Origin: an uncultured Acidobacteriota bacterium
GTDB lineage: Bacteria; Acidobacteriota; Thermoanaerobaculia; Gp7-AA8
DNA: 64,000 bases
Direction: 5' to 3'
Assembly (NCBI GenBank): GCA_963793695.1
Contig: CAWCBB010000025.1
Span: 6,357-70,356, forward strand
A program made the position numbers and the translations under genes. The notes beneath the pieces are model-generated. The model saw only the letters and a program-made list of their open reading frames with translations, did no database searches and had not been told where the DNA came from. Below, one piece after another: positions 1-64,000 of this stretch. How positions within the stretch are numbered: the first letter of the stretch is position 1; the number at the start of each line of letters is the position of its first letter.

Positions 1-2628
1 TCAGCTCTTACTCGTGTCTCAATCGCTTCGGCGACCTGGTCGGAGCCTTTTCGAGTCAGGACGTACGTCAGGGGCAGCTCATAGGTAAAAAGAAGTTCTT
101 TGAACTCCGCCTCATTTAAGGTGCCGGTGTTGTACTGCTCGCACGCCCCAGTGAGGTCCACCGCAGCGGCTCTGCGGGCCGTTTCCAATTCCAAATACGC
201 TAGCGTTAGAGCACGGGTCACCGCTGGGGTGTGCTTGCGTCCGACCCCCAGGAGGCCCAGAAAGATTCGACCGGATCGATTGCTGCTCTGACAGTAGTAG
301 AAGGACTCATAGGCTTCCGGTCCCGGTCCGGGAAACTGCCTAGCTCTCCGGAGATAGAGCTGATACACGTGATGATCAATATTTTCGATTGTCGCCGTAG
401 CCGCAATGATCTTCCAGGGCTTAGCGCCAATAGTACGCATCATCTCGAGAACCGCGGTTTCGTAATGCGCGTCGAACGTGCCCAACTCTTGACTAACGAG
501 ATGAAGTTCGTCCTGCACGAGAAGTGACGGTTCGAGGTTCTTGAACGGTCGCCGATGGACCACAACCCCGTCGCAGCCTGGAGGCTGGTCCCCGGCCACA
601 GAATCTGCAGCTCGGCACATCTTCTTGTTCGTTCCCGCGAAGGACGCCCCGTGCCGCTCGCAGTAAAGATCGATTCGACCAAACAAATTCGAGAAGCGGA
701 CGTTTTGGCCGAACAGTGCCAGCTTATCGATTGTCGAGATGATTACCGAAGGCAAGTAGCGGTAAATATCGTCGTCCACGATATAGATCGGAAGAGGACG
801 GCCACGCGTCTCGCACGAGCCGTTGCGGCAGAAATGCTCAATGACACGCACTTCGGCCTCGTAACGAAGCGAGACAGACTGCTCTCTGCAGAATGGGCAC
901 AAATAGACTCGTTGAAGATTCGGATCAACGCCACTTTCTTGAAGCTGACGATGGAGATTGTCGTCGATCTTGTTTGGCGTGACGCTTTTTCCAACGAAAT
1001 ATCCAAGCGAGAACGGCTTTCCGGCAATACGGCGATCAAGCCTGATTCGTTCCGCGGATGCGAGAAGGTTGGCCAGACGCTGAAGTTGTTGGAACGTCAA
1101 AAGACGCAGAGGAAAGCGAATGACCGCCGAGACGCCAAAGTCCTTCTCCCTGAGACGGTCAAAGAACAGCTGCCAGACAATTACACCGAAGAATGCCTCA
1201 CTCTTGCCTCCCCCTGCAGCAAACCAGAGAACGTCCACGACATCGTTCTCGTCTTCGCCCTCCAGCAGGTCTGGGAACTGAACCGCTGCAAGACCCGGCA
1301 ACGCAGACACGATAAAAACGATTTGAAAGAGGCGCCACGTCGCGTATCGGCTGTCCAATCGCACCATAGCTTCGTTCATGAAACGGAAGGCGTCTGCTAC
1401 CCACGGTTTTGAAGTGTCGTTAAGAAGCACAACACCTTTCTCAAAGCGATTCAGTTCTTGCTGAAAAGACAGCCGATCGCGTTCAGCTTCCTCCCGCTCA
1501 GTACCACTCAGCGAAGCGATTTTCGCTAGCCATACCGAGTCGTATTCTCTCATCGCATCGGCGATCACGCGAAGGCCAGACAAGTCGCCTCTCGCGAGAT
1601 TGGAGAAATTGACAGGATCGTCTCCGATGTCACGCGGCATGAGACGCGGAGTTGAACATTGAGGAACGGGGTCGAACGACACGCTTCGAACACCGTCAGC
1701 GACGTTTGACGTCACCGCACCATTTACTCCGACACCGTCGAGCGTTCTGTCGTAGCGGTAGCTGTTAGGCAGCTCGTCAAACAGTTGGGGAACAAACGCA
1801 TTGTCTGGAACATCGACGGCGAGAGACACGCCGTACAGATTCGCGTCGACAAAGTCCATGCTCTGCGCCGCCACGGGCTCAGACCGGTTGATCAGGTAGA
1901 CGGAAAGGCGAGAAGCATCCCCTCCCCTAAGCCTCGAAAGGCGTACGTCAACCTCGGGAGCCCAAAGGGGAGGCACTCTAGGTTCGGCGAACTGTCGCAG
2001 GGCGGCTTCGAAGTGCTCAGCGGATTGCAGGTCCGCCTCTGTGACGAACAACTGCTGCCGACCCGGGTATGCTCCACCTATATCCGGATGAGTTCTTAGT
2101 AACTCCCGCAATTCGCGGGTCGAGAGATCTTCGGATTCGACCTCTTGAAAGAAGCTCGTCTCCCGGGAGATCGAGCGTCAAGGGGAATGGCCCTTCCCTC
2201 GTCCATACGGCCGCCAGTGGAGACCTCCCAGGAGCTTCGGGGACTCCGCCTGTCTCGAGGATACTCCACGGTGTTATAGATTTCTGCTGCGTGAACGAGG
2301 GCAGTCGCCTCACGAAAAGGTACAACGATAGACGTACGCGAAGCGGCGATATCGCTGCGAGTGCACCGTTTCGAACCAGGAATTCGACCCCACATGTTGA
2401 TTGCTCGTAGGGGCTATCGTTAGGGAGCTCCTCCCGTTCTGCATCCTCCTCGTCTTCTCCGGCCCTCGATCTAGCAGGAGTAAGGAAGCCTCCAAGAATC
2501 TGATCCGAGGGACGCATGCCGGGAATTAGCAGGGAATCGTCATCCACACCTATGGCGCGGGCCGCTATTCGGTCGGCGAGAACCGCAGCGAACCCGTTGT
2601 AGGCAGCATCAGACAGCATGGTTGTCAC
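1..2628 (-). CDS. DrmA-like SF2 DExH defence helicase. The 3' part lies outside the window and there is one frame break near 2150-2180.
   Basis: Own minus-strand translation. GTG start at 2628 with GGAGG 4 nt upstream: MTTMLSDAAYNGF... After a frame break the sequence continues ...ELRELLRTHPDIGGAYPGRQQLF...ATWRLFQIVFIVSALPG. Motif I WFAAGGGKSEAF (~1226-1191), Cys-rich insert CPFC/CRNGSC (~898-814), STIDKLA, motif II LLVQDELHLVS (~524-492), motif III IIAATATIEN (~410-382). The ORF stays open to position 1, so it is missing from the ORF track. Confidence 0.8.
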
Positions 2629-4793
2629 TCGGCCTCCGCACCGATTACCTCTTCAACTATTTGTATAGTGGCGCCAGCGAGGAGTACGCGAGGATCGAAT
2701 CCCCAGCTTCTCTCAACACGTTTCAGAGTTGCCACGTCCAACCTGTCTACTTGGGCAAGTCGAAGCACCCGGGCGAGAGCACGACCGAGTATTCTGTGGG
2801 CGGAACGAAGTCTCGCGATTGACCGGTATGAATCCTTTAGGTATTCGTCCGGAAGCGTAATCCCGATCGAATGCGCGAACGAAACAAAGCGAGCCTCGCT
2901 CATTGGAACGGCCGGCTGCGGGTTCTTAGGAGCCGGAACCCATGTCCGGATAGTTGCCTGATCAGTAGGAGTGCCGTTTTCCTTCATTGAAGACGCGATC
3001 CTCTTGATAGGCATTCGGCGCGAGCCTGCTACGGCGTCAACAAGGGTCAGCCACTCTGCTCGCTTCTCTGCGAGCGGCCGTAGAGCTTCGTCATCTAACC
3101 GATCCAGTAGTTCATCTGAAAGAGCGGAGTGCTGCGACCTGACCAAAATGACCACTTCGTCGCCAGCCTTTAGCTCTGCAGCTCGCACGGTCTTCATCCA
3201 GCGACCCATAGGCCCAATAGTGTCGAATCGTGAGTTTTCGGGCACCTCCAGGTCCGTGCCGTCCGAAAGGAGGAGTCTGACCAAACCAGGAGATGGTGGC
3301 CGCAGAGCTTCGCTCGAATGTTCATTACCAGGCATCAACAGATCGACAACCACTCCGGCCGTCGTACCGGGGCCACGCAAGACTGTTTCGAGCTGCGTCA
3401 AGAAGCGGTCCGCTACTTGAGTAATGGCAGCATAAGGGTTGAACGTATTCTTGACGCGAATCCAGTCAAAGTAGGCCGCTCTGACTTCAATCGGGTCCAA
3501 TATGAGGATGGCTGAACGCACGCCGGCGTACAGGAGAACGTCAAGGCAGTCTCGACCGAAATAGCCAACGGTGACTCCCACGTCCGCCGCTTTCTCGAAC
3601 CTCGCGTATGGATGGCCTACCTGGACACCGAGCTCACTAAGTTCGGCTGCGCTTATTTCGAGACGCGTCGCCAGCGCTTCTTGCACAGCCAGCGCTGCTT
3701 GCCAATTCCTCGTGACTATATTGATGCCCGAAGTACCCCTTGCTTCTGATACCAACTCCAGGGTGTTTTCCAAGCGAGAATTTCTCGCGCTACGCGTGCT
3801 GTGCTCTTTCAGAAGTAGTACTAACGGACGGAATGCGTCCGCTGTCGCCCGATCGTTCAACTGTTCCGTCTCGACTGCAGCGGTGAACCGTTCCACTTCG
3901 CGGACGTGTTCATCGGCTACAGACTGTTGTATTGCCCACCAGGCTCCCTGCCCAATCGACCACAGTCTGCCACCCTTTTCGCGAGCCACTTCGCTTGCAT
4001 AGTCAAACTCGCGTTCGACGAGCATCCGATCCGGGTTAACTTCCCGAACGTTGCATTCGAGATCCATAACCGGCTGGGTACTCACGAACAACTCATGGCC
4101 GTATTCGCCGAGCGAAAACCATAGGAAGTCAGAAGGTGAAGAAATGAATACGAGTGTTCCCGCCCTGCCCTGGCGCGCCCTCAAAATGGCATGTACAGAA
4201 TCTCGCAAGCGCCGACTTCGCCTCCTCTGGAGATCGATGACCATCAGGTCAATCGAAGCGAAACGCGCACTAGCGGCTTCAGAGAGACCAAGAACCGACG
4301 GGGCGATCACCTGCGGACGATCAGCGTTCCTTGGCACCATCTTACCGATTACGGCTCGGTGGCCACGTCGCAGGAGTCCTTCGCGATTGATCACGTCGAG
4401 ACTCAGGAACGAGTCGCCGGGGAGATCGTAATCTTCGATCCTCTGTGTGTTGCATCGCTCCCAGTCGAACACGCACAAGCTTGTCGAAGAGCCTATGCCG
4501 CCAGAGAAGAGTTTCGTTCTCGCACGCCTTCGAGCGTCAGCTGCATATGAAGCGCGGTAGCGTTTTGACTTCAGGATGGTTTCAACGTCCGGAGAGAACG
4601 GAGCCAACCCGAACACTGCGTTGAGAGGGAGCTCAGGCAGCTCACCCGGAAACCTCAGGTGAATGTCAAAGGGAAGGAGGACTGCTTCCCGATGCACTTG
4701 CCACGGGTGCAGAACCACGAAGGGCGCATTCGTAGTGAGCGAGCGCCTCGCAAGCGGGAGGAGTGTTTCTGAGCTCCAAGCTCCCTCGGCCAA
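2625..4793 (-). CDS. 722-aa protein of unknown function, DrmE-like by position and size (inference)
   Basis: Intact 722-aa ORF in the track with a TTG start at 4793. Its stop overlaps the helicase GTG start (GTGA at 2625-2628), so the two genes are translationally coupled. By eye it has no Walker A, nuclease or methylase motif. It shares the low G+C of the helicase gene. Confidence 0.75.
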   Translation of the reverse strand: MAEGAWSSETLLPLARRSLTTNAPFVVLHPWQVHREAVLLPFDIHLRFPGELPELPLNAVFGLAPFSPDVETILKSKRYRASYAADARRRARTKLFSGGIGSSTSLCVFDWERCNTQRIEDYDLPGDSFLSLDVINREGLLRRGHRAVIGKMVPRNADRPQVIAPSVLGLSEAASARFASIDLMVIDLQRRRSRRLRDSVHAILRARQGRAGTLVFISSPSDFLWFSLGEYGHELFVSTQPVMDLECNVREVNPDRMLVEREFDYASEVAREKGGRLWSIGQGAWWAIQQSVADEHVREVERFTAAVETEQLNDRATADAFRPLVLLLKEHSTRSARNSRLENTLELVSEARGTSGINIVTRNWQAALAVQEALATRLEISAAELSELGVQVGHPYARFEKAADVGVTVGYFGRDCLDVLLYAGVRSAILILDPIEVRAAYFDWIRVKNTFNPYAAITQVADRFLTQLETVLRGPGTTAGVVVDLLMPGNEHSSEALRPPSPGLVRLLLSDGTDLEVPENSRFDTIGPMGRWMKTVRAAELKAGDEVVILVRSQHSALSDELLDRLDDEALRPLAEKRAEWLTLVDAVAGSRRMPIKRIASSMKENGTPTDQATIRTWVPAPKNPQPAVPMSEARFVSFAHSIGITLPDEYLKDSYRSIARLRSAHRILGRALARVLRLAQVDRLDVATLKRVERSWGFDPRVLLAGATIQIVEEVIGAEAE

Positions 4794-4940
4794 AACGGAC
4801 CATCTTTCCGAATTTGCTGGCCCGGAATGTTAGCACGATGGGGAGGTGAGACCCGTACACAGGACGCTACGCCCGCTCATCAAGACTTGCGAAGTATCTC
4901 TGGCAGGGCTGATGTCGCTGCCTCAGGGCTTCACGGTTAC

Positions 4941-5108
4941 TTATGCGTGGCCTCGTGGTTCAGCTTTGAAGAGTTCAAACTGCCGATCAAACTCTTCGCC
5001 TTCTAGCTCTGGGTGATCATAGTAGAACTCCATGGCTTCGACCTCTTCTCTTGAGAGGAAGTGTGCAGCCAGAGTTAAACAGAAGTCCTTCTCAGACATC
5101 TCATCCAT
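4941..5108 (-). CDS. Small acidic hypothetical protein (55 aa), below the ORF-track size cutoff
   Basis: Own translation: MDEMSEKDFCLTLAAHFLSREEVEAMEFYYDHPELEGEEFDRQFELFKAEPRGHA, stop at 4941-4943, GAGGA just upstream. It looks more protein-like than the Ser-rich N-terminal part of the overlapping plus ORF 5032-5688. It is on the same strand as the DrmE-like gene and directly upstream of it. Confidence 0.4.
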   Translation of the reverse strand: MDEMSEKDFCLTLAAHFLSREEVEAMEFYYDHPELEGEEFDRQFELFKAEPRGHA

Positions 5109-5235
5109 TTCCTCGCGTGTAAGACACAGTTTTCCCGACTGCTTATATGACTTGTTCGTAGTGGGCCTCCCTTACGTCTCAACGTCAACACCACGTCGAA
5201 AGAGATATTCAAGCGGAATTTCACAGGCGGTCAAT

Positions 5236-5688
5236 ATGTTGACTATCGTCATGCGCAAGTTTCATCGGAAGCCATACAAGAAGTGGTTCAACGTTCCTGT
5301 TGTATACAAGGCGCTGTTCGGCGCCAAGAAAATGAAGATGCAGTACGCCTTCAACATGCTGGCGCACCAGTACCAGCTTTACCAGCCGTACAACCCCAAG
5401 GCGCCGTTCCTTCTCTTCTACTCTAGGTGGGAGAATCACATTTCCTTCCGCCTAGCTACGTACGCCCAGTTCACTCTCTACAACGGGCGAAATGGCTGGC
5501 GCCTCGCCACGCCAGTTCCAATTCCCTCTCAGGCAGACATTGAATTGATGAAAGAGATGTTTGTCCCCCTTTATGAAATCCTCTCAAACCCCTATACGTA
5601 CACTGGGCCCGCGAACTGTGACTGCGCCCAGAACGCGCTCGCGATGAGCCTTCTTGCCCAGTACGTTGAGTTCCCGGAGGTTAGTTAG
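5236..5688 (+). CDS. Hypothetical soluble protein (~150 aa; the track ORF extends to 5032)
   Basis: Track ORF 5032-5688. The region from M at 5236 (MLTIVMRKFHRKPYKKWFNVPVVYKALFG...) looks like real protein, whereas the upstream 68 codons are low-complexity and overlap the minus-strand small ORF. No family recognised. Confidence 0.5.
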   Translation: MLTIVMRKFHRKPYKKWFNVPVVYKALFGAKKMKMQYAFNMLAHQYQLYQPYNPKAPFLLFYSRWENHISFRLATYAQFTLYNGRNGWRLATPVPIPSQADIELMKEMFVPLYEILSNPYTYTGPANCDCAQNALAMSLLAQYVEFPEVS

Positions 5689-5918
5689 TGTCGACAACGC
5701 AAGTCACACGGGCAGTCGGAATTGCCAGCACGCTATTCGGGTGGAAGGTCTTGTTCTTCGGCCTCCTCTTCTTCCTCTACTACACCCTCATGAGCTTCCA
5801 CCTCATCTGGGCGGTGCTCTCGGGAGCAGTTCTCTGGCTAGGAGGTAGGCAGCTTTGGGCTGAGACCCGAGAACACTATCGGGCTATCAGTAGTAGGGGT
5901 AAGGGAAGAATTCGTTAA
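5688..5918 (+). CDS. Small 2-TM membrane protein (76 aa)
   Basis: The GTG start overlaps the upstream stop by 1 nt (TAGTG). There are two hydrophobic stretches: GIASTLFGWKVLFFGLLFFLYYTLM and LIWAVLSGAVLWLGG. The C-terminal tail is basic. Confidence 0.55.
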   Translation: MSTTQVTRAVGIASTLFGWKVLFFGLLFFLYYTLMSFHLIWAVLSGAVLWLGGRQLWAETREHYRAISSRGKGRIR

Positions 5919-6685
5919 GTTCTTTGCCGGGCGTAGCGCTGAAAGACTGCGTATGCCCGCGCTGTGAAATCATCAATGCGTTTATCGATCTGGGCGATCC
6001 GAAATCGTTCTGGAAACATCAACTCAATCACTTTCAACGTGCCAATCGCGACTTCGCACGAGGTTTTTAGAGTAACCACGACTCCGGTCGTCTCTGGATG
6101 AAGAACGCCAACCGTCGTCACGATCTCTTTCTCGTCCTCTTTCTGAATCGCAGAAGATAAAAGGCCTTGCTGATTGGGATGGGCACCGAAATCGATCACG
6201 CGCTCGTACAACAGATGAAGCTTGGGCTCGTTTAGGCGATCGACGGAGCGGTGCGTCGCTCGTACGTTCGTAATCGTAAACTCCGACTTGCATTTGCCCT
6301 TGGCGGTTTCATCATCGTTGCGGTTCAGCCAGATTACGGCTCGTTCGCTCGGGTTCGGGTCTTTGGCCATATGAAGTGCGTACCACGCTTGCTCGATTGC
6401 GAGCCGCAGAACGGCGTGCGCTTCGGGCAACTGGCCGCTCATCGCCAGACGCCACGCTCCGAGAATTGACGCATAAACGCGAACAACGAGGAACCGAGGA
6501 ATCAGAAGCACGTCACGGTTGTCGTGCTCCAACGCACTCTGCACGTCGAGGAATAGCTGATTTAGATTGCGAAGCAGGTCAAAGAAATCGGGAAGGTTGA
6601 CCGCCGCGACTCTCACGTTGCGAGCAGCGTCACGAAAGAACTGCGAGAGCGGATCGGAATCCCACGGCGGCACGTCATCAGGCAT
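5915..6685 (-). CDS. Hypothetical protein (256 aa), family not recognised
   Basis: Intact ORF with ATG at 6685 preceded by GGAGG (ctggaggctcgaATG). It is predicted helical. Its stop overlaps the stop of the convergent 2-TM gene (TTAA at 5915-5918). Confidence 0.7.
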   Translation of the reverse strand: MPDDVPPWDSDPLSQFFRDAARNVRVAAVNLPDFFDLLRNLNQLFLDVQSALEHDNRDVLLIPRFLVVRVYASILGAWRLAMSGQLPEAHAVLRLAIEQAWYALHMAKDPNPSERAVIWLNRNDDETAKGKCKSEFTITNVRATHRSVDRLNEPKLHLLYERVIDFGAHPNQQGLLSSAIQKEDEKEIVTTVGVLHPETTGVVVTLKTSCEVAIGTLKVIELMFPERFRIAQIDKRIDDFTARAYAVFQRYARQRT

Positions 6686-6742
6686 TCGAGCCTCCAGCTA
6701 ACAACCAAGTATCATTGGATTGCGTTACTGTGGAGGTCGAAA

Positions 6743-7282
6743 ATGGGAATTCGGCTTGTCCCGTCACGAATCGGAATAGCCCTCGCTCTTGCCGCCCTCC
6801 CCGGTCTGGCGCACCACATACCGGATGCGAAGCTCGAAGTTGCCGTTCACCGAGTGGAGTCAGGGGTAACTCAAAAGCCCGTCCATATCCTCCGACTGAC
6901 CTGCACCGGCGATCAGTGCCGCCTCACTTCCATTACGCTGAACGACTGCATGTATCCGAATCCTCGCTCGTTCGTACCGTGGCTGGAAATCACTTCGACG
7001 GCGGAAGGCACATTGGCCGTGACACGGGAGAAAAACACCCTCATCGCGGTCGAAACTGGCTCTGACATCGGCGGCAACTTCGTCACGACCCATCGATTTA
7101 CCTATTCGCCTGCCGCTTCTCAGCACCCCATTTCCGAGGTTACTGCCTATTCCGGCGCAACCGTCAAGAACTCCGCGTTGTTGGAGCAGATGCTAGCCTT
7201 TGAATTCAAGCCGCTGGTGGGAATGACGACGATCCCTTTGCAGTGTCCTGTCCGGGTCTTCGGGGTCACGCCGCCAGAGTAA
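6743..7282 (+). CDS. Secreted/periplasmic hypothetical protein (179 aa)
   Basis: ATG at 6743 with GGAGG 7 nt upstream. The N-terminus has a signal-peptide-like segment (RIGIALALAALPGLAHH). The mature part looks beta-rich and has 4 Cys. It lies divergent from the 256-aa gene across a 57-bp gap. Confidence 0.7.
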   Translation: MGIRLVPSRIGIALALAALPGLAHHIPDAKLEVAVHRVESGVTQKPVHILRLTCTGDQCRLTSITLNDCMYPNPRSFVPWLEITSTAEGTLAVTREKNTLIAVETGSDIGGNFVTTHRFTYSPAASQHPISEVTAYSGATVKNSALLEQMLAFEFKPLVGMTTIPLQCPVRVFGVTPPE

Positions 7283-7307
7283 CGACGTGGAGCACGTTCG
7301 CCACCGT

Positions 7308-7862
7308 TCAGATTTTCGCGCCTTTTGATCTATTGCATCGTTCGCACAGAAGTTGGACGTTGCGCTCTGTACTGCTTCCACCCCGGGCGATTGGGATGAT
7401 GTGGTCGAACTCCAACGATTCATTGGACCCACATAATACGCACTTGCCAAGGTCTCTCCGCCAAACGGCGTGTCGGACGGACTCAGGTATCGCTGCACGC
7501 TCGCGAATGGCTGCTGTGGTAGCTCCTCGGCCCAGAGCGGACGATTCCCATTCCCGCGAGGCAGCCTCTTCCCGGCGCTGTTTCTGCGCTTGGATTTCTA
7601 CCGCACGTTTGACGGCAGCGATCACTTCGTTCTGGTCAGATTCTGAAGAGAGAACACTGACCGCCGTATCCCTGAAAACCCAGAACGTGGTGTTTCGAAT
7701 GCTGTATATGAGGGGAACACGCTCCACGGTCACAACGTCGGCGTGAGTGAACTCAAAGCCGTTCGGGCGAACCGGAATGGAGAACAGGTCCTCCTCAAGT
7801 TTCAGGACCCTTCCTAGAACGCGGATCTGGAGATCTCGTGTCACGGCAATCCTCTGGCTCAC
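7308..7862 (-). CDS. HNH endonuclease with an uncharacterised ~110-aa N-terminal domain
   Basis: The C-terminus is CVLCGSNESLEFDHIIPIARGGSSTERNVQLLCERCNRSKG, a classic HNH (CxxC...H...N...CxxC) motif. The N-terminal part is not recognisable. GTG start at 7862. Confidence 0.8.
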   Translation of the reverse strand: MSQRIAVTRDLQIRVLGRVLKLEEDLFSIPVRPNGFEFTHADVVTVERVPLIYSIRNTTFWVFRDTAVSVLSSESDQNEVIAAVKRAVEIQAQKQRREEAASREWESSALGRGATTAAIRERAAIPESVRHAVWRRDLGKCVLCGSNESLEFDHIIPIARGGSSTERNVQLLCERCNRSKGAKI

Positions 7863-7919
7863 GGCTGCGGCCAGTAGCGACCTTCTGGCCTCTTGGGACG
7901 CCCGACGACAGAAGAGATT

Positions 7920-7995
7920 TGGTGGCCCCTGTCCGGGTCGAACGGACGGCCTTCTCGGTGTAAGCGAGACGCTCTAACCACTGAGCTAAGGGGCC
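7920..7995 (-). tRNA. tRNA-Val (anticodon TAC), CCA encoded
   Basis: Hand-folded cloverleaf. Acceptor ggcccct/aggggcc, D stem gctc/gagc, anticodon stem tctcg/cgaga with loop cTTACac, T arm gtccg-ttcgacc-cggac, then a-cca. Length 76 nt. Confidence 0.93.
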
Positions 7996-8131
7996 CGAAG
8001 GCATTTTACGGGACCGAAATGAGTCCGTGTAGACACTTTTGTAGACACCTGCCTGAATTCGACAGCCTTTTCTATCTGGTCGTCTCCAGCAGGCACAATC
8101 ACTTCGTTTGGATCTGCCCAACCCCTGAGCT

Positions 8132-8173
8132 TGTCCGTGTAAGGCAGATGCTCTACCGCTGAGCTAACCCCGC
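8132..8173 (-). pseudogene. Truncated tRNA-like 5' half (Val-like anticodon loop cttacac); no T arm or 3' acceptor strand found
   Basis: The reverse complement reads gcggggt-ta-gctc-agcggta-gagc-a-tctgc-cttacac-ggaca. The acceptor 5' strand and D arm are canonical. The anticodon stem pairs poorly, and the downstream sequence (agctcaggggttgggcagatcc) has no GTTCGA-type T loop or accccgc acceptor strand. It sits exactly at the G+C change-point. Confidence 0.5.
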
Positions 8174-8254
8174 GTTCCTGATGGGCAGTATGGCGAACGC
8201 GGTGGTGGGCGACAAGCTTCCCGTGCATGGCCACACCGCTCCGGGCGCGCGGGG

Positions 8255-9284
8255 TCAGGAAACGCCGAGAACACCCTCGCCGACGCTGCCGAGCTGTTTC
8301 GCCGATGCCCGGATGCCGCTGATCATCCCGCGGTACGCGCGGCTCGCTTCCATCGCGCGATGGAGATCGCCGGGCCGGTCCTCGAGCAACACCTCGAGGA
8401 CGGCGCGCGCCTGACGGAGGTCCTTCCGCCGCTTCGCCTGCTCGCTCACGGGACGCTGCGTGGCCGTCCAGAGCTTGTGCAGTGCGAACCGGGCGGGAGA
8501 GGGAACCGCGACGAGAACCGGATCCCGGGCGAGCAACACCGCACGCTCCCTCTCCTCCATGAGATACCCGAGATTCCGCAACGGCTGTGCAGCAATCCCG
8601 AAGGGGCGAATGGGAACTGGCGTTTCCCCGCGGCCGCGGGCCGGAGTCAGAAAATCGACGCGCAAGTCCTTCCCCCGCACCGCGAACGACGTGCTCGGCT
8701 TTCCCCGGTCCATCGCCGGAACTTCGAAGAATTTCGAATCGATCTGCTGGAGCTCCGCGAGGAGATCCGCCTCAGGCGGCGGCTCGACCGCGACGGCGAC
8801 CGAACGGTGAGCGATGTCGATGTCCTGCGTCCTCAGCACGTCGTCATCGAGCCGCACGCCGAGCATCGCTCCAACCGCAGCGAGCGCATGCGTCCCGATG
8901 AAGCCCCCCCGAGCGAAAGACACCCAGGTCCGCCAGCAGCCCGATCACGGCGCCGACCGCGGGAGCCGCGCGGGTCATCCCGCCCGCGACTGCCATCGCA
9001 GCCAGCTCGCGCAGTCGCGCGTCCGTCGCGGATGCTTCCGACCTGGCGTTACGCGCTTCGTCGAGGAGCTCGAGCAGCCGCGGCGATTCGGCGCCAATGT
9101 AGATCTGCCGCTTGATACCCGCATCGAGACGCTGCAGATACCAGTAGCGCCGCCCCCGGACCTCTTTCGATACGAACGACCCGCGACTCACGCCGAGGAA
9201 TGGAGGCGACGACGCCGCGGTCACCTGGTCCAGGAGCTCGGCGTAGATCGTCTGCGTGGCCTCCGGGTAACGGACAAACGTCAT
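8255..9284 (-). pseudogene. Nucleotidyltransferase-fold protein (GSU2403/AbiEii-like by recollection), one frameshift near 8920
   Basis: Track ORFs 8844-9284 (MTFVRYPEATQTIYAELL...RGRRYWYLQRLD...GLLADLGVF) and 8255-8923 (GGFIGTHALAAVGAMLGVRLDDDVLRTQDIDIA...) join into one ~340-aa protein if one indel is repaired. The family name comes from memory, not from a search. Confidence 0.6.
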
Positions 9285-9318
9285 GTTATACGCAATCTTG
9301 CCATATTGTGCGTATAAC
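9285..9318. promoter_or_regulatory. Perfect 10-bp inverted repeat (candidate operator) abutting the nucleotidyltransferase start codon
   Basis: gttatacgca (9285-9294) and tgcgtataac (9309-9318) are exact reverse complements separated by 14 nt. This is a locally AT-rich patch immediately 5' of the ATG at 9284 (minus strand). Confidence 0.5.
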
Positions 9319-9356
9319 AGACAAGAAACAGCTCCTTTCGCCGTCTCGTTCCGCGG

Positions 9357-9551
9357 CTACACGCCTCCTTCGTTCCAGCGGCGGACCACGTCCTGGATCA
9401 GCGCCGTCACCTGGTCGGTCACCTTCCGGTAGTACTCCTTCGCCTTCGCCTCGTCGAACTTCACGTACCCCTGTCCTTCTTCGTAGAGCCCCACCGTCGC
9501 GGGGAACGGGACCGCAAACCAGGTCCCCGCCGGCGGATACGCGAGCGCCAT
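9357..9551 (-). CDS. Small hypothetical protein (64 aa), possibly co-transcribed with the nucleotidyltransferase gene
   Basis: Track ORF MALAYPPAGTWFAVPFPATVGLYEEGQGYVKFDEAKAKEYYRKVTDQVTALIQDVVRRWNEGGV. An in-frame stop lies 60 nt upstream of the ATG. The composition looks like real protein. No family recognised. Confidence 0.35.
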   Translation of the reverse strand: MALAYPPAGTWFAVPFPATVGLYEEGQGYVKFDEAKAKEYYRKVTDQVTALIQDVVRRWNEGGV

Positions 9552-9688
9552 CGAGTCCTTGTACTTGTCCGGATGGACGAGCGAGGGGTCGATCGCCTGG
9601 ATAGCCCCTCAACTCTTCCCCTCTCCGCGGATCGCGATTTCGCTCAGAACAGGATCGCGCCGGGGAGAGAGTTCTGGTGGCGCGAGTC

Positions 9689-9792
9689 GCGCGAACCCCT
9701 CACCCGGCCGCGCTGCGCGAACCCCTCGCCCGGCCGCGCTGCGCGAACCCCTCGCCCGGCCGCGCTGCGCGAACCCCTCGCCCGGCCGCGCG
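9689..9792. repeat. 26-bp tandem repeat x4 (gcgcgaacccctcRcccggccgcgct), followed by a ccctctcc...ggagaggg hairpin (9804-9832)
   Basis: Four head-to-tail copies are read directly at 9689, 9715, 9741 and 9767, with a single A/G difference in copy 1 and a changed last base in copy 4. Confidence 0.9.
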
Positions 9793-9867
9793 GCGCGCGG
9801 CCACCCTCTCCCCGCCGTGGGCGTGGAGAGGGATCAGGGAGCGCCTGCGGCGAACCATCGGGGCGAA

Positions 9868-10302
9868 CTACTGAGGACAGTCCCCGCCGCCGTCGAAGAT
9901 GATCTTCCACGTGCCGTCGGGCTGGCGGCGCCACACCGAAGAGAACGTGCCGACGCGAGCTCCCTCGGGATCGAACACCGGGCCGTTGGTCATCCCCATC
10001 GTGCGACTCGGGTTGAGCTCCCATTTCTTCGGCTCCCATGAAAAGGGGCGCTTCTCCGTCCCGAAGAACTTCGACCACTGCTCCGCCACGGCCGCCTTGC
10101 CACGGAGAGGAGTCCGTCCGAGGAACATCGCGTCGTCGTGGATGAAGGAGAGGAATGTCTCGAGATCGTCGTCGGCGAACGCTTTCGCGAACGCCGTCTC
10201 GGCCGCGCGGAGCGATTCGCGGAGCTCGTCATTCGTGAGCTCTCCCGCGAAGGCGGGGAAGGCGGCGAAGAGGAGGATGGTGGCCGCGATAATTGAACGC
10301 AT
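9868..10302 (-). CDS. SnoaL-like/DUF4440 (NTF2-fold) protein with signal peptide
   Basis: Likely start at M27 of the track ORF: MRSIIAATILLFAAFPAFAG. The motif pattern LRAAETAFAKAFADDDLETFLSFIHDDAMF...GTWKIIFD is typical of NTF2-like DUF4440 proteins. Confidence 0.7.
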   Translation of the reverse strand: MRSIIAATILLFAAFPAFAGELTNDELRESLRAAETAFAKAFADDDLETFLSFIHDDAMFLGRTPLRGKAAVAEQWSKFFGTEKRPFSWEPKKWELNPSRTMGMTNGPVFDPEGARVGTFSSVWRRQPDGTWKIIFDGGGDCPQ

Positions 10303-10386
10303 GCCGCACATGGTAGCAGTGGCGCGAGGCGGAAGTCCGGGCGCGCGCAGCGCGCCCCTACGGCGGCATGCCGGGCACATCGCGCG

Positions 10387-10791
10387 TCAGCAGGCGGCCG
10401 CGGCGTAGTCCGCACGTCCGCGGACCGCGGCGATCAGCTCCCCCAGATCGAACGGCTTGTAGATCACCGGGCAGTAGCGCTCGGCGGTTTTCGCGGCCGC
10501 GCGCGGGAACGCGGTCATCACCACCACCCGCCTCAGGAGCTCGGGCCTGTGCTCGCTCATCCACTCGAGGACGCCCGCGCCGTCGATGCGCGGCATCATC
10601 ATGTCGAGGAGAATGACGGTGTAGCCCTCATCCCCGCTGCACTTCTCGATCGTCTCGGCTCCGTCCCTCGCCTCGTCGAGAAGAAACTTCTCCCGTTCGA
10701 GCACGCGAACGATCATCCGGCGGATCATCGCGTCGTCATCGGCGACGAGAACGCGCACCCCCTGCCCCGCCCCTGACACTTCCTGTTCCAT
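10387..10791 (-). CDS. Single-domain response regulator (CheY-like receiver)
   Basis: VRVLVADDDAMIRRMI...VILLDMMMPRIDG...VVVMTAF...YKPFDL covers the receiver Asp pocket, the phospho-acceptor D and the conserved K. Confidence 0.85.
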   Translation of the reverse strand: MEQEVSGAGQGVRVLVADDDAMIRRMIVRVLEREKFLLDEARDGAETIEKCSGDEGYTVILLDMMMPRIDGAGVLEWMSEHRPELLRRVVVMTAFPRAAAKTAERYCPVIYKPFDLGELIAAVRGRADYAAAAC

Positions 10792-11002
10792 CCGGCGGGG
10801 TATGCAAGCAAACTATTTGCCATCAGAGAGTTCGGCGGCGCCATCGAAGCCGGGGCCCGTGCGCCGGGCGGCCCTGCAAACGGGCCGGCGCAGCCGGTCC
10901 CTACGCCCGCCCTCCCCCCGTGCTACCCTTTTCCGCGTCGTCCCTCACGCAAGGTCCGGGCGCCCGCAGGGCTCCCCTACGCAACGAAAGGCGCACTCCC
11001 TC

Positions 11003-11437
11003 ATGCCGTGGTGGCTCTGGATCCTCGTCGGATTTCTGCTGTTCGGCATCGAAGCGCTCTCCACCGGTCTCCACATCGCCTTTTTCGGGTTCGGCGCGAT
11101 CGTGGTCGGCGTGCTGGTCGCCTTCGGCGCCGGCGGCCCGCTCTGGCTCCAGCTCCTCCTCTTCTCCGCGATCTCGATCTTCTCGCTCGCGCTGCTCCGC
11201 AAGCCGCTGCTCCGCGCCTTGCGTCTCGACCGCGGCCCCGACGAGCTCGACACGCTCGTCGGCGAGCCCGCCGCGGCGATCGAGGCGATCGCCCCGCACG
11301 CGCGCGGCAGGGCGGAGCTCCGCGGCACGACGTGGAGCGCGCAGAACCTCTCCGATCGTCCCCTCGAGCCCGGCGCGCGCTGCGTGGTGGAGCGCGTGGA
11401 AGGTCTCACCCTCTTCATCAGACCGGAGCGGACCTGA
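11003..11437 (+). CDS. NfeD family membrane protein
   Basis: Starts MPWWLWILVGFLLFGIEALSTG. It has two or three TM helices and a C-terminal OB-like segment (GRAELRGTTWSAQN...VVERVEGLTLFIRP). It lies directly upstream of the SPFH gene, which is the classic pairing. Confidence 0.8.
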   Translation: MPWWLWILVGFLLFGIEALSTGLHIAFFGFGAIVVGVLVAFGAGGPLWLQLLLFSAISIFSLALLRKPLLRALRLDRGPDELDTLVGEPAAAIEAIAPHARGRAELRGTTWSAQNLSDRPLEPGARCVVERVEGLTLFIRPERT

Positions 11438-11462
11438 TCCGCTCGCATCGAAGGAGATCGCC

Positions 11463-12411
11463 ATGCCCGGAGCACTCTTCGTCACCGCAGCCCTCGCCGT
11501 TCTGGTCATCATCGTCCTCGCGAAGACGGCCGTCGTCGTGCCGCAGCAGAACGCCTTCGTCGTCGAGCGCCTCGGCAAGTTCACGCGGCACGCTCGGCGC
11601 CGGCTTCCACATCCTCGTCCCGTTCGTCGACGTGATCCGCTACCGCCACTCGCTCAAGGAGCAGGCGATCGACATCCCCGAGCAGGTCTGCATCACGCGC
11701 GACAACGTCCAGGTCGCGCGTCGACGGCGTGCTCTACCTGAAGGTGCTCGACCCGCGAGCGCGCCTCCTACGGCATCTCGGACTACATGTTCGCCATCAC
11801 CCAGCTCGCGCAGACGACGCTGCGCAGCGAGATCGGCAAGATCGACCTCGACCGCACCTTCGAGGAGCGCACGAACATCAACACCGCGGTCGTCACCGAG
11901 CTCGACAAGGCGTCCGAGCCGTGGGGCGTCAAGGTGCTGCGCTACGAGATCAAGAACATCACGCCGCCGCAGGACGTGCTCGCCGCGATGGAGAAGCAGA
12001 TGCGCGCCGAGCGCGAGAAGCGCGCCGTGATCCTCACTCGGAAGGGCGAGCGCGACGCCGCGATCAACACCGCCGAGGGCGAGAAGCAGCAGGTGATCAA
12101 GGCGTCGGAGGCGAAGCGGCAGCAGCAGATCAACGAGGCCGAGGGCGCAGGCGCAGGCGATCCTCGCGGTCGCCACCGCGACCGCCGAAGGCCTCCGCCA
12201 GGTCGCCGAGGCGATCCAGATGCCCGGGCGGCATGCGAGGCCGTGCAGCTGCGCGTCGCCGAGCAGTACATCGACCAGTTCGGCGAGCTCGCGAAGGACG
12301 GCCAACACGCTGATCCTGCCGGCCAACCTCGCCGACGTCGGCTCGATGATCGCCCTCGCCATGGGAGCGATCAAAGGCCCCGGCGTGGACGCGAAAGCGC
12401 GAATCCCCTAG
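11463..12411 (+). pseudogene. SPFH/band-7 (stomatin/QmcA-like) protein, at least 5 frame breaks in this sequence
   Basis: Fragments across three frames join up: MPGALFVTAALAVLVIIVLAKTAVVVPQQNAFVVERLGKF / GAGFHILVPFVDVIRYRHSLKEQAIDIPEQVCITRDNVQV / MFAITQLAQTTLRSEIGKIDLDRTFEERTNINT...KQMRAEREKRA / ...NTLILPANLADVGSMIALAMGAIKG. Confidence 0.8.
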
Positions 12412-12546
12412 CCGCGCGGGACGCTCAGGACGCCCTGGACCCCGACTCCCTGGACGCGCCTTTGACGCCCCGGGGACGCGTTTGTCACCGGAATCAACCC
12501 AAAGAGGAGGTCCATTCGGGCCGGTTACGCCACATAATTATCGGAC

Positions 12547-13287
12547 GTGCCCATGAGTCCAAAACCCAATCGTCGTCGCGCCGAGAGGATCCGTCTCTCC
12601 AAGCCGTTCGTCTGCCGGTTCGGGACGCATGGGGTCGTGCTCATCGACATCAGCAACTACGGCGCGCGCCTCGAGCATTACAACCGCTTCGATCGGGGCA
12701 CCGAGCGCGTCCTCCGCTTCCGGTGGGGCCGCGAGGAGATCGCGATGCCGGCGAGCATCGTCTCCTGCCGCGTGGAACGATTCGTCCCGGGCGACACCGG
12801 CCTGACCGTCTACCGCTCCGGCCTCCTCTTCTCGCAGCAGGAGGGCCCGGAGTTCGAGAAGGTCAAGAAGATGACCTCTGCGCACGTCGCGACCACGCTC
12901 GTCGAGCAGGTCGCCAACGCCCGCGGCTTCAAGCCGATGACCCGCGACGGCGAGATGCCGATCTTCCGGAACGGGGCGCTCACCTCGAACGACTTCGCCC
13001 TCGACGCCGAAGAGGAGGCGCACCTCCTTCCCGAAAAGGAGCTCGCGCGGCGCGCGGGGTTCATCTGCTACTCCCTCGCGCGCGCGGGGTGGACGCGCAA
13101 GTGGACGCTCGACCCGGTCCAGCCGGAGGAAGGGTTCACCGTCTCGGCGAACGAGACCTGGGAACAGGTCGAGTCCCTCTGCGAGCTCTACCGTCAAAGC
13201 GACGCGGAGGGGCGTCACTTCATCCGCGTCCTCGCCGAGGCGAGCGTCGAGGCGGAGCTCAAGCGGAGCGAGAAGACCAGCGTCTAG
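12547..13287 (+). CDS. PilZ domain protein (c-di-GMP receptor-like)
   Basis: The N-terminus has RRRAERIRL...VLIDISNYGARL, matching the PilZ RxxxR and D/NxSxxG motifs. The ORF is an intact 246 aa. Confidence 0.7.
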   Translation: MPMSPKPNRRRAERIRLSKPFVCRFGTHGVVLIDISNYGARLEHYNRFDRGTERVLRFRWGREEIAMPASIVSCRVERFVPGDTGLTVYRSGLLFSQQEGPEFEKVKKMTSAHVATTLVEQVANARGFKPMTRDGEMPIFRNGALTSNDFALDAEEEAHLLPEKELARRAGFICYSLARAGWTRKWTLDPVQPEEGFTVSANETWEQVESLCELYRQSDAEGRHFIRVLAEASVEAELKRSEKTSV

Positions 13288-13337
13288 ACGCTCTGGACTC
13301 CCTGGACACCCCAGACTCCGGTTATCATCCGCCGGCC

Positions 13338-13883
13338 ATGCGTTTTCTGCCTACCTCTCTTCCCGGCGTGATCGTCATCGAGCCCGACGTGTTCGGCGAC
13401 GAGCGCGGCTTCTTCCTCGAAACGTACCGGAGCGAAGAGTTCGCGGCCGCCGGCATCGATCTGCCGTTCGTTCAGGACAACCACTCCGGCTCGGTGCGCG
13501 GCGTGTTGCGCGGGCTGCACTATCAGGAGCCCTCGCCGCAGGGAAAGCTGATCCGCTGCATCTCCGGAGCGGTCTTCGACGTCGCGGTCGACATCCGGAA
13601 GGGCTCGCCCCACTTCGGGAAGTGGTTCGCCGCCGAGCTCTCCTCGGAGAACAAGCTGCAGATGTGGGTCCCCGCCGGATTCGCGCACGGCTTCTGCGTC
13701 ACGAGCGAGTGGGGAGAGATCGTCTACAAATGCACCGACGTCTGGCGGAAGGAGAACGATCGGGCGATCGCCTGGAACGATCCCGAGATCGGGATCGAGT
13801 GGCCGGTCGCGGAGCCTCTCCTCTCGGCGAAAGACGCGGCCGCACCGACCCTTCGCGATGCGCCGGTGCTCCCCCGCGTGTAG
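13338..13883 (+). CDS. rfbC: dTDP-4-dehydrorhamnose 3,5-epimerase
   Basis: MRFLPTSLPGVIVIEPDVFGDERGFFLETY...RGLHYQ...KLIRCISGAVFDVAVDIRKGSPHFGKW...VPAGFAHGF is the canonical RmlC cupin sequence. It is embedded in the long track ORF 11787-13883. Confidence 0.9.
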   Translation: MRFLPTSLPGVIVIEPDVFGDERGFFLETYRSEEFAAAGIDLPFVQDNHSGSVRGVLRGLHYQEPSPQGKLIRCISGAVFDVAVDIRKGSPHFGKWFAAELSSENKLQMWVPAGFAHGFCVTSEWGEIVYKCTDVWRKENDRAIAWNDPEIGIEWPVAEPLLSAKDAAAPTLRDAPVLPRV

Positions 13884-13936
13884 ATCCTGCGGGCCCACAG
13901 GGACCGGGTGCGCCGATCCGCCTCTCGCGGACGAAC

Positions 13937-13961
13937 AAAAAAGCTCCGATCTCTCGGAGCT
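13937..13961 (-). terminator. Rho-independent terminator downstream of tRNA-Asp
   Basis: The minus strand reads agctccga-gaga-tcggagct followed by tttttg, an 8-bp stem with a 4-nt loop and a T-run. Confidence 0.8.
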
Positions 13962-13976
13962 GATTGCGTGTCAGAG

Positions 13977-14053
<77 letters not shown>

Positions 14054-14163
14054 GCACAGGGTTCGACCGGGTAACTCCCCCGCCGCGGCGTGAATTCCCG
14101 CGGCGGCCCCGGCTCGTGAAGCCGGCGCAGAGTAGCGAGCGGGGAGGGCTATGTCAAGAAATC

Positions 14164-16346
<2,183 letters not shown>

Positions 16347-16509
16347 GGGCGGCGTCGGCTGTTCCACGCCCTTCGCAGCGACCGCGTCATGCGCCATTGC
16401 ATGGGCTTGCCAAAATTCTAGCGACCCACCGCCGACCCGGACATATATTGCGGTCGAGCCGGCATGAGAAGAATTCGCCGGCCAATGTCGGGCGCGCTCT
16501 AGCGCGCCG

Positions 16510-16548
16510 AAACACCCCTTCGATGGCCACGGAGGGGTGTTTGTTTTT
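16510..16548 (+). terminator. Strong rho-independent terminator
   Basis: aaacacccct (16510-16519) pairs with aggggtgttt (16533-16542) across a 13-nt loop and is followed by gttttt. It is preceded by two further perfect hairpins (16458-16482 and 16491-16508). Confidence 0.8.
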
Positions 16549-16575
16549 CGTGTCGGGGGTCTTTGGCGTCGGGCG

Positions 16576-17913
16576 TCAGGAGTCCGCGCTCACCGAAGCC
16601 TCTCGCGGGCGCGCCAGAGCCTCCCAGCCGAATACGAAGGCGACGAATGCTGCAGGAATGAGAAGCTGCGCGAGCAGGCGCGGCCACGAGGTCGCGACGT
16701 GCCATGCGACCTCGTGAGGGGTGACGAGATACGCCCCCAGGAAGAATGCGAGCTGGAGGGCGAGGGCGACCAGGAGAAGGCGCTCGCGCGAGAGGCAGCG
16801 GGCGCCCGCGGCGAGGATCGCGACGGCGGCCGCGAGCCAGAAGAGCGCGTGCTCGGGCGGATTCGCGGCGAGCGCTTCGAGGGTCGCCGACGGCGACGCC
16901 GCGGCCGCGGCGAGGCGAGAGAGCGGCTCCCCACCGAACAGGTCGGTGCCCAGACCGTGCATGCGGCGCAGCGCGATCCAGCACGCTGCCGCCGCTCCCG
17001 CGGGTGCGGTCGCGAGGAGCAGGCTCCACCGCCTCGCGCCTCCGGCGACCAGGATCGCGATCGCCGTGGCGACCGTCAGCGCGATCCCCTCGTTCTTGGT
17101 GAGCGCCGCGAGCGCGAGCGCCGCGGCGGCGATCGGCATCCTCCCCTCGCGCCGGTCGACGATCGCGCTCCTCGACTCGAGCAGCGCGATCCCGCCGAAG
17201 ACGAGCAGCGGAAGGTCCGCGAGCCCGATGGGGACCGAGAGCACCGGGCCGGCGAGCGCCGCCGCTCCGGCCGCCGCGAGAAGGGGCGAGCCGGTCGCCT
17301 CCCCCAGGTGGGCCGCGGTGAAGAGAAGAATCGACGCCGCGAGCACCGTGAAGAGAAGGCCCAACTCGCGCTCGGGCCAGGAGCCTGCGAGCGAGGCCGC
17401 GAAGTCGTACCCGAGCGGAACGAGGATCGGGTAATCGGGATGAGCGAACTCGTTCGCCGGCCGCTCGAGCCATCCCCAGTCGACCGCCGCCGCCTCGTGG
17501 AAGACCTTCCCCTTCAATCCCCAGATCGCCCAGAAGTCCCACTCCCCAGGCGGCGCGAGAGTCGCGAAAAGAGCGTGGCCGATCCCCATCGCCGCGACGG
17601 CCGCTCCTGCCAGCCATGCGACGGTCCGCGTCGATCCGTTCTCCACGGCGCGCGGCGCGCCCGCGCGACGGCCGCGCGCGACCGCCGTCGCCGAAAAGAC
17701 CGCGAGAAGGATCGAGATCGCGGCGAGAACCGACGCGCGCGACCAGGCGACGCCGATCGCGGAGAGAACGCCCATCGCCAGGGCGCACGCGCCGAGTCCG
17801 ATCGGAAACGAGAGAGCCGCCAGCCGCCCTCCCCTCGCGCGCGGGTCGAGCGCGAGGACGATCGCCCCTCCGGCGATCCCGGCGATTGCGATGGAGACGA
17901 GGACCGCGATCAT
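16576..17913 (-). CDS. Polytopic membrane protein, GT-C (ArnT/PMT_2-like) glycosyltransferase candidate
   Basis: Intact 445-aa ORF with ten or more hydrophobic helices and an ...ALAALTKNEGIAL... segment. The function call rests on general resemblance only. Confidence 0.6.
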   Translation of the reverse strand: MIAVLVSIAIAGIAGGAIVLALDPRARGGRLAALSFPIGLGACALAMGVLSAIGVAWSRASVLAAISILLAVFSATAVARGRRAGAPRAVENGSTRTVAWLAGAAVAAMGIGHALFATLAPPGEWDFWAIWGLKGKVFHEAAAVDWGWLERPANEFAHPDYPILVPLGYDFAASLAGSWPERELGLLFTVLAASILLFTAAHLGEATGSPLLAAAGAAALAGPVLSVPIGLADLPLLVFGGIALLESRSAIVDRREGRMPIAAAALALAALTKNEGIALTVATAIAILVAGGARRWSLLLATAPAGAAAACWIALRRMHGLGTDLFGGEPLSRLAAAAASPSATLEALAANPPEHALFWLAAAVAILAAGARCLSRERLLLVALALQLAFFLGAYLVTPHEVAWHVATSWPRLLAQLLIPAAFVAFVFGWEALARPREASVSADS

Positions 17914-18347
17914 CGGGCGCTCCGCCTCAGAAGGGCGCTCCCCTCTCCGTCCCAGATCCGTACGAATCCGGGGATCCGCGGCGACATCCGCCAGGCCGCC
18001 ACGTAGTCGGCCCCGCGAAGGCGCTCGAGATGCGCGGCGTCATCGCGGTCGACCAGAGGGATCACCTCGCGCGCCGTGAGCGCATAGCTGGCGCGGTAGT
18101 ACGCGTACTCGTAGCCGCCGTTCCAGCGGCGCATCGGGACGACGATCGCGACACGGGCGCCTTCCGGCGTGCGGTTCCGCACTTCGCGCAGAAACGCGGC
18201 GTACCCGGGAGCGGCGCGGTCGGGCGCCTCGGTCAGCTCGACCCCGGCCACGGCGCGATCCGCGAAGAAGACGCGAAAGAAGAACGGCTCGAACCCGCCG
18301 AGAAGCATCGCGGCGAGCAGGATCGCGTAGAGCGCACGCCGGAACAC
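17910..18347 (-). CDS. Membrane-anchored hypothetical protein, coupled to the downstream GT-C-like gene (ATGA overlap)
   Basis: The C-terminal 130 aa of track ORF 17910-18527 looks like real protein, with TM segment ALYAILLAAMLLGGFEPFFF. I place the start at GTG 18347 because the upstream part of the ORF runs through the repeat element. The start is uncertain. Confidence 0.5.
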   Translation of the reverse strand: MFRRALYAILLAAMLLGGFEPFFFRVFFADRAVAGVELTEAPDRAAPGYAAFLREVRNRTPEGARVAIVVPMRRWNGGYEYAYYRASYALTAREVIPLVDRDDAAHLERLRGADYVAAWRMSPRIPGFVRIWDGEGSALLRRSAR

Positions 18348-18354
18348 GCCGACG

Positions 18355-18815
18355 AGTCTAGGGGTCAAGGCGTCTGGGAGTCCAGGCGTCTGGGTCCGTC
18401 CCTTCGGATCTCTTGCTGAATCGACGGCGGCGCGAGATCTTCCCCTCTCCCCGGCGCGATCGTTTCGAGTGCATGGCTGGCGTTCCGGGGAGAGGGTAAG
18501 GGTGAGGGGCCTGCGAGGGTCGCCCATGTGAACCCCTCACCCCTTGCCCCTCTCCCCGGAACGCGATCCTCTTCTCGCGCCTCATTCCGCCGGGGAGAGG
18601 GGGAAGAGACGCGCGGCTGCTCAAGCCTCGCAGACTCTAGACGCCCAGGACTCCCCAGACGCCCAGACGCTGAGACGCTGAGACGCCTCGACGCCTAGAC
18701 GCTTAGACGCCCCAGACGCTTAGACGCCCCAGACGCTTAGACGCCCAGACGCCTAGATGCCCAGACGCCTAGACGCCCAGACGCTTAGACGCCCAGACGC
18801 TTAGACGCCGACGGG
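18355..18815. repeat. Composite intergenic element with inverted G-N-GTCT-N-G tandem-repeat arms around three REP-like hairpins
   Basis: The left arm is gagtctaggggtcaaggcgtctgggagtccaggcgtctggg. The core holds cccctctccccgg...ccggggagaggg twice (18441-18495 and 18546-18602) plus aagggtgagggg...cccctcacccctt. The right arm (18630-18815) has about 20 copies of cagacgcc/tagacgct (8-9 bp units). Confidence 0.9.
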
Positions 18816-19661
18816 GTGCCAGACCGTCTTCATCTCGAGGAACTCGGCGATCGCGTAGAGCGAGGGCTCGCGATCGCCCTCGCGATGGTCTGCGCCGACG
18901 ATCCGCTTCACGTTCTCGGCGGCGGCTTCTTCCGCCGCTCGCCGGATCGCATCGTCCTCGACTCCGCCGAGGTCGATCGCGTTCACGTCCATGTGCGCGG
19001 CGAGCCAGGGAACGAGCTCTTTCTTGAGGCCCGAGATCAGGTTGATGACGCCGGCGGGAACGTCGGACGTCTCGAAGATCTCTCCCATCGTGATCGCGGC
19101 GAGCGGCCGCGATTCGGACGTGAGCGCGACGGCCGTGTTGCCTCCGACGATGGCCGGCGCGACGCGAGAGACGAGCCCCAGCAGGGCGGGGGTCTCCGGA
19201 GCGACGACGCCGACCACGCCCGTCGCCTCGGGGAACGTGAAGTTGTAGTAGGGACCAGAGACGGTGTTGACGCTGCCGAGGATGTGCGTGAACTTGTCGG
19301 CCCACCCCGCGTAGTAGACCCAGCGGTCGATCGAGCTCTCGATCTCCTTGCGAGCGTCGCCCTTCGACGCGCCGGCGCGCCGCAGCTCCTCTTCCAGCTC
19401 CGCCGCGCGCGACTCGAGCACCTCGGCGATCCGATACAGGATCTGGCCCCGGTTGTACGCGGTGCGCCCGCTCCATCCGGAGGCCGCCTTCCGCGCGGCG
19501 ACGACGGCGTTCCGGAGGTCCTTGCGCGATCCGCGGCATGCATTCGCGAGCAATGCGTCCCCCTCACCGGAATACACCGGATAGAACCTCCCCGACTCGG
19601 TGCGGGGAAACTCGCCGTTGATGTAGAGCTTGTACGTCTTGCGGATTGGTAATCGACTCAT
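18801..19661 (-). CDS. ALDH-family protein lacking the catalytic domain (286 aa, intact)
   Basis: It has the N-terminal ALDH NAD-binding region (GVVGVVAPETPALLGLVSRVAPAIVGGNTAVALTSE...VPAGVINLISG...) and the ALDH-type C-terminal tail (FLEMKTVW). There is no ELGGK/catalytic-Cys segment, and the only Cys is near the N-terminus. Confidence 0.75.
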   Translation of the reverse strand: MSRLPIRKTYKLYINGEFPRTESGRFYPVYSGEGDALLANACRGSRKDLRNAVVAARKAASGWSGRTAYNRGQILYRIAEVLESRAAELEEELRRAGASKGDARKEIESSIDRWVYYAGWADKFTHILGSVNTVSGPYYNFTFPEATGVVGVVAPETPALLGLVSRVAPAIVGGNTAVALTSESRPLAAITMGEIFETSDVPAGVINLISGLKKELVPWLAAHMDVNAIDLGGVEDDAIRRAAEEAAAENVKRIVGADHREGDREPSLYAIAEFLEMKTVWHPVGV

Positions 19662-19707
19662 CCGTTTCTCAATTCTGATCTCGTCTATCGGTAGAGGACC
19701 TCAGACA

Positions 19708-19784
19708 TCAGGCCCCAGGCCTCAGATCTCATGTCGCCGGTCCCGGTCTGAGGCCGGAGGCCGGAGGCCTGAGGCCTGAGGCCT
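19708..19784. repeat. Hairpin-forming 7-bp tandem repeat (GGCCTGA/GGCCGGA units) between the two ALDH genes
   Basis: cctcagacatcaggccccaggcctcagatc on the left is approximately the reverse complement of ggtctgaggccggaggccggaggcctgaggcctgaggcc on the right. Confidence 0.75.
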
Positions 19785-19785
19785 T

Positions 19786-21294
19786 CTACGATAACCGCAC
19801 GTATGCCTCGAGCCCCTGCATGCCGCCTTCGCGGCCGAAGCCCGATTCCTTGTAGCCGCCGAAGGGAGAGGTGGGGTCGAACTTGTTGTAGGTGTTCGCC
19901 CAGACGACGCCGGCGCGGAGCTTCTGCGCGATCTTGAAGATCTTGCGAGCCCTTGTCGGTCCAGACGCCGGCCGAGAGGCCGTACGGCGTGTTGTTCGCC
20001 TTCTCGATCGCTTCCTCGGGCGTGCGGAACGTCATGACCGAGAGCACCGGGCCGAAGATCTCTTCCTGCGCGATGCGGTGCGACTGCGCGACGCCGGTGA
20101 AGAACGTCGGCGGGAACCAGAAGCCGCGGGCCGGGAGCGCGCAGGCGGACTGGAACAGCTCCGCTCCCTCGTCGACCCCGCTGTCGACGAGCTCGCGGAT
20201 CTTCTCGAGCTGCGCCCGCGAGTTGATCGCGCCGACGTCCGTGTTCTTGTCGAGCGGATCGCCGAGGCGCAGCGTGCCGATGCGGTCGCGGAGCTTGCGG
20301 ATGACCGGCTCGGCGACCGACTCCTGCACGAGGAGCCGCGAGCCCGCGCAGCAGACGTGCCCCTGGTTGAAGTAGATGCCGTTGACGATGCCCTCGACCG
20401 CCTGGTCGAGCGGCGCGTCCTCGAAGACGATGTTCGCCGCCTTGCCGCCGAGCTCGAGCGTCAGCCGCTTTCCGGTTCCCGCGGTCGCGCGCTGGATGCG
20501 CTTGCCGACCTCGGTCGAACCGGTGAAGGCGATCTTGTTCACGCCGGGTGGTTGACGAGCGCCGCGCCGGTCGCGCCCGCGCCCGTGATGATGTTGACGA
20601 CGCCGGGCGGCAGGTCCGCCTCCTGGAAGATCTCCGCGAGCATCATCGCCGTCAGCGGCGTCGTCTCGGCGGGCTTGAGGACGACCGTGTTGCCGCAGGC
20701 GAGCGCCGGCGCGATCTTCCACGCGGCCATGAGCAGCGGGAAGTTCCACGGGATGATCTGCCCGCAGACGCCGACGGGGCTCACCTTCCGGCGCGGGAAG
20801 GCGTACTCGAGCTTGTCGGCCCAGCCCGCGTAGTAGAAGAAGTGGGCCGCGGCGAGCGGGATGTCGACGTCGCGCGACTCCTTGATCGGCTTGCCGCCGT
20901 CCATCGTCTCGAGTGACCGCGAGCTCGCGCGACTTCTCCTGCATCGATGCGCGCGATCCGGAAGATGTACTTGCCCGCTCGGAGGGCGAGAGCTTCGACC
21001 AGACCTTCTCGTAGGCGCGGCGCGCTTCCTTCACGGCCGCGTCCACGTCCGCGGCGTCCGCTTCCGCCACTTCCGCGAGCACCTCCTCGGTCGCGGGGTT
21101 GATCGTCGGGAAGTAATTCTTCGAGTGGGGCGCGACGAACTTGCCGCCGATGAAAAGCTCGTATCGGCTGCGATCCGGACGTGGTCGACGGCTTCGCGCG
21201 AGGGGGCGTACTCCCAGCCGGCCGCCATCGGCGACGCGGGTCCGGGCTTGAGGCGCTCGAGCGCTCCTGCGGGATCGTGGATGGTCTCAGTCAT
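19786..21294 (-). pseudogene. NAD(P)-dependent aldehyde dehydrogenase, several frame breaks in this sequence
   Basis: MTETIHDPAGALERLKPGP... / [27 protein letters not shown] / [54 protein letters not shown] / FTGSTEVGKRIQ...LTLELGGKAANIVF...NQGHVCCAGSRLLV...EEIFGPVLSVMTF. The fragments lie in three frames. I place the stop at 19786-19788. Confidence 0.85.
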
Positions 21295-21374
21295 GGTTTC
21301 GTCCGTCTAGAAGTGAAGTTCTGTCATGCTGAACGTTGAACGTCGGGATGACATGCGGCATCGACATTCCATTC

Positions 21375-22347
21375 TTATTGACCATCGACGAAGCAATCCA
21401 GCGTGAAGTAGTCCGCCGACTGGTACGCTCCGGTCGTTTCTTTCCGGAGCTGCATCAGGATGTCGTTGAGGAGCGAGCTCGCGCCGAAGCGGAACCGGTC
21501 GGGGGTCATCCAGCGCGGCCCGAGGGTCTCGTGGAGCGTGACGAGGTACGCGAGGGCGAGCTTCGCATTCGAGATCCCGCCGGCCGGCTTCATTCCGATC
21601 TCGATCCCCGTCCGATGGTGAAAGTCGCGGATCGCCTCGAGCATGACGAGCGTGACCGGAAGGGTCGCGCCGACGCTGATCTTGCCCGTCGACGTCTTGA
21701 TGAAGTCCGCCCCGGCGTACATCGCGATCATCGAGGCTTTCCGGACGTTGTCGTAGGAGCCGAGCTCGCCGGTCTCGAGAATGACTTTCAGATGCGCGGG
21801 CCCGCACGCTTCCTTCACGGCGCCGATCTCGTCGAAGACCCGCTGGTAGTCGCCCGCGAGCAACGCGCCGCGGTTGATCGACCATGTCGATCTCGTCGGC
21901 GCCCATCGCGACCGCGCGGCGCGTCTCGTCGAGCTTCACCTCGAGCGGGGTCTGTCCGCTCGGAAATCCGGTCGCGACCGCGGCGGTCTTCACGCCGCTT
22001 CCTTCCAGCGCGCGGCGGACGTGGGGCACCATGTTCGGATAGATGCAGACGGCGGCGACCGACGGAACGGAGCTGTCGGAGGGATCGGGACGGATCGCTT
22101 TCTGGCAGAGCGCGACCACCTTGCCCGGGGTGTCTTTCCCTTCGAGGGTCGTCAGGTCGATCATGCTGATGGCGAGCCGCAGCCCCGCGACCTTCGATTC
22201 CTTCTTGAGCGAGCGCTTCGCGAGCGAGGCGGCGCGCTCCTCGACGCCGACCTGGTCGACGGCGACGACGCTGCCCAGAGCATCGGCAAGGCTCCCGCGG
22301 GATGCGGCCTGAAGGTGCTGCGGCTTCGCCTGGATCATCTGGGACAT
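21375..22347 (-). CDS. deoC: Deoxyribose-phosphate aldolase (long form), one frame break near 21870
   Basis: ...ISMIDLTTLEGKDTPGKVVALCQKA...AAVCIYPNMV...TAAVATGFPSGQ...GADEIDMV / LAGDYQRVFDEIGAVKEACGPAHLKVILETGEL...GADFIKTSTGK... Start MSQMIQAKPQ at 22347. Confidence 0.85.
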
Positions 22348-22506
22348 GGCGGTAGGAGTCTGGGGTCTCGGAGTCCGGAGTCTAGGGATCGGGTCGGAGG
22401 CCGGCAATCCGCTTCGCGGTCACCCGGAGCGAAGCGACGAAGGGCGTCCTCGGGATGACCGGCGGGGGCGGCCGCAGGCCGCCCCTGGGTTCGCCGCGTC
22501 TTGCCG

Positions 22507-24444
22507 CTAATCGATGCGGGCCGGGGAGACCCTGCCCGTCGGGGCCGTCGGCGGCGGCAGCGCGACGACGCGCTGTCTGCCCGAGTTCGCCTGGACCGGC
22601 CGCCAGGAGGTCCCTTCGAGGACCCAGAGGTCGGAGAGGTAGTAGCCCGCATAGCCGCCGTAGAGGATGAACTGCTGGAGCGTCGGGTCCCACGCGAGGC
22701 GGGCGTTCTGGCGCGCGGTCGGAACGCGGCTGCCTTCGACCTTCGTCCACTTCGCGCCGTCGAACACCCAATGCTCGTTGATGAACTCGACCTTCTCGTT
22801 CGATCCGCCGAACATGTGGATGCGGTTGTCGGCCGGATTGAACGCGACCGCGGCGCCATAGCGCGCCGGCGGCGAGCTCGCGGTGGTCAGCTCGACCCAG
22901 TCCTTCCCGTTGAAGGTCCAGGTGTCGGCGAACCGGATGAGCAGGCCGTCGCGCTCCTTTCGGCCGATGCCGCCGGAGAGAACGACTTTCTTCTGCACCG
23001 GGTCGTAGAACATCGCCGTGAGCGCGCGGTAGAACGGCTTCTTGCCGTCGATCTTGGCCCAGCTCGCGCCGTCCCAGGTCCAGGTCTCGTTGATGTAGTC
23101 CCCGTTGTATCCGCCGAAGACGATCGTCTTCTTCAGCGTCGGATCGTACGCGATCGATGCCTGGATGCTCGTCAACGGGCGTTTGTCCGGACTGGAGAAC
23201 CGCTTCCATTGCGTGCCGGCGAACTCGTAGACCGACGCGTCCGAGCAGAGGAGGACCATCACCTTCCGGTCGCTATCCCACGTGCTCACCGGATAGGAGC
23301 AGGTCGCGGGAGCGTCGAGGGCGATGACCGGGGTCCACTGTCCCGAGGCGTACCTCCAGAGGTCGGCGCCACCGCGCACGCCTCCGAAGAGCCACACCGC
23401 CCCATTCTCCGGATCGCTCGTGAACCCGAACATCGAGCGCGCGCCCGGCGTCACGCCGGACCAGGCGCTCTTCCATTTCGAGTCGCGGTAGCGGTACGTG
23501 TAGTCGACCTCGTACCCCAGGTCGTAGTCGGTTCCCCCGAAGAGGATCGTCTCGCCGCGCGCTTCGTCGTACGCCATCGCGTGGCCGAAGACGAGGCCGG
23601 CGGAGCCGGTTCCCTCGACGGCTTTCCAGTTCGTGCCGTCCCACTCCCAGGTCGCGCCCGGGACGAGGCCGGTCAGGCAGGCCCCGCCGTACAGGAGGAC
23701 GTTGCCGCTGAACTCCTGCCAGACCGCGACGGCGCGGCTCAGGCAGAACGGCAGCGTCTCGGGCGTGAGCTGCTCCCATCCGGGATTCGTGTAGCGGTAC
23801 ATCACGCTGGTGCTGTCGGACTTCATCCCGACCAGCAGGGTCTCGTCGCGCGTGCCGTCGTAGACCATGACCGCGGAGTTCACGTCCGGACCGTCATCGC
23901 CCGTTTTCGTCCAGGTCGTCCCGTCGAACTCCCATGTGTCGCGCAGGTTCGCGTCCGCCGTCGCGCCGCCGAAGAGGATGACGCGGTTTCGGACGCGGTC
24001 GAACGCCGCTGCGGCGTACTTCCTCGCGCTCGGATGGTCGGGGACGTCCAGCTTCTGCCACTCGCTGCTGCGGAACTCCCAGGTGTCGTCCAGATGGACG
24101 GCTCCCGAGCCGATGCCGCCGAACAGGATCGCGCGCTGGGCAAACGAGTCCCAGACGAACGCGAAACCGCCGCGCGGGCTCGGACTCGCGGAAGGGAAGA
24201 GCTGGATCCAGCGGCGCCCGTTCCAGGCCCACGTCTCGTCGATGTAATCGCGGGCGAACTGCTCCTCGCCGCGGATGAACGCCGGGGTCGCGCCGCCGAA
24301 GACGATCGGGCGCTTGGCGACTTCGTCGAAGACCATCGCGGCGGTCGTCCGCGGGGACGGCTGCGCCAGAAGAGAGAGGGGAGCGAGGAGAAGGAAAGCC
24401 ATCGCGGCGAGGAAGCGCCGGAGAGAGAGCGAGTTCAAATTCAT
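22507..24444 (-). CDS. Secreted Kelch-repeat beta-propeller protein
   Basis: Signal peptide MNLNSLSLRRFLAAMAFLLLAPLSLLAQ. It has about 12 repeats of the pattern ...FGG...DTWEWDG..W.... The ORF is intact. Confidence 0.8.
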   Translation of the reverse strand: MNLNSLSLRRFLAAMAFLLLAPLSLLAQPSPRTTAAMVFDEVAKRPIVFGGATPAFIRGEEQFARDYIDETWAWNGRRWIQLFPSASPSPRGGFAFVWDSFAQRAILFGGIGSGAVHLDDTWEFRSSEWQKLDVPDHPSARKYAAAAFDRVRNRVILFGGATADANLRDTWEFDGTTWTKTGDDGPDVNSAVMVYDGTRDETLLVGMKSDSTSVMYRYTNPGWEQLTPETLPFCLSRAVAVWQEFSGNVLLYGGACLTGLVPGATWEWDGTNWKAVEGTGSAGLVFGHAMAYDEARGETILFGGTDYDLGYEVDYTYRYRDSKWKSAWSGVTPGARSMFGFTSDPENGAVWLFGGVRGGADLWRYASGQWTPVIALDAPATCSYPVSTWDSDRKVMVLLCSDASVYEFAGTQWKRFSSPDKRPLTSIQASIAYDPTLKKTIVFGGYNGDYINETWTWDGASWAKIDGKKPFYRALTAMFYDPVQKKVVLSGGIGRKERDGLLIRFADTWTFNGKDWVELTTASSPPARYGAAVAFNPADNRIHMFGGSNEKVEFINEHWVFDGAKWTKVEGSRVPTARQNARLAWDPTLQQFILYGGYAGYYLSDLWVLEGTSWRPVQANSGRQRVVALPPPTAPTGRVSPARID

Positions 24445-24587
24445 CGGCTGCGGGCCCTTTGGAGACACGATCTAAACTGCAGAAACGACTGCGATTGAGA
24501 CGTTCGAGGGTGGCCAACGGTCACGGGGGGGCCTAAATTCCGTAATTTGGCGCGCTCGGATCTCGCCGGGGTCACGAGCAGAAGAAG

Positions 24588-24684
24588 AATGCACCATGCA
24601 AAATGCAGCATTGAAAGTCCGGCAAAGGGCCACCCGCGAGCCACTTTTTGTATTGTTAATGTTGCATGGTGAATTTTGCATTGG
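24588..24684. promoter_or_regulatory. AT-rich TGCA-rich inverted-repeat region upstream of the Kelch gene (candidate operator, promoter or structured leader)
   Basis: caccatgcaa (24592-24601) is the exact reverse complement of ttgcatggtg (24662-24671). The left arm carries three TGCA motifs at a 7-nt period (tgcaccatgcaaaatgca). This is an AT-rich patch within the high-G+C region. Confidence 0.35.
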
Positions 24685-24721
24685 CCGCCGCAGGCGGCGT
24701 TGGTCCCGCGGCCGCGCCCGT

Positions 24722-25798
24722 CTACTCGTCCCGCACCAGCCGCCCCGCCCTCCCCGGATCCTGCCGTCTCTCCCTTCGCGCGACGAAGGCTTCCTCGAAG
24801 GTGACCTGAATGATCGCCGAGACGGGGATCGCGAGGATCGCTCCGATGATGCCCAGAAGCGATCCGCCGATGAGGAAGGCGACGAAGATCGCGAGCGGAG
24901 AGATGGACATCTTCTCCCCCATGATCCGCGGCACGAGCAGGTAGTTCTCGACCTGCTGGATCACGATGGCCCCGATCAGGACTCCCCAGAACTGCCAGGG
25001 CGAGAGGAAAAGGGCGATGATGACCGCCGGAATCGCGCTCAGGATCGGGCCGAGGACCGGGATCATCTCCCCGATTCCCGCGACGAGCGCCAGCGGGAGC
25101 GCGTAGGGGATCCGCAGCGCGAGCAGGAGAACGAACGTCGCGCTCCCCACGATCAGCGCCAGCAGGAGCTGCGCGGCCAGCCAGGAGCTCATCCGGCGGG
25201 AGAGGCGGAGGATCGTCTTCCGTCTCCTTCCCCGTTCGCGGGCGGGATAGAAGAGGAGGAAGAGGTTCCGCAGCCGTTCCGCGTCGACCATCATGTAAAC
25301 GATCAGGACGAGGACGATCACGATCGACGCGACCAGGCTCACCGCACCTTTGATGTAGGGAAACAGGTCGACGTCGGCCGGGCCCGTTGCGAGGAGCTTG
25401 CGGAGCTCGTCCACCGGCAGATAGGGCGCGAGGGGAAGGATGATGTTCTCCTCGACGAGGACTGGCAGCCGCACCGCCATGTCTCTCCCCTCGACGAGCA
25501 GGTGCGGGAGTCCGAAGATCGCGAAGAGGGCCGCGGCGACGAGAAAGGGGACGTAGACGAGCACCACCGCCGTGCCGCGGCGGATCCTCCGGTGGAGATA
25601 GTGGCGCGTCAGGACACGCACGCGGTGGACGGCCGGAGAGACGCCCGAGGCGAGGATGCCGGCGATCAGGATGAGGATGAGGATCCTCTGGATGTTCCAG
25701 AGAAACACGATGCCGATCGCGACGGCCGCGGCGATGAGGACCTTCCGCGTGAAGAGGTGAAGCTCGCTCTCGTCCTCTCTCACCCTGTCTCCCTTCAC
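24722..25798 (-). CDS. AI-2E family transporter (PerM-like permease)
   Basis: ...LRIPYALPLALVAGIGEMIPVLGPILSAIPAVIIALF...IQQVENYLLVPRIMGEKMSISPLAIFVAFLIGGSLLGIIGAILAIPV is the hallmark C-terminal motif set. The start is uncertain (GTG 25798 or 25783). Confidence 0.85.
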   Translation of the reverse strand: MKGDRVREDESELHLFTRKVLIAAAVAIGIVFLWNIQRILILILIAGILASGVSPAVHRVRVLTRHYLHRRIRRGTAVVLVYVPFLVAAALFAIFGLPHLLVEGRDMAVRLPVLVEENIILPLAPYLPVDELRKLLATGPADVDLFPYIKGAVSLVASIVIVLVLIVYMMVDAERLRNLFLLFYPARERGRRRKTILRLSRRMSSWLAAQLLLALIVGSATFVLLLALRIPYALPLALVAGIGEMIPVLGPILSAIPAVIIALFLSPWQFWGVLIGAIVIQQVENYLLVPRIMGEKMSISPLAIFVAFLIGGSLLGIIGAILAIPVSAIIQVTFEEAFVARRERRQDPGRAGRLVRDE

Positions 25799-26236
25799 GC
25801 CAGGTACTGAGCGATCGCCTGCCGGATCTGCCCCTCGCCGACGGCGCCGACGAGCCTCCCCTTCTCCCGGCCGCTCGACAGGAAGACGAGCGTGGGGATC
25901 CCCTGGACGGCGAACGACGCGGCGGTTCGTGGATTCTCGTCGACGTTGACCTTGGCGAAGGCGATGTCGGTGCGCGAGGCGGCGAGCGACTCGATGACGG
26001 GAGCGATGGTCCGGCAGGGGCCGCACCACGGCGCCCAGAAATCGACCACCATCGCGCGCTCCGCCTGCGCCCGCGTCGTGAACGTCGCGTCCGTGAGAAC
26101 GACCGGCGCGCCGGCGCCCGCCGCCGCGTTCAATTCAGTCTTGCATCTCCCACAACGAACACCCTTCCCGCCCGAATCCCGCGGGGATCCGATTCGCCTG
26201 CCCACACGAGGGGCAGCGGACGACCGTGCCTTCCAT
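25795..26236 (-). CDS. trxC: Thioredoxin 2-type thioredoxin with N-terminal zinc finger; one frame break near 26160
   Basis: My translation from ATG 26236 gives MEGTVVRCPSCGQANRIPAGFGREG. After a shift it continues VRCGRCKTEL...VVDFWAPWCGPCRTIAPVIE...FAKVNVDENP...GIPTLVF. It matches my recollection of E. coli Trx2 (C..C...NRIP...CGRC, WCGPC). Confidence 0.85.
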
Positions 26237-26488
26237 GGTGCGATCTCCTCAGGTCGGGTCCGGTTGCGAAGACCGCGCCCACCGCCCGCCCTCACGCGTC
26301 GACGCGGCACCCGGAGGCGTCAGGGGCGTAGCCGGGGCGTCACGCGCAGCGCGACCCCCGGAGAGGGGTGCCGAACGAATCCAGGCACCCCGGCAGGGGT
26401 GCCAGAGGAACCCGTGCGCCCCCGCCCAGACGCGGGCGAGACCCCGCCCCACGACTCCCGAGACGCCCCAGACGCTACACTCCCCGCG

Positions 26489-27441
26489 ATGCGGTTTCGC
26501 GACGCGACGATCGAAGACCTCGAGGCGATTCGGAAGCTCATCGCGGACGCGAACGACACGCCGTACGACCTGGCGCGCGTCGCCGAAGAGAAGTGCTTCG
26601 GGGAGGGGCCGCACGGGATGCCGGAGACGATCGTCGCCGACGCGGGCGGGAGGCTGGACGGCGTCATTACGTTCACCTCGCGCGGCGTGCGCGTGATCGC
26701 GGTGCGGCGCGAGCGACGATCGCGAAAGGATCGGCTCGAGTCTCATCCGGATGTTCGAAAAGCGCCTCGGCTCGAATGCGGGGAAGATCGTGATCTACGG
26801 CGAGGCGGGAAACTACTACCTCCCCGGAGTTCCGGAAGAGGATCTCGCGACCTGCGGATTCTTCGAGCAGCATGGGTATGTCGCGGAAGAAGAGCGAGCG
26901 GTGAATCTCGCCGTGGATCTCGCGAACAACCCGATGCTCCCCCACCCGGGGGCGGGCGGGACGCCCGCACCACACGCGGCTCACGACACGACGAGCTCAC
27001 GACAAAGCATCGAACGCGCCGGGGAAACTTCGCGCGACGAGCTGCTCGAGTTCATCGCCAACCAGTTCGGGCGCATCTGGAGCTGGGAGACCGCGCGCGC
27101 GTTCCGCAACGATCCGCCGACCGCGTTCCTCGCGCGGGACACCTCCGGGCACATCACCGGGTTCTCCGCGCACGAAGCCAATAACCGCGGCCTGGGGTTC
27201 TTCGGCCCGATGGGGACGGACGAAGCGACGCGCGGGCAGGGAACCGGGCGGACGCTTCTCCTCGCATCCCTCGCCGACCTCCGCGCCCGCGGCTTCCGTG
27301 AGGCCGTCATCTCCTGGGCGGCGAACGCCCCGTTCTACGAGCGCGCGTGCGGCGCGCGCCCCTCGCTCCGTATGGTACGGTTCTCGAAAGTCGTACGAGG
27401 AGGACGGCGGGGTCAGGGAAAGGCCGGACGAAACGGGATGA
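26489..27441 (+). pseudogene. Tandem-GNAT N-acetyltransferase; two or more frame breaks
   Basis: MRFRDATIEDLEAIRKLIADAN...GVRVIAV / RIGSSLIRMFEKRL... / second GNAT HITGFSAHEANNRGLGFFGPMGTDEATRGQGTGRTLLLASLADLRARGF. In a third frame a TGA at 27439-27441 overlaps the next ATG (ATGA), which I take as the real stop. Confidence 0.7.
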
Positions 27442-28250
27442 AGAGATCGGCGAAGGCGAAGCGCAGGAAGAGCACCGGTCCGGCCGAGGTCGAGGCCGGC
27501 GGCCGCTCGGTCCGCGCGAAGAAGCGGACGACCTTCCTTCCGCTCGCGATCGGCATCTCCGGCGGGATCGCCCTCGCCACCGCCGCATTCTGGTTCTTCA
27601 AGCATCAGGCGGAGGAAGTCGTCGAAGGGAACGCGGACCGCTACGACTCGGCCCTCCTCGAGCTTGCGAGTCAGGCCAAAGGGCCGCGCATGGACGTGGC
27701 GATGCGCGCGGCGACGGCGCTCGGATCGCATCCCGGAACCGGCATCGCCGCCGGCCTCGTCGCGATCATGATGATTCGCCGCAAGCGTCCGCACGACGCG
27801 TGGACCGTCGCAATCAGCACGGGCGGCGCGATGCTCCTCGGCACGGCGCTGAAGGCGATCTTCCAGCGCCAGCGGCCGCAGGAGCTCCACCGCCTGATCA
27901 AGCTCCCGAAGTCTCACAGCTTCCCGAGCGGCCACTCGCTCATGTCGGCCGCGACGTATCCGATCGTCGTGCACCACCTGGTCGAGCGCCTCCCGCGGCG
28001 CGTGCAGGCGGCGGCGATGGCCGCCACGGCCGTCGTCATCGTCTCGGTCGGCTATTCCCGCGTCTACTTCGCCGTCCACTTCCCTTCCGACGTTCTCGCG
28101 GGCTTCGCCGCTGGGCTCGGCTGGCTCGGCCTCACGTCCCTCTCCCACTCCCTCATGGACCGCGAGATCACCACGCGCGAACGGAAGCGCCTCCGCGCCG
28201 TCGCGCTCGAGCTGGATGCCGAGGACCGAGGGGAGCCGCGCGGGGTATGA
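27438..28250 (+). CDS. PAP2-family phosphatase (membrane)
   Basis: MKRSAKAKRRK..., TM helices, then KAIFQRQRP...SFPSGHS...SRVYFAVHFPSDV, the PAP2 signature (KxxxxxxRP / PSGH / SRxxxxxHxxxD). Confidence 0.85.
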   Translation: MKRSAKAKRRKSTGPAEVEAGGRSVRAKKRTTFLPLAIGISGGIALATAAFWFFKHQAEEVVEGNADRYDSALLELASQAKGPRMDVAMRAATALGSHPGTGIAAGLVAIMMIRRKRPHDAWTVAISTGGAMLLGTALKAIFQRQRPQELHRLIKLPKSHSFPSGHSLMSAATYPIVVHHLVERLPRRVQAAAMAATAVVIVSVGYSRVYFAVHFPSDVLAGFAAGLGWLGLTSLSHSLMDREITTRERKRLRAVALELDAEDRGEPRGV

Positions 28251-28360
28251 TCCGCCGCTCCGCCCCGCGTCGAAATGACCGCCGGCGATTTCCCGTTATC
28301 GTTCGAACGTAGGGACCGGCTGCGCCGGTCCGTATCCGTGTTTTCGGCAAAGGGATTTCC

Positions 28361-31300
28361 ATGTCAGCGTCGTCCCCCTACGGAACCAACATCGCCTTCA
28401 TCGAAGAGCTGTACGACAAGTACAGAGAGAACCCGCTCTCGGTGAGCGCGAGCTGGAGAGAGTTCTTCCAGGATTACGAGCCGGAGTCCGGCGAGGAAGA
28501 CGGCGACCCCTCCCCCGACTGGAGCGCGCAGGAAGCGCAGCTCGCGCAGTGGATGCCGGAGCCCGCGGGGTCCGCGCCCGCGACCGAGGCCCCACCCGCG
28601 AACCGAGAATCCGGGCGGCCGCAGGCCGTCCCTGCTCCCGCGCCCGTCCCCGCTCCCGCCCCCCCGGCGGCGAAGCCCCCGGCCCCTCCCCCGGAAGAGA
28701 AGGCCACGGTCCCGCTCCGCGGCGCCGCTTCGAAGATCGTCAAGAACATGGAGGCGTCGCTCGAGGTCCCCACCGCGACGTCCGTCCGGACGATCCCGGT
28801 CAAGGTCCTCGAGGAAAATCGCCAGGTCATCAACCACCACCTCACCCAGAGCGGCCAGAACAAGGCGTCGTTCACGCACATGATCGCGTGGGCGATCGTG
28901 AAGGCGCTGCGCGAGTACCCGCGCATGAACTCCTCGTTCGCGATGGCGGAGGGCCAGCCCGTGCGGCTCGACCCGCCGCGCGTGAACTTCGGGATCGCGA
29001 TCGACGTCGAGAAGAAGGACGGCTCGCGCTCGCTCCTGGTCCCGAACATCAAGAAGGCGGACACCCTCGACTTCGGCCAGTTCATGAAGCAGTACAACGA
29101 TCTCGTCCGGAAGGCGCGCAGCGGCTCGCTCGAGATCCCCGATTTCGAAGGGACCACGATCTCGCTCACGAATCCCGGGACGATCGGGACGATCTCCTCG
29201 ATCCCGCGCCTCATGCAGACGCAGGGGACGATCATCGCCACGGGCCAGATCGACTATCCGGCGGAGTACTCCGCGACCGACCCGGAAGTCCTCGCGGAGC
29301 TCGGCGTCTCGAAGGTGATGACGATGACGTCGACGTACGACCATCGCATCATCCAGGGAGCCGAGTCGGGCGCGTTCCTCGCCCGCATCCACGAGCTCCT
29401 CCTCGGCGCGGACAACTTCTACGACGACATCTTCCGCGATCTGCGGATCCCCTACGAGCCGCTCCGGTGGTCGCCCGACAAGCGCGGCTCGCTCTTCGGC
29501 GCCGCGCAGAGCGACGCCGCGCTGCAGCGCGAAGCGAGCGTTCTTCAGCTCATCAACGCATATCGCGTCCGCGGCCACCTCATCGCCGATCTCGATCCCC
29601 TCGACTACCGCGTCGGAGCGCACCCCGAGCTGAACCTGGCCTACTACGGGCTGACGATCTGGGACCTCGATCGCGAGTTCATCACCGGCGGCCTGTCGGG
29701 CAAGCCGACCGCGCGCCTGCGCGAGATCCTCGAGATCCTCCGCGACACCTACTGCCGCAAGCTCGCCCCGGAGTACATGCACATCCAGAGTCCGGCCGAG
29801 AAGAAGTGGCTCCGGGATCGGATGGAGCCCGACGCGCAACAGCGAGCCGCTGAGCGGCGAGGTCAAGCGCCGGATCCTGATGAAGCTCACCGACGCCGAG
29901 GTGTTCGAGAAGTTCCTGCACACGAAGTACATCGGGCACAAGCGCTTCTCGCTCGAGGGAGCGGAGACGGTCGTTCCGATGGTCGACCATCTGCTCAACC
30001 GCGCGGCCGCCGACGGGGTGAAGACGTTCATCATCGGCATGGCGCACCGCGGGCGCCTCAACCTGCTCGCGAACATCCTCGGAAAGTCCTACGAGAAGAT
30101 CTTCCACGAGTTCGAAGGCGACATCGACCCGGCGACGATCCAGGGCTCCGGCGACGTGAAGTACCACCTCGGCGCCGACGGAGAGCACGAGGCGCCGGAC
30201 GGAGGGAAGATCGAGCTCCGGCTCGCGTCGAACCCCAGCCATCTCGAGGCGGTCGACCCGATCGTCGAAGGGATGGCGCGCGCGCACCAGAAGCTGCTCG
30301 ACGACCGAGACCGCTCGAAGGTGATCCCGCTGCTGCTCCACGGCGACGCGGCGTTCGCCGGGCAGGGCGTCGTGGCGGAGACGCTCAACCTCTCGCAGCT
30401 CCCCGGCTACACGACCGGAGGGACGGTCCACATCGTCATCAACAATCAGATCGGGTTCACGACCGGTCCCGAGGAAGCGCGCTCGTCGGTCTACGCGACC
30501 GACGTCGCGAAGATGGTCCAGGCCCCGATCTTCCACGTGAACGGCGACTCGCCGGAGGCGTGCGTCCGGGCGATCGAGATCGCGTACGAGTTCCGGCAGA
30601 AGTTCAAGAAGGACGTCGTCATCGACATGTTCTGCTACCGCCGGCACGGCCACAACGAGGGAGACGACCCCTCGTTCACGCAGCCGCGGATGTACAAGCT
30701 GATCAAGGACCACCGCTCCACGCGCAAGCTCTACACCGAGGCGCTGCTCCGGAAGGGGGATCTGGACCCGAAGGAAGCGGAGAGCTGGCTCGAGAAGTTT
30801 CAGAATTCGCTGCAGGAGGCGTTCGACCGGACGCGCGAGGACTCCACTCCCCCGCCGACCGACGGGGACCCGCTCTGGACCGACGAGGAGATCACCGGAA
30901 TCCAGGAAGCCCCGTCGCCGGACACCGGAGTGCCGGCCGGGACGATCGAGCGCGTCGGCCGCGTCCTGACGACGCTGCCCGGAGAATTCACTCCGCATCC
31001 GAAGCTCAAGCCGCTGCTCGAGCGGCGGCGCGCGATGATCGAAGGGCGAGCGCCGATGGACTGGGCGACGGCGGAGCAGCTCGCGTTCGGCGCGATCATG
31101 CTCGACGGCCACCGCGTGCGCCTGAGCGGCCAGGACAGCGGCCGCGGAACGTTCTCGCAGCGACATGCGATCTTCGTCGATTACGCGAGCGGGCGGGAGT
31201 ACCTCCCCCTCGACGCGCTTCGCGAGGTCGCCGCGCCGGCCGACGCGAAGCCGGCGCACCAGAGCCTGGCGGAAGACCAGCACATCGGATTCTCGGTCTA

Positions 31301-32162
31301 CGACTCGCTTCTCTCCGAGTACGGCGTCATGGGGTTCGAGTACGGCTACTCGGTCACGGACCCCTCGACGCTCGTTCTGTGGGAGGCGCAGTTCGGCGAT
31401 TTCATGAACGGCGCGCAGATCATCATCGACCAGTTCCTCTCGAGCGCCGAGGAGAAGTGGGGGCAGCACAGCGGGCTCGTCCTCCTTCTCCCGCACGGGT
31501 TCGAGGGACAGGGGCCGGAGCATTCGAGCGCACGTCTCGAGCGCTTCCTCATCCTCTGCGCCGAGGGAAACATGCAGGTCGCGAACGTGACGACGCCGGC
31601 GCAGTACTTCCACCTGCTGCGGCGCCAGATGCGGAACGACCCGCGAAAGCCGCTCGTCGTCACCACGCCGAAGTCGCTGCTGCGGCACCCCCAGGCCGTC
31701 TCGCCGGTCGAAGAGTTGACGCGCGGGCGGTTCGAGCCGGTGCTCGACGATCCCTCGTTCGCGGAGGGAGCCCGCGAGAGCGTCCGGCGGCTCGTGTTTC
31801 TCTCGGGAAAGCTCTACTACGACGTCGCCGCGGCGCGGCAGTCGCTCGCGAGCGCGGGCGGCGCGGTCGCGGTCGCCCGCCTCGAGCAGTTCTATCCCTG
31901 GCCTGGCCCGAGGATCGCCGAGGTGATCGCGCGGTATCCGAACCTCACCGAGGTCGTCTGGGCGCAGGAGGAGCCGCGCAACATGGGCGGCTGGACCTTC
32001 CTCTCGCATCGCCTCCTCGCGCTCACGAACCTTCCCGTCCGCTACATCGGACGGCCGGTCAGCGCGTCCCCGGCAAGCGGCTCCCACCTGCGCCACGAGT
32101 CGCAGCAGCACGCGATCGTGGAGGCGGTGTTGGGGCAGCAGGAAGTAGGAAGTAGGAAGTAG
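28361..32162 (+). CDS. sucA: 2-oxoglutarate dehydrogenase E1, long Kgd/OdhA type with an N-terminal E2-like acyltransferase segment; one frame break near 29845
   Basis: MSASSPYGTNIAFIEELYDKYRENPLSVSASWREFF...; E2-like part VPLRGAASKIVKNMEASLEVPTATSVRTIP...MTSTYDHRIIQGAESGAFL; E1 part ...RFSLEGAETVVPMVDHLL...GMAHRGRLNLLANI...LLLHGDAAFAGQGVV...QENRGTFSQRH-like...LLLPHGFEGQGPEHSSARLERFL. Confidence 0.9.
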
Positions 32163-32238
32163 GAAGTAGGAAGTAGGAAGTAGGAAGTAGGAAGTAGGAA
32201 GTAGGAAGTAGGAAGTAGGAAGCAGGAAGTAGAAAGTA
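32141..32238. repeat. Heptanucleotide microsatellite (GGAAGTA)n, 11 perfect and 3 degenerate units, overlapping the sucA stop
   Basis: Read directly. The perfect run is 32141-32217, followed by ggaagca, ggaagta and gaaagta. Every unit contains TAG, so stops occur in all three plus-strand frames. Both sucA reading frames terminate inside it, at 32155 and 32162. Confidence 0.95.
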
Positions 32239-32369
32239 GAAAGGGCCCACCCTCCCTCGCCCGAAGGGCGACGGAAATAGCCGGGGGTGAGCGCGAAGCG
32301 CGAACCCCCGGAACGCCGGGAAAAAAAGTCACGCGCCCCGAGAGGGGCGCCGGAAGATCAAGGAGCTCC

Positions 32370-32873
32370 ATGTCCAGCATCCCGATTCAAAGCCTCGACG
32401 ACGACGCCAGAGTCTGGCTCTTCGGCTCGTCCGCGCCGCTGACCGAGGAGCAGAAGCGCGTCGCGCGCGCGACGCTCTCCACGTATCTCGCCGACTGGAG
32501 CTCGCACGGCGAGGACGTCCCCGCCGCCGTCGACGTCGTCGGCGATCGATTCCTCGTCGTGGCCGCGGACCGCCGCGCGGTCTCGGGCGGATGCTCGGTC
32601 GACCGGATGTACCGTCAGGTCCGGGCGCTGCGCGACTCGGTCGGCGCGGACCTTCTCGAGTCGACGCTCGTCTTCTGGCGCGAGGGCGACGCGATCCGCG
32701 GCGCCACGCGCTCGGAGTTCCGCAGGCTCGCCGAGACCGGCGCGGTGGACGCCGAGACCGTGATCTTCGACACGACCGCGGAGACCCTCGGCGCGATCCG
32801 CACCGGCGCGTGGGAGCGCCGCGCATCGGATTCGTGGCACGCGGAGGCGTTTCCGCTTCGAAAGGTCTCCTGA
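32370..32873 (+). CDS. Conserved hypothetical protein (167 aa)
   Basis: Intact ORF: ...ARVWLFGSSAPLTEEQKRVARATLSTYLADWSSHGEDVPAAVDVVGDRFLVVAAD...VSGGCSVDRMY... It resembles a widespread ~160-aa family that I cannot name with certainty. Confidence 0.65.
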   Translation: MSSIPIQSLDDDARVWLFGSSAPLTEEQKRVARATLSTYLADWSSHGEDVPAAVDVVGDRFLVVAADRRAVSGGCSVDRMYRQVRALRDSVGADLLESTLVFWREGDAIRGATRSEFRRLAETGAVDAETVIFDTTAETLGAIRTGAWERRASDSWHAEAFPLRKVS

Positions 32874-32874
32874 G

Positions 32875-33330
32875 ATGGGATTCCGCGCGCTCGCGAAGCT
32901 CTTCCAGCAGTCATCACCCGAGGATGAGAGGCGCGCGACCCAGCACCGGCTCCGGCTCGCGACGGCGTCCGTCCTCCTCGAGACGGCGTACGCGGACGAT
33001 TCGTTCTCGATCGCCGAAAAGAAGGACATCGTCGAGTACCTTCGCGGGCGCTTCGCCCTCGACGAGAACGACGCGCACGAGCTCCTCGAGTCGGCCGAAG
33101 AGCAGCGCTCGAACACCATCGACCACTTCGCGATGACGAACTTCCTGCGGAAGAACGCGCCGCTCGCCGAGCGGATCGAGATCGTCAAGGAGATGTGGCG
33201 CCTCGTCTACCGCGACGGCAACCTCCACCAGTACGAGAACTACCTCGTGCGCAAGCTCGCCGACCTCCTCGGCCTCGAGCACCACGTCATGATCGAGGCG
33301 AAGCTCGAGGTCGCGAAAGAGAATCCGTGA
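32875..33330 (+). CDS. TerB-family (tellurite-resistance TerB-like) protein
   Basis: ...LLETAYADDSFSIAEKKDIVEYLRGRFALDENDAHELLESAEE...ERIEIVKEMWRLVYRDGNLHQYENYLVRKLADLLGLEH is the typical TerB helical repeat pattern. Confidence 0.75.
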   Translation: MGFRALAKLFQQSSPEDERRATQHRLRLATASVLLETAYADDSFSIAEKKDIVEYLRGRFALDENDAHELLESAEEQRSNTIDHFAMTNFLRKNAPLAERIEIVKEMWRLVYRDGNLHQYENYLVRKLADLLGLEHHVMIEAKLEVAKENP

Positions 33331-33333
33331 TCG

Positions 33334-34375
33334 CTACCTCTGGCTCATCAGCGCGAACCCGATCATCTTGTAGAGCAGCCGCGCGCCGACGTTCGCGTCC
33401 CACTCGGTCGCTCCCGGCGAGACCTCGCACAGATCGAGCCCGACGATTCTCCTGCCGCCACGGACGAGCGCCCGCGAGCAGCGCCGATCGCCTCGTTCCA
33501 CGACAGGCCCGCCCGGCACCGGCGTTCCCGTGCTCGGGCACAGCGTCGGGTCGAGCCCGTCGATGTCCCACGAGAGATAGACCGTCCCGGGCAGTTGCGC
33601 GACGATCTCGTCCGCGATCGCCGCCCACGCCGTCCCCTGCTCCTTCTGGCGCCGCGAGATCGGGATCGTAGAACGTGACGATCCGCCCTCCCGAGCCGTC
33701 GATCATCGCCCGCTCCGCGTCGCCGAGGTCGCGGATGCCGACCTGCACGAGCTTTCCGACCTCCGGGATGCGCGTCATCACGTTGTGGAAGATCGAGGCG
33801 TGCGACCAGGTGAAGCCCTCGTACGCGTCGCGCAGATCGGCGTGCGCGTCGAGGTGCAGGATCCCGAGCCCGGGGTAGCGCTCGGCGTACGCCGCGATCG
33901 CGCCGAACGGGACCGAGTGATCGCCGCCGAGGATGACGGCGCATCTTGCCCGGCGCCGAGCAGCGGCGCGTCTGCGCCGTACACCCAGTCGTTGATCTGC
34001 TCGCCCAGCTCGTCGACCTCGGCCACCGCGCGCCGCATGGCCGCGTCGTCGCCCGCTCCTCCCGCCTCGATCACCGGCCCGGCGAGCCGCATGCCGATCT
34101 CGGCTCCAGTCGGCGCACGTGCGCCGGGATCGGGAGCATCGCGATGCCGGCTCGTAGGACGCCCGGTTTCGTGATCGAAGAGGTCGACCTGCTTCGATGC
34201 CTCGAGCACCGCCGCGGGCCCTCCGAGGTCGCCGCCGCCGTACGAGGTCGTCGCCTCGAAGGGGACCGGGATGACGATCACCTTCGATTCCTCCGGACGA
34301 GAACGGGAGACCGTAGATGCCCGACTCGGCCGGCGCGGCGGCATCGGGGTCGAACGTGGCGGGATCGAACGGCAT
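33334..34375 (-). pseudogene. Arginase-family hydrolase (agmatinase/formimidoylglutamase-like); four or more frame breaks
   Basis: MPFDPATFDPDAAAPAESGIYGLPFS / KVIVIPVPFEATTSYGGG / CAVILGGDHSVPFGAIAAYAERYPGLGILHLDAHADLRDAYEG...HASIFHNV / VGLDLCEVSPGATEWDANVGARLLYKMIGFAL. The Mn-binding GGDHS, DAHxD and xDxD-type motifs are present, but the pieces lie in three frames. Confidence 0.8.
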
Positions 34376-34456
34376 GGGAAGAGAGTCTAGGTGTCTGGGG
34401 GGTCCGGAGTCTAGGAGTCGGGTTGATACAATGACCCCGGAACCGGAGGTACTCCC

Positions 34457-35122
34457 ATGACGAAGAAGAACATCGAGATCGAGTGCCCCGACTGCGGGAC
34501 GGCGATCGTGATCGAGCGCGAGACGGGAGAGATCCTCTGGCACAAGCCGCGCGAGACGGCGCAGAAGCACAACCTCGAGGCGATGGTGTCGGACCTCCGG
34601 GGCCAGAAGGACGAGATGGAGAAGAAGTTCGACAAGAACCTCGAGGCGCAGAAGGACCGGAAGCGCATCCTCGAAGAGAAGTTCAAGGAAGCGCTCCAGC
34701 GGGCGGACAAATCGGACAAGCCGATGAAGAACCCGCTCGACCTCGACTCGACGGATCCCCGCCCGACCGCCCACCATCCCCTCACCCGGCTCGCTGCGCG
34801 AGCCACCCTCTCCCCGCTCGCGACGCTCGCGGGGCGAGGGGAAACGGATCCCCGCCCGACCGCCCACCGTCAGGGGAATGCGAACGCTTCGAAGTCCTTG
34901 ACCACGTTCGTCGCGTTGGCGGGCACGCTGCGCTGCCACACGGCGCACGTCTGCGTGTCTTCGATCCTGACCGTGTACTCCGCTCCCGCGAAGCCCGTGA
35001 GGAACACCCAGTACTTGTTGTTGATCCCCTGCCCCTTGATCATCCGCACGAGCGCCTCGAGGCTCTTCGGCGCGAACGAGTACATGGAAAAGAACGCGCT
35101 GGCGCTCAGCGGCCCGTATTGA
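34457..35122 (+). CDS. Small zinc-ribbon/coiled-coil protein; the true 3' end is uncertain because the ORF reads through a REP element into the convergent protease gene
   Basis: MTKKNIEIECPDCGTAIVIERETGEILWHKPRE...KDRKRILEEKFKEALQRADKSDKPMKNPLDLD looks like a complete ~100-aa protein. After 34751 the frame runs through the repeat element and then antisense to the S1 peptidase gene. Confidence 0.5.
   Translation: MTKKNIEIECPDCGTAIVIERETGEILWHKPRETAQKHNLEAMVSDLRGQKDEMEKKFDKNLEAQKDRKRILEEKFKEALQRADKSDKPMKNPLDLDSTDPRPTAHHPLTRLAARATLSPLATLAGRGETDPRPTAHRQGNANASKSLTTFVALAGTLRCHTAHVCVSSILTVYSAPAKPVRNTQYLLLIPCPLIIRTSASRLFGANEYMEKNALALSGPY
34751..34868. repeat. REP-like element: perfect 25-bp direct repeats flanking a ccctctcccc...ggggcgagggg hairpin
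   Basis: acggatccccgcccgaccgcccacc occurs identically at 34751-34775 and 34844-34868. The core at 34806-34841 is an imperfect palindrome of the same family seen at 9804, 18441, 18546 and 44611. Confidence 0.9.
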
Positions 35123-36597
35123 GGGTGGACCTCCTCGACGTTCTCGGCATACCGCACCACGGATCCGCGTCCCGAGAGCTTCGAGAACGAGTCGTTCCAC
35201 GTCGGGATCGTCACCTTGAACCGGTTTCCGAGTAGGCAGGCGGTGTTCGCGTCGGGGACGCACGCCGAGCACGTGCTCGACGGCGAGAGGTACGGAGCGA
35301 GGAGCGGATAGGACTGCGAGAGCGCGCCGTCCACCGTATTGTTTCCCGCGTTGCACGCGTTGCCCGGCTCGGGACCGCAGTGGCCGAAAAGCTGGCCGAC
35401 GATGTACCCCCCGGCGAGGATGACCGGCGCGCCCGACGAGCCGCCCGCCACGCCCCCGCCCCCGTTGATCGAGGTCGAATAGATGTACGAGGGGCGAGCC
35501 TTCGTATCGCAGGTCCCTACGCTCGTGTCCACCCTCGTGACGGAGTATCTCTGCGCGACGCCGTCGGGATGGGAGAGCCGGTGAAGAACGGCGCCGTTGG
35601 GCACTGCGCTCGCCTCCGCCGTCCAGCCGAGGAAGACGCGGCCGTTCGGAATCGAGCTCAGGCGCAGCAGGGTCACGTCCGTCGTGGGCGAGGTCGCGAG
35701 GAGCGACGACGCGTTCGTGCGCGGCACCGTGCTCGGGTCCGGGTCGGGCGCATTGCACGAGGCAGAGATGTAATCCCAGTACGCTTCGAGCGACGATGCC
35801 TCCGCCTGTGTGGACAGGCAGTGATTGGCCGTCAACAGGTAGGGAGTGTACGTGGAGCCGCTGTCGATCACGAGGGCGCCGCTGCAGATGTAGCTCGCGT
35901 TGCCGTTCACGTAGCGGAGATGCGCCACGGCCTTCCGGTACTCGGCGATGACGTCGAGGATGTCCGTCCCGGGGCACGGCCCGTCGATCAGGCACTCCGT
36001 AGACTGGGCCTTCACCTCGCCGGAGTCGCGCACGACGTATTCGAGGACCGAATCGAGCTCGATCTCGTACCCGCCCGCCGGCGCGGAGACCGCGAAGTTG
36101 ATGTGGTCCGCCCAGACGGACGGCGTCCAGAAATCTCCGGCCCCTCCGGCCAGCGATGCGTCGAACCAGATCGGGTCCGATCCATCGCTCCAGACCCACA
36201 TGTTCGTCCCGGGCGGGAGCGAGAACTTCGCGACATGGAGGCGGAGGCCGGCCGCATTCTCGACGTCGATCCTGATCCGCGCCCCGGCGCTGCCGGCGCC
36301 GGCCGCGATCCTCGACTCGCGCTTCAGAACGAGAGGAGACTGCAGCGGCCGCGTGAAGCCGTCGCGGTACGGGAGCCGGCCCGATTCGTTCCATGCGCGG
36401 AGGGCGGCGAGCGAATCGCCGGCTCCTGCGCTCGCCGCCGACATCCGCGCGGACGCGCTGACCGGCGCGGTGAGGATCTCGCGAGCCATCGACGGGCGCG
36501 CCGGAATCGGTCGATCGGGCGCTTTCGCGGGCGGCATCTGCTGGCCGAACACTACGCTCCAGCCGAGGATCAGAACGAAAAAACGGACGAATTTCAC
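34870..36597 (-). CDS. Secreted trypsin-like (S1 family) serine peptidase with a C-terminal extra domain
   Basis: GTG start at 36597 with AGGAGG 7 nt upstream. Signal peptide VKFVRFFVLILGWSVVFG. Catalytic His in YLLTANHC and Ser in GGSSGAPV. The longer track ORF (to 37455) is an upstream read-through. Confidence 0.85.
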   Translation of the reverse strand: MKFVRFFVLILGWSVVFGQQMPPAKAPDRPIPARPSMAREILTAPVSASARMSAASAGAGDSLAALRAWNESGRLPYRDGFTRPLQSPLVLKRESRIAAGAGSAGARIRIDVENAAGLRLHVAKFSLPPGTNMWVWSDGSDPIWFDASLAGGAGDFWTPSVWADHINFAVSAPAGGYEIELDSVLEYVVRDSGEVKAQSTECLIDGPCPGTDILDVIAEYRKAVAHLRYVNGNASYICSGALVIDSGSTYTPYLLTANHCLSTQAEASSLEAYWDYISASCNAPDPDPSTVPRTNASSLLATSPTTDVTLLRLSSIPNGRVFLGWTAEASAVPNGAVLHRLSHPDGVAQRYSVTRVDTSVGTCDTKARPSYIYSTSINGGGGVAGGSSGAPVILAGGYIVGQLFGHCGPEPGNACNAGNNTVDGALSQSYPLLAPYLSPSSTCSACVPDANTACLLGNRFKVTIPTWNDSFSKLSGRGSVVRYAENVEEVHPQYGPLSASAFFSMYSFAPKSLEALVRMIKGQGINNKYWVFLTGFAGAEYTVRIEDTQTCAVWQRSVPANATNVVKDFEAFAFP

Positions 36598-36825
36598 GCG
36601 AAGACCTCCTGAACAGCGTGGGGTGAATATCAGTTTTTGTGGGGATTCGGTGCGGACGAGGATACACGCTTCCGCGCCGGAAGGAATCCGGCGCATTTGG
36701 CGCCGGCGAGGCGAGGGCCGTGCTCGGCCGCGGATCGCCACTCGGGACCGGCTTGGGTCCATGGCGGAAGCACGCGGCCCAACGTCACCCGGAGCGCGAG
36801 CCCGCCGCGGGCGCAAAATCAAAGG

Positions 36826-37869
36826 ATGCTCGAAGGCCGGAAAGTTCTCGTTCTCGAAAGCGATGCCGCGGCGGCGTTTCCTCTCGGCGCCGCGCTCCGC
36901 CGCAATGGATGGGCCGTGATCGCCGCGCAGGATGCCGCGCAGGCGATGCAGGTCGCGCGTCAACAGAAACCGGACGCCGTCGTGATCAACGCGCTGCTCG
37001 CCGGCGGTGGTGGGATCGTCGCCTTGAAGAGACTCCGTTCCTCGGTCTACACCACGGCGATCCCGGCGATCTGCATCGCGGCGCCGAACGGGCGGGATCG
37101 GGCAGAGCTCGCCGCCGCCGGAGCCCAGGAAATGATCGACCCGCCGGGAGATCCGGACGCGATCAACGCGGCGCTCTCGAAGTGCCTCGGACGTGCCGAA
37201 ATGACGTATGCGGTGCCGCCGGCGGTGCTCGGCAGCCGGTCGCGGACGGCTGCGCTCGAGGAGAGCGGCCTGCTCGATAGCGCCGAGGATGAACGGCTCG
37301 ATGAGCTGACGCGGCTCGCCGCGACGCTCCTCGGCGTTCCGGTGGCGCTGGTTTCCGTCGTCGATTCGACGCGCCAGTTCTTCAAGAGCCAGACGGGCCT
37401 GCCGGAGCCGTGGCGGTCGGCGCGTCAGACGCCGCTGTCGCACTCGTTCTGCCAATGGGTCGTCGGGGGGAACGAGGAGGTCGTCATCTGCGATGTCAGC
37501 CAGGACCCTGTTCTGCGGAGCAATCTGGCAGTTCGCGACCTCGGAGTCTCGGCGTACGCGGGGATTCCGTTCCGTGCGAAGCCGGGCGAAACGCTCGGCT
37601 CCTTCTGCGCGATCGACACGGTTCCCAAAGAGTGGACCGAGTCCGAATTGGCGACCTTGCGCGATCTCTCGCTCGTCCTCGAGTCGTACCTCGCCGACAC
37701 GAGAGCCGGGGATGCGCAGACGAAGATCACCACGGTAGCCAACGGGATCATGGGAGCGGCTCGCGCACTGCTCCGTGATTCGGAGCGGTGCGGGAACGCC
37801 GAGCGCCTCACCCTGGGACGAATGGTCGAAGAGCAGAGCCGGCGCCTGGTCCGTCTGCAGGGTTCGTAG
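36826..37869 (+). CDS. Receiver (REC) + GAF domain protein
   Basis: MLEGRKVLVLESDAAAAFPLG...DAVVINALLAGGGG (receiver-like region), then ERLDELTRLAATLLGVPVALVSVVDSTRQFFKSQTGL...SHSFCQWVV...VICDVSQDPVLRSN...AYAGIPF, a GAF domain typical of GAF-containing signalling proteins. Confidence 0.75.
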   Translation: MLEGRKVLVLESDAAAAFPLGAALRRNGWAVIAAQDAAQAMQVARQQKPDAVVINALLAGGGGIVALKRLRSSVYTTAIPAICIAAPNGRDRAELAAAGAQEMIDPPGDPDAINAALSKCLGRAEMTYAVPPAVLGSRSRTAALEESGLLDSAEDERLDELTRLAATLLGVPVALVSVVDSTRQFFKSQTGLPEPWRSARQTPLSHSFCQWVVGGNEEVVICDVSQDPVLRSNLAVRDLGVSAYAGIPFRAKPGETLGSFCAIDTVPKEWTESELATLRDLSLVLESYLADTRAGDAQTKITTVANGIMGAARALLRDSERCGNAERLTLGRMVEEQSRRLVRLQGS

Positions 37870-37928
37870 GGTTGCACGAGGGCGCCTCCTCTCGACGCGC
37901 GGCGCCGAGACGCCTAGACTCCGGCTGG

Positions 37929-40208
37929 ATGTTTCGCGCCGTCGTCCTCCGCTTCGTCCTCCCGTGGACCGCCCTGGCGCTCGGGCTTCTCGGCGTCCTT
38001 TTCCTCGTCCGCCGGAGCGAGGCCCTTCCCCGACCCCTCCCCTCCTCCGCTCCCGCGACCGCGTTCTCGGCGACGAGGGCGCGCGCGCACGTGGACGAGC
38101 TCGCGGGACGGATCGGCGTGCGGCTCACCGGAAGCGACGCGAACCGCGCCGCGGCGGAGTACCTGCTCTCGAGGATGCGGGCGATCCCCGGAATCGCGGT
38201 CGAGGTGCAGGATGTCGAGGGGGTTCGCCGCTCGCGCGATCGCGCGACGGTCTTTTCCGTGCGGAATCTCGTCGCCCGCATCGAGGGGACCGGGCCGGGC
38301 GCGATCCTCGTCTCCACGCACTACGACACGAAGACCGACGGCCCTGGCGCCGGAGACGCGGCGACGCCCGCGGCCGTCGTTCTCGAGACGGCCCGCGCGC
38401 TCGCGGCCTCGCCGCGACCGCGCCATTCGATCCTCTTTCTCCTCAACGACGGCGAGGAGCTCGGGCTTCTCGGCGCTTCCGGATTTCTGCAGCATCGCTG
38501 GGCCGAGGACGTGCGCGCGTTCATCAATCTGGAATCCGCCGGACCGGCGGGCCGGCCGCTTCTCTTTCAAACAGGGCCCGGCAACGCCTGGCTCGCGAGC
38601 GCGTGGGCGAGGTCCGTCCCTCATCCCTACGGCACGGTCGTCGCCCAGGACGTCTTTCAATCGGGCGCGATCCCCTCGGATACGGACTTCCGCGTCTATC
38701 GCGACGAGGGCCACTGGCCCGGCCTCGACTACGCGCTCTTCCGCAACGGGTGGGCGTACCACACCCGCCTGGATCGGCCGGCCGCGGTCAGCGACGGATC
38801 GATCCAGGAGATGGGGGCGAACCTCCTCGCGATGGTCGGCTCGATCGCCGCGCGGGGAGCGCTTCCGCTCCCGACGCCGGAGCGCGCCGTCTATTACGAC
38901 CTCGCCGGGCTCGGAATGCTCGCGTACTCCGAGCCGGCGGCACGGCGGATCGCGATCGCGCTGATCGCCCTCGCCGTCGTGGCGTCGATCGCGGCGATCG
39001 TCCGGAGAAAGACGGGGTTCGTGGCGACTCTGGGCGGCGCGCTCGTCGCGCTCATCGCCCTCGCGCTTCCGCTCGGGGCGGCCGTGGGAGCGGGTTCGAT
39101 CGGCCCCGCTCTCGGGCGGCTGCATCGGTGGTATGCGGTGCCGGGCCCCGCGATCGGCGCGTGGACCGCCGCCGCCTTCGCGGGCGCACTCCTCGCCGCG
39201 TCCGCGGGCGCGCTGCTGCTCCGCCGATCCGAGCTGCGCCGGCGGCAGGGAGCGATCGCCGCGGGCACGGCCGTCCTCTGGTCGATCGTCGTCGCTCTCG
39301 GGACCGCCGCCGGGGCCGGCTCGACGTATCTCGCGGCGTGGTGGCTCGCCGCCGCATGCGTCACCGCGCTGGCCGCCGTCTTCCTGCCACGGATCACGAC
39401 GGCGGTCGCGTTCCTCGCGCTCCTCCCTCCCCTCGTCCTCACGCTCGAGGTCTGCCGCATGTTCCTCGATGCGTTCCTTCCGATCTCGGGGCGCATGCTG
39501 ACCGCGATCCCCTTCGATCCGATCCTCGCCGCGCTCGCGGCACTGCCGGTCGTGATGGCCGCCCCGCAGGCCGCGGTCTGGCTCCAGAGCGTCGGGGGAC
39601 GGACGTTCGCCGCTTTCCTCGCCATCGGCTTCGCCGCCGCCGCGCTCGCGATCTCCCTCTTCCAGTTCCCGTACACCCCGTCACGGCCGCAGCGGGTCGA
39701 GGTCCGCCACGCCACGGCCGTCGGACGCGCGTCGATGGAATTCGAGCTCGTGGATCTTCCGGGCGCGCGCTCTCCCAGTCCAGCTCTGTTCGGAGGGGGC
39801 AGAGCCGAGCGGATCGGGCGTTCCACGTTCGCCCTGCCGGCGGCGCCGCGCGAGATCCCGGTCGCGATCCAGTCGGCCGTCGTCGACGAGGGTGCGCACA
39901 AGAAACTGCTGGTCGACATCGGTCCCGGCGCGTGGCACGAGGCCGTGCTCCAGCTCCCGCCGGGCCGCGTGGAAGGATGGACCGTCTGGACCGCGCGCGG
40001 CTCGTTCGAAGGGAAGGAGGCGCGCCTGCGGCTCGTCAACCTGCCGGCGACGATCTCCGCGACCATCCGGAGCGGCCCGCCCGCGGCTGCGGAGCTCGAG
40101 ATCCGATCCGCACAGCCGACCCCGGAGCTGACGGCCGCCATGAAAAGAATGCCCGCCTGGACCGCGCCGGACGGAACCGTCGTCATGAGGCGCCGGATCG
40201 GGATGTGA
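37929..40208 (+). CDS. M28-family metallopeptidase fused to a C-terminal multi-TM domain
   Basis: ...NLVARIEGTGPGAILVSTHYDT...SILFLLNDGEELGLLGASGF...FINLESAGPAG...PSDTDFRVY gives the M28 zinc ligands. Eight or more hydrophobic helices follow. The ORF is intact. Confidence 0.85.
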   Translation: MFRAVVLRFVLPWTALALGLLGVLFLVRRSEALPRPLPSSAPATAFSATRARAHVDELAGRIGVRLTGSDANRAAAEYLLSRMRAIPGIAVEVQDVEGVRRSRDRATVFSVRNLVARIEGTGPGAILVSTHYDTKTDGPGAGDAATPAAVVLETARALAASPRPRHSILFLLNDGEELGLLGASGFLQHRWAEDVRAFINLESAGPAGRPLLFQTGPGNAWLASAWARSVPHPYGTVVAQDVFQSGAIPSDTDFRVYRDEGHWPGLDYALFRNGWAYHTRLDRPAAVSDGSIQEMGANLLAMVGSIAARGALPLPTPERAVYYDLAGLGMLAYSEPAARRIAIALIALAVVASIAAIVRRKTGFVATLGGALVALIALALPLGAAVGAGSIGPALGRLHRWYAVPGPAIGAWTAAAFAGALLAASAGALLLRRSELRRRQGAIAAGTAVLWSIVVALGTAAGAGSTYLAAWWLAAACVTALAAVFLPRITTAVAFLALLPPLVLTLEVCRMFLDAFLPISGRMLTAIPFDPILAALAALPVVMAAPQAAVWLQSVGGRTFAAFLAIGFAAAALAISLFQFPYTPSRPQRVEVRHATAVGRASMEFELVDLPGARSPSPALFGGGRAERIGRSTFALPAAPREIPVAIQSAVVDEGAHKKLLVDIGPGAWHEAVLQLPPGRVEGWTVWTARGSFEGKEARLRLVNLPATISATIRSGPPAAAELEIRSAQPTPELTAAMKRMPAWTAPDGTVVMRRRIGM

Positions 40209-40250
40209 GGCGACCCGGGCCCCAGACCTGGCCAACGATACAATCCGCCC

Positions 40251-40943
40251 GTGAACGGCGACCAACCCCCCTCCGGCATCCGCCTCGGCTCGATCGGCGG
40301 AACCTCGATTCACGTCGAGGTCAGCTTCCTCATCCTCATCGGCCTCTTCGTCGTTCTCGACATCGACCGGAACGTCCCGATCGAGCGGGCGCTCCTGTGG
40401 ATCCCGGTCCTGCTCGTCTCGGTTCTCTTCCATGAGATCGGCCACGCGGCGCTGATCGGGCTCTTCGGGTTCGGCCGCAGCGCCATCGTCCTGGGGGGAT
40501 TCGGCGGCGTCACGGTCAACCAGCGTCGCGCCGTCCCCTGGAAAGAGATCGTGATCAGCCTGGCCGGGCCGGGGTTCAGCCTGCTGCTGTCGGTCCTGCT
40601 CGCTTTGGCGTTCGCCGGCATTCCCCTGCTGCGGCGCGATCCGATGCTCGCGGCTCTCATCCCGCTGATGATCCAGGCGAACCAGATCTGGGCGATCTTC
40701 AACCTCGTGCCGATCTACCCGCTCGACGGCGGGCAGGCGCTTCAGAATCTCGCGCGGTTCTTCACGGACGTCCGGCGCGCGGTCGCCGTCTCGATCTTTT
40801 CCTCGATCGCGATCGGGATCGTCGTCCTCGCCCTGGCCCTCTTCGCCCGCTGGTTCTTCCTCGCGATCCTCGCCGCGATGCTGCTGATGCAGAACTATCA
40901 GCGGTGGCAACTCTGGCGCGGCTGGAAGAAACCGGAGGAGTAG
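40251..40943 (+). CDS. M50-family (site-2 protease-like) membrane metallopeptidase
   Basis: HEIGHAALIGLFGF (HExxH inside a TM helix) and NLVPIYPLDGGQ (the second M50 motif). Confidence 0.85.
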   Translation: MNGDQPPSGIRLGSIGGTSIHVEVSFLILIGLFVVLDIDRNVPIERALLWIPVLLVSVLFHEIGHAALIGLFGFGRSAIVLGGFGGVTVNQRRAVPWKEIVISLAGPGFSLLLSVLLALAFAGIPLLRRDPMLAALIPLMIQANQIWAIFNLVPIYPLDGGQALQNLARFFTDVRRAVAVSIFSSIAIGIVVLALALFARWFFLAILAAMLLMQNYQRWQLWRGWKKPEE

Positions 40944-41054
40944 GCAGGCCTGCCCGGAGCTTCCGAAACCGTCGCTCCGCTATAATGCGAGGATCGAGGG
41001 AAACCGACGGAGACCTTCACGGCCGGGGGGCGGCCTGCTGCGTTCCGTGGACTC

Positions 41055-44000
41055 ATGTCAGACATTCGAGAGATCAGCCGCCGGCGGCGGTTCGCTGAAC
41101 GGCTGGCCAGGCAGGGGAAGGAGCTGGACTCCATCCGGAGCGAGCTGCTCCGGCGGTACATGCGGCTCCGTGAGCGGAGGCATTCCCCCTCGCCCGACGC
41201 GACCGGGCGGCGGCGAAGCGAAGCGCTCCAGCGCGGGCTCTTCCGGATCGCCGACCTGACCCTGGCGGGCGAGGATCTCGGCACTCTCTACACGTCCATC
41301 CACCAGATCGTGGGCGAGCTGATGGACGCGAGGAACTTCTACATCGCGTTCTACGACGAGGCGAGCGACTCGCTGAGCTTTCCCTACTTCGTCGACACCT
41401 TCGATTCCCAGCCGGGCCTCGTCAAGCCGGGCAAGACGCTGACCGCGTGGGTCCTTCGGACCGGCGAGCCGCTGCTCGCGACCCCGGAGCGTTTCGCCGA
41501 GCTGGTCGCCAGCGGGGAAGCGGAATCGGTCGGGACGCCGTCGGTGGACTGGCTCGGGGTGCCGCTCAGGCACGGCGCCCGGACGTTCGGCATGCTCGGG
41601 ACGCAGAGCTACGACGAGAGGATCCGCTTCGGAGAGCGCGAGCGCGACATTCTGATGTTCGTCTCCCAGCACGTCGCGGCCGCGATCATGGCGAAGCGGC
41701 GCGAGGATGCGATCCGCGAGAGCGAGAACCGCTACCGGCAGCTCTTCGAGAACAACGGCGCGATCAAGCTCGTTCTCGACGGCGACACGGGAGAGATCCT
41801 CGACGCGAACCCTGCCGCCGTCGAGTACTACGGCTATTCGCTGTCCGAGATACGCTCGATGCACATCTGGGACATCAACACGGCGGGAGAGGCATTCGTC
41901 CGCGAGAAGCTGCGGGAAGCCGCGGCCCGGGAGCGCAACACCTTCGTCATGAAGCACCGCCTCGCCAGCGGCGAGCTGCGCGATGTCGAGATCCACTCCG
42001 GGCCGATCGAGATCGAGGGCCGCAACGTCCTTTTCTCGATCCTCCACGACGTGACCGAGCGGGTACGTGCCGAGGAGGGCCTCCGGCGCAGCGAGGAGTA
42101 CTTCCGGACGGTCATCGAGAATGCATCGGACCTGATCTCGATCCTCGATGCGCGGGGAAAGGTGATCTACAACAGCCCTTCGGTGTCGCGCCTTCTGGGG
42201 TACAAGGCGTCGCAGACGTCGGGTCAGGACATCTTTCCCTTCATCCATCCGGACGACGTGGGCCTGGTCCGCTATCTGATGCGGCAGGTCGCGGCGGGCA
42301 CGGTCGGCGCGGAGTCGATCGAGATCCGGCTCCGTCACCTCGACGGGACGTGGCGGACGCTCGAGGCGATCGGCCGCCCCCTGCGCGAAGCGGGCGAGTC
42401 GGAGGTGCGCATCCTCACCAACTGCCGCGACGTGACCGAGCGGAAGCTGGCCGAGAAAGCGCTCCAGCAGTCGGAAGCGAAATTCCGGAGCATCTTCGAC
42501 TTCGCTTCGGTCGGCATCTACCAGGCGACGCCCGACGGCACGCTTCTGACCGCGAACGCGGCCCTCGCGCGGATGCTCGGATACCACTCGGTGGCCGAGC
42601 TCCTCCAGATGAACCTCGTGCACGACGTCTATTTCGATCCGCTCGAGCGCGACCTGCTGATGGATCACCACTCGCCGATCGGCCACGGGACCGAGCTCGA
42701 GGCGATCTGGAAGCGGAAGGACGGCTCGCCCCTCTGGGTGCAGCTCAACGCGCACGCGATCAACGACGACCAGGGAGAGATCGTCTATCTCGAAGGCTTC
42801 GTCACCGACGTTCACCTCCGCAAGAACGCCGAGGCCACGCTGCGGACGCAGGCGGTCGCGATGGAAGCGTCGATGGACGGAATCGCGATCCTCGACGCGG
42901 ACCACAGGCTCACATACGTGAATCGCGCGTTCCTCAAGCTCTTCCGCTACCGCTCACCCGGCGATCTGATGTTCCAGCCTCTCTCGCGCGTCTACGACAC
43001 GGCGGAGCTCGAGCGGTTCAGCGAGGAAGTCTTCCCCGCCCTCGCGACGAGCGGCGAGTGGCGCGGCGAAACGGTCGGCCTCACGCGAAGCGGCATCGCG
43101 TTCCCGCAGGAGATCTCCCTCACCGCGATCGAGAACGGCGGGATCATCGCGATCGTCCGCGACATCACCGAGCGGACACACGCCGAGGAGCAGATCAAGC
43201 ACCTCGCGTATCACGACGCGCTCACATCCCTTCCCAACCGCCTTCTCTTCAAGGACCGGCTCACCGTCGCCATCTCCCACGCATATCGCGACCGGTTCCG
43301 CCTCGCCGTCCTCTTCCTCGACCTCGACCACTTCAAGGTCATCAACGACTCCCTCGGCCACAACATCGGCGACCTGCTCCTCCAGGAGCTCGCCAAGCGC
43401 ATCCGCGCCGCCCTCCGCGACAGCGACACGGTCGCGCGCCTCGGCGGCGACGAGTTCACCATCCTCCTCCCCCAGGTCCACGATCCCGACGACGCGGCCG
43501 CCGTCGCACAGAAGCTCCTCGAGACGATCCGGCAGCCGGTGCACATCGAGGGACACGACTTTCAGATCACGACCTCGCATCGGCATCAGCACGTTTCCCG
43601 ACGACGGCGCCGACGCGGAGACGCTCATCAAGAACGCCGACACGGCGATGTACATGGCGAAGGAGGACGGGCGCGACAAGGTCCAGATCTTCAGCGCCGC
43701 CGCCTCCCACCGCGCGATGGAGCGCCTCGCGCTCGAGCAGGGCCTCAGGAAGGCCCTCGCGCACGGCGAGTTCATCCTCTACTACCAGCCGATCCTCGAT
43801 TTGAAGAGCGGCCGGATCAGCGGGATGGAAGCCCTCCTCCGCTGGCAGCATCCCGACCTGGGCGTCACCCTGCCGGGCGAGTTCCTCGCGGTCGCCGAAC
43901 AGACCGGCCTGATGCTTCCGATCGGATCGTGGGCCCTCCACGCCGCCTGCCGCCAGGCCGCAGGAGTGGCACCGCCTCGGCTACCGCAACCTGACCCTGT

Positions 44001-44528
44001 CGGTGAACCTCTCGGTCAGCCAGCTCCAGCACGACCTCATCGAAAAGGTGCGCCTCGCCCTCGACGACAGCGGCCTCGCCCCCGATCAGCTCGAGCTCGA
44101 GATCACCGAGAGCGGCGCGATGCGCCAGCCCGAGAAGAGCATGCTGCTCCTCGAGGAGCTTCGCCGCACCGGCGTCCGCATGTCCCTCGACGACTTCGGC
44201 ACCGGGCACTCCTCGCTCAGCTACCTCAAGCGCTTCCCCATCGACACGATCAAGATCGACCAGTCGTTCGTGCGCGACCTCGGCACCGACCGCGATACCG
44301 CCGCCATCGTCACCGCGATCATCGCGATCGGCCACAAGCTCGGGCTGAGAGTCGTCGCCGAAGGAGTCGAGCGAGGAGCGCCAGCGCGCCTTCCTCGCCG
44401 AGAACGCCTGCGACCTCATGCAGGGCTTCCTCTTCCACGCTCCCGTCGCCCCGGACGATTTCCTCCGCCTGCTCCAGGAGCAGAACCTCCGCCACCATCA
44501 GTGGCCGTTGGTGGCGACGGTGGGATGA
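41055..44528 (+). pseudogene. GAF-PAS(x4)-GGDEF-EAL c-di-GMP signalling protein; three or more frame breaks, confined to the last ~1 kb
   Basis: Intact to ~43570, with PAS blocks ending in ...DVTERxxAEE and GGDEF ...RLGGDEFTILLP... It then continues in other frames: MYMAKEDGRDKVQIF...EFILYYQPILDL... / ELEITESGAM...LDDFGTGHSSLSYLKRFPIDTIKIDQSF... / ...DLMQGFLFHAPV. Stop at 44526-44528. Confidence 0.85.
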
Positions 44529-44770
44529 ATCCGTTCGCCGTTCTCCGTTCTCCGTTCGCCGTTCTCCGTGCTCCGTTCTCCGTGCTGAGCGATGCCGATC
44601 GCGATGCAAATACCCCTCTCCCCGGAACATGATTCTCTCGTTTCAGCTTGGTCCCGCCGGGGAGAGGGGTATTCGGGCTCGACATCGCTCAGCGCGATGC
44701 ACGGCGAACGGAGCACCGGAGAACGGAGCGCGGAGAACGGAGAACGGAGAACGGCGAACGAATTCACCGC
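44528..44770. repeat. ~240-bp imperfect palindrome that exactly fills the gap between two convergent stop codons
   Basis: Left arm (ccgttctc-type 7-mers) at 44528-44590, then ctgagcgatg, then tacccctctccccgg...ccggggagaggggta, then catcgctcag, then the right arm (gagaacgg-type 7-mers) to 44765. The reverse complement of the right arm aligns with the left arm along its whole length, with a few mismatches. Confidence 0.9.
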
Positions 44771-45360
44771 TTCCGATCGTACCGCCCGACCAGCTCTCCC
44801 TTCGCGATCACGTGACCGTCGATCGCCTGCTCGAACGCCGCTTTCCCGCTCGACGGATCCAGCTCGAGCATCGCATCGAGAGCGTACGCCTTGAAGAAAT
44901 AGCGATGCTCGCGGTCCGGAGGACAGGGGCCGCCCCAGTCGTTTCTTCCCCAGCTGTTTTTTCCCTGCACCGCGGAGGAAGGGACGCTCCCGTGCGAGAT
45001 CGACGTCGTCGACGGAGGCAGATTCCAGATCACCCAGTGGTCCCAGTTCCCGTCCGGGCGGAGCGACTTCGGAACGTCGGGATCGTCGACCACGATCGCG
45101 AGCGACTTGGCTTCCGGCGGGATCCCTCCGATCTCGAGAGGAACGAGCCGGTCGCCCCCGTCGCAGGTGTGCTCGCGGGGGATCACGCCCATGTGGGCGA
45201 ACGCGGGACTGGTGACCGCGAGCTTCGCGGGCGCGGAGGCGGGGCCGCCGCCGCCCGGCCGGGCGGCCGGTTTCTCGCCGGGCCCGGGAGGCTCGGCGGC
45301 GCATCGGAGCGGAACGGCGAGAGCGAGAGCGAGGAGCATGCGGGTCGTCATTCGAATCAC
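44764..45360 (-). CDS. YbhB/YbcL-family PEBP (Raf kinase inhibitor-like) protein, secreted
   Basis: ...SPAFAHMGVIPREHTCDGGD...SLAIVVDDPDVP...WDHWVIWNLP...GPCPPDREHRYFFKAYALD is the PEBP signature. The GTG start overlaps the upstream stop (GTGA). Confidence 0.85.
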   Translation of the reverse strand: MIRMTTRMLLALALAVPLRCAAEPPGPGEKPAARPGGGGPASAPAKLAVTSPAFAHMGVIPREHTCDGGDRLVPLEIGGIPPEAKSLAIVVDDPDVPKSLRPDGNWDHWVIWNLPPSTTSISHGSVPSSAVQGKNSWGRNDWGGPCPPDREHRYFFKAYALDAMLELDPSSGKAAFEQAIDGHVIAKGELVGRYDRKR

Positions 45361-47018
45361 CTCTGCTTCATCAGGCCGGGGCCGCGCAGGGCGCGCCCGG
45401 GCAGGTTGCCCGTCATCACCGCCGACTCGAGCACCGGGGATCCGTTGACGATCACGTGCTCGATGCCGACAGAGTACTGATGGGGATTCTCGAACGTGGC
45501 GCGGTCGGCGACGACGTCGGGATCGAAAACCACAATATCGGCCTTCATCCCGGGCCGGATCAAGCCGCGGTCGGCGAGTTGCGCCCGGGCGGCCGCGAGG
45601 GAGGTCATCTTCCGGACAGCCTCTTCCAGCGGGATCGCGCCGAGCTCGCGGGCGTAGTGACCGAGGATCCGGGGAAAGGTGCCGTAGGCGCGCGGGTGGG
45701 CGCCGGCGGAGCGGCGGCTCTCGGGCACGGCGCCGGAATCGGAGCCGAACGACACGAACGGGTGGCGAAGCGCGGTCAGGACGTCCTCCTCGTTCATCTT
45801 GAAGAAAACGCCCGAGGGAGTGCCGGAGCTTCCCTCGTAGAGGCGGAAGAGCGCTTCGACGGGATCGACGCCGAGCGCGTCCGCAATCTGCTGGAGGGTC
45901 TTCCGCTCGAACTCATCGAGACCCGTCCCGGGGATCCTCGCCACGAGGATCCCTGCGGCCCCTCCGGTGTGAGCCGGGATCGATCGCGCGCGGGCGTGAT
46001 CGGCGATCCGGGCGCGGGTCGCGGGATCCTTCAGGCGCTCGAGAAATGCGGCGTAGCCCCCTTCGAGAGCCCAGGTCGGCACGAGCGTCGTCAGTCCGGT
46101 GGAGGACGCGGTGTACGGATACATGTTCGCCGCGATGTCGACGCCCTCGCGCCGCGCGCTCTCGATCCGCGCGAGCACCTCCCCCATCCGCCCGTGGTTC
46201 GCGACGCCGCTCGTCTTCAGGTGCCAGACGTTGACCGGGATGGACGCTTCTCTCCCGACCCGGACCGCTTCGTCGATCGCGGAGAGGATTCCCTCATCCT
46301 CGGTCCTGATGTGGCTGAAGTAGACGCCGCCGTACCTCGACGCGACGCGCGCGAGCCGGACCAGCTCCTCCGTTTCCGCGAACGTGGCGGGAACGTAGAT
46401 GAGCGAGGTCGACAGGCCGATCGCGCCGTCGCGCATTCCCTCCTCGACCAGCGCCTCCATCCGCGTCATCTCGTCGGCCGTCGGAGCGCGGTCGATGTTG
46501 CCGATGACGATCGAACGGGCGTTCGTCGCCCCCATGAAGATCGCGAAGTTGATCGCGCTCCCGCGGCCCTCGAGAACGTCGAAGTACTCGCCGAGAGTGG
46601 ACCAGGCGGGGCGCCCGGCGGCGCGCCGCTCGTCCGCGGAGGCTTCGGCGACGGGTCCGGGCGACCACCCTTCGCCCGTGACCTCCGTCGTCACCCCCTG
46701 CCGCACCTTCCCTTCGACACGGGGGTCGGTCAGGACGCTCCCTTCCGACTGACCGAGGAGGTCGATGAATCCGGGGGAGACGATGCGACCGGCGGCGTCG
46801 ATGGTCTTCGCCGCCGAGACCGCCGAGAGATCCCCGATGCCCACGATCGTGTCGCCCCGGACGCCGACGTCGCCCCGGAACCAGGGGGCGCCCGTGCCGT
46901 CGACGATCCGCCCGTTCGCGATCTTCAGATCGAGCTCGGGCCTGGGGGCGGGCGGCGCGGTCGCGCAGGAGAGGACGAAGAGGGAGAGGAGAGAGAGAAC
47001 CGACGATCTCGCCTTCAT
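45357..47018 (-). CDS. N-acyl-D-amino-acid deacylase (D-aminoacylase) family amidohydrolase, secreted
   Basis: Signal peptide, then LKIANGRIVDGTGAPWFRGDVGVRGDTIVGIGD...PGFIDLLGQSE...and a C-terminal PGMKADIVVFDP...VIVNG. Intact 553 aa. Confidence 0.85.
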   Translation of the reverse strand: MKARSSVLSLLSLFVLSCATAPPAPRPELDLKIANGRIVDGTGAPWFRGDVGVRGDTIVGIGDLSAVSAAKTIDAAGRIVSPGFIDLLGQSEGSVLTDPRVEGKVRQGVTTEVTGEGWSPGPVAEASADERRAAGRPAWSTLGEYFDVLEGRGSAINFAIFMGATNARSIVIGNIDRAPTADEMTRMEALVEEGMRDGAIGLSTSLIYVPATFAETEELVRLARVASRYGGVYFSHIRTEDEGILSAIDEAVRVGREASIPVNVWHLKTSGVANHGRMGEVLARIESARREGVDIAANMYPYTASSTGLTTLVPTWALEGGYAAFLERLKDPATRARIADHARARSIPAHTGGAAGILVARIPGTGLDEFERKTLQQIADALGVDPVEALFRLYEGSSGTPSGVFFKMNEEDVLTALRHPFVSFGSDSGAVPESRRSAGAHPRAYGTFPRILGHYARELGAIPLEEAVRKMTSLAAARAQLADRGLIRPGMKADIVVFDPDVVADRATFENPHQYSVGIEHVIVNGSPVLESAVMTGNLPGRALRGPGLMKQR

Positions 47019-47081
47019 GGCGGGGATTTTAAGGGTCTGGAGTAGGAGTCAGGAGTCGGCAGCGGCGCGACGGGTTGTTTC

Positions 47082-47191
47082 GCGTCATCCTGAGGAGCGC
47101 GCGAGCGCGACGAAGGATCTTGGGTGACACCGCGAGGAACGAAACCACGCGAGTGTCACCCAAGATCCTCGCCTTCGGCTCGGGATGACGC
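47082..47191. repeat. Nested palindromic REP/MITE-like element of the gtcatcctgag type in a divergent promoter gap
   Basis: gcgtcatcc (47082-47090) pairs with ggatgacgc (47183-47191). aaggatcttgggtgacac (47113-47130) pairs with gtgtcacccaagatcct (47153-47169). A partial copy (gtgtcatcctgatgcggg) lies at 48338-48355. Confidence 0.85.
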
Positions 47192-47264
47192 CATTCCACG
47201 TTCCACCGAACTCGCGACTCCGGCCTCGCGACTCCAGACTTCCGACTGACGTACAATCCCGCCC

Positions 47265-48313
47265 ATGAACCGCCGTGACTTCGTCCGCACCACCGCCGCT
47301 GCCGGCGCCGCGCTCGCGGCCCCCTTTCGATCGCCAACGGGACGCCGAAAACGCAGAAGCCCGCCGCGCCGAAACTCATCAAGCCGCCGCGGCTCCAGCC
47401 GGGGGACGCGGTCGGCGTGGTCCTGCCCGCCTCGGCCGAGTTCGAGTCGCACGAGCTGGACATCGGCACCGAACAGGTCCGCGCGCTCGGGTTCGAGCCG
47501 AAGCTCGGAGCGCACGCCGCCGAAAAGCACGGCTACTTCGCGGGTACCGACGAGAAGCGCGCCGCCGACATCAACGCGATGTTCGCCGACCCTTCGGTCA
47601 AGGGGATGTTCGCCAGCGGCGGATGGGGCTCGCCGCGCGTCCTCCCCCTCCTCGACTACGAGATGATCCGCCGGAATCCGAAAGTCCTCATCGGCTTCAG
47701 CGATGTCACGGCGCTCCTCAACGCGATCCACCAGCGGACCGGGCTCGTCACGTTCCACGGCCCGAGCGCGTTTTCGAATTTCGACGCCTGGACGATCGAG
47801 AACATGAAGCGCGCCATCATGAGCGCGGAGCCGATCGGCACGATCGAGAACCCTCCCAAGCCCGAATCGGCGCTGATCCAGCGCCGCTACCGCACGTACG
47901 CGATCCGCGGAGGCCGCGCGACCGGACGGATCGTCGGCGGAAACCTCACGCTCCTGGCCGCGCTCATGGGGACGCCCTACGAGGTGGAAACCGACGGCGC
48001 GATCCTCTTCCTCGAGGAAGTGCGCGAAGCCATCTACCGAGTCGACCGGATGATCACGCAGCTCTCTCTCGGCGGAAAACTCGCCCGCGTCGCCGGCGTC
48101 GTCTTCGGCTACTGCAGTGACTGCCCGGCCGACCACGCGAGCTTCAGCCTCGAGGAGGTCCTCCGTGACCACTTCACCCGGCTCGGCGTCCCGGTCTTCG
48201 CCGGCCTCGCGTTCGGCCACATCGAGCAGAAGCTCACGCTGCCGATCGGCCTCCCCGCGACGATCGACGCCGACGCGGGAACGGTGACCATCGAGGAGAG
48301 TGCGGTGGCGTAG
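47265..48313 (+). CDS. LD-carboxypeptidase (S66 family) with Tat-like signal; one frame break near 47350
   Basis: MNRRDFVRTTAAAGAALAAP..., then in another frame LQPGDAVGVVLPASA...GYFAGTDEKRAADINAMFADPSVKGMFASGGWGS...IGFSDVTALLNAI...GGNLTLLAALMGTPY...FGHIEQKLTLPIG. Confidence 0.85.
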
Positions 48314-48407
48314 GGGCCGGTGCGGTGCGGGCGCCTCGTGTCATCCTGATGCGGGATCGAAACGCCCCGCCGGGGGCGGGCGGGCCGGCACCACGCCGGG
48401 CGCCAGC

Positions 48408-48776
48408 CTAGCTCGCGTTTTCCGACGCGTCCTCGGTCTGCCGGAAGCTCTGGAGGGCCTCGTCCTCGTTCTCGAATACCTCGAAGAGCGGGAGAAGGTT
48501 GGAGAGGTGAAGGGTCCGGCGCACGCGATCCTGGGGCCGGAGGAGCTTGATCGCACCACCGGCGCGCTCGACCATCTTGTAGCTCGCCACCACGTCGCCG
48601 AGGCCGCTGCTGTCGACATAGTCGACCTTGGAGAGGTTCAGGAGGATCTTGAGGTACCCGTCGGCCAGGAGCTCGGTCACCACATTGCTCACGATCTCGT
48701 CGGCCACCCCGACCACGAGGCTGCCGTCGAAATCGACGATCACGACATCATTTTCTTTACGGAGGTCCACGTTCAT
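48408..48776 (-). CDS. STAS-domain anti-sigma-factor antagonist (SpoIIAA-like)
   Basis: MNVDLRKENDVVIVDFDGSLVVG...ILLNLSKVDYVDSSGLGDVVASYKMVERAGGAIKLL has the conserved phospho-Ser context DSSGLG. Confidence 0.85.
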   Translation of the reverse strand: MNVDLRKENDVVIVDFDGSLVVGVADEIVSNVVTELLADGYLKILLNLSKVDYVDSSGLGDVVASYKMVERAGGAIKLLRPQDRVRRTLHLSNLLPLFEVFENEDEALQSFRQTEDASENAS

Positions 48777-48837
48777 GACGGCCGGATCATAACAGCAGCG
48801 GGACTCGGGGGGGCTAGGGGTCTGGGAGTCCAGGGGT

Positions 48838-49116
48838 CTAGGGGTCTCGGGGACCGTCCCTGGCCCCTCCCGCCCGCTCGATCAGCTCGCGAAACCAGGA
48901 AGCGATCTCGGTGAGGCCGGCGCGCCCGGCTCGCTCCTCCGCGCCGCGCGCCATGAGGAGAAACTGCTCCACGAAGGAGCGCAGATCCTCCCCGGCTCCG
49001 AGGCCCGCGATCGTCGCGCCCTTCTTCTCGATTGCCTCGAGGGCCTCGAGGGCCTCGGCGTACTCGCGGCTGAACGCGAGGAACTGGGCCATCGGTCCCG
49101 GATCGTCGTCTTCCAT
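48838..49116 (-). CDS. Small helical hypothetical protein (~92 aa)
   Basis: The plausible part starts at the internal M ([39 protein letters not shown]...) of track ORF 48838-49305. No family recognised. Confidence 0.45.
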
Positions 49117-49245
49117 CGTCGAATCGCCCTCTCGCCGCCCGCCCGGCGGGGCCCCGGACAAAGCGGTCCGGACCATGCATATAGCGCCCCAAATGCCGGT
49201 CTCCGCGGGGCTGCGGAGAACTCCACGACTCAGGAGGGCGACTCG

Positions 49246-56010
<6,765 letters not shown>

Positions 56011-56598
56011 CGCCTCCGCCGCTCCCCTCGCCGGCCTCGTCGTGGTGGGCGCCTCGCTCGGAGGGCTCGTCGCGATCCAGGAGATCCTCCGCGCGCTTCC
56101 GAAACGGACCTCGATCCCGATCGCCATCGCGCAGCATCGCCACCGCGACTCCGGCCCCGGGCTCGCCGAGGTCCTCCAGCAGAGCACCACCGTCCCGATC
56201 GCCGACGCCGAGGACTCCGAGCCGATCCGCAGCGGCAGGATCTATCTCGCTCCTCCGAATTACCATCTGCTGGTCGAGCGGACCTGTTTCCGTCTCTCGA
56301 CCGACGCGCTGGTGAACTACTCCCGCCCGTCGATCGACGTCCTCTTCGAGTCCGCGGCCGACTCGTTCGGGCCGGGGCTCCTCGGGATCGTTCTCACGGG
56401 CGCGAACAGCGACGGAGCAGCGGGATCCGTCCGAATCCGGCAGAAGAAAGGACGGGTGCTCGTGCAGGACCCGTCCACGGCCGAGGCTGCCGCAATGCCG
56501 AAGGCCGCCGTGGAGGCCGGAGGCGCCGACCGCATCCTGTCCGTCGGCGAGATCGCCCGCTACCTCGCCGCGCACTGCAGCCCGCAAAGGCCACGAAC

Positions 56599-58182
56599 GT
56601 GAATGAGCCAGTGAAAGTCCTGCTGGTCGACGACCAGCCGAACAATCTCGTCGCGCTCGAAGCGATGCTCGAGGACGTGGCCGTGCAGTGCGTGCGCGCG
56701 GAATCGGGAACGCAGGCGCTCAAACGGCTGCTCGATCACGATTTCGCCGTGATCCTGCTCGACGTCCAGATGCCCGACATCGACGGATTCGAGACGGCGA
56801 ACCTCATCCGGCAGCGGGAGAAGTCCCGCCACACTCCGATCATCTTCGTGACCGCGATGTCGCGCAACGAGACGAGCCTCTTCAAGGGCTATTCGGTCGG
56901 CGCGGTCGACTACCTTTTCAAACCGATCGTTCCGGAGATCCTCAAGTCGAAGGTCCAGGTCTTCGTCGATCTCTTCCGGAAGAACCAGAAGCTCGAGCGG
57001 CAGACCTCCGAGCTCTCGCGCCTGAGCCGGCAGAACGAGCTGATCCTCAACTCCGCGGCCGATGGCGTCATCGGCGTCGCGCTCGACGGCACGGTGACCT
57101 TCGTCAACCCGTCGGCCTCGCGCATGATCGGCCGGACCGCGGGGAGGCTCGTGGGCGTCGACCTGCACGCGATGCTCCACCCCGCCGGGACCGAAAACCT
57201 CGGCGCGCGCGATCATTGCCGGCTCCATACGGCCCTGAGCGGGGAACCGACCCGGGAGCTCCGGGACGACGTCTTCTTCCGGTTCGACCTGACCTCGTTC
57301 CCCGCGGAGTACAGCGCCACGCCGATGCTCGACGACGAGGGAGAGCACGTCGGGACGGTCCTCACGTTCCGCGATGTGACCGAACGCCGCGCCGCGGCGA
57401 TGGCGAAGGAGAACGAGCGCCGCTACCAGGAGGCCGAGGCCGCGAGCAAGGCGAAGGATGACTTCCTCGCCACGCTCTCCCACGAGCTGCGCACTCCGAT
57501 GACCGCGATCCTCGGGTGGAACGAGGTCCTCTCCCTCGACGACATCGACGCCGAGACACGAAAAGAGGCGGTCGAGGCGATCCGAAGCAGTGCCAACGCC
57601 CAGAAGCAGCTCATCGACGACATGCTCGACGTCTCCCGCATCATCATGGGGAAATTCTCGATCGACCTCAAACCGAAGTCCCTTCGCGAGGTGGTCCAGC
57701 TCGCGCTCGAAACGATCCGCCATCAGGCGGAAGAGAAACAGGTCGGGCTCGAGGCCGACCTCGATGCGACGCCCATTCAGGTCCTCTCCGACCCCACGCG
57801 TCTCCGCCAGGTGTTCTGGAACCTGCTGACGAACGCCTTGAAGTTCACCGAGCCGGGCGGGAAGATCGCCGTGCGCCTGACCGCCGAGGGACGGACCGCG
57901 CGCGTCTCGATCGTCGATACCGGGAGCGGGATCGATCCTGAGACGCTTCCTCACGTCTTCGACCGGCTCGTGCAGAGCGACGGAGGGAAAGGCAAAGGAG
58001 GCCTGGGACTCGGTCTCGCGATCGCGAGCCACATCGTCGAGCTGCACGGCGGGGCGATCGAGGCGACGAGCGAAGGGGAAGGGCGGGGGGCGGAGTTCCG
58101 CGTCCTCCTCCCCATCTGGAGCGAGCCGGCCCCGGAGGACTCCGCGGCCGAAAGCCGCTCGGAGAGCCGCGCCGACGACTGA
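56599..58182 (+). CDS. REC-PAS-HisKA-HATPase histidine kinase
   Basis: The GTG start overlaps the cheB stop (GTGA). VKVLLVDDQPNNL...ILLDVQMPDIDG...YLFKP; PAS (ILNSAADGVIGVALDGTVTFVNP); SHELRTPMTAI; NLLTNALKFT...DTGSGI...GLGLGLAI. Intact 527 aa. Confidence 0.9.
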   Translation: MNEPVKVLLVDDQPNNLVALEAMLEDVAVQCVRAESGTQALKRLLDHDFAVILLDVQMPDIDGFETANLIRQREKSRHTPIIFVTAMSRNETSLFKGYSVGAVDYLFKPIVPEILKSKVQVFVDLFRKNQKLERQTSELSRLSRQNELILNSAADGVIGVALDGTVTFVNPSASRMIGRTAGRLVGVDLHAMLHPAGTENLGARDHCRLHTALSGEPTRELRDDVFFRFDLTSFPAEYSATPMLDDEGEHVGTVLTFRDVTERRAAAMAKENERRYQEAEAASKAKDDFLATLSHELRTPMTAILGWNEVLSLDDIDAETRKEAVEAIRSSANAQKQLIDDMLDVSRIIMGKFSIDLKPKSLREVVQLALETIRHQAEEKQVGLEADLDATPIQVLSDPTRLRQVFWNLLTNALKFTEPGGKIAVRLTAEGRTARVSIVDTGSGIDPETLPHVFDRLVQSDGGKGKGGLGLGLAIASHIVELHGGAIEATSEGEGRGAEFRVLLPIWSEPAPEDSAAESRSESRADD

Positions 58183-58271
58183 TTCACGGCACGCTCGTGC
58201 GGCCAGCGCGAGGCCAGACCGAGCCGAGCGAGGGAGAGGGCAACGACGCCGCGCGACCAGTCAGGGCCCGC

Positions 58272-58658
58272 TCACGCGGAGCCGGCGCCCGCGGTCCCGC
58301 TGGTGATCTCGTCCACGAGCTGGACGAACTCGCTCACGTCGAACGGTTTCTGCACCACCCGCGCGACCGGCGCGAGCGCCGGGTCGTTCCAGCGGCTCGA
58401 GTCGGCCGTCAGGACGATCGTCGTGGCCAGCAGGCCCGGTTTTTCGGCCACGAGAAACGCGATCACCTCGAATCCATCGGCCCGTGGCATCATGAGGTCG
58501 AGAATCACGCCGTCGTACTCGTCGGCGCGGATCTTCTCCATCGCCTCGAGTCCGTCGTTCGCCTCGTCGCAGATGAAGCCATGCCGCCGAAGGACGGTCA
58601 CCACGAGCCGCCGGATCCAGAAGTTATCGTCAATGACGAGAATGTTTCGCGAGCTCAT
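58272..58658 (-). CDS. Single-domain response regulator (CheY-like)
   Basis: MSSRNILVIDDNFWIRRLVVTVL...VILDLMMPRADGFEV...VLTAD...QKPFD. Only these last 128 codons of the 720-aa track ORF are credible. The rest is antisense to the CHASE kinase. Confidence 0.85.
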   Translation of the reverse strand: MSSRNILVIDDNFWIRRLVVTVLRRHGFICDEANDGLEAMEKIRADEYDGVILDLMMPRADGFEVIAFLVAEKPGLLATTIVLTADSSRWNDPALAPVARVVQKPFDVSEFVQLVDEITSGTAGAGSA

Positions 58659-58769
58659 CAGGGCCCGCCCCTGGGCGGGGCGGAAAACTCTCCGTCCGGC
58701 AACCGCAGCAATATGCCGGCCAAGCCTCCTCTCGGCCTCGTACGGGCTCCCGGCCGCCGAGGGGGTCCG

Positions 58770-60977
58770 ATGAGAAAACGGAGCCTCCTGGTCCCCTGGG
58801 CCGTCCTGGTCACCTCCCTCGCCCTGACGCTCACGTCGACGTTTTACGCGATGGAGGCGACCCAGGGAAAGGACGAATCCCGGTTCCTGAACGCGGTGGA
58901 ATCGGCGCAGGAGACGATTGGCGGCCGCCTCGAGACGTACGTCAACATCCTGCGCGCGGGCGCCGCCCTCTTCGCGGCGGACCGTGACGTGACGCGCGGC
59001 GAGTTCGCGCTCTTCGTCGCGCGTCTGCAGCTGCAGACGCGCTACCCGGGCATCCAGGGAATCGGCTTCTCGTCCCACTATCCGCAATCCGAGCTCGAGG
59101 ACCTGACCCGGAGGGCCCGACGCGAAGGGATCGAGGGATTCCGTCCCTGGCCGATCGTCGAAGGGGAAGACCTCCACGCGATCCTCTACCTCGAGCCGCT
59201 GGATCGCCGGAACCGCGCGGCCATCGGCTACAACATGCACAGCGATCCTGCCCGCCGCGCCGCGATGAACCTCGCGCGCGACGGTGGCGCGGCAACGATG
59301 TCCGGCCGCGTCACGCTGGTCCAGGAGATCGACGAGCGGAAACAGGCCGGGTTCCTCATCTACGTACCGATCTACCGCGGAGGGTTCGTCCCCGCCACGA
59401 TCGCCGAACGGCGCCGCGAGCTGATCGGCTTCGTCTACGCTCCCTTCCGCGCCGACGATCTCTTCGAGGGAATCTTCCGGGACGTGCGCGAGCCGCGCGT
59501 CGACTTCGAGATCTACGACGACAGAGACGTTCGGGAGGAGGCGCTGATCCACCGTTCCAGGCGCCCGCGACCCGACCGCTACAGGCCCCGCTTCACGACC
59601 CGCCGCACGCTCGAGGGGGCGGGTCGCGTCTGGACCATGCGCTTTCAGACGCGGCCCGAGTTCGACCGCTCCTCCTCGCGCAATCAGGTCTTCCTTTTCC
59701 TGTTCGGCGGCCTTTTCTTCACGGCGGCGCTCTTCTGGATGACTCGAAAGCAGGCGCTCGCGCACGAGCGCGCCGAGCTTCTCTATCAGGAGGCGCACCG
59801 CGAGCGCGCGAAAGCGGAAGCCGCGAACCGCGGCAAGGACGAGTTCCTCGCGACGATCTCCCACGAGCTGCGCACGCCGATGACCTCGATCCTCGGCTGG
59901 TCGAGCCTGCTCACCGAGGGGGCGCTCTCTCCGGAGGACAGCAACACCGCCGTGCGCGCCATCCACCGCAGCAGCCGCGTGCAGGCCGAGCTCATCGACG
60001 ACCTGCTCGACCTGTCGCGGATCTCCTCCGGGAAGCTTCAGATCTCTCCCGGAGCGACGGACATGAACGAGGTGATCGCCGCGGCCGCCGACGCGGTGCG
60101 GCAAACGGCGTCCGAGAACGAGCTCAGCCTCACCGTTCACCCCGCCCCCGGGGGTGCCCTCGTCTGGGGCGACTCCAAGCGCCTCCAGCAGGTCGTCATG
60201 AACCTGCTCTCGAACGCGATCAAGTTCACGCCGGAGGGAGGGAGGATCGACGTCCGCGCCGCGATCGTGGGACGGGAGGTCGTCACCGAGGTTGGCGATA
60301 CCGGCATCGGGATCGAGTCCGATTTTCTCCCGCGGGTCTTCCAGCGGTTCCAGCAGGCCGACCCGACCTCGACGCGCTCGTATGGCGGGTTGGGGATCGG
60401 GCTCTCGATCGTCCAGCATCTGACGGAGCTTCACGGGGGGCGGGCCGTCGCCAGGAGCGAAGGCCCGGGAAAGGGATCGACGTTCGAGATCCGCCTCCCC
60501 CTTCTCGAGCCGGACGGGGAAAGCGCCGCGTGGCCTCCCGCCTCATCCCCGGTCCCCCAGTCGCTCGAGGGGATGAGGATCCTCCTGGTCGAGGACGACC
60601 AGACGGTGCGCGATTTCTTCGCGGCCGTCCTGCGGCAGTGGAAAGCGGAGGTGATCGCGGTCTCGAGCGCGGAGGGCGCACTCGATGCTGCCGCGTCGCA
60701 GCCCGTCGATTTCATCGTCAGCGACATCGCGATGCCGGGGGAGGACGGCTGCTCGATGCTGCGGCGGATCCGCGCGCTCTCCGACCGCTCTCGCGCGCCG
60801 ATCCCCGCGCTCGCCATCACGGCGTACGGACGTCCCGAGGATCGCGCGAGGATCCTCGAAGCGGGATTCGACGACCTTCTCAAGAAACCCGTGGAGCCCC
60901 AGCGGCTCATCGCCGCCGTCGCCCGCATCGCGAGCGAGCGCACTCGCCGGCCCGCCGACGCCGGAACCCGGGGCTGA
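58770..60977 (+). CDS. CHASE-domain sensor hybrid histidine kinase (CHASE-TM-HisKA-HATPase-REC)
   Basis: MRKRSLLVPWAVLVTSLALT...YPGIQGIGFS...AILYLEPLDRRNRAAIGYNMHSDPARR...VTLVQE...FLIYVPIY (CHASE); SHELRTPMTSI; NLLSNAIKFT...DTGIGI...GLGIGLSI; receiver ILLVEDDQT...VSDIAMPGEDG...KKPV. Confidence 0.9.
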   Translation: MRKRSLLVPWAVLVTSLALTLTSTFYAMEATQGKDESRFLNAVESAQETIGGRLETYVNILRAGAALFAADRDVTRGEFALFVARLQLQTRYPGIQGIGFSSHYPQSELEDLTRRARREGIEGFRPWPIVEGEDLHAILYLEPLDRRNRAAIGYNMHSDPARRAAMNLARDGGAATMSGRVTLVQEIDERKQAGFLIYVPIYRGGFVPATIAERRRELIGFVYAPFRADDLFEGIFRDVREPRVDFEIYDDRDVREEALIHRSRRPRPDRYRPRFTTRRTLEGAGRVWTMRFQTRPEFDRSSSRNQVFLFLFGGLFFTAALFWMTRKQALAHERAELLYQEAHRERAKAEAANRGKDEFLATISHELRTPMTSILGWSSLLTEGALSPEDSNTAVRAIHRSSRVQAELIDDLLDLSRISSGKLQISPGATDMNEVIAAAADAVRQTASENELSLTVHPAPGGALVWGDSKRLQQVVMNLLSNAIKFTPEGGRIDVRAAIVGREVVTEVGDTGIGIESDFLPRVFQRFQQADPTSTRSYGGLGIGLSIVQHLTELHGGRAVARSEGPGKGSTFEIRLPLLEPDGESAAWPPASSPVPQSLEGMRILLVEDDQTVRDFFAAVLRQWKAEVIAVSSAEGALDAAASQPVDFIVSDIAMPGEDGCSMLRRIRALSDRSRAPIPALAITAYGRPEDRARILEAGFDDLLKKPVEPQRLIAAVARIASERTRRPADAGTRG

Positions 60978-61172
60978 CCCCGTCGCCGTCACCGCTTCGC
61001 AACAACGGCGAGACGTTCTGCGACCGCGTGTTCCGATTCCGCTTTCCGACCCGCGATTTCCGCGTAGTTCGCGCGGCGCTCGGCGCTCACGTCGTCACGC
61101 CTCACCCGTGACCACCTGCACCTGCCACAGACCCGCGCGCGCCTCACACTTCACGATGGAGGAGAGAACGGC

Positions 61173-61361
61173 ATGATCGAACTCACCCTGACGACCCAAG
61201 AGCGCGAGATCCTGTCGGAGGTCCTTCACCGGACGATCGGGGAGCTTGCGCGGGAGATCGCCTCGACCGACAGCCGTTCTTTCCGCGACGATCTCAAGTT
61301 CCGGAGAGAGTTGCTCGAGCGCCTCCACGGCGCGCTGAGCAACGTCGCAGTCGCGGTGTAG
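61173..61361 (+). CDS. Small helical hypothetical protein (62 aa)
   Basis: ATG preceded by GGAGGAG 8 nt upstream. MIELTLTTQEREILSEVLHRTIGELAREIASTDSRSFRDDLKFRRELLERLHGAL has protein-like heptad character. Confidence 0.6.
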   Translation: MIELTLTTQEREILSEVLHRTIGELAREIASTDSRSFRDDLKFRRELLERLHGALSNVAVAV

Positions 61362-61423
61362 GGAGCGCCTGCGGCCCTCGCCTCCACCAACGCCACGGAA
61401 ACGGGCCGGCGCGCCCGGTGTCC

Positions 61424-62212
61424 CTACCGTCGCTGGGCGAAGAGCCAGAGCGGCAGCTCTTCGCTTCGATAGGCCGGATCCCACGCGTTGTGTCCGACGC
61501 CGGGCAACTCGGTATAGCGCGCGTTTCCGCTCGCATGCTCGAGCGCGGCGCTCATCCGGCGCGACTCCTCGACCGCCACCGCCTTATCGTCCGACCCGTG
61601 CCAGATCCAGACCGGCACGCGCGCGAGACGGCTCGCGAGGAAAGCGTACGGGTTCTCCGGATTCCAGCCGCTCGCGCGGAGGTCTCGATCCCATTCGGTG
61701 CCGTCCTTCGGGTCCACCCACGCGCAGACCGGCACGATCGCGGCGAAGCGCTTCGGATCCTGCGAGGCGAGCGACCACGTCCCCGCCCCTCCCATCGACA
61801 TCCCCGTGAGGTAGACCCGGCCGGAGTCGATTCGAAACTCCCTCCCGGCCGCTTCGAGAGCGGCGAGCGCGATCCCTTCCGCGTCTCCCGCCCACTGCCG
61901 CCCCAGGGGCGCCTGCGGGAAGATCCCAATCGCCGGCCAGCGCTCCGGGCTGCGACGGATCGCGTCCGGCAGGCCGACCGCCGTCTGCAGCAGCCCGTCG
62001 TCTCCCCGCTCCCCGGCGCCGTGCAGAAACAGGATCGCCGGCCACGCCTTCGTCCCGTCGTAGTCCCGGGGGACGTACACGGTGTACGGATACGTCGCGC
62101 CGCCCGCCGCGAGCGAACGGAGGAGAAAGCCCCTTTCGATCTCTGTTTTCACCGGTGCCGCCGTGACGCATCCAACCAGAAGGAAGAGCGGAAGCGCGAG
62201 CAGACGTCGCAT
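61424..62212 (-). CDS. Secreted alpha/beta-hydrolase (carboxylesterase/PHB-depolymerase-like)
   Basis: Signal/lipobox-like N-terminus MRRLLALPLFLLVGC. ...ILFLHGAGERGDDG...VYLTGMSMGGAGTW (nucleophile elbow GxSxG)...WIWHGSDD...GVGHNAW. Confidence 0.8.
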   Translation of the reverse strand: MRRLLALPLFLLVGCVTAAPVKTEIERGFLLRSLAAGGATYPYTVYVPRDYDGTKAWPAILFLHGAGERGDDGLLQTAVGLPDAIRRSPERWPAIGIFPQAPLGRQWAGDAEGIALAALEAAGREFRIDSGRVYLTGMSMGGAGTWSLASQDPKRFAAIVPVCAWVDPKDGTEWDRDLRASGWNPENPYAFLASRLARVPVWIWHGSDDKAVAVEESRRMSAALEHASGNARYTELPGVGHNAWDPAYRSEELPLWLFAQRR

Positions 62213-62262
62213 GAGGACGAGTGTAAGAGTCTAGGCGTCGGGGAGTCTAGGCGTCTGGGGCG

Positions 62263-63691
62263 TCAGTTCTGCGGCACGTCGCCGCCGACGATCCGCTTCG
62301 CGAGGTCGCCGCGCTCGAAGGCGAAATCGTCGCGGAACGCGCCGTTCGCGACCGCCAGCGCCTGGAGGTCGACCGACGACGGGTACGCGCGCGCGAATTC
62401 CTGCAGCGTCATCCGCCGCGGGATCTCGACGATCTCCACGCGCTTGGGCGAGACGTTCAGATACCGCGAGTTCGTCTCCGTCCGGAAGCTGCCGACTGCG
62501 CTCGCGAGCGTGTCCGCGGCTCGATCCCAGTTTCCGGTGGGCGTGTAGCCGACGATCTGCATCACCGCGCCTCGATGCTCGACGAACCCGGCGAGGCCGC
62601 GGAAGCTCTGCCCCTGCTGCGTCGCCGCGGTCGCGAACGTGTAGATGCCCGGGCGCCACTCCGACTGCGCCTGGATTCCCTGCTGCGAGAAGAACGCTTT
62701 CGCCGCCTGCTCGCGGTTGGCCCCCTGCGCGGAGCTCAGCTGCACCGCGGCGTCGTTGTTCGGGCTCACGGCCACGACCGCCTGCGTCATGTTGTTGATC
62801 TTCCATCCGCGCGGGAACGTCATGCGGAACGCGAGATCGGGATGGATGAACGTCGACCCGATCGTGTACCCCTCGCGCGGGTTCGTGCCGAACACGAGCC
62901 CGTCGAGCCGTCGCAGGAACTCCTTCTCGCCCACCTTCCCGGTCTGCGGCTCGAGCTGGGCGATCTGCTTTTCGAGCCGAGCCGCGCGATTCGCCGGGTC
63001 GGGGTGCGTCGAGGCCCACTCCGGAACCCGGCCGGCGCCTTCCAGCTTCGAGATCTGGGCGATGGTGCCGAACACCGGCGGCATCTGCTTGGGGTCCCAT
63101 CCGCCGCGGACCATGTAGCGGAGGCCGAGGTCGTCGGCCTGGCTCTCGTCGTCGCGACCGAACTTGAGGAACATCAGCTGCATGCCCATCTGCGCGATGT
63201 CGCCGTACTGAGCCGCCTGCGGGCTGAGGATCATCGCGAGGCCGAGCCCCAGATTCGCGAGCTGCGCCTTGCTCATCTGCTCGACCGAATGGCGCGCCGT
63301 GACATGGCCGATCTCATGGCCGATGACCGACGCCATCTCCGCCTCGTTGTTGAAATGCGCGAGGATCCCGCGCGTGAGGAAAATGTAGCCTCCGGGCAGA
63401 GCGAAGGCGTTCACCGTCGAATCGTCGACGACGCGGAACTCCCACGGGAGTTCGGGACGCTCGCTCTTGGCGGCGATCTGCCTTGCCGACGGTGTTGACG
63501 TACGACTGGATCCCTGCGTTGTCGTAGAGGCCCATCTGCTGGGCGACGCCCTTCGCCGCCTCCCGCCCCATCTGGACTTCCTGCGATGCGCTGATCAGGG
63601 AAAGCTGGCGCTGCCCCGTCGCCACGTTCGTTGAACAACCGGCCGAAACGAGGGAAGCGGCGACAAGAACTGCGAGCGCGTAGCGTTTCAT
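62263..63691 (-). CDS. M48-family (BepA/YfgC-like) metallopeptidase lipoprotein; one frame break near 63480
   Basis: MKRYALAVLVAASLVSAGCS...QSYVNTVGK, then after a shift ...VNAFALPGGYIFLTRGIL...MASVIGHEIGHVTARHSVEQ (HExxH) plus a ~280-aa C-terminal domain. Confidence 0.85.
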
Positions 63692-63754
63692 CGAATCCTC
63701 CAGCGGCCTCAGGCCGGAAGATCATCCTTCAATTGCGATGCCCGCCGAGAAGCT

Positions 63755-64000
63755 CTACGTCGACGTGTCCGCCGAGGGGCCGTAAATGGAGGGGACCTTG
63801 CCCCCCATCGGGCGGAGGTACGTGCTCAGCTGCCCGCGGTGGTGGATCATGTCGAAGAGGTATCCCCAGAGCATGTTTCCAAGAGCATCGCTCCAGGCCT
63901 GCCCCTCCCCCTCTCCCATGATCAGCTTCGCCGGGGCCGCCGCCTTCGCCGCATCGAGTTTCCCCAGCGCCTTCCGGAGGTCCTCCGTCGCGCTTTCCCA
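63755..64000 (-). CDS. DinB-family protein, C-terminal 81 codons (5' end outside window)
   Basis: Own translation: WESATEDLRKALGKLDAAKAAAPAKLIMGEGEGQAWSDALGNMLWGYLFDMIHHRGQLSTYLRPMGGKVPSIYGPSADTST*. The IHHRGQL...Y...G motif is typical of DinB/YfiT-like proteins. Confidence 0.7.
   Translation of the reverse strand, partial: WESATEDLRKALGKLDAAKAAAPAKLIMGEGEGQAWSDALGNMLWGYLFDMIHHRGQLSTYLRPMGGKVPSIYGPSADTST

What the first reader, a model, noticed from the sequence alone, without database searches (positions are those of the whole stretch)
1..4793. Truncated DISARM-like defence operon (DrmE-like protein + DrmA-like helicase) at the window edge
Two low-G+C minus-strand genes are translationally coupled (GTGA overlap at 2625-2628, with GGAGG upstream of the helicase GTG). 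The downstream product has a ~460-aa N-terminal region followed by SF2 DExH motifs: AAGGGKSEAF, STIDKLA, VQDELHLVS and AATATIEN. This is the layout I associate with DISARM DrmA. The upstream 722-aa product has no recognisable catalytic motif, as described for DrmE. In class 2 DISARM the published order is drmE-drmA-drmB(DUF1998)-drmC(PLD)-methylase, so the remaining genes would lie just left of position 1. The system assignment is inference, not a search result. A Druantia type III (DruH/DruE)-like pair or an undescribed helicase system are alternatives.
Basis: partly seen in the sequence, partly recalled or inferred. Interest (0 to 1): 0.8.

Follow-up and report, generated by a model that had tools for sequence, protein, structure and literature searches.

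The report
Divergent DISARM operon start (drmE-drmA)
The two genes are the first part of a DISARM-type anti-phage defence operon from a divergent, little-described branch of that family; the rest of the operon lies beyond the window edge, and the single frame break is probably an assembly error.

Summary
The downstream gene (1-2628, minus strand) is a DrmA helicase: PADLOC DrmA E=1.8e-95, and its only PDB relative is DrmA 7S9V (E=6e-59). The 722-aa upstream product (2625-4793) is a DrmE-family protein. It passes Pfam DrmE_C, matches a canonical DrmE by profile (94.7%), and its orthologues sit directly upstream of drmA in 42 of 43 related loci.

New findings:
1. The pair belongs to a deep clade scoring far below NCBIfam's curated DISARM cut-offs. 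Its loci carry drmE-drmA-drmB-(drmC) plus an Eco57I-type N6-adenine methylase (20 of 20 fully flanked loci). None of 70 loci has the C5 methylase that defines class 2.
2. A confident AlphaFold model (pLDDT 88.8) shows the "motif-less" DrmE-like protein is an SF2-helicase-like protein without Walker A or DExH.
3. The drmA frame break (about 2110-2150) is probably an assembly indel, because the essential metG in this window is broken at least five times.

The DNA left of position 1 could not be retrieved, so drmB, drmC and the methylase are predicted, not seen. Druantia III and housekeeping-helicase readings are rejected. Interest is moderate.

The parts
2625..4793 (-). drmE-like gene. The 722-aa product has two RecA-like lobes without ATPase motifs (about residues 24-250 and 357-450), a helical insert, a disordered linker (479-496), and a DrmE_C domain made of a small beta-barrel (504-550) plus a helical HTH-like region (552-705).
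   Evidence: ORF. Pfam DrmE_C 32.2 bits, above GA 27. NCBIfam DrmE_fam E=3.4e-5, below its cut-off. 30-32% identity over about 700 aa to the proteins upstream of drmA in L001 and L004. hhalign to canonical DrmE 94.7%. AF2 model pLDDT 88.8. Foldseek top hits are all SF2 helicases. No Walker A or DExH in the 53-sequence alignment.
1..2628 (-). drmA, an SF2 DExH helicase cut by the window edge. About 876 of about 1146 codons are present. The last ~270 residues (helicase motif VI and the C-terminal region) are known only from the database protein P0002.
   Evidence: Translations. PADLOC DrmA E=1.8e-95. NCBIfam DISARM_DrmAS E=3.6e-91. PDB DrmA 7S9V E=6e-59. About 85 homologues at 44-50% identity and 1130-1190 aa. 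P0002 sequence.
2110..2150 (-). Single +1 frame break in drmA, with a CCC run at ...CTCGACCCGCGAA... It is probably an assembly indel.
   Evidence: The tblastn segments overlap at 2086-2135. Sequence context. The same break exists in the public record, because P0002 starts downstream of it. At least five frame switches occur in essential metG of the same window.
2625..2628 (-). GTGA start/stop overlap of drmE and drmA, with GGAGG at 2634-2638, consistent with translational coupling.
   Evidence: Sequence. The same 4-nt overlap is seen in several related loci.
1..7919 (.). Low-G+C island (0.53-0.58 against 0.64-0.73) that carries the operon and abuts the 3' end of tRNA-Val. Its left end is beyond the window.
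   Evidence: Composition profile. tRNA scan.
7920..7995 (-). tRNA-Val(TAC), at the right-hand boundary of the island and a probable integration site.
   Evidence: ARAGORN. The G+C step lies at about 7900-8000.
7308..7862 (-). HNH endonuclease gene inside the island. No relation to the DISARM operon is established, and it is not a conserved neighbour in relatives.
   Evidence: Pfam HNH E=1.6e-13. PADLOC REase_II E=5.9e-9. Neighbour census.

Best explanation
Positions 1-4793 hold the promoter-proximal part of a DISARM-type defence operon carried on a low-G+C island next to tRNA-Val. The part comprises drmE followed by a translationally coupled drmA.

Shown here:
- DrmA is a DExH helicase of the DISARM branch with intact ATPase motifs and the two cysteine/histidine clusters inserted in RecA1.
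- Its polypeptide ends without a fused DUF1998 module.
- DrmE is a two-lobed SF2-helicase-like protein that has lost Walker A and DExH and carries the DrmE_C domain.

Inferred from 70 related loci:
- drmB follows immediately, then usually a PLD nuclease (drmC).
- An Eco57I-type N6-adenine methyltransferase is expected to the left of the window.

Inferred from published DISARM work:
- The methylase marks host DNA.
- A DrmA-DrmB complex loads on single-stranded 5' ends of incoming unmethylated DNA and translocates using ATP.
- Methylation damps that activity.
- DrmE is an essential non-catalytic partner. I propose it is a helicase-derived DNA-binding or regulatory subunit that fills the place taken by the active SNF2 helicase DrmD in class 1.

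The frame break in drmA is most likely a sequencing or assembly indel, not decay.
For: DrmA assignment:
- PADLOC DrmA E=1.8e-95, with only DrmA models hit.
- NCBIfam hits only DISARM_DrmAS and DrmAL.
- The only PDB relative is DrmA 7S9V/7S9W, E=6e-59.
- Walker A, DExH, motif III, motif VI and eight Cys/His positions are invariant in alignment A3. This matches the 'two ZBMs embedded in RecA1' described for DISARM (PMC12458937).
- P0002 shows the protein ends at about 1146 aa like its relatives, with no DUF1998.

DrmE assignment:
- Pfam DrmE_C is above its gathering score.
- 48 of 53 family members match NCBIfam DrmE_fam, and the only other family matched is the related DISARM_DrmE (11 members).
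- hhalign to a canonical class 2 DrmE: 94.7%, E=6e-8, over 321 columns.
- AF2 model pLDDT 88.8, pTM 0.80.
- The 39 Foldseek matches at E<=1e-3 are helicases or helicase-containing complexes; the named ones (RIG-I, HrpB, MDA5, FANCM, DHX9/36, HamB, Hel308, RecQ5) are all SF2.
- No GK[ST] after beta-1, and [N/D]-L-Q at the motif II site.

Operon context in relatives:
- DrmB after DrmA in 51 of 54 loci, DrmC in 33 of 43, DrmE before DrmA in 42 of 43.
- DrmB, DrmC and MTase identities from PADLOC and NCBIfam.
- An adenine methylase in 20 of 20 fully flanked loci.

Island.

Frame break as artefact: metG is recovered in six pieces across three frames, and further broken core genes are seen.

Mechanism: PMC9142583 (DrmAB, trigger loop, 5' overhang, methylation-sensitive ATPase) and 10.1101/2021.12.28.474362 (drmA, drmB and drmE are each required in class 2; drmC is dispensable).
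Against: - The DNA left of position 1 was not obtainable, so drmB, drmC and a methylase are not shown for this contig.
- A profile search for DrmB relatives returned none from the 81,110-bp contig. That search was visibly incomplete, because it also missed L004's own DrmB.
- The window's DrmA is a solitary deep branch, at most about 52% identical to any full-length relative. Its architecture therefore cannot be assigned to the methylase-downstream or methylase-upstream subtype.
- All scores are far below NCBIfam's curated cut-offs: DrmAS 307 bits against 950, and DrmE_fam 22 bits against 80.
- The window's own DrmE gets no PADLOC DrmE hit.
- The frame break might be a real inactivating mutation. 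Break density is much lower in the island (1 in about 4.8 kb) than in metG (at least 5 in 2 kb).
- The role proposed for DrmE is inference from fold and gene position only.
Confidence: 0.85

Rival explanations
1. It is a decaying, non-functional remnant of a DISARM operon. The drmA frameshift is a real inactivating mutation, and the downstream genes may be lost or degraded.
For: The frame break is in the public assembly as well as the window, since P0002 begins after it. No DrmB from this contig was recovered. No methylase, DrmB or DrmC piece lies anywhere in the 64-kb window. Split drm genes are frequent in related metagenome loci.
Against: There is only one break. Both halves keep full-length collinear homology with no extra stops, and all catalytic motifs are intact. 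The same window has at least five frame switches in essential metG and several in other core genes, which points to assembly indels. drmE is intact and models with high confidence along its whole length.
Confidence: 0.15
2. It is a Druantia type III (DruH/DruE) pair or another YprA-family system (ARMADA, BRIGADE, TALON or Dpd) rather than DISARM.
For: These systems share a related helicase family with DISARM (PMC12458937), and the upstream protein is large and poorly annotated, as DruH is.
Against: No DruE, DruH, Dpd or other model is hit at E<=1; only DrmA models are. The helicase ends without a fused DUF1998 or nuclease. In relatives the DUF1998-type protein is a separate gene, which PMC12458937 gives as the hallmark of the DISARM branch. 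The upstream protein matches DrmE_C and DrmE_fam.
Confidence: 0.02
3. It is a housekeeping Lhr/Hrp/MrfA-type repair helicase with an unrelated upstream gene.
For: Generic DEAD/Helicase_C Pfam hits.
Against: No Lhr, Hrp or MrfA model or structure is matched by sequence. The genes sit in a low-G+C island at a tRNA. Relatives conserve linkage to DrmB, a PLD nuclease and a DNA methylase, and often to integrases, pAgo or ArdC-like genes.
Confidence: 0.01

Closest known systems
Class 2 DISARM (Bacillus paralicheniformis type: drmE-drmA-drmB-drmC-drmMII). L006 from Shimazuella soli served as the near-canonical comparator.
   Same: The gene order drmE then drmA is the same. DrmA is of the 'short' type: the best NCBIfam model is DISARM_DrmAS, and there is no long class 1 N-terminus. 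DrmB is a separate gene in relatives, and a PLD DrmC is usual. DrmE shares the second RecA-like lobe and the DrmE_C domain with canonical DrmE.
   Different: In the clade the methylase is an Eco57I/N6_Mtase-type adenine enzyme of 480-720 aa. It lies downstream of drmB/C or upstream of drmE, and is never a C5 enzyme. Sequences are very distant. DrmA is 27% identical to L006 and scores 307-390 bits against a cut-off of 950. DrmB scores 63-66 against 240, DrmE 22-53 against 80, and DrmC 53-58 against 133. The N-terminal lobe of DrmE is not alignable to canonical DrmE.
Class 1 DISARM (Serratia sp. SCBI: drmD, drmMI, drmA, drmB, drmC; structures 7S9V/7S9W)
   Same: It has the same DrmA helicase core (E=6e-59 over residues 428-1018) and uses adenine methylation chemistry. 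A helicase-fold accessory protein is encoded upstream of drmA.
   Different: There is no SNF2 DrmD and no PglX-like DrmMI of about 1300 aa; relatives' methylases hit DrmMI only at E=1e-5 to 1e-7. The accessory protein is a catalytically degenerate SF2-like protein, not an active SNF2 helicase. DrmA lacks the long class 1 N-terminus.
Other YprA-family defence systems (Druantia III DruE, ARMADA, Dpd DpdJ)
   Same: They have a distantly related SF2 helicase core and a defence-island context.
   Different: Those helicases carry a fused OB-CON-DUF1998 module, and often nuclease and BrxA-like domains (PMC12458937). Here the helicase ends without them, and no such model is matched.

Membership tests
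DISARM (broad sense) | DrmA: an SF2 helicase homologous to DISARM DrmA | tested here: met
   PADLOC DrmA E=1.8e-95. NCBIfam hits only DrmAS and DrmAL. The only PDB hit is DrmA 7S9V, E=6e-59.
DISARM (broad sense) | [quoted passage not shown] | tested here: met
   P0002 gives the DrmA C-terminus. The protein ends at about 1146 aa, collinear with relatives and without a Cys4 DUF1998 module. In relatives DrmB is a separate gene.
DISARM (broad sense) | DrmB (a DUF1998 protein) is encoded next to drmA | not testable with these tools
   The position lies left of the window and the contig could not be fetched. DrmB is present in 51 of 54 related loci. The search for this contig's own DrmB was inconclusive.
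DISARM (broad sense) | DrmC (a PLD nuclease) is in the operon | not testable with these tools
   Off-window. Present in 33 of 43 related loci, and reported as dispensable for defence (10.1101/2021.12.28.474362).
DISARM (broad sense) | A DNA methyltransferase is in the operon | tested here: inconclusive
   No methylase-like piece exists in the 64-kb window, so none lies upstream of drmE. The left flank is unknown. 20 of 20 fully flanked relatives have an adjacent N6-adenine methylase.
DISARM class 2 (strict sense; PADLOC type II needs DrmA, B, C, E and MII) | DrmE is present | tested here: met
   Pfam DrmE_C 32.2 bits, above 27. hhalign 94.7% to canonical DrmE. Synteny.
DISARM class 2 (strict sense; PADLOC type II needs DrmA, B, C, E and MII) | DrmMII, a C5-cytosine methylase (pfam00145) | tested here: not met
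   Tested on the clade, not on this contig. phmmer with a class 2 dcm found no C5 methylase among all ORFs of 70 related loci. Their methylases are Eco57I/N6_Mtase type. I therefore do not file it as class 2 in the strict sense.
NCBIfam equivalogs DISARM_DrmAS and DISARM_DrmE | Score at or above the curated cut-off | tested here: not met
   DrmAS scores 306.7 bits for the truncated protein, and 390 for full-length relatives, against a cut-off of 950. DrmE_fam scores 22.3 against 80. DISARM_DrmE scores 9.5 against 250.
DISARM class 1 | A DrmD SNF2 helicase and a DrmMI methylase, with drmE absent | tested here: not met
   The upstream protein is DrmE-like, with no SNF2 match. PADLOC prohibits drmE in type I (PMC9252829). 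Relatives' methylases hit DrmMI only marginally.
Druantia type III | A DruE helicase with fused DUF1998, plus DruH | tested here: not met
   No DruE or DruH model is hit at E<=1, and the helicase has no fused DUF1998.

The most novel reading that the evidence does not exclude
The clade is a third architectural class of DISARM. It keeps DrmE and DrmABC, but self-marking is done by a compact Eco57I-type m6A methylase that can sit at either end of the operon. DrmE is a helicase-derived pseudo-enzyme that docks on or gates the DrmAB motor, as the inactive counterpart of class 1 DrmD. If so, every DISARM class pairs the DrmAB motor with a second helicase-fold protein, and the unknown role of DrmE becomes testable by structure-guided mutagenesis.
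Probability: 0.45. Interest if true: 0.55.

Novelty: new variant of a known kind. Interest (0 to 1): 0.42.

Why it matters
DISARM is an established defence system, so the basic identification is ordinary. Three things make it worth recording.

1. A sizeable soil-metagenome clade escapes curated annotation. It has about 85 DrmA clusters and about 150 DrmE representatives. It does not fit either published class, because it combines DrmE with adenine methylation.
2. It offers a concrete, testable idea about DrmE. DrmE is essential in class 2 but has no known function. The model says it is a degenerate SF2 helicase with a conserved C-terminal domain.
3. It is a practical warning. This contig is full of frame breaks, so apparent pseudogenes in it, including drmA, should not be read as biology.

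Tried and rejected
- **Exact look-ups.** I looked up the window's DrmE (722 aa), P0001 and P0002 to fetch the 81-kb source contig. No gene positions were on record.
- **GTDB representative genomes.** A scan with P0002 did not find the source genome. It returned only two distant loci, and L006 became the class 2 comparator.
- **JGI metagenomes.** An exact 52-mer from the window's left edge gave no match.
- **Finding this contig's own DrmB, DrmC or methylase by contig length.** I used a concatenated DrmB+DrmC+MTase profile search. It returned only 49 DrmB-type hits, none from the 81,110-bp contig, and it missed known members. The result is inconclusive.
- **First homology search with DrmE.** It found only DrmE itself. 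The family became visible only with the exhaustive search.
- **Structure prediction with locus-derived homologues.** It was redone with hits from the exhaustive search.
- **Fold search of the isolated DrmE_C region.** There was no significant match. The best E-value was 0.047, a local resemblance to a Hint/intein-like barrel, so the fold is left unassigned.
- **P0190, a 1794-aa protein with a C-terminal DrmE region.** Its N-terminal 1045 residues matched none of my Drm or methylase profiles, so it was uninformative.
- **Promoter and terminator scan of 4500-8100.** Nothing exceeded chance.
- **Rejected readings.** Druantia III, Dpd/ARMADA and a housekeeping helicase were considered and rejected.
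- **Homopolymer explanation of the frame breaks.** It is only partly supported. Some junctions lie at GGGG or CCC runs and others do not.


Full report
**1.

A 722-aa ORF occupies 2625..4793 on the minus strand. Its TGA stop overlaps the GTG of the next gene, giving GTGA at 2625-2628, and GGAGG lies 4 nt upstream. An ATG 9 nt further downstream is an alternative start.

The downstream gene reads in one frame from 2628 to about 2130. It then continues in the +1 frame, which is open from 2177 to the window edge. tblastn with three intact homologues gives two collinear segments, window 2616..2086 and 2135..6. There is therefore one break at about 2110-2150 and no other stop.

They coincide with invariant columns of a 26-sequence alignment: G472-K475, D706-E707-x-H709 and T744-A745-T746.

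G+C is 0.53-0.58 up to about 8000 and 0.64-0.73 beyond. tRNA-Val(TAC) lies at 7920-7995 on the minus strand, with its 3' end facing the low-G+C segment. The operon therefore sits on an island whose right border is that tRNA. Its left border is outside the window.

**2. The helicase is DrmA**

- The repaired 876-aa fragment hits six PADLOC DrmA models (best E=1.8e-95) and nothing else at E<=1.
- In NCBIfam it hits only DISARM_DrmAS (E=3.6e-91, 307 bits) and DISARM_DrmAL.
- Among 177,635 PDB sequences it hits only DrmA of the Serratia DrmAB complex, 7S9V/7S9W (E=6e-59, residues 428-1018).
- No Druantia, Dpd, Lhr or Hrp model appears in any of these searches.
- A database protein, P0002 (884 aa, 100% identical), starts just after the frame break and supplies the ~270 C-terminal residues missing from the window.
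- With that C-terminus the repaired protein is about 1146 aa, like its roughly 85 relatives of 1130-1190 aa at 44-50% identity.
- It ends without a DUF1998 module. Bell et al. (PMC12458937) give a separately encoded OB-CON-DUF1998 protein as the hallmark of the DISARM branch.
- Eight invariant Cys/His positions inside RecA1 (C577, C580, H598, C600, C605; C656, H659, C671, C685) fit the two zinc-binding inserts that paper describes for DISARM helicases.

**3. The 722-aa protein is a DrmE-family member**

- It passes Pfam's gathering score for DrmE_C (32.2 bits against 27, residues 505-678).
- It weakly matches NCBIfam DrmE_fam (E=3.4e-5).
- It has no PADLOC DrmE hit and no PDB sequence relative.
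- It is 30-32% identical over about 700 residues to the proteins directly upstream of drmA in related loci.
- An exhaustive search found about 150 representatives at E<=1e-3, of which 90 are at E<=1e-30.
- Of 53 aligned members, 48 match DrmE_fam. The only other family matched is the related DISARM_DrmE, by 11 members.
- Against a canonical class 2 DrmE (L006, Shimazuella soli: DrmE_fam 223 bits), BLASTP sees only the last ~150 residues.
- The 53-sequence profile aligns 321 columns with that canonical DrmE at 94.7% probability and E=6e-8. Window residues 342-685 align with canonical residues 429-768.

**4. What DrmE looks like**

An AlphaFold2 model built on the 53-sequence alignment is confident (mean pLDDT 88.8, pTM 0.80). 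All 39 Foldseek matches in the PDB at E<=1e-3 are helicases or helicase-containing complexes. The named ones are all SF2: RIG-I, HrpB, MDA5/LGP2, FANCM, Dicer, DHX9/36, Hachiman HamB, Hel308 and RecQ5.

Global TM-scores are low (0.2-0.3), as expected for multi-domain proteins. I therefore claim only the two-lobed RecA-like core.

The family has no Walker A. The loop after beta-1 carries a conserved Trp instead of GK[ST]. The motif II position reads [N/D]-L-Q. DrmE is thus best described as a catalytically degenerate helicase-like protein.

Its C-terminal region, modelled alone (pLDDT 89.6), is a five-stranded small barrel followed by helices with an HTH-like element. It has no significant structural match; the best E-value is 0.047.

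None of the eight papers in the held library that mention DrmE assigns it a fold. The original DISARM paper was not available to read.

**5. What surrounds such genes elsewhere**

The source contig could not be fetched, so I used relatives instead. These were seven loci from exact look-ups and 77 from a metagenome scan. I surveyed them with HMMs built from characterised members.

| Feature, among 70 distinct loci | Loci with it / loci with enough flank |
|---|---|
| DrmB directly after DrmA | 51/54 |
| DrmC (PLD nuclease) | 33/43 |
| DrmE before DrmA | 42/43 |

- Component identities were checked with PADLOC and NCBIfam: DrmB E=1e-26 to 1e-27, and DrmC E=7e-16.
- Every one of the 20 loci with long flanks on both sides has an Eco57I/N6_Mtase-type adenine methylase next to the operon.
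- That methylase lies either downstream of drmB/C or upstream of drmE.
- No C5 methylase occurs in any locus.
- No other neighbour recurs in more than four loci.
- Occasional neighbours are integrases, an IS element, pAgo, an ArdC-like protein and a family-B polymerase.

**6. How this relates to the published classes**

By the published definitions, class 1 is DrmD plus the N6A methylase DrmMI, and class 2 is the C5 methylase DrmMII with or without DrmE (10.1101/2021.12.28.474362). PADLOC type II requires DrmMII, and type I forbids drmE (PMC9252829). This clade fits neither class.

All its components score far below NCBIfam's curated cut-offs. In a neighbour-joining tree the clade is separated from a class 2 DrmA by a long branch. 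The window's DrmA is a solitary basal lineage within the clade, at most about 52% identical to any full-length relative.

Bell et al. note 'many uncharacterized DISARM-like classes', so the existence of such variants is acknowledged in general.

**7. The window itself beyond the two genes**

No methylase-, DrmB- or DrmC-like piece exists anywhere in the 64 kb. Any remaining components must therefore lie to the left. The methylase-upstream arrangement is excluded for this locus.

The other island ORFs have no informative matches, except an HNH endonuclease at 7308-7862.

**8. The frame break**

Several core genes in the high-G+C part of the window match only fragments of their Pfam families. 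Three-frame translations show why.

- Against the PDB, MetRS is recovered in six collinear pieces that alternate between frames 3, 2, 3, 1, 3 and 2 over 14350-16337.
- An aldehyde dehydrogenase at 19685-21082 switches frame at least three times.
- An essential gene broken at least five times indicates assembly indels rather than decay.
- The drmA break sits at a CCC run in similar sequence context, and both halves of the gene are otherwise intact.
- I therefore regard the break as probably artefactual. It remains unproven. Break density is lower in the island, at 1 in about 4.8 kb.

**9. Mechanism**

Shown: a DrmA helicase with intact motifs, a helicase-like but motif-less DrmE, translational coupling, and an island location.

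Inferred from relatives: a DrmB partner, a usual PLD nuclease, and an m6A methylase.

Inferred from the literature:
- DrmAB binds single-stranded 5' ends of incoming DNA after displacement of an autoinhibitory loop, and its ATPase is damped by methylation (PMC9142583).
- drmA, drmB and drmE are each required in class 2, whereas drmC is dispensable (10.1101/2021.12.28.474362).

My own inference, held at moderate to low confidence: DrmE is a helicase-derived DNA-binding or regulatory subunit, analogous in position to class 1 DrmD.

**10. Verdict**

The alternatives it listed are rejected.

The finding is a truncated view of a divergent DISARM variant, not a new kind of system. Its interest lies in three points: the clade's unclassified architecture, the fold assignment for DrmE, and the warning about assembly quality. 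Interest is moderate (0.42), well below the 0.8 originally given.

Noticed in passing
window 14350-16337 (+), 19685-21082 (-), 11000-13883 (+), 28361-32155 (+): Core genes in the high-G+C part carry pervasive frame breaks. metG is recovered in six pieces across all three frames. An aldehyde dehydrogenase switches frame at least three times. Band_7 and RmlC domains share one ORF. A Kgd-like ORF of 1264 aa has only its N-terminal domains in frame. This points to an indel-rich assembly.
   Followed up: partly
window 7308-7862 (-): An HNH endonuclease gene (Pfam HNH E=1.6e-13) lies inside the low-G+C island directly beside tRNA-Val. It is not a conserved neighbour of the operon in relatives.
   Followed up: partly
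window 8255-8923 (-) and 8844-9284 (-): An NTP_transf_8 nucleotidyltransferase (E=7.8e-50) has an overlapping upstream 146-aa ORF without matches, just beyond the tRNA in high-G+C DNA. It may be a two-gene module.
   Followed up: no
window 4941-5108 (-), 5032-5688 (+), 5915-6685 (-), 6743-7282 (+): Island ORFs between drmE and the HNH gene have no Pfam or PADLOC match. The 55-aa acidic ORF lies on the operon strand about 150 nt upstream of drmE.
   Followed up: partly
L023 14043-16022 (+) and the homologous ORF L060 16633-18609 (+): The L023 ORF carries a Piwi domain (prokaryotic Argonaute type, E=5e-13) and lies a short distance downstream of the DISARM-like operon. L060 has a BLAST-homologous ORF in the same position that was not itself scanned. 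This suggests composite defence islands.
   Followed up: no
L044 13507-16005 (-); L012 10300-11355 (-); L016 19136-20191 (-); L032 1860-2828 (+): Mobile-element-type genes lie beside related operons: a family-B DNA polymerase, an ArdC-like anti-restriction domain protein, a tyrosine integrase, and an IS transposase directly upstream of drmE in L032. L032 is a locus without a detected methylase.
   Followed up: no
L010, L015, L022, L058, L064, L068, L069, L072, L078 (coordinates): drmB or drmA is split into two ORFs in many related metagenome contigs. Split DISARM genes are therefore common in such data, whether through sequencing error or real inactivation.
   Followed up: no
P0190 (1794 aa; DrmE-like region 1046-1792): One database protein fuses a full DrmE-like region to an N-terminal 1045 residues. 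That part looks helical and low-complexity by eye and matches none of the Drm or methylase profiles. It may be a real fusion or a gene-calling artefact.
   Followed up: partly
L006 7374-9122 (+): The near-canonical class 2 locus of Shimazuella soli has an extra 582-aa gene between drmE and drmA. It has only faint matches, to the MAD6 kinase and PriA. No PLD drmC was identified after drmB in that locus.
   Followed up: no

Follow-up and report, generated by a model that had tools for sequence, protein, structure and literature searches.

Few unexplained features of the intergenic DNA of large bacterial genomes are as common as arrays of 7-9-bp tandem units. The window (the whole 64,000-nt stretch of DNA analysed here), from a soil acidobacterium, raises the question of what builds such arrays, why they lie where they do and whether they influence the neighbouring genes. 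Most gaps of a 56-kb stretch carry them. A preliminary description had read them as a pervasive intergenic family of G-N-GTCT-N-G units, accompanied at other gaps by locus-specific 7-mer arrays, and every coordinate listed there holds what was described, as judged by TRF and inspection.

Repeat arrays in the window

The features are given below; the strand given for members of the G-N-GTCT-N-G family is that carrying the unit in this form.

12419-12470, minus: array of about six units, GGACGC-type on the plus strand, upstream of a plus-strand gene
13280-13325, minus: perfect palindrome GCGTCTAGACGC, then three GAC-N-C units, then TATCAT-N9-ATG (13338)
14164-14192, plus: 5' hairpin arm, GAGTCTKG x3.6, between the divergent tRNA-Asp and methionyl-tRNA synthetase (MetRS) genes
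14264-14339, minus: 3' hairpin arm, AGACTCYS, about nine units; terminal TAGACT 8 nt before the MetRS start (ATG 14346)
16556-16592, plus: degenerate four-unit array overlapping the stop codon (16576) of a minus-strand 445-aa gene; present in the relative L121 too
18354-18394, plus: start-proximal arm of five units; the minus strand reads ...CCTAGACTC-N7-GTG, the start of gene 17910-18347(-)
18395-18630, no strand: hairpin loop with two nested REP-like palindromes (18442-18497 and 18547-18602)
18631-18809, minus: largest array, with about 21-22 copies of GCGTCTRR as read on the minus strand
19700-19784, minus: inverted pair of GGCCTCA x5 and TGAGGCC x3, in this order on the minus strand, between two aldehyde-dehydrogenase-like (ALDH) genes
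22356-22383, plus: four-unit array upstream of a DeoC-family gene (ATG 22347, minus); orthologous array in L122 and L126
26428-26475, minus: about five units, then TACACT-N7-ATG (26489, plus strand); orthologous array in L122
32140-32243, plus: single array AGGAAGT x14.9, holding the stop codon of the upstream plus-strand gene (ORF end 32162)
34383-34419, plus: about five units, ending on the minus strand in TAGACT-N8-ATG (start 34376)
37908-37921, minus: two units AGACGCCTAGACTC, then N8 and ATG (37929, plus strand)
44530-44760, no strand: inverted pair TCCGTTC x7.7 / ACGGAGA x8.4, flanking a REP-like palindrome at 44613-44669
47033-47057, plus: weak three-unit array upstream of TAAAAT-N7-ATG (start 47018, minus)
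48809-48852, plus: GGGGTCTA x5.5; includes the stop codon (48838-48840) of an ORF on the minus strand and lies upstream of TATGAT-N9-ATG (48776, minus strand)
62227-62264, plus: four to five units filling the gap from the stop of gene 62263-63414(-) to TACACT-N7-ATG of gene 61424-62212(-)

The family is far more frequent than dinucleotide shuffles of the sequence predict: the two-unit pattern GNGTCTNNGNGTCT was seen 20 times (0.28 expected) and a four-unit pattern four times (none expected). The unit consensus comes from 81 units at 15 loci, aligned on the GTC core. All of them (100%) have G at position 1, 65% have T at position 6 and 83-88% have G at position 8, with positions 2 and 7 free; this conservation could be inflated, as the units were drawn from arrays found with the family's own consensus (G1, however, was not imposed by the search). 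The distance from one GTC to the next is 8 bp (n=36), less often 9 bp (n=14) or 7 bp (n=10), and the dominant units are GCGTCTAA, GCGTCTGG and GAGTCTTG. Across the window arrays, TRF reports periods of 7-9 and up to 20.9 copies; a G-N-GTCT-N-G array has from 2 to 22. The largest array, previously put at about 20 units, scores 20.9 copies of an 8-bp unit at 18639-18809, and a 16-bp super-unit AGACGCCCAGACGCTT (x9.4) fits it better. The locus-specific families were found again as CTGAGGC (x5.3, 19748-19784), AGGAAGT, TCCGTTC (44530-44583) and ACGGAGA (44701-44760). Arrays of true heptamers occur outside the main family, in the window and in relatives, and the unit of the main family is 8 bp.

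The arrays are indeed mostly intergenic, as had been proposed. In the GC-rich part of the window, 90% of 918 array bases fall in the 19% scored non-coding by a self-trained codon model, which is crude because many window genes are frameshifted. The reported overlap with stop codons was confirmed as well. Besides the cases at 16576, 32162 and 48838-48840, the TAG at 13285-13287 inside the GCGTCTAGACGC palindrome is the stop codon of the upstream plus-strand gene, and the largest array begins within the final codons and stop (GGC GTC TAA) of a 286-aa ALDH-like gene, 18801-19661(-). The pair at 19700-19784 begins directly after the upstream gene's stop codon. The tetranucleotide CTAG is avoided elsewhere (31 seen, 83 expected) and concentrated in the arrays. 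An Rfam search of the whole window at gathering thresholds returned two tRNAs only. The palindromic seed GTCTAGAC was considered as an abundant motif and rejected: it has 19 matches with at most one mismatch (19.6 expected), and its sole perfect copy is at 13282.

Inverted pairs and predicted hairpins

About half of the arrays are inverted pairs. This applies to several sites that had been described as single arrays, namely 14164-14192 with 14264-14339, 18354-18394 with 18631-18809, 19700-19727 with 19748-19784, and 44530-44583 with 44701-44760. The G-type arm is the 5' one in 5/5 inverted pairs. Folding of the loci, as recommended in the preliminary description, gave four long predicted hairpins with MFE of -306.5, -87.6, -170.4 and -65.3 kcal/mol (z of -11.9, -4.85, -11.5 and -5.4, respectively). 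The same arrangement prevails in syntenic relatives: of 22 arrays there, 14 have a partner in inverted orientation no more than 300 bp away, and none has one in direct orientation. The two arms can be very unequal (about 22 vs 5 units in the 18354-18809 pair), and single-arm arrays are common. The palindromes nested in the 18395-18630 loop, CCCCTCTCCCCGG-N30-CCGGGGAGAGGG, are a repeat family separate from the arrays.

Orientation and overlap with putative leaderless promoters

The sense strand of the adjacent gene reads (A/G)GAC-N-C at 12 of 12 loci (two-sided binomial p ~0.0005), and sense G-type arrays are found only right after stop codons, as 5' arms. The earlier statement that the units occur regardless of gene orientation is therefore incorrect. 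At most array-adjacent genes a TANNNT-like hexamer resembling a -10 box, where the array usually ends, precedes the start codon by 6-9 nt (in one case by 12 nt), and no obvious Shine-Dalgarno sequence was seen by eye at these starts. The same arrangement is found at array-free genes (TACAAT-N6-GTG at 40251, TATCAT-N9-ATG at 13338), and in the relatives L127 and L129, which have no array upstream of DeoC, TAACGT holds the same position. As a stringent sigma-70 scan of 12000-27000 returned no promoter, what links the arrays to putative promoters is the constant spacing between TANNNT boxes and the starts, not a full consensus. Matches to a -35 element are weak (T[AG]GAC, 4/6, often at 18-19 bp spacing). 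A -35 element provided by the units three periods upstream (T[AG]GAC, 18-bp spacing) was considered and set aside as a weak possibility, the 13338 site being a misfit.

In the contingency repeats of phase variation, a repeat placed within a coding sequence, or one that determines promoter spacing, turns a gene (usually a surface gene) on or off as its copy number changes. The arrays here lie outside the coding sequence and upstream of the -10-like box, so that the local geometry stays the same when whole units are gained or lost. Their neighbours are housekeeping genes (MetRS, DeoC, ALDH). Among loci of other Acidobacteriota and of Gemmatimonadota that have arrays of similar units, a start codon follows in 10 of 32 and a -10-like box is present in 1 of 32; the putative promoter link appears to be specific to the present lineage. 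The unit families other than G-N-GTCT-N-G do not resemble promoter elements.

Turnover of arrays at orthologous gaps

Comparison of orthologous gaps had been suggested as a check and was possible with seven syntenic relatives (L121, L122, L125, L126, L127, L129 and L130; 81-99% protein identity). The same gap can have no array, one arm or hairpins of unrelated units. The gap after the 286-aa ALDH gene is the clearest example. It measures 453 bp in the window and 59 bp, with the C-type arm only, in L121 (99% protein identity), that is, a 396-bp indel beside flanking DNA that is 98.6% identical. In L122 the gap is 54 bp long and free of arrays; hairpins occupy it in L125 (255 bp) and in L126 (GCGGATT/AATCTGC units), and L130 has at least 11 units there. 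Other gaps possess unrelated unit families in different relatives. L125 has seven identical AGACGCCCA units in one arm only, and AGGAAGT, a single array in the window, makes a hairpin at a different gap in L125. The G-N-GTCT-N-G family is kept upstream of the MetRS, DeoC, 145-aa and acetyltransferase genes in relatives of about 85% DNA identity, with the order of units changed.

The end of the ALDH gene suggests how an array may start. The C-terminus ...WHPVGV* is conserved family-wide, and nearly all such gene ends are without an array. Where an array is present, its first units repeat the synonymous variant found in that lineage (GGCGTCTAA for the window, GGGGTCTAG for L125). A metagenome scan for KTVWHPVGV* returned mostly distant homologues without arrays, which implies that the gene end is native and the arrays are lineage-specific. 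Furthermore, hairpins of GCAGAAT units were found at four loci in three genomes (two loci in L122, one each in L125 and L126). They have arms of about 45 nt in common, including decayed inner units and a non-repeat inner stem, GAAGAATCCAAAAAG/CTTTTTTGGATTCTAC, and their loops differ. Loci found by a genome scan for the array pattern have no DNA similarity to the window and gave uninformative protein hits, and for the 145-aa and 445-aa window proteins no exact sequence is on record.

Comparison with described repeats

The preliminary description knew of no repeat class that behaves in this way. However, the arrays are of an already described kind, the 5-11-nt long simple sequence repeat (LSSR) or STRR type, here in Thermoanaerobaculia (Acidobacteriota). 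LSSRs have units of 5-11 nt (Mrazek, Guo & Shah 2007, as outlined in passages of PMC4679880 and PMC4692102). Like LSSRs, the arrays consist of head-to-tail units (of 7-9 nt) longer than expected by chance, are concentrated in the non-coding DNA of a large GC-rich non-pathogen genome (with the crude gene model mentioned above), and vary in copy number and sequence between close relatives; LSSRs are scattered across phyla, and polymerase slippage has been proposed as their origin. They differ in that the commonest unit is 8 bp instead of 7 and in that the host, an acidobacterium, is outside the taxa named in those passages of PMC4679880 and PMC4692102; paired inverted arrays and the turnover of unit families at one gap are likewise absent from the LSSR description given there.

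Cyanobacterial STRRs are tandem 7-bp intergenic units that can form hairpins at hupS-hupL and upstream of hoxW, with suggested roles in transcript stability, translational coupling and termination (PMC2670836). Judging by the title of Vioque 1997 (cited in PMC7593598), STRRs are also present inside the RNase P RNA gene. The capacity for intergenic hairpins is common to STRRs and the window arrays (z -4.85 to -11.9). The unit sequences differ, and so do the hosts, as STRRs belong to filamentous, heterocyst-forming cyanobacteria and the closest homologues here are from Thermoanaerobaculia or Acidobacteriota. The dominant 8-mer family, its strict sense-strand orientation and the abutting -10-like boxes also set the present arrays apart.

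The heptamers GGGAATC and GGGGA(C/T)T of Xanthomonas and Nostoc are found genome-wide and are strongly non-coding (Rehm et al. 2015, PMC4692102). Up to 50 bp upstream of an ORF the G-rich strand lies antisense, and up to 50 bp behind a stop codon it lies sense; the repeats can overlap stop codons, inverted arrangements have been noted, length and sequence vary widely among close relatives at the same gaps, and surface or phase-variable genes are not associated with them (PMC4692102). The window arrays follow the same strand and position rule, and stop-codon overlap and variation between relatives are common to both. However, the heptamers have a preferred copy number of four and a demonstrated G-quadruplex, whereas the window arrays have 2-22 copies and are mostly not of G-quadruplex type. 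In marine Beggiatoaceae, the single fixed unit TAACTGA forms direct repeats of mostly 2-6 copies, with 169 direct sets and one indirect set, and a role in translational regulation has been proposed (MacGregor 2015, PMC4679880). These are another case of intergenic heptamer arrays recurring across distant phyla, but almost lack the inverted sets that are common here.

Two other classes were rejected. CRISPR arrays consist of 23-55-bp repeats with unique spacers of similar length, and here the units abut without spacers. REPs, which are mobilised by RAYT transposases, resemble the arrays in being abundant intergenic hairpin-formers, frequently located directly behind a stop codon; the REPIN form is an inverted pair, and REPs have been proposed as mRNA stabilisers. 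A match to a REP/BIME-type family, named in the preliminary description as contrary to its reading, was not found, the units being 7-9 bp long, non-palindromic, head-to-tail and directly abutting; the likeness is confined to the CCCCTCTCCCCGG palindromes nested in the loops. Among other elements, the DNA uptake sequences of Neisseria (GCCGTCTGAA) are often arranged in inverted pairs, and the units also recall ECF-sigma -10 elements (CGTC / GTCTAA), Type IIS sites (GAGTC, GACGC), Chi sites and Rho utilisation sites. To our knowledge, none of these elements forms tandem arrays or explains the other unit families. As excerpted from PMC3733652, REP units are imperfect palindromes of 20-40 bp with a conserved GTAG or CGTC head. 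Nothing specific emerged from literature searches on tandem arrays in inverted arrangement or on repeats of this type in Acidobacteria.

Origin and possible function

Taken on sequence alone, we think it somewhat probable that slippage makes the arrays at gene boundaries, that they form hairpins between transcription units and that the start-proximal arm overlaps leaderless promoters. Slipped-strand mispairing would create and resize 7-9-bp arrays only where they are tolerated, from a stop codon to the next promoter or start, and could be seeded by a short palindrome (GCGTCTAGACGC at 13280) or by a gene's own last codons (GGC GTC TAA). The two sides would expand independently and so yield an inverted pair whose 5' arm is G-type and whose 3' arm is C-type; the 16-bp super-unit in the large arm looks slippage-like, as in arm-by-arm growth. 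When transcribed, the pair would form a long stem-loop between neighbouring transcription units, a step that is less certain, and the most likely effect would be a barrier guarding the 3' end of the upstream transcript or a partial insulation between the units. The arrays probably function as such intervening hairpins. The arm that adjoins the downstream gene would overlap a putative promoter for leaderless mRNA, with the last unit (TAGACT) or the hexamer right after it (TACACT, TAAAAT) at the -10 position, 6-9 nt before the start. Such an overlap would explain the strict orientation of G-N-GTCT-N-G and its persistence upstream of the same genes in relatives. Slippage or palindrome growth had been among the origins first suggested and is reasonable in view of the unequal arms and the turnover in relatives. 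However, slippage alone does not explain why G1, G3-T4-C5 and G8 are fixed at 15 loci with positions 2 and 7 free, nor why a few unit families (e.g., GCAGAAT) recur at unrelated loci in different genomes.

These two observations bear on several alternatives. The conservation at particular positions would follow if a protein or RNA factor recognised G-N-GTC / GAC-N-C every 8 nt, in DNA or transcript, and so maintained unit and orientation; the persistence of the family upstream of the four genes despite the changed unit order and the concentration of CTAG in the arrays point the same way. We regard such binding arrays as possible but doubtful, because no candidate factor was found, the 8-bp period mismatches the DNA helical repeat, copies range from 2 to 22, and orthologous gaps of close relatives are array-free without visible consequence. 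The conservation itself may be inflated, as stated above, and unrelated units with the same architecture at other gaps show this architecture to be independent of the G-N-GTCT-N-G sequence. The recurrence of a limited set of unit families across genomes would be accounted for by non-autonomous mobile elements (REPIN- or MITE-like) with tandem-repeat arms, spread to new intergenic positions by a transposase encoded elsewhere in the genome, and is accompanied by the common GCAGAAT arms with their differing loops, by the different families in the same gap of sister lineages and by the REP-like palindromes nested in the loops. Nevertheless, we consider this explanation unlikely: neither target-site duplications nor conserved element ends were seen, the G-N-GTCT-N-G arrays are without a conserved non-repeat part, their unequal arms expand independently, the arrays copy the local gene end, and many are one-armed. 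There was also no transposase among the 10 window ORFs scanned against Pfam, which is weak evidence given this number of ORFs. It is similarly improbable that, in many phyla, the inverted pairs at the ends of genes are the work of a directed process independent of unit sequence, G-N-GTCT-N-G having been co-opted in the present lineage as a promoter/insulator cassette for leaderless genes. Hairpin-templated (quasi-palindrome) copying combined with slippage, or an enzyme, would be candidates for such a process; the last unit would be the -10 box, and the same gap would be rebuilt from different units with its function kept.

Other readings concern the hairpins themselves. As the predicted hairpins are long and stable and start at or beside stop codons, as the 44530-44760 palindrome begins precisely at the stop codon of one gene of a convergent pair and ends precisely at that of the other, and as STRR hairpins have been suggested as terminators (PMC2670836), the inverted arrays could be transcription terminators, intrinsic or hairpin-only, that separate adjacent genes. 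A terminator role had also been proposed in the preliminary description. However, no T-tract follows the array hairpin at any of the window loci inspected, and without a U-tract the array hairpins are not canonical terminators. Classical hairpins with a T-tract stand elsewhere, after tRNA-Asp (13961-13942) and MetRS (16510-16542), and none of the 17 terminator-like sites in a scan of 12000-27000 is in an array, although that scan covered loops of 3-8 nt only and could not have detected the long-loop array hairpins. Some pairs, moreover, lie in divergent promoter regions (14164-14339), some hairpins separate genes that overlap or abut in relatives (L122), which suggests an operon, and many arrays are one-armed; a terminator role is therefore quite unlikely. 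It is far less probable still that the arrays fold into G-quadruplexes in the way suggested for GGGNATC of Xanthomonas and Nostoc. The rule for strand and position agrees with that of PMC4692102, and a few arrays have GGG/GGGG runs (48800-48826, 26442-26469), but only 2 of about 15 arrays have a pattern of four G3+ tracts. The units GCGTCTAA, GCGTCTGG and GAGTCTTG are without closely spaced G-tracts and the GGCCTGA, TCCGTTC and GCAGAAT families are incapable of such structures; for most arrays, this reading was rejected.

The array-less, one-arm and unrelated-unit gaps of the relatives are natural experiments on a possible effect of such hairpins on mRNA 3' ends, insulation and leaderless promoters.

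Reliability of the assembly and consequences for annotation

The window assembly has many 1-nt indels relative to L121, so that its exact copy numbers are uncertain, and at least a dozen public contigs break within such arrays. That the arrays are assembly or sequencing artefacts is, however, extremely improbable. An independent Logan contig (L001, run ERR10755943) is identical to window positions 18739-19863 at 1122 of 1125 bases and carries the same imperfect units before ending inside the array. The same architecture is present in L121, L125, L126, L127 and L130, which come from other runs and sources; it is also seen in JGI, ENA and NCBI assemblies of relatives and in complete genomes such as those of Sorangium and Streptomyces.

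The arrays do break short-read assemblies: L001, L130 and at least a dozen of the 119 loci of the genome scan end inside one. They also yield spurious ORFs, such as those of 205 aa and 88 aa across 18358-18624 and a 67-aa gene call in L125, and they could serve as strain-typing markers.

Structure of the arrays

All arrays listed in the preliminary description were recovered by Tandem Repeats Finder (TRF), and an alignment of 81 units from 15 loci, anchored on the GTC core, showed that the consensus G-N-GTCT-N-G proposed there is accurate. Position 1 is G in 81/81 units, though this was not imposed by the search. Positions 2 (A 42%, C 43%, G 12%) and 7 are free, whereas T predominates at position 6 (65%) and G at position 8 (83-88%). 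The GTC-to-GTC spacing is 8 bp (n = 36), 9 bp (n = 14) or 7 bp (n = 10). Dinucleotide shuffles predict 0.28 occurrences of the two-unit pattern GNGTCTNNGNGTCT and 0 of the four-unit pattern; 20 and four, respectively, are observed. The region 18355-18815 consists of a short left array (GAGTCTAG GGGTCAAG GCGTCTGG GAGTCCAG GCGTCTGG), a 236-bp centre and a long AGACGC-type array ending at 18809; according to TRF, 18639-18809 holds 20.9 copies of an 8-bp unit but fits better as 9.4 copies of a 16-bp super-unit, AGACGCCCAGACGCTT. The tetranucleotide CTAG is strongly avoided in the whole window (31 observed vs 83 expected), and 15 of its 19 sites in the GC-rich 56 kb lie within arrays. Arrays of other units were found by TRF as follows.

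19748-19784, CTGAGGC array
32140-32243, AGGAAGT array (14.9 copies)
44530-44583 and 44701-44760, TCCGTTC/ACGGAGA arrays

Repeats of another kind are a 26-bp unit (GCGCGAACCCCTCGCCCGGCCGCGCT, 4.2 copies, 97% identity) at 9689-9797 and a 276-bp unit (nine copies, 85% identity) at 49736-52224 within the long coding ORF 49246-52311 (plus strand); the latter repeats a protein domain and has no relation to the intergenic arrays.

Non-coding location and assembly quality

On a self-trained, frameshift-tolerant codon-usage track, the 19% of the GC-rich part scored as non-coding holds 90% of the 918 array bases. Reading through the aldehyde dehydrogenase (ALDH) gene at about 19790-21295 takes at least four frame changes, and through the methionyl-tRNA synthetase (MetRS) gene at 14346-16400 many; repeated frame changes in essential-looking genes occur also at about 52300-56000. 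Alignment of the window with L121, a contig of a 99%-identical strain, opens 20 gaps in 3.5 kb, mostly 1-nt indels and, as judged by eye, mostly outside homopolymer runs. The frame changes probably reflect indel errors of the assembly and not pseudogenes, and exact array copy numbers therefore need caution. The arrays themselves are no artefact of a single assembly: a Logan contig of run ERR10755943 (L001) matches window 18739-19863 at 1122/1125 bases, carries the imperfect unit GGGCATCTAGG as well and ends inside the array, and the same architecture is present in contigs of other runs and sources.

No tandem arrays were found in window 1-8000. Probably acquired as a defence island, this stretch (~55% GC vs ~67% elsewhere) ends at tRNA-Val (7920-7995, minus strand) and encodes, likewise on the minus strand, a protein with a DISARM DrmE C-terminal domain (2625-4793) and an HNH endonuclease (7308-7862).

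Orientation and junction with start codons

The arrays had been described as occurring regardless of gene orientation; their orientation is instead strict, with (A/G)GAC-N-C (the C-type, reverse complement of the G-type G-N-GTCT-N-G) on the sense strand of the adjoining gene at 12/12 loci (counted by hand; two-sided binomial, p ~0.0005). Arrays with the G-type in sense are confined to the 5' arms of hairpins, immediately following a stop codon, and in 5/5 inverted G-N-GTCT-N-G pairs of the window and its relatives the G-type arm is 5' and the C-type arm 3'. The spacing between the end of a start-proximal array and the start codon is fixed.

Array-adjacent starts in the window (start position, preceding hexamer and spacing)
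14346 (MetRS), TAGACT-N8-ATG
18347, TAGACT-N7-GTG
26489, TACACT-N7-ATG
34376, TAGACT-N8-ATG
37929, TAGACT-N8-ATG
47018, TAAAAT-N7-ATG
62212, TACACT-N7-ATG

No Shine-Dalgarno sequence is visible by eye upstream of these seven starts. The same layout is found in genes without arrays (TACAAT-N6-GTG at 40251, TATGAT-N9-ATG at 48776, TATCAT-N9-ATG at 13338), and relatives lacking the array at the DeoC-family gene (DeoC) have TAACGT at the equivalent position. We infer that hexamer and spacing would represent the -10 box geometry of leaderless mRNAs. With TANNNT hexamers 6-9 nt before starts without an obvious Shine-Dalgarno sequence in the window, at these array-adjacent and array-free genes, and in L122, L127 and L129, many genes of this lineage may be transcribed without a leader.

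Inverted pairs and hairpins

About half of the arrays in the window form inverted pairs, which as RNA are predicted to fold into long stem-loops.

Inverted pairs and predicted RNA folds (strand, MFE, z-score)
14164-14192 with 14264-14339; fold 14150-14350 (+), -87.6 kcal/mol, -4.85
18354-18394 with 18631-18809; fold 18340-18830 (-), -306.5 kcal/mol, -11.9
19700-19727 with 19748-19784; fold 19690-19795 (-), -65.3 kcal/mol, -5.4
44530-44583 with 44701-44760; fold 44515-44775 (+), -170.4 kcal/mol, -11.5

The palindrome at 44515-44775 spans from the TGA stop of one convergent gene to the stop of the other. The loops 18395-18630 and 44584-44700 contain a REP-like palindrome, CCCCTCTCCCCGG-N30-CCGGGGAGAGGGG (8 near-matches vs 0.36 expected), with copies at 18442-18497, 18547-18602 and 44613-44669 and also at 3900-4120 of L126; it is a separate dispersed family that seems to land inside pre-existing hairpins.

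Orthologous gaps in relatives

The syntenic order is DeoC, ALDH (501 aa), ALDH-like (286 aa), a 145-aa gene, a 447-aa gene and convergent MetRS; the 145-aa and 447-aa genes are missing in L127-L129. The comparison contigs have protein identities of 99% (L121), 92% (L122-L124), 91% (L125, L130), 88% (L126), 82% (L127, L128) and 81% (L129).

Arrays in orthologous gaps
After the 286-aa gene: window, 453-bp hairpin; L121, 59 bp, C-type arm only; L122, 54 bp, no array; L125, 255 bp, GGGTCTAG x5 and GCGTCYAGG x4, then AGACGCCCA x9; L126, GCGGATT x8 and AATCTGC x6 flanking REP-like palindromes; L130, at least 11 GCGTCTAG units, reaching the contig end; L127, gene order differs; L129, no array
ALDH-501 to ALDH-286: window and L121, GGCCTCA pair; L122 and L127, genes overlap; L125, GGAAGTA pair; L126, 14-mer pair; L130, CAGTTCT pair; L129, 20 nt, no array
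DeoC to ALDH-501: window, no array; L121, no coverage; L122, AGATGGGAC pair; L130, AGATGGGAC-type pair; L125 and L126, GCAGAAT pair; L127, no gap; L129, GAAGAGT array, inverted copy weak

After the 286-aa gene, the window and L121 differ by a 396-bp indel, beside flanking DNA that is 98.6% identical. The G-N-GTCT-N-G arrays before the MetRS, DeoC, 145-aa and acetyltransferase genes are kept in place and orientation at ~85% DNA identity, and only unit number and order differ between relatives. The 286-aa protein ends in ...WHPVGV-stop family-wide and nearly all matching gene ends in metagenomes (n = 120) lack arrays, which makes GGC GTC TAG the native end of the gene. Each lineage's own synonymous variant is copied in its first array units (GGCGTCTAA in the window, GGGGTCTAG in L125), pointing to arrays seeded locally and homogenised by slippage. 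The 3' end of the gene is tandemly duplicated in the metagenome contig L194 (1039-1188), where KTVWHPVGV-stop occurs three times at 60-nt spacing and, slightly diverged, a fourth time after another 60 nt.

Distribution across bacteria

The intact 286-aa ALDH-like protein (18801-19661, minus strand) has its closest homologues in entries named Thermoanaerobaculia or Acidobacteriota. A scan for four consecutive units in one genome per GTDB species gave at least 119 loci; among the matches listed are Acidobacteriota, Gemmatimonadota, Planctomycetota, Cyanobacteria, Verrucomicrobiota, Bacteroidota and Chloroflexota as well as Sorangium, Streptomyces, Deinococcus and others. At the scan loci listed, TRF revealed the same architecture with other units (CGGAGACG/CTCCGCGT and GTCCAAA/GGACTTT in L109, AAACTAA/TTTAGTT in L098, ACGCGAAG/TCTTCGCG in L005). 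Among these listed matches, an inverted partner lies within 300 bp for 96 of 424 arrays, 37 of 119 loci have at least one inverted pair, and at least 12 arrays are at the very contig end, i.e., the arrays break assemblies.

Known repeat classes, origin and possible function

Long simple sequence repeats (LSSR) with units of 5-11 nt are summarised in two papers as mostly heptamers, over-represented in large GC-rich genomes, with slippage as the proposed origin (PMC4679880, PMC4692102). Cyanobacterial STRR heptamers form intergenic hairpins, with proposed roles in transcript stability, translational coupling or termination (PMC2670836), and TAACTGA repeats of Beggiatoaceae lie just upstream of starts without ribosome-binding sites (PMC4679880). 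The G-rich heptamers of Xanthomonas and Nostoc have inverted arrangements, differ widely in length and sequence between close relatives in the same gaps, and follow the same strand and position rule as the arrays here (PMC4692102). The preliminary description matched the arrays to no described class; with LSSR, STRR and G-rich heptamers already reported, they are an octamer family and companion heptamer families in Thermoanaerobaculia within a described class. In the literature we found no description of such arrays in Acidobacteria. The observation of the arrays is solid. Noteworthy are the swapping of one unit family for another at the same gap, the G-arm-first polarity without exception, and the constant junction with -10-like boxes of genes that are probably leaderless.

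At the sequence level, the arrays are shown to be tandem, non-coding, hypervariable, often paired, potentially hairpin-forming and gene-oriented, and sequence comparison likewise shows independent expansion of the two arms (~22 vs 5 units; the 16-bp super-unit in one arm; seven identical units in one arm only of L125). They probably arose by slipped-strand mispairing of 7-9-bp units, starting at gene boundaries from gene ends or short palindromes. A candidate seed is the perfect palindrome GCGTCTAGACGC at 13280, which includes a stop codon (TAG); a seed of this type would account for the G-type arm being always 5'. Position-specific unit conservation common to all loci suggests a sequence-specific constraint beyond slippage, and is the main support for an alternative in which a sequence-specific binding factor maintains the unit sequence. 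The hairpins could also be mobile elements, as a few unit families recur at unrelated loci; the GCAGAAT/ATTCTGC hairpins at four loci in three genomes (L122 4128-4252 and 11872-12012, L125 836-972, L126 1213-1345) have common arms including decayed inner units and the inner stem GAAGAATCCAAAAAG/CTTTTTTGGATTCTAC around unrelated loops, which hints at whole arms being copied between loci. G-quadruplex formation fits only two arrays and was rejected for most.

If an inverted pair is transcribed, its most likely effect would be a stem-loop barrier between transcription units. The start-proximal arm would overlap a leaderless promoter with its -10 box in the last unit or directly after it. Canonical terminators are ruled out, as no T-tract follows any array hairpin; in 12000-27000, a scan allowing loops of 3-8 nt, which would miss long-loop hairpins, gave 17 terminator-like sites, all outside the arrays. 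Classical terminators are present after tRNA-Asp (13961-13942) and MetRS (16510-16542, plus strand). The latter lies at the end of a ~110-nt non-coding block 3' of MetRS (16400-16542), which has no Rfam match and may represent a structured 3' UTR or a small RNA. The block is conserved in L121, L122, L125, L127 and L129, for example in the motifs CTAGAATTTTGGCAAGC and GCGCGCTCTAGCGCGCC.
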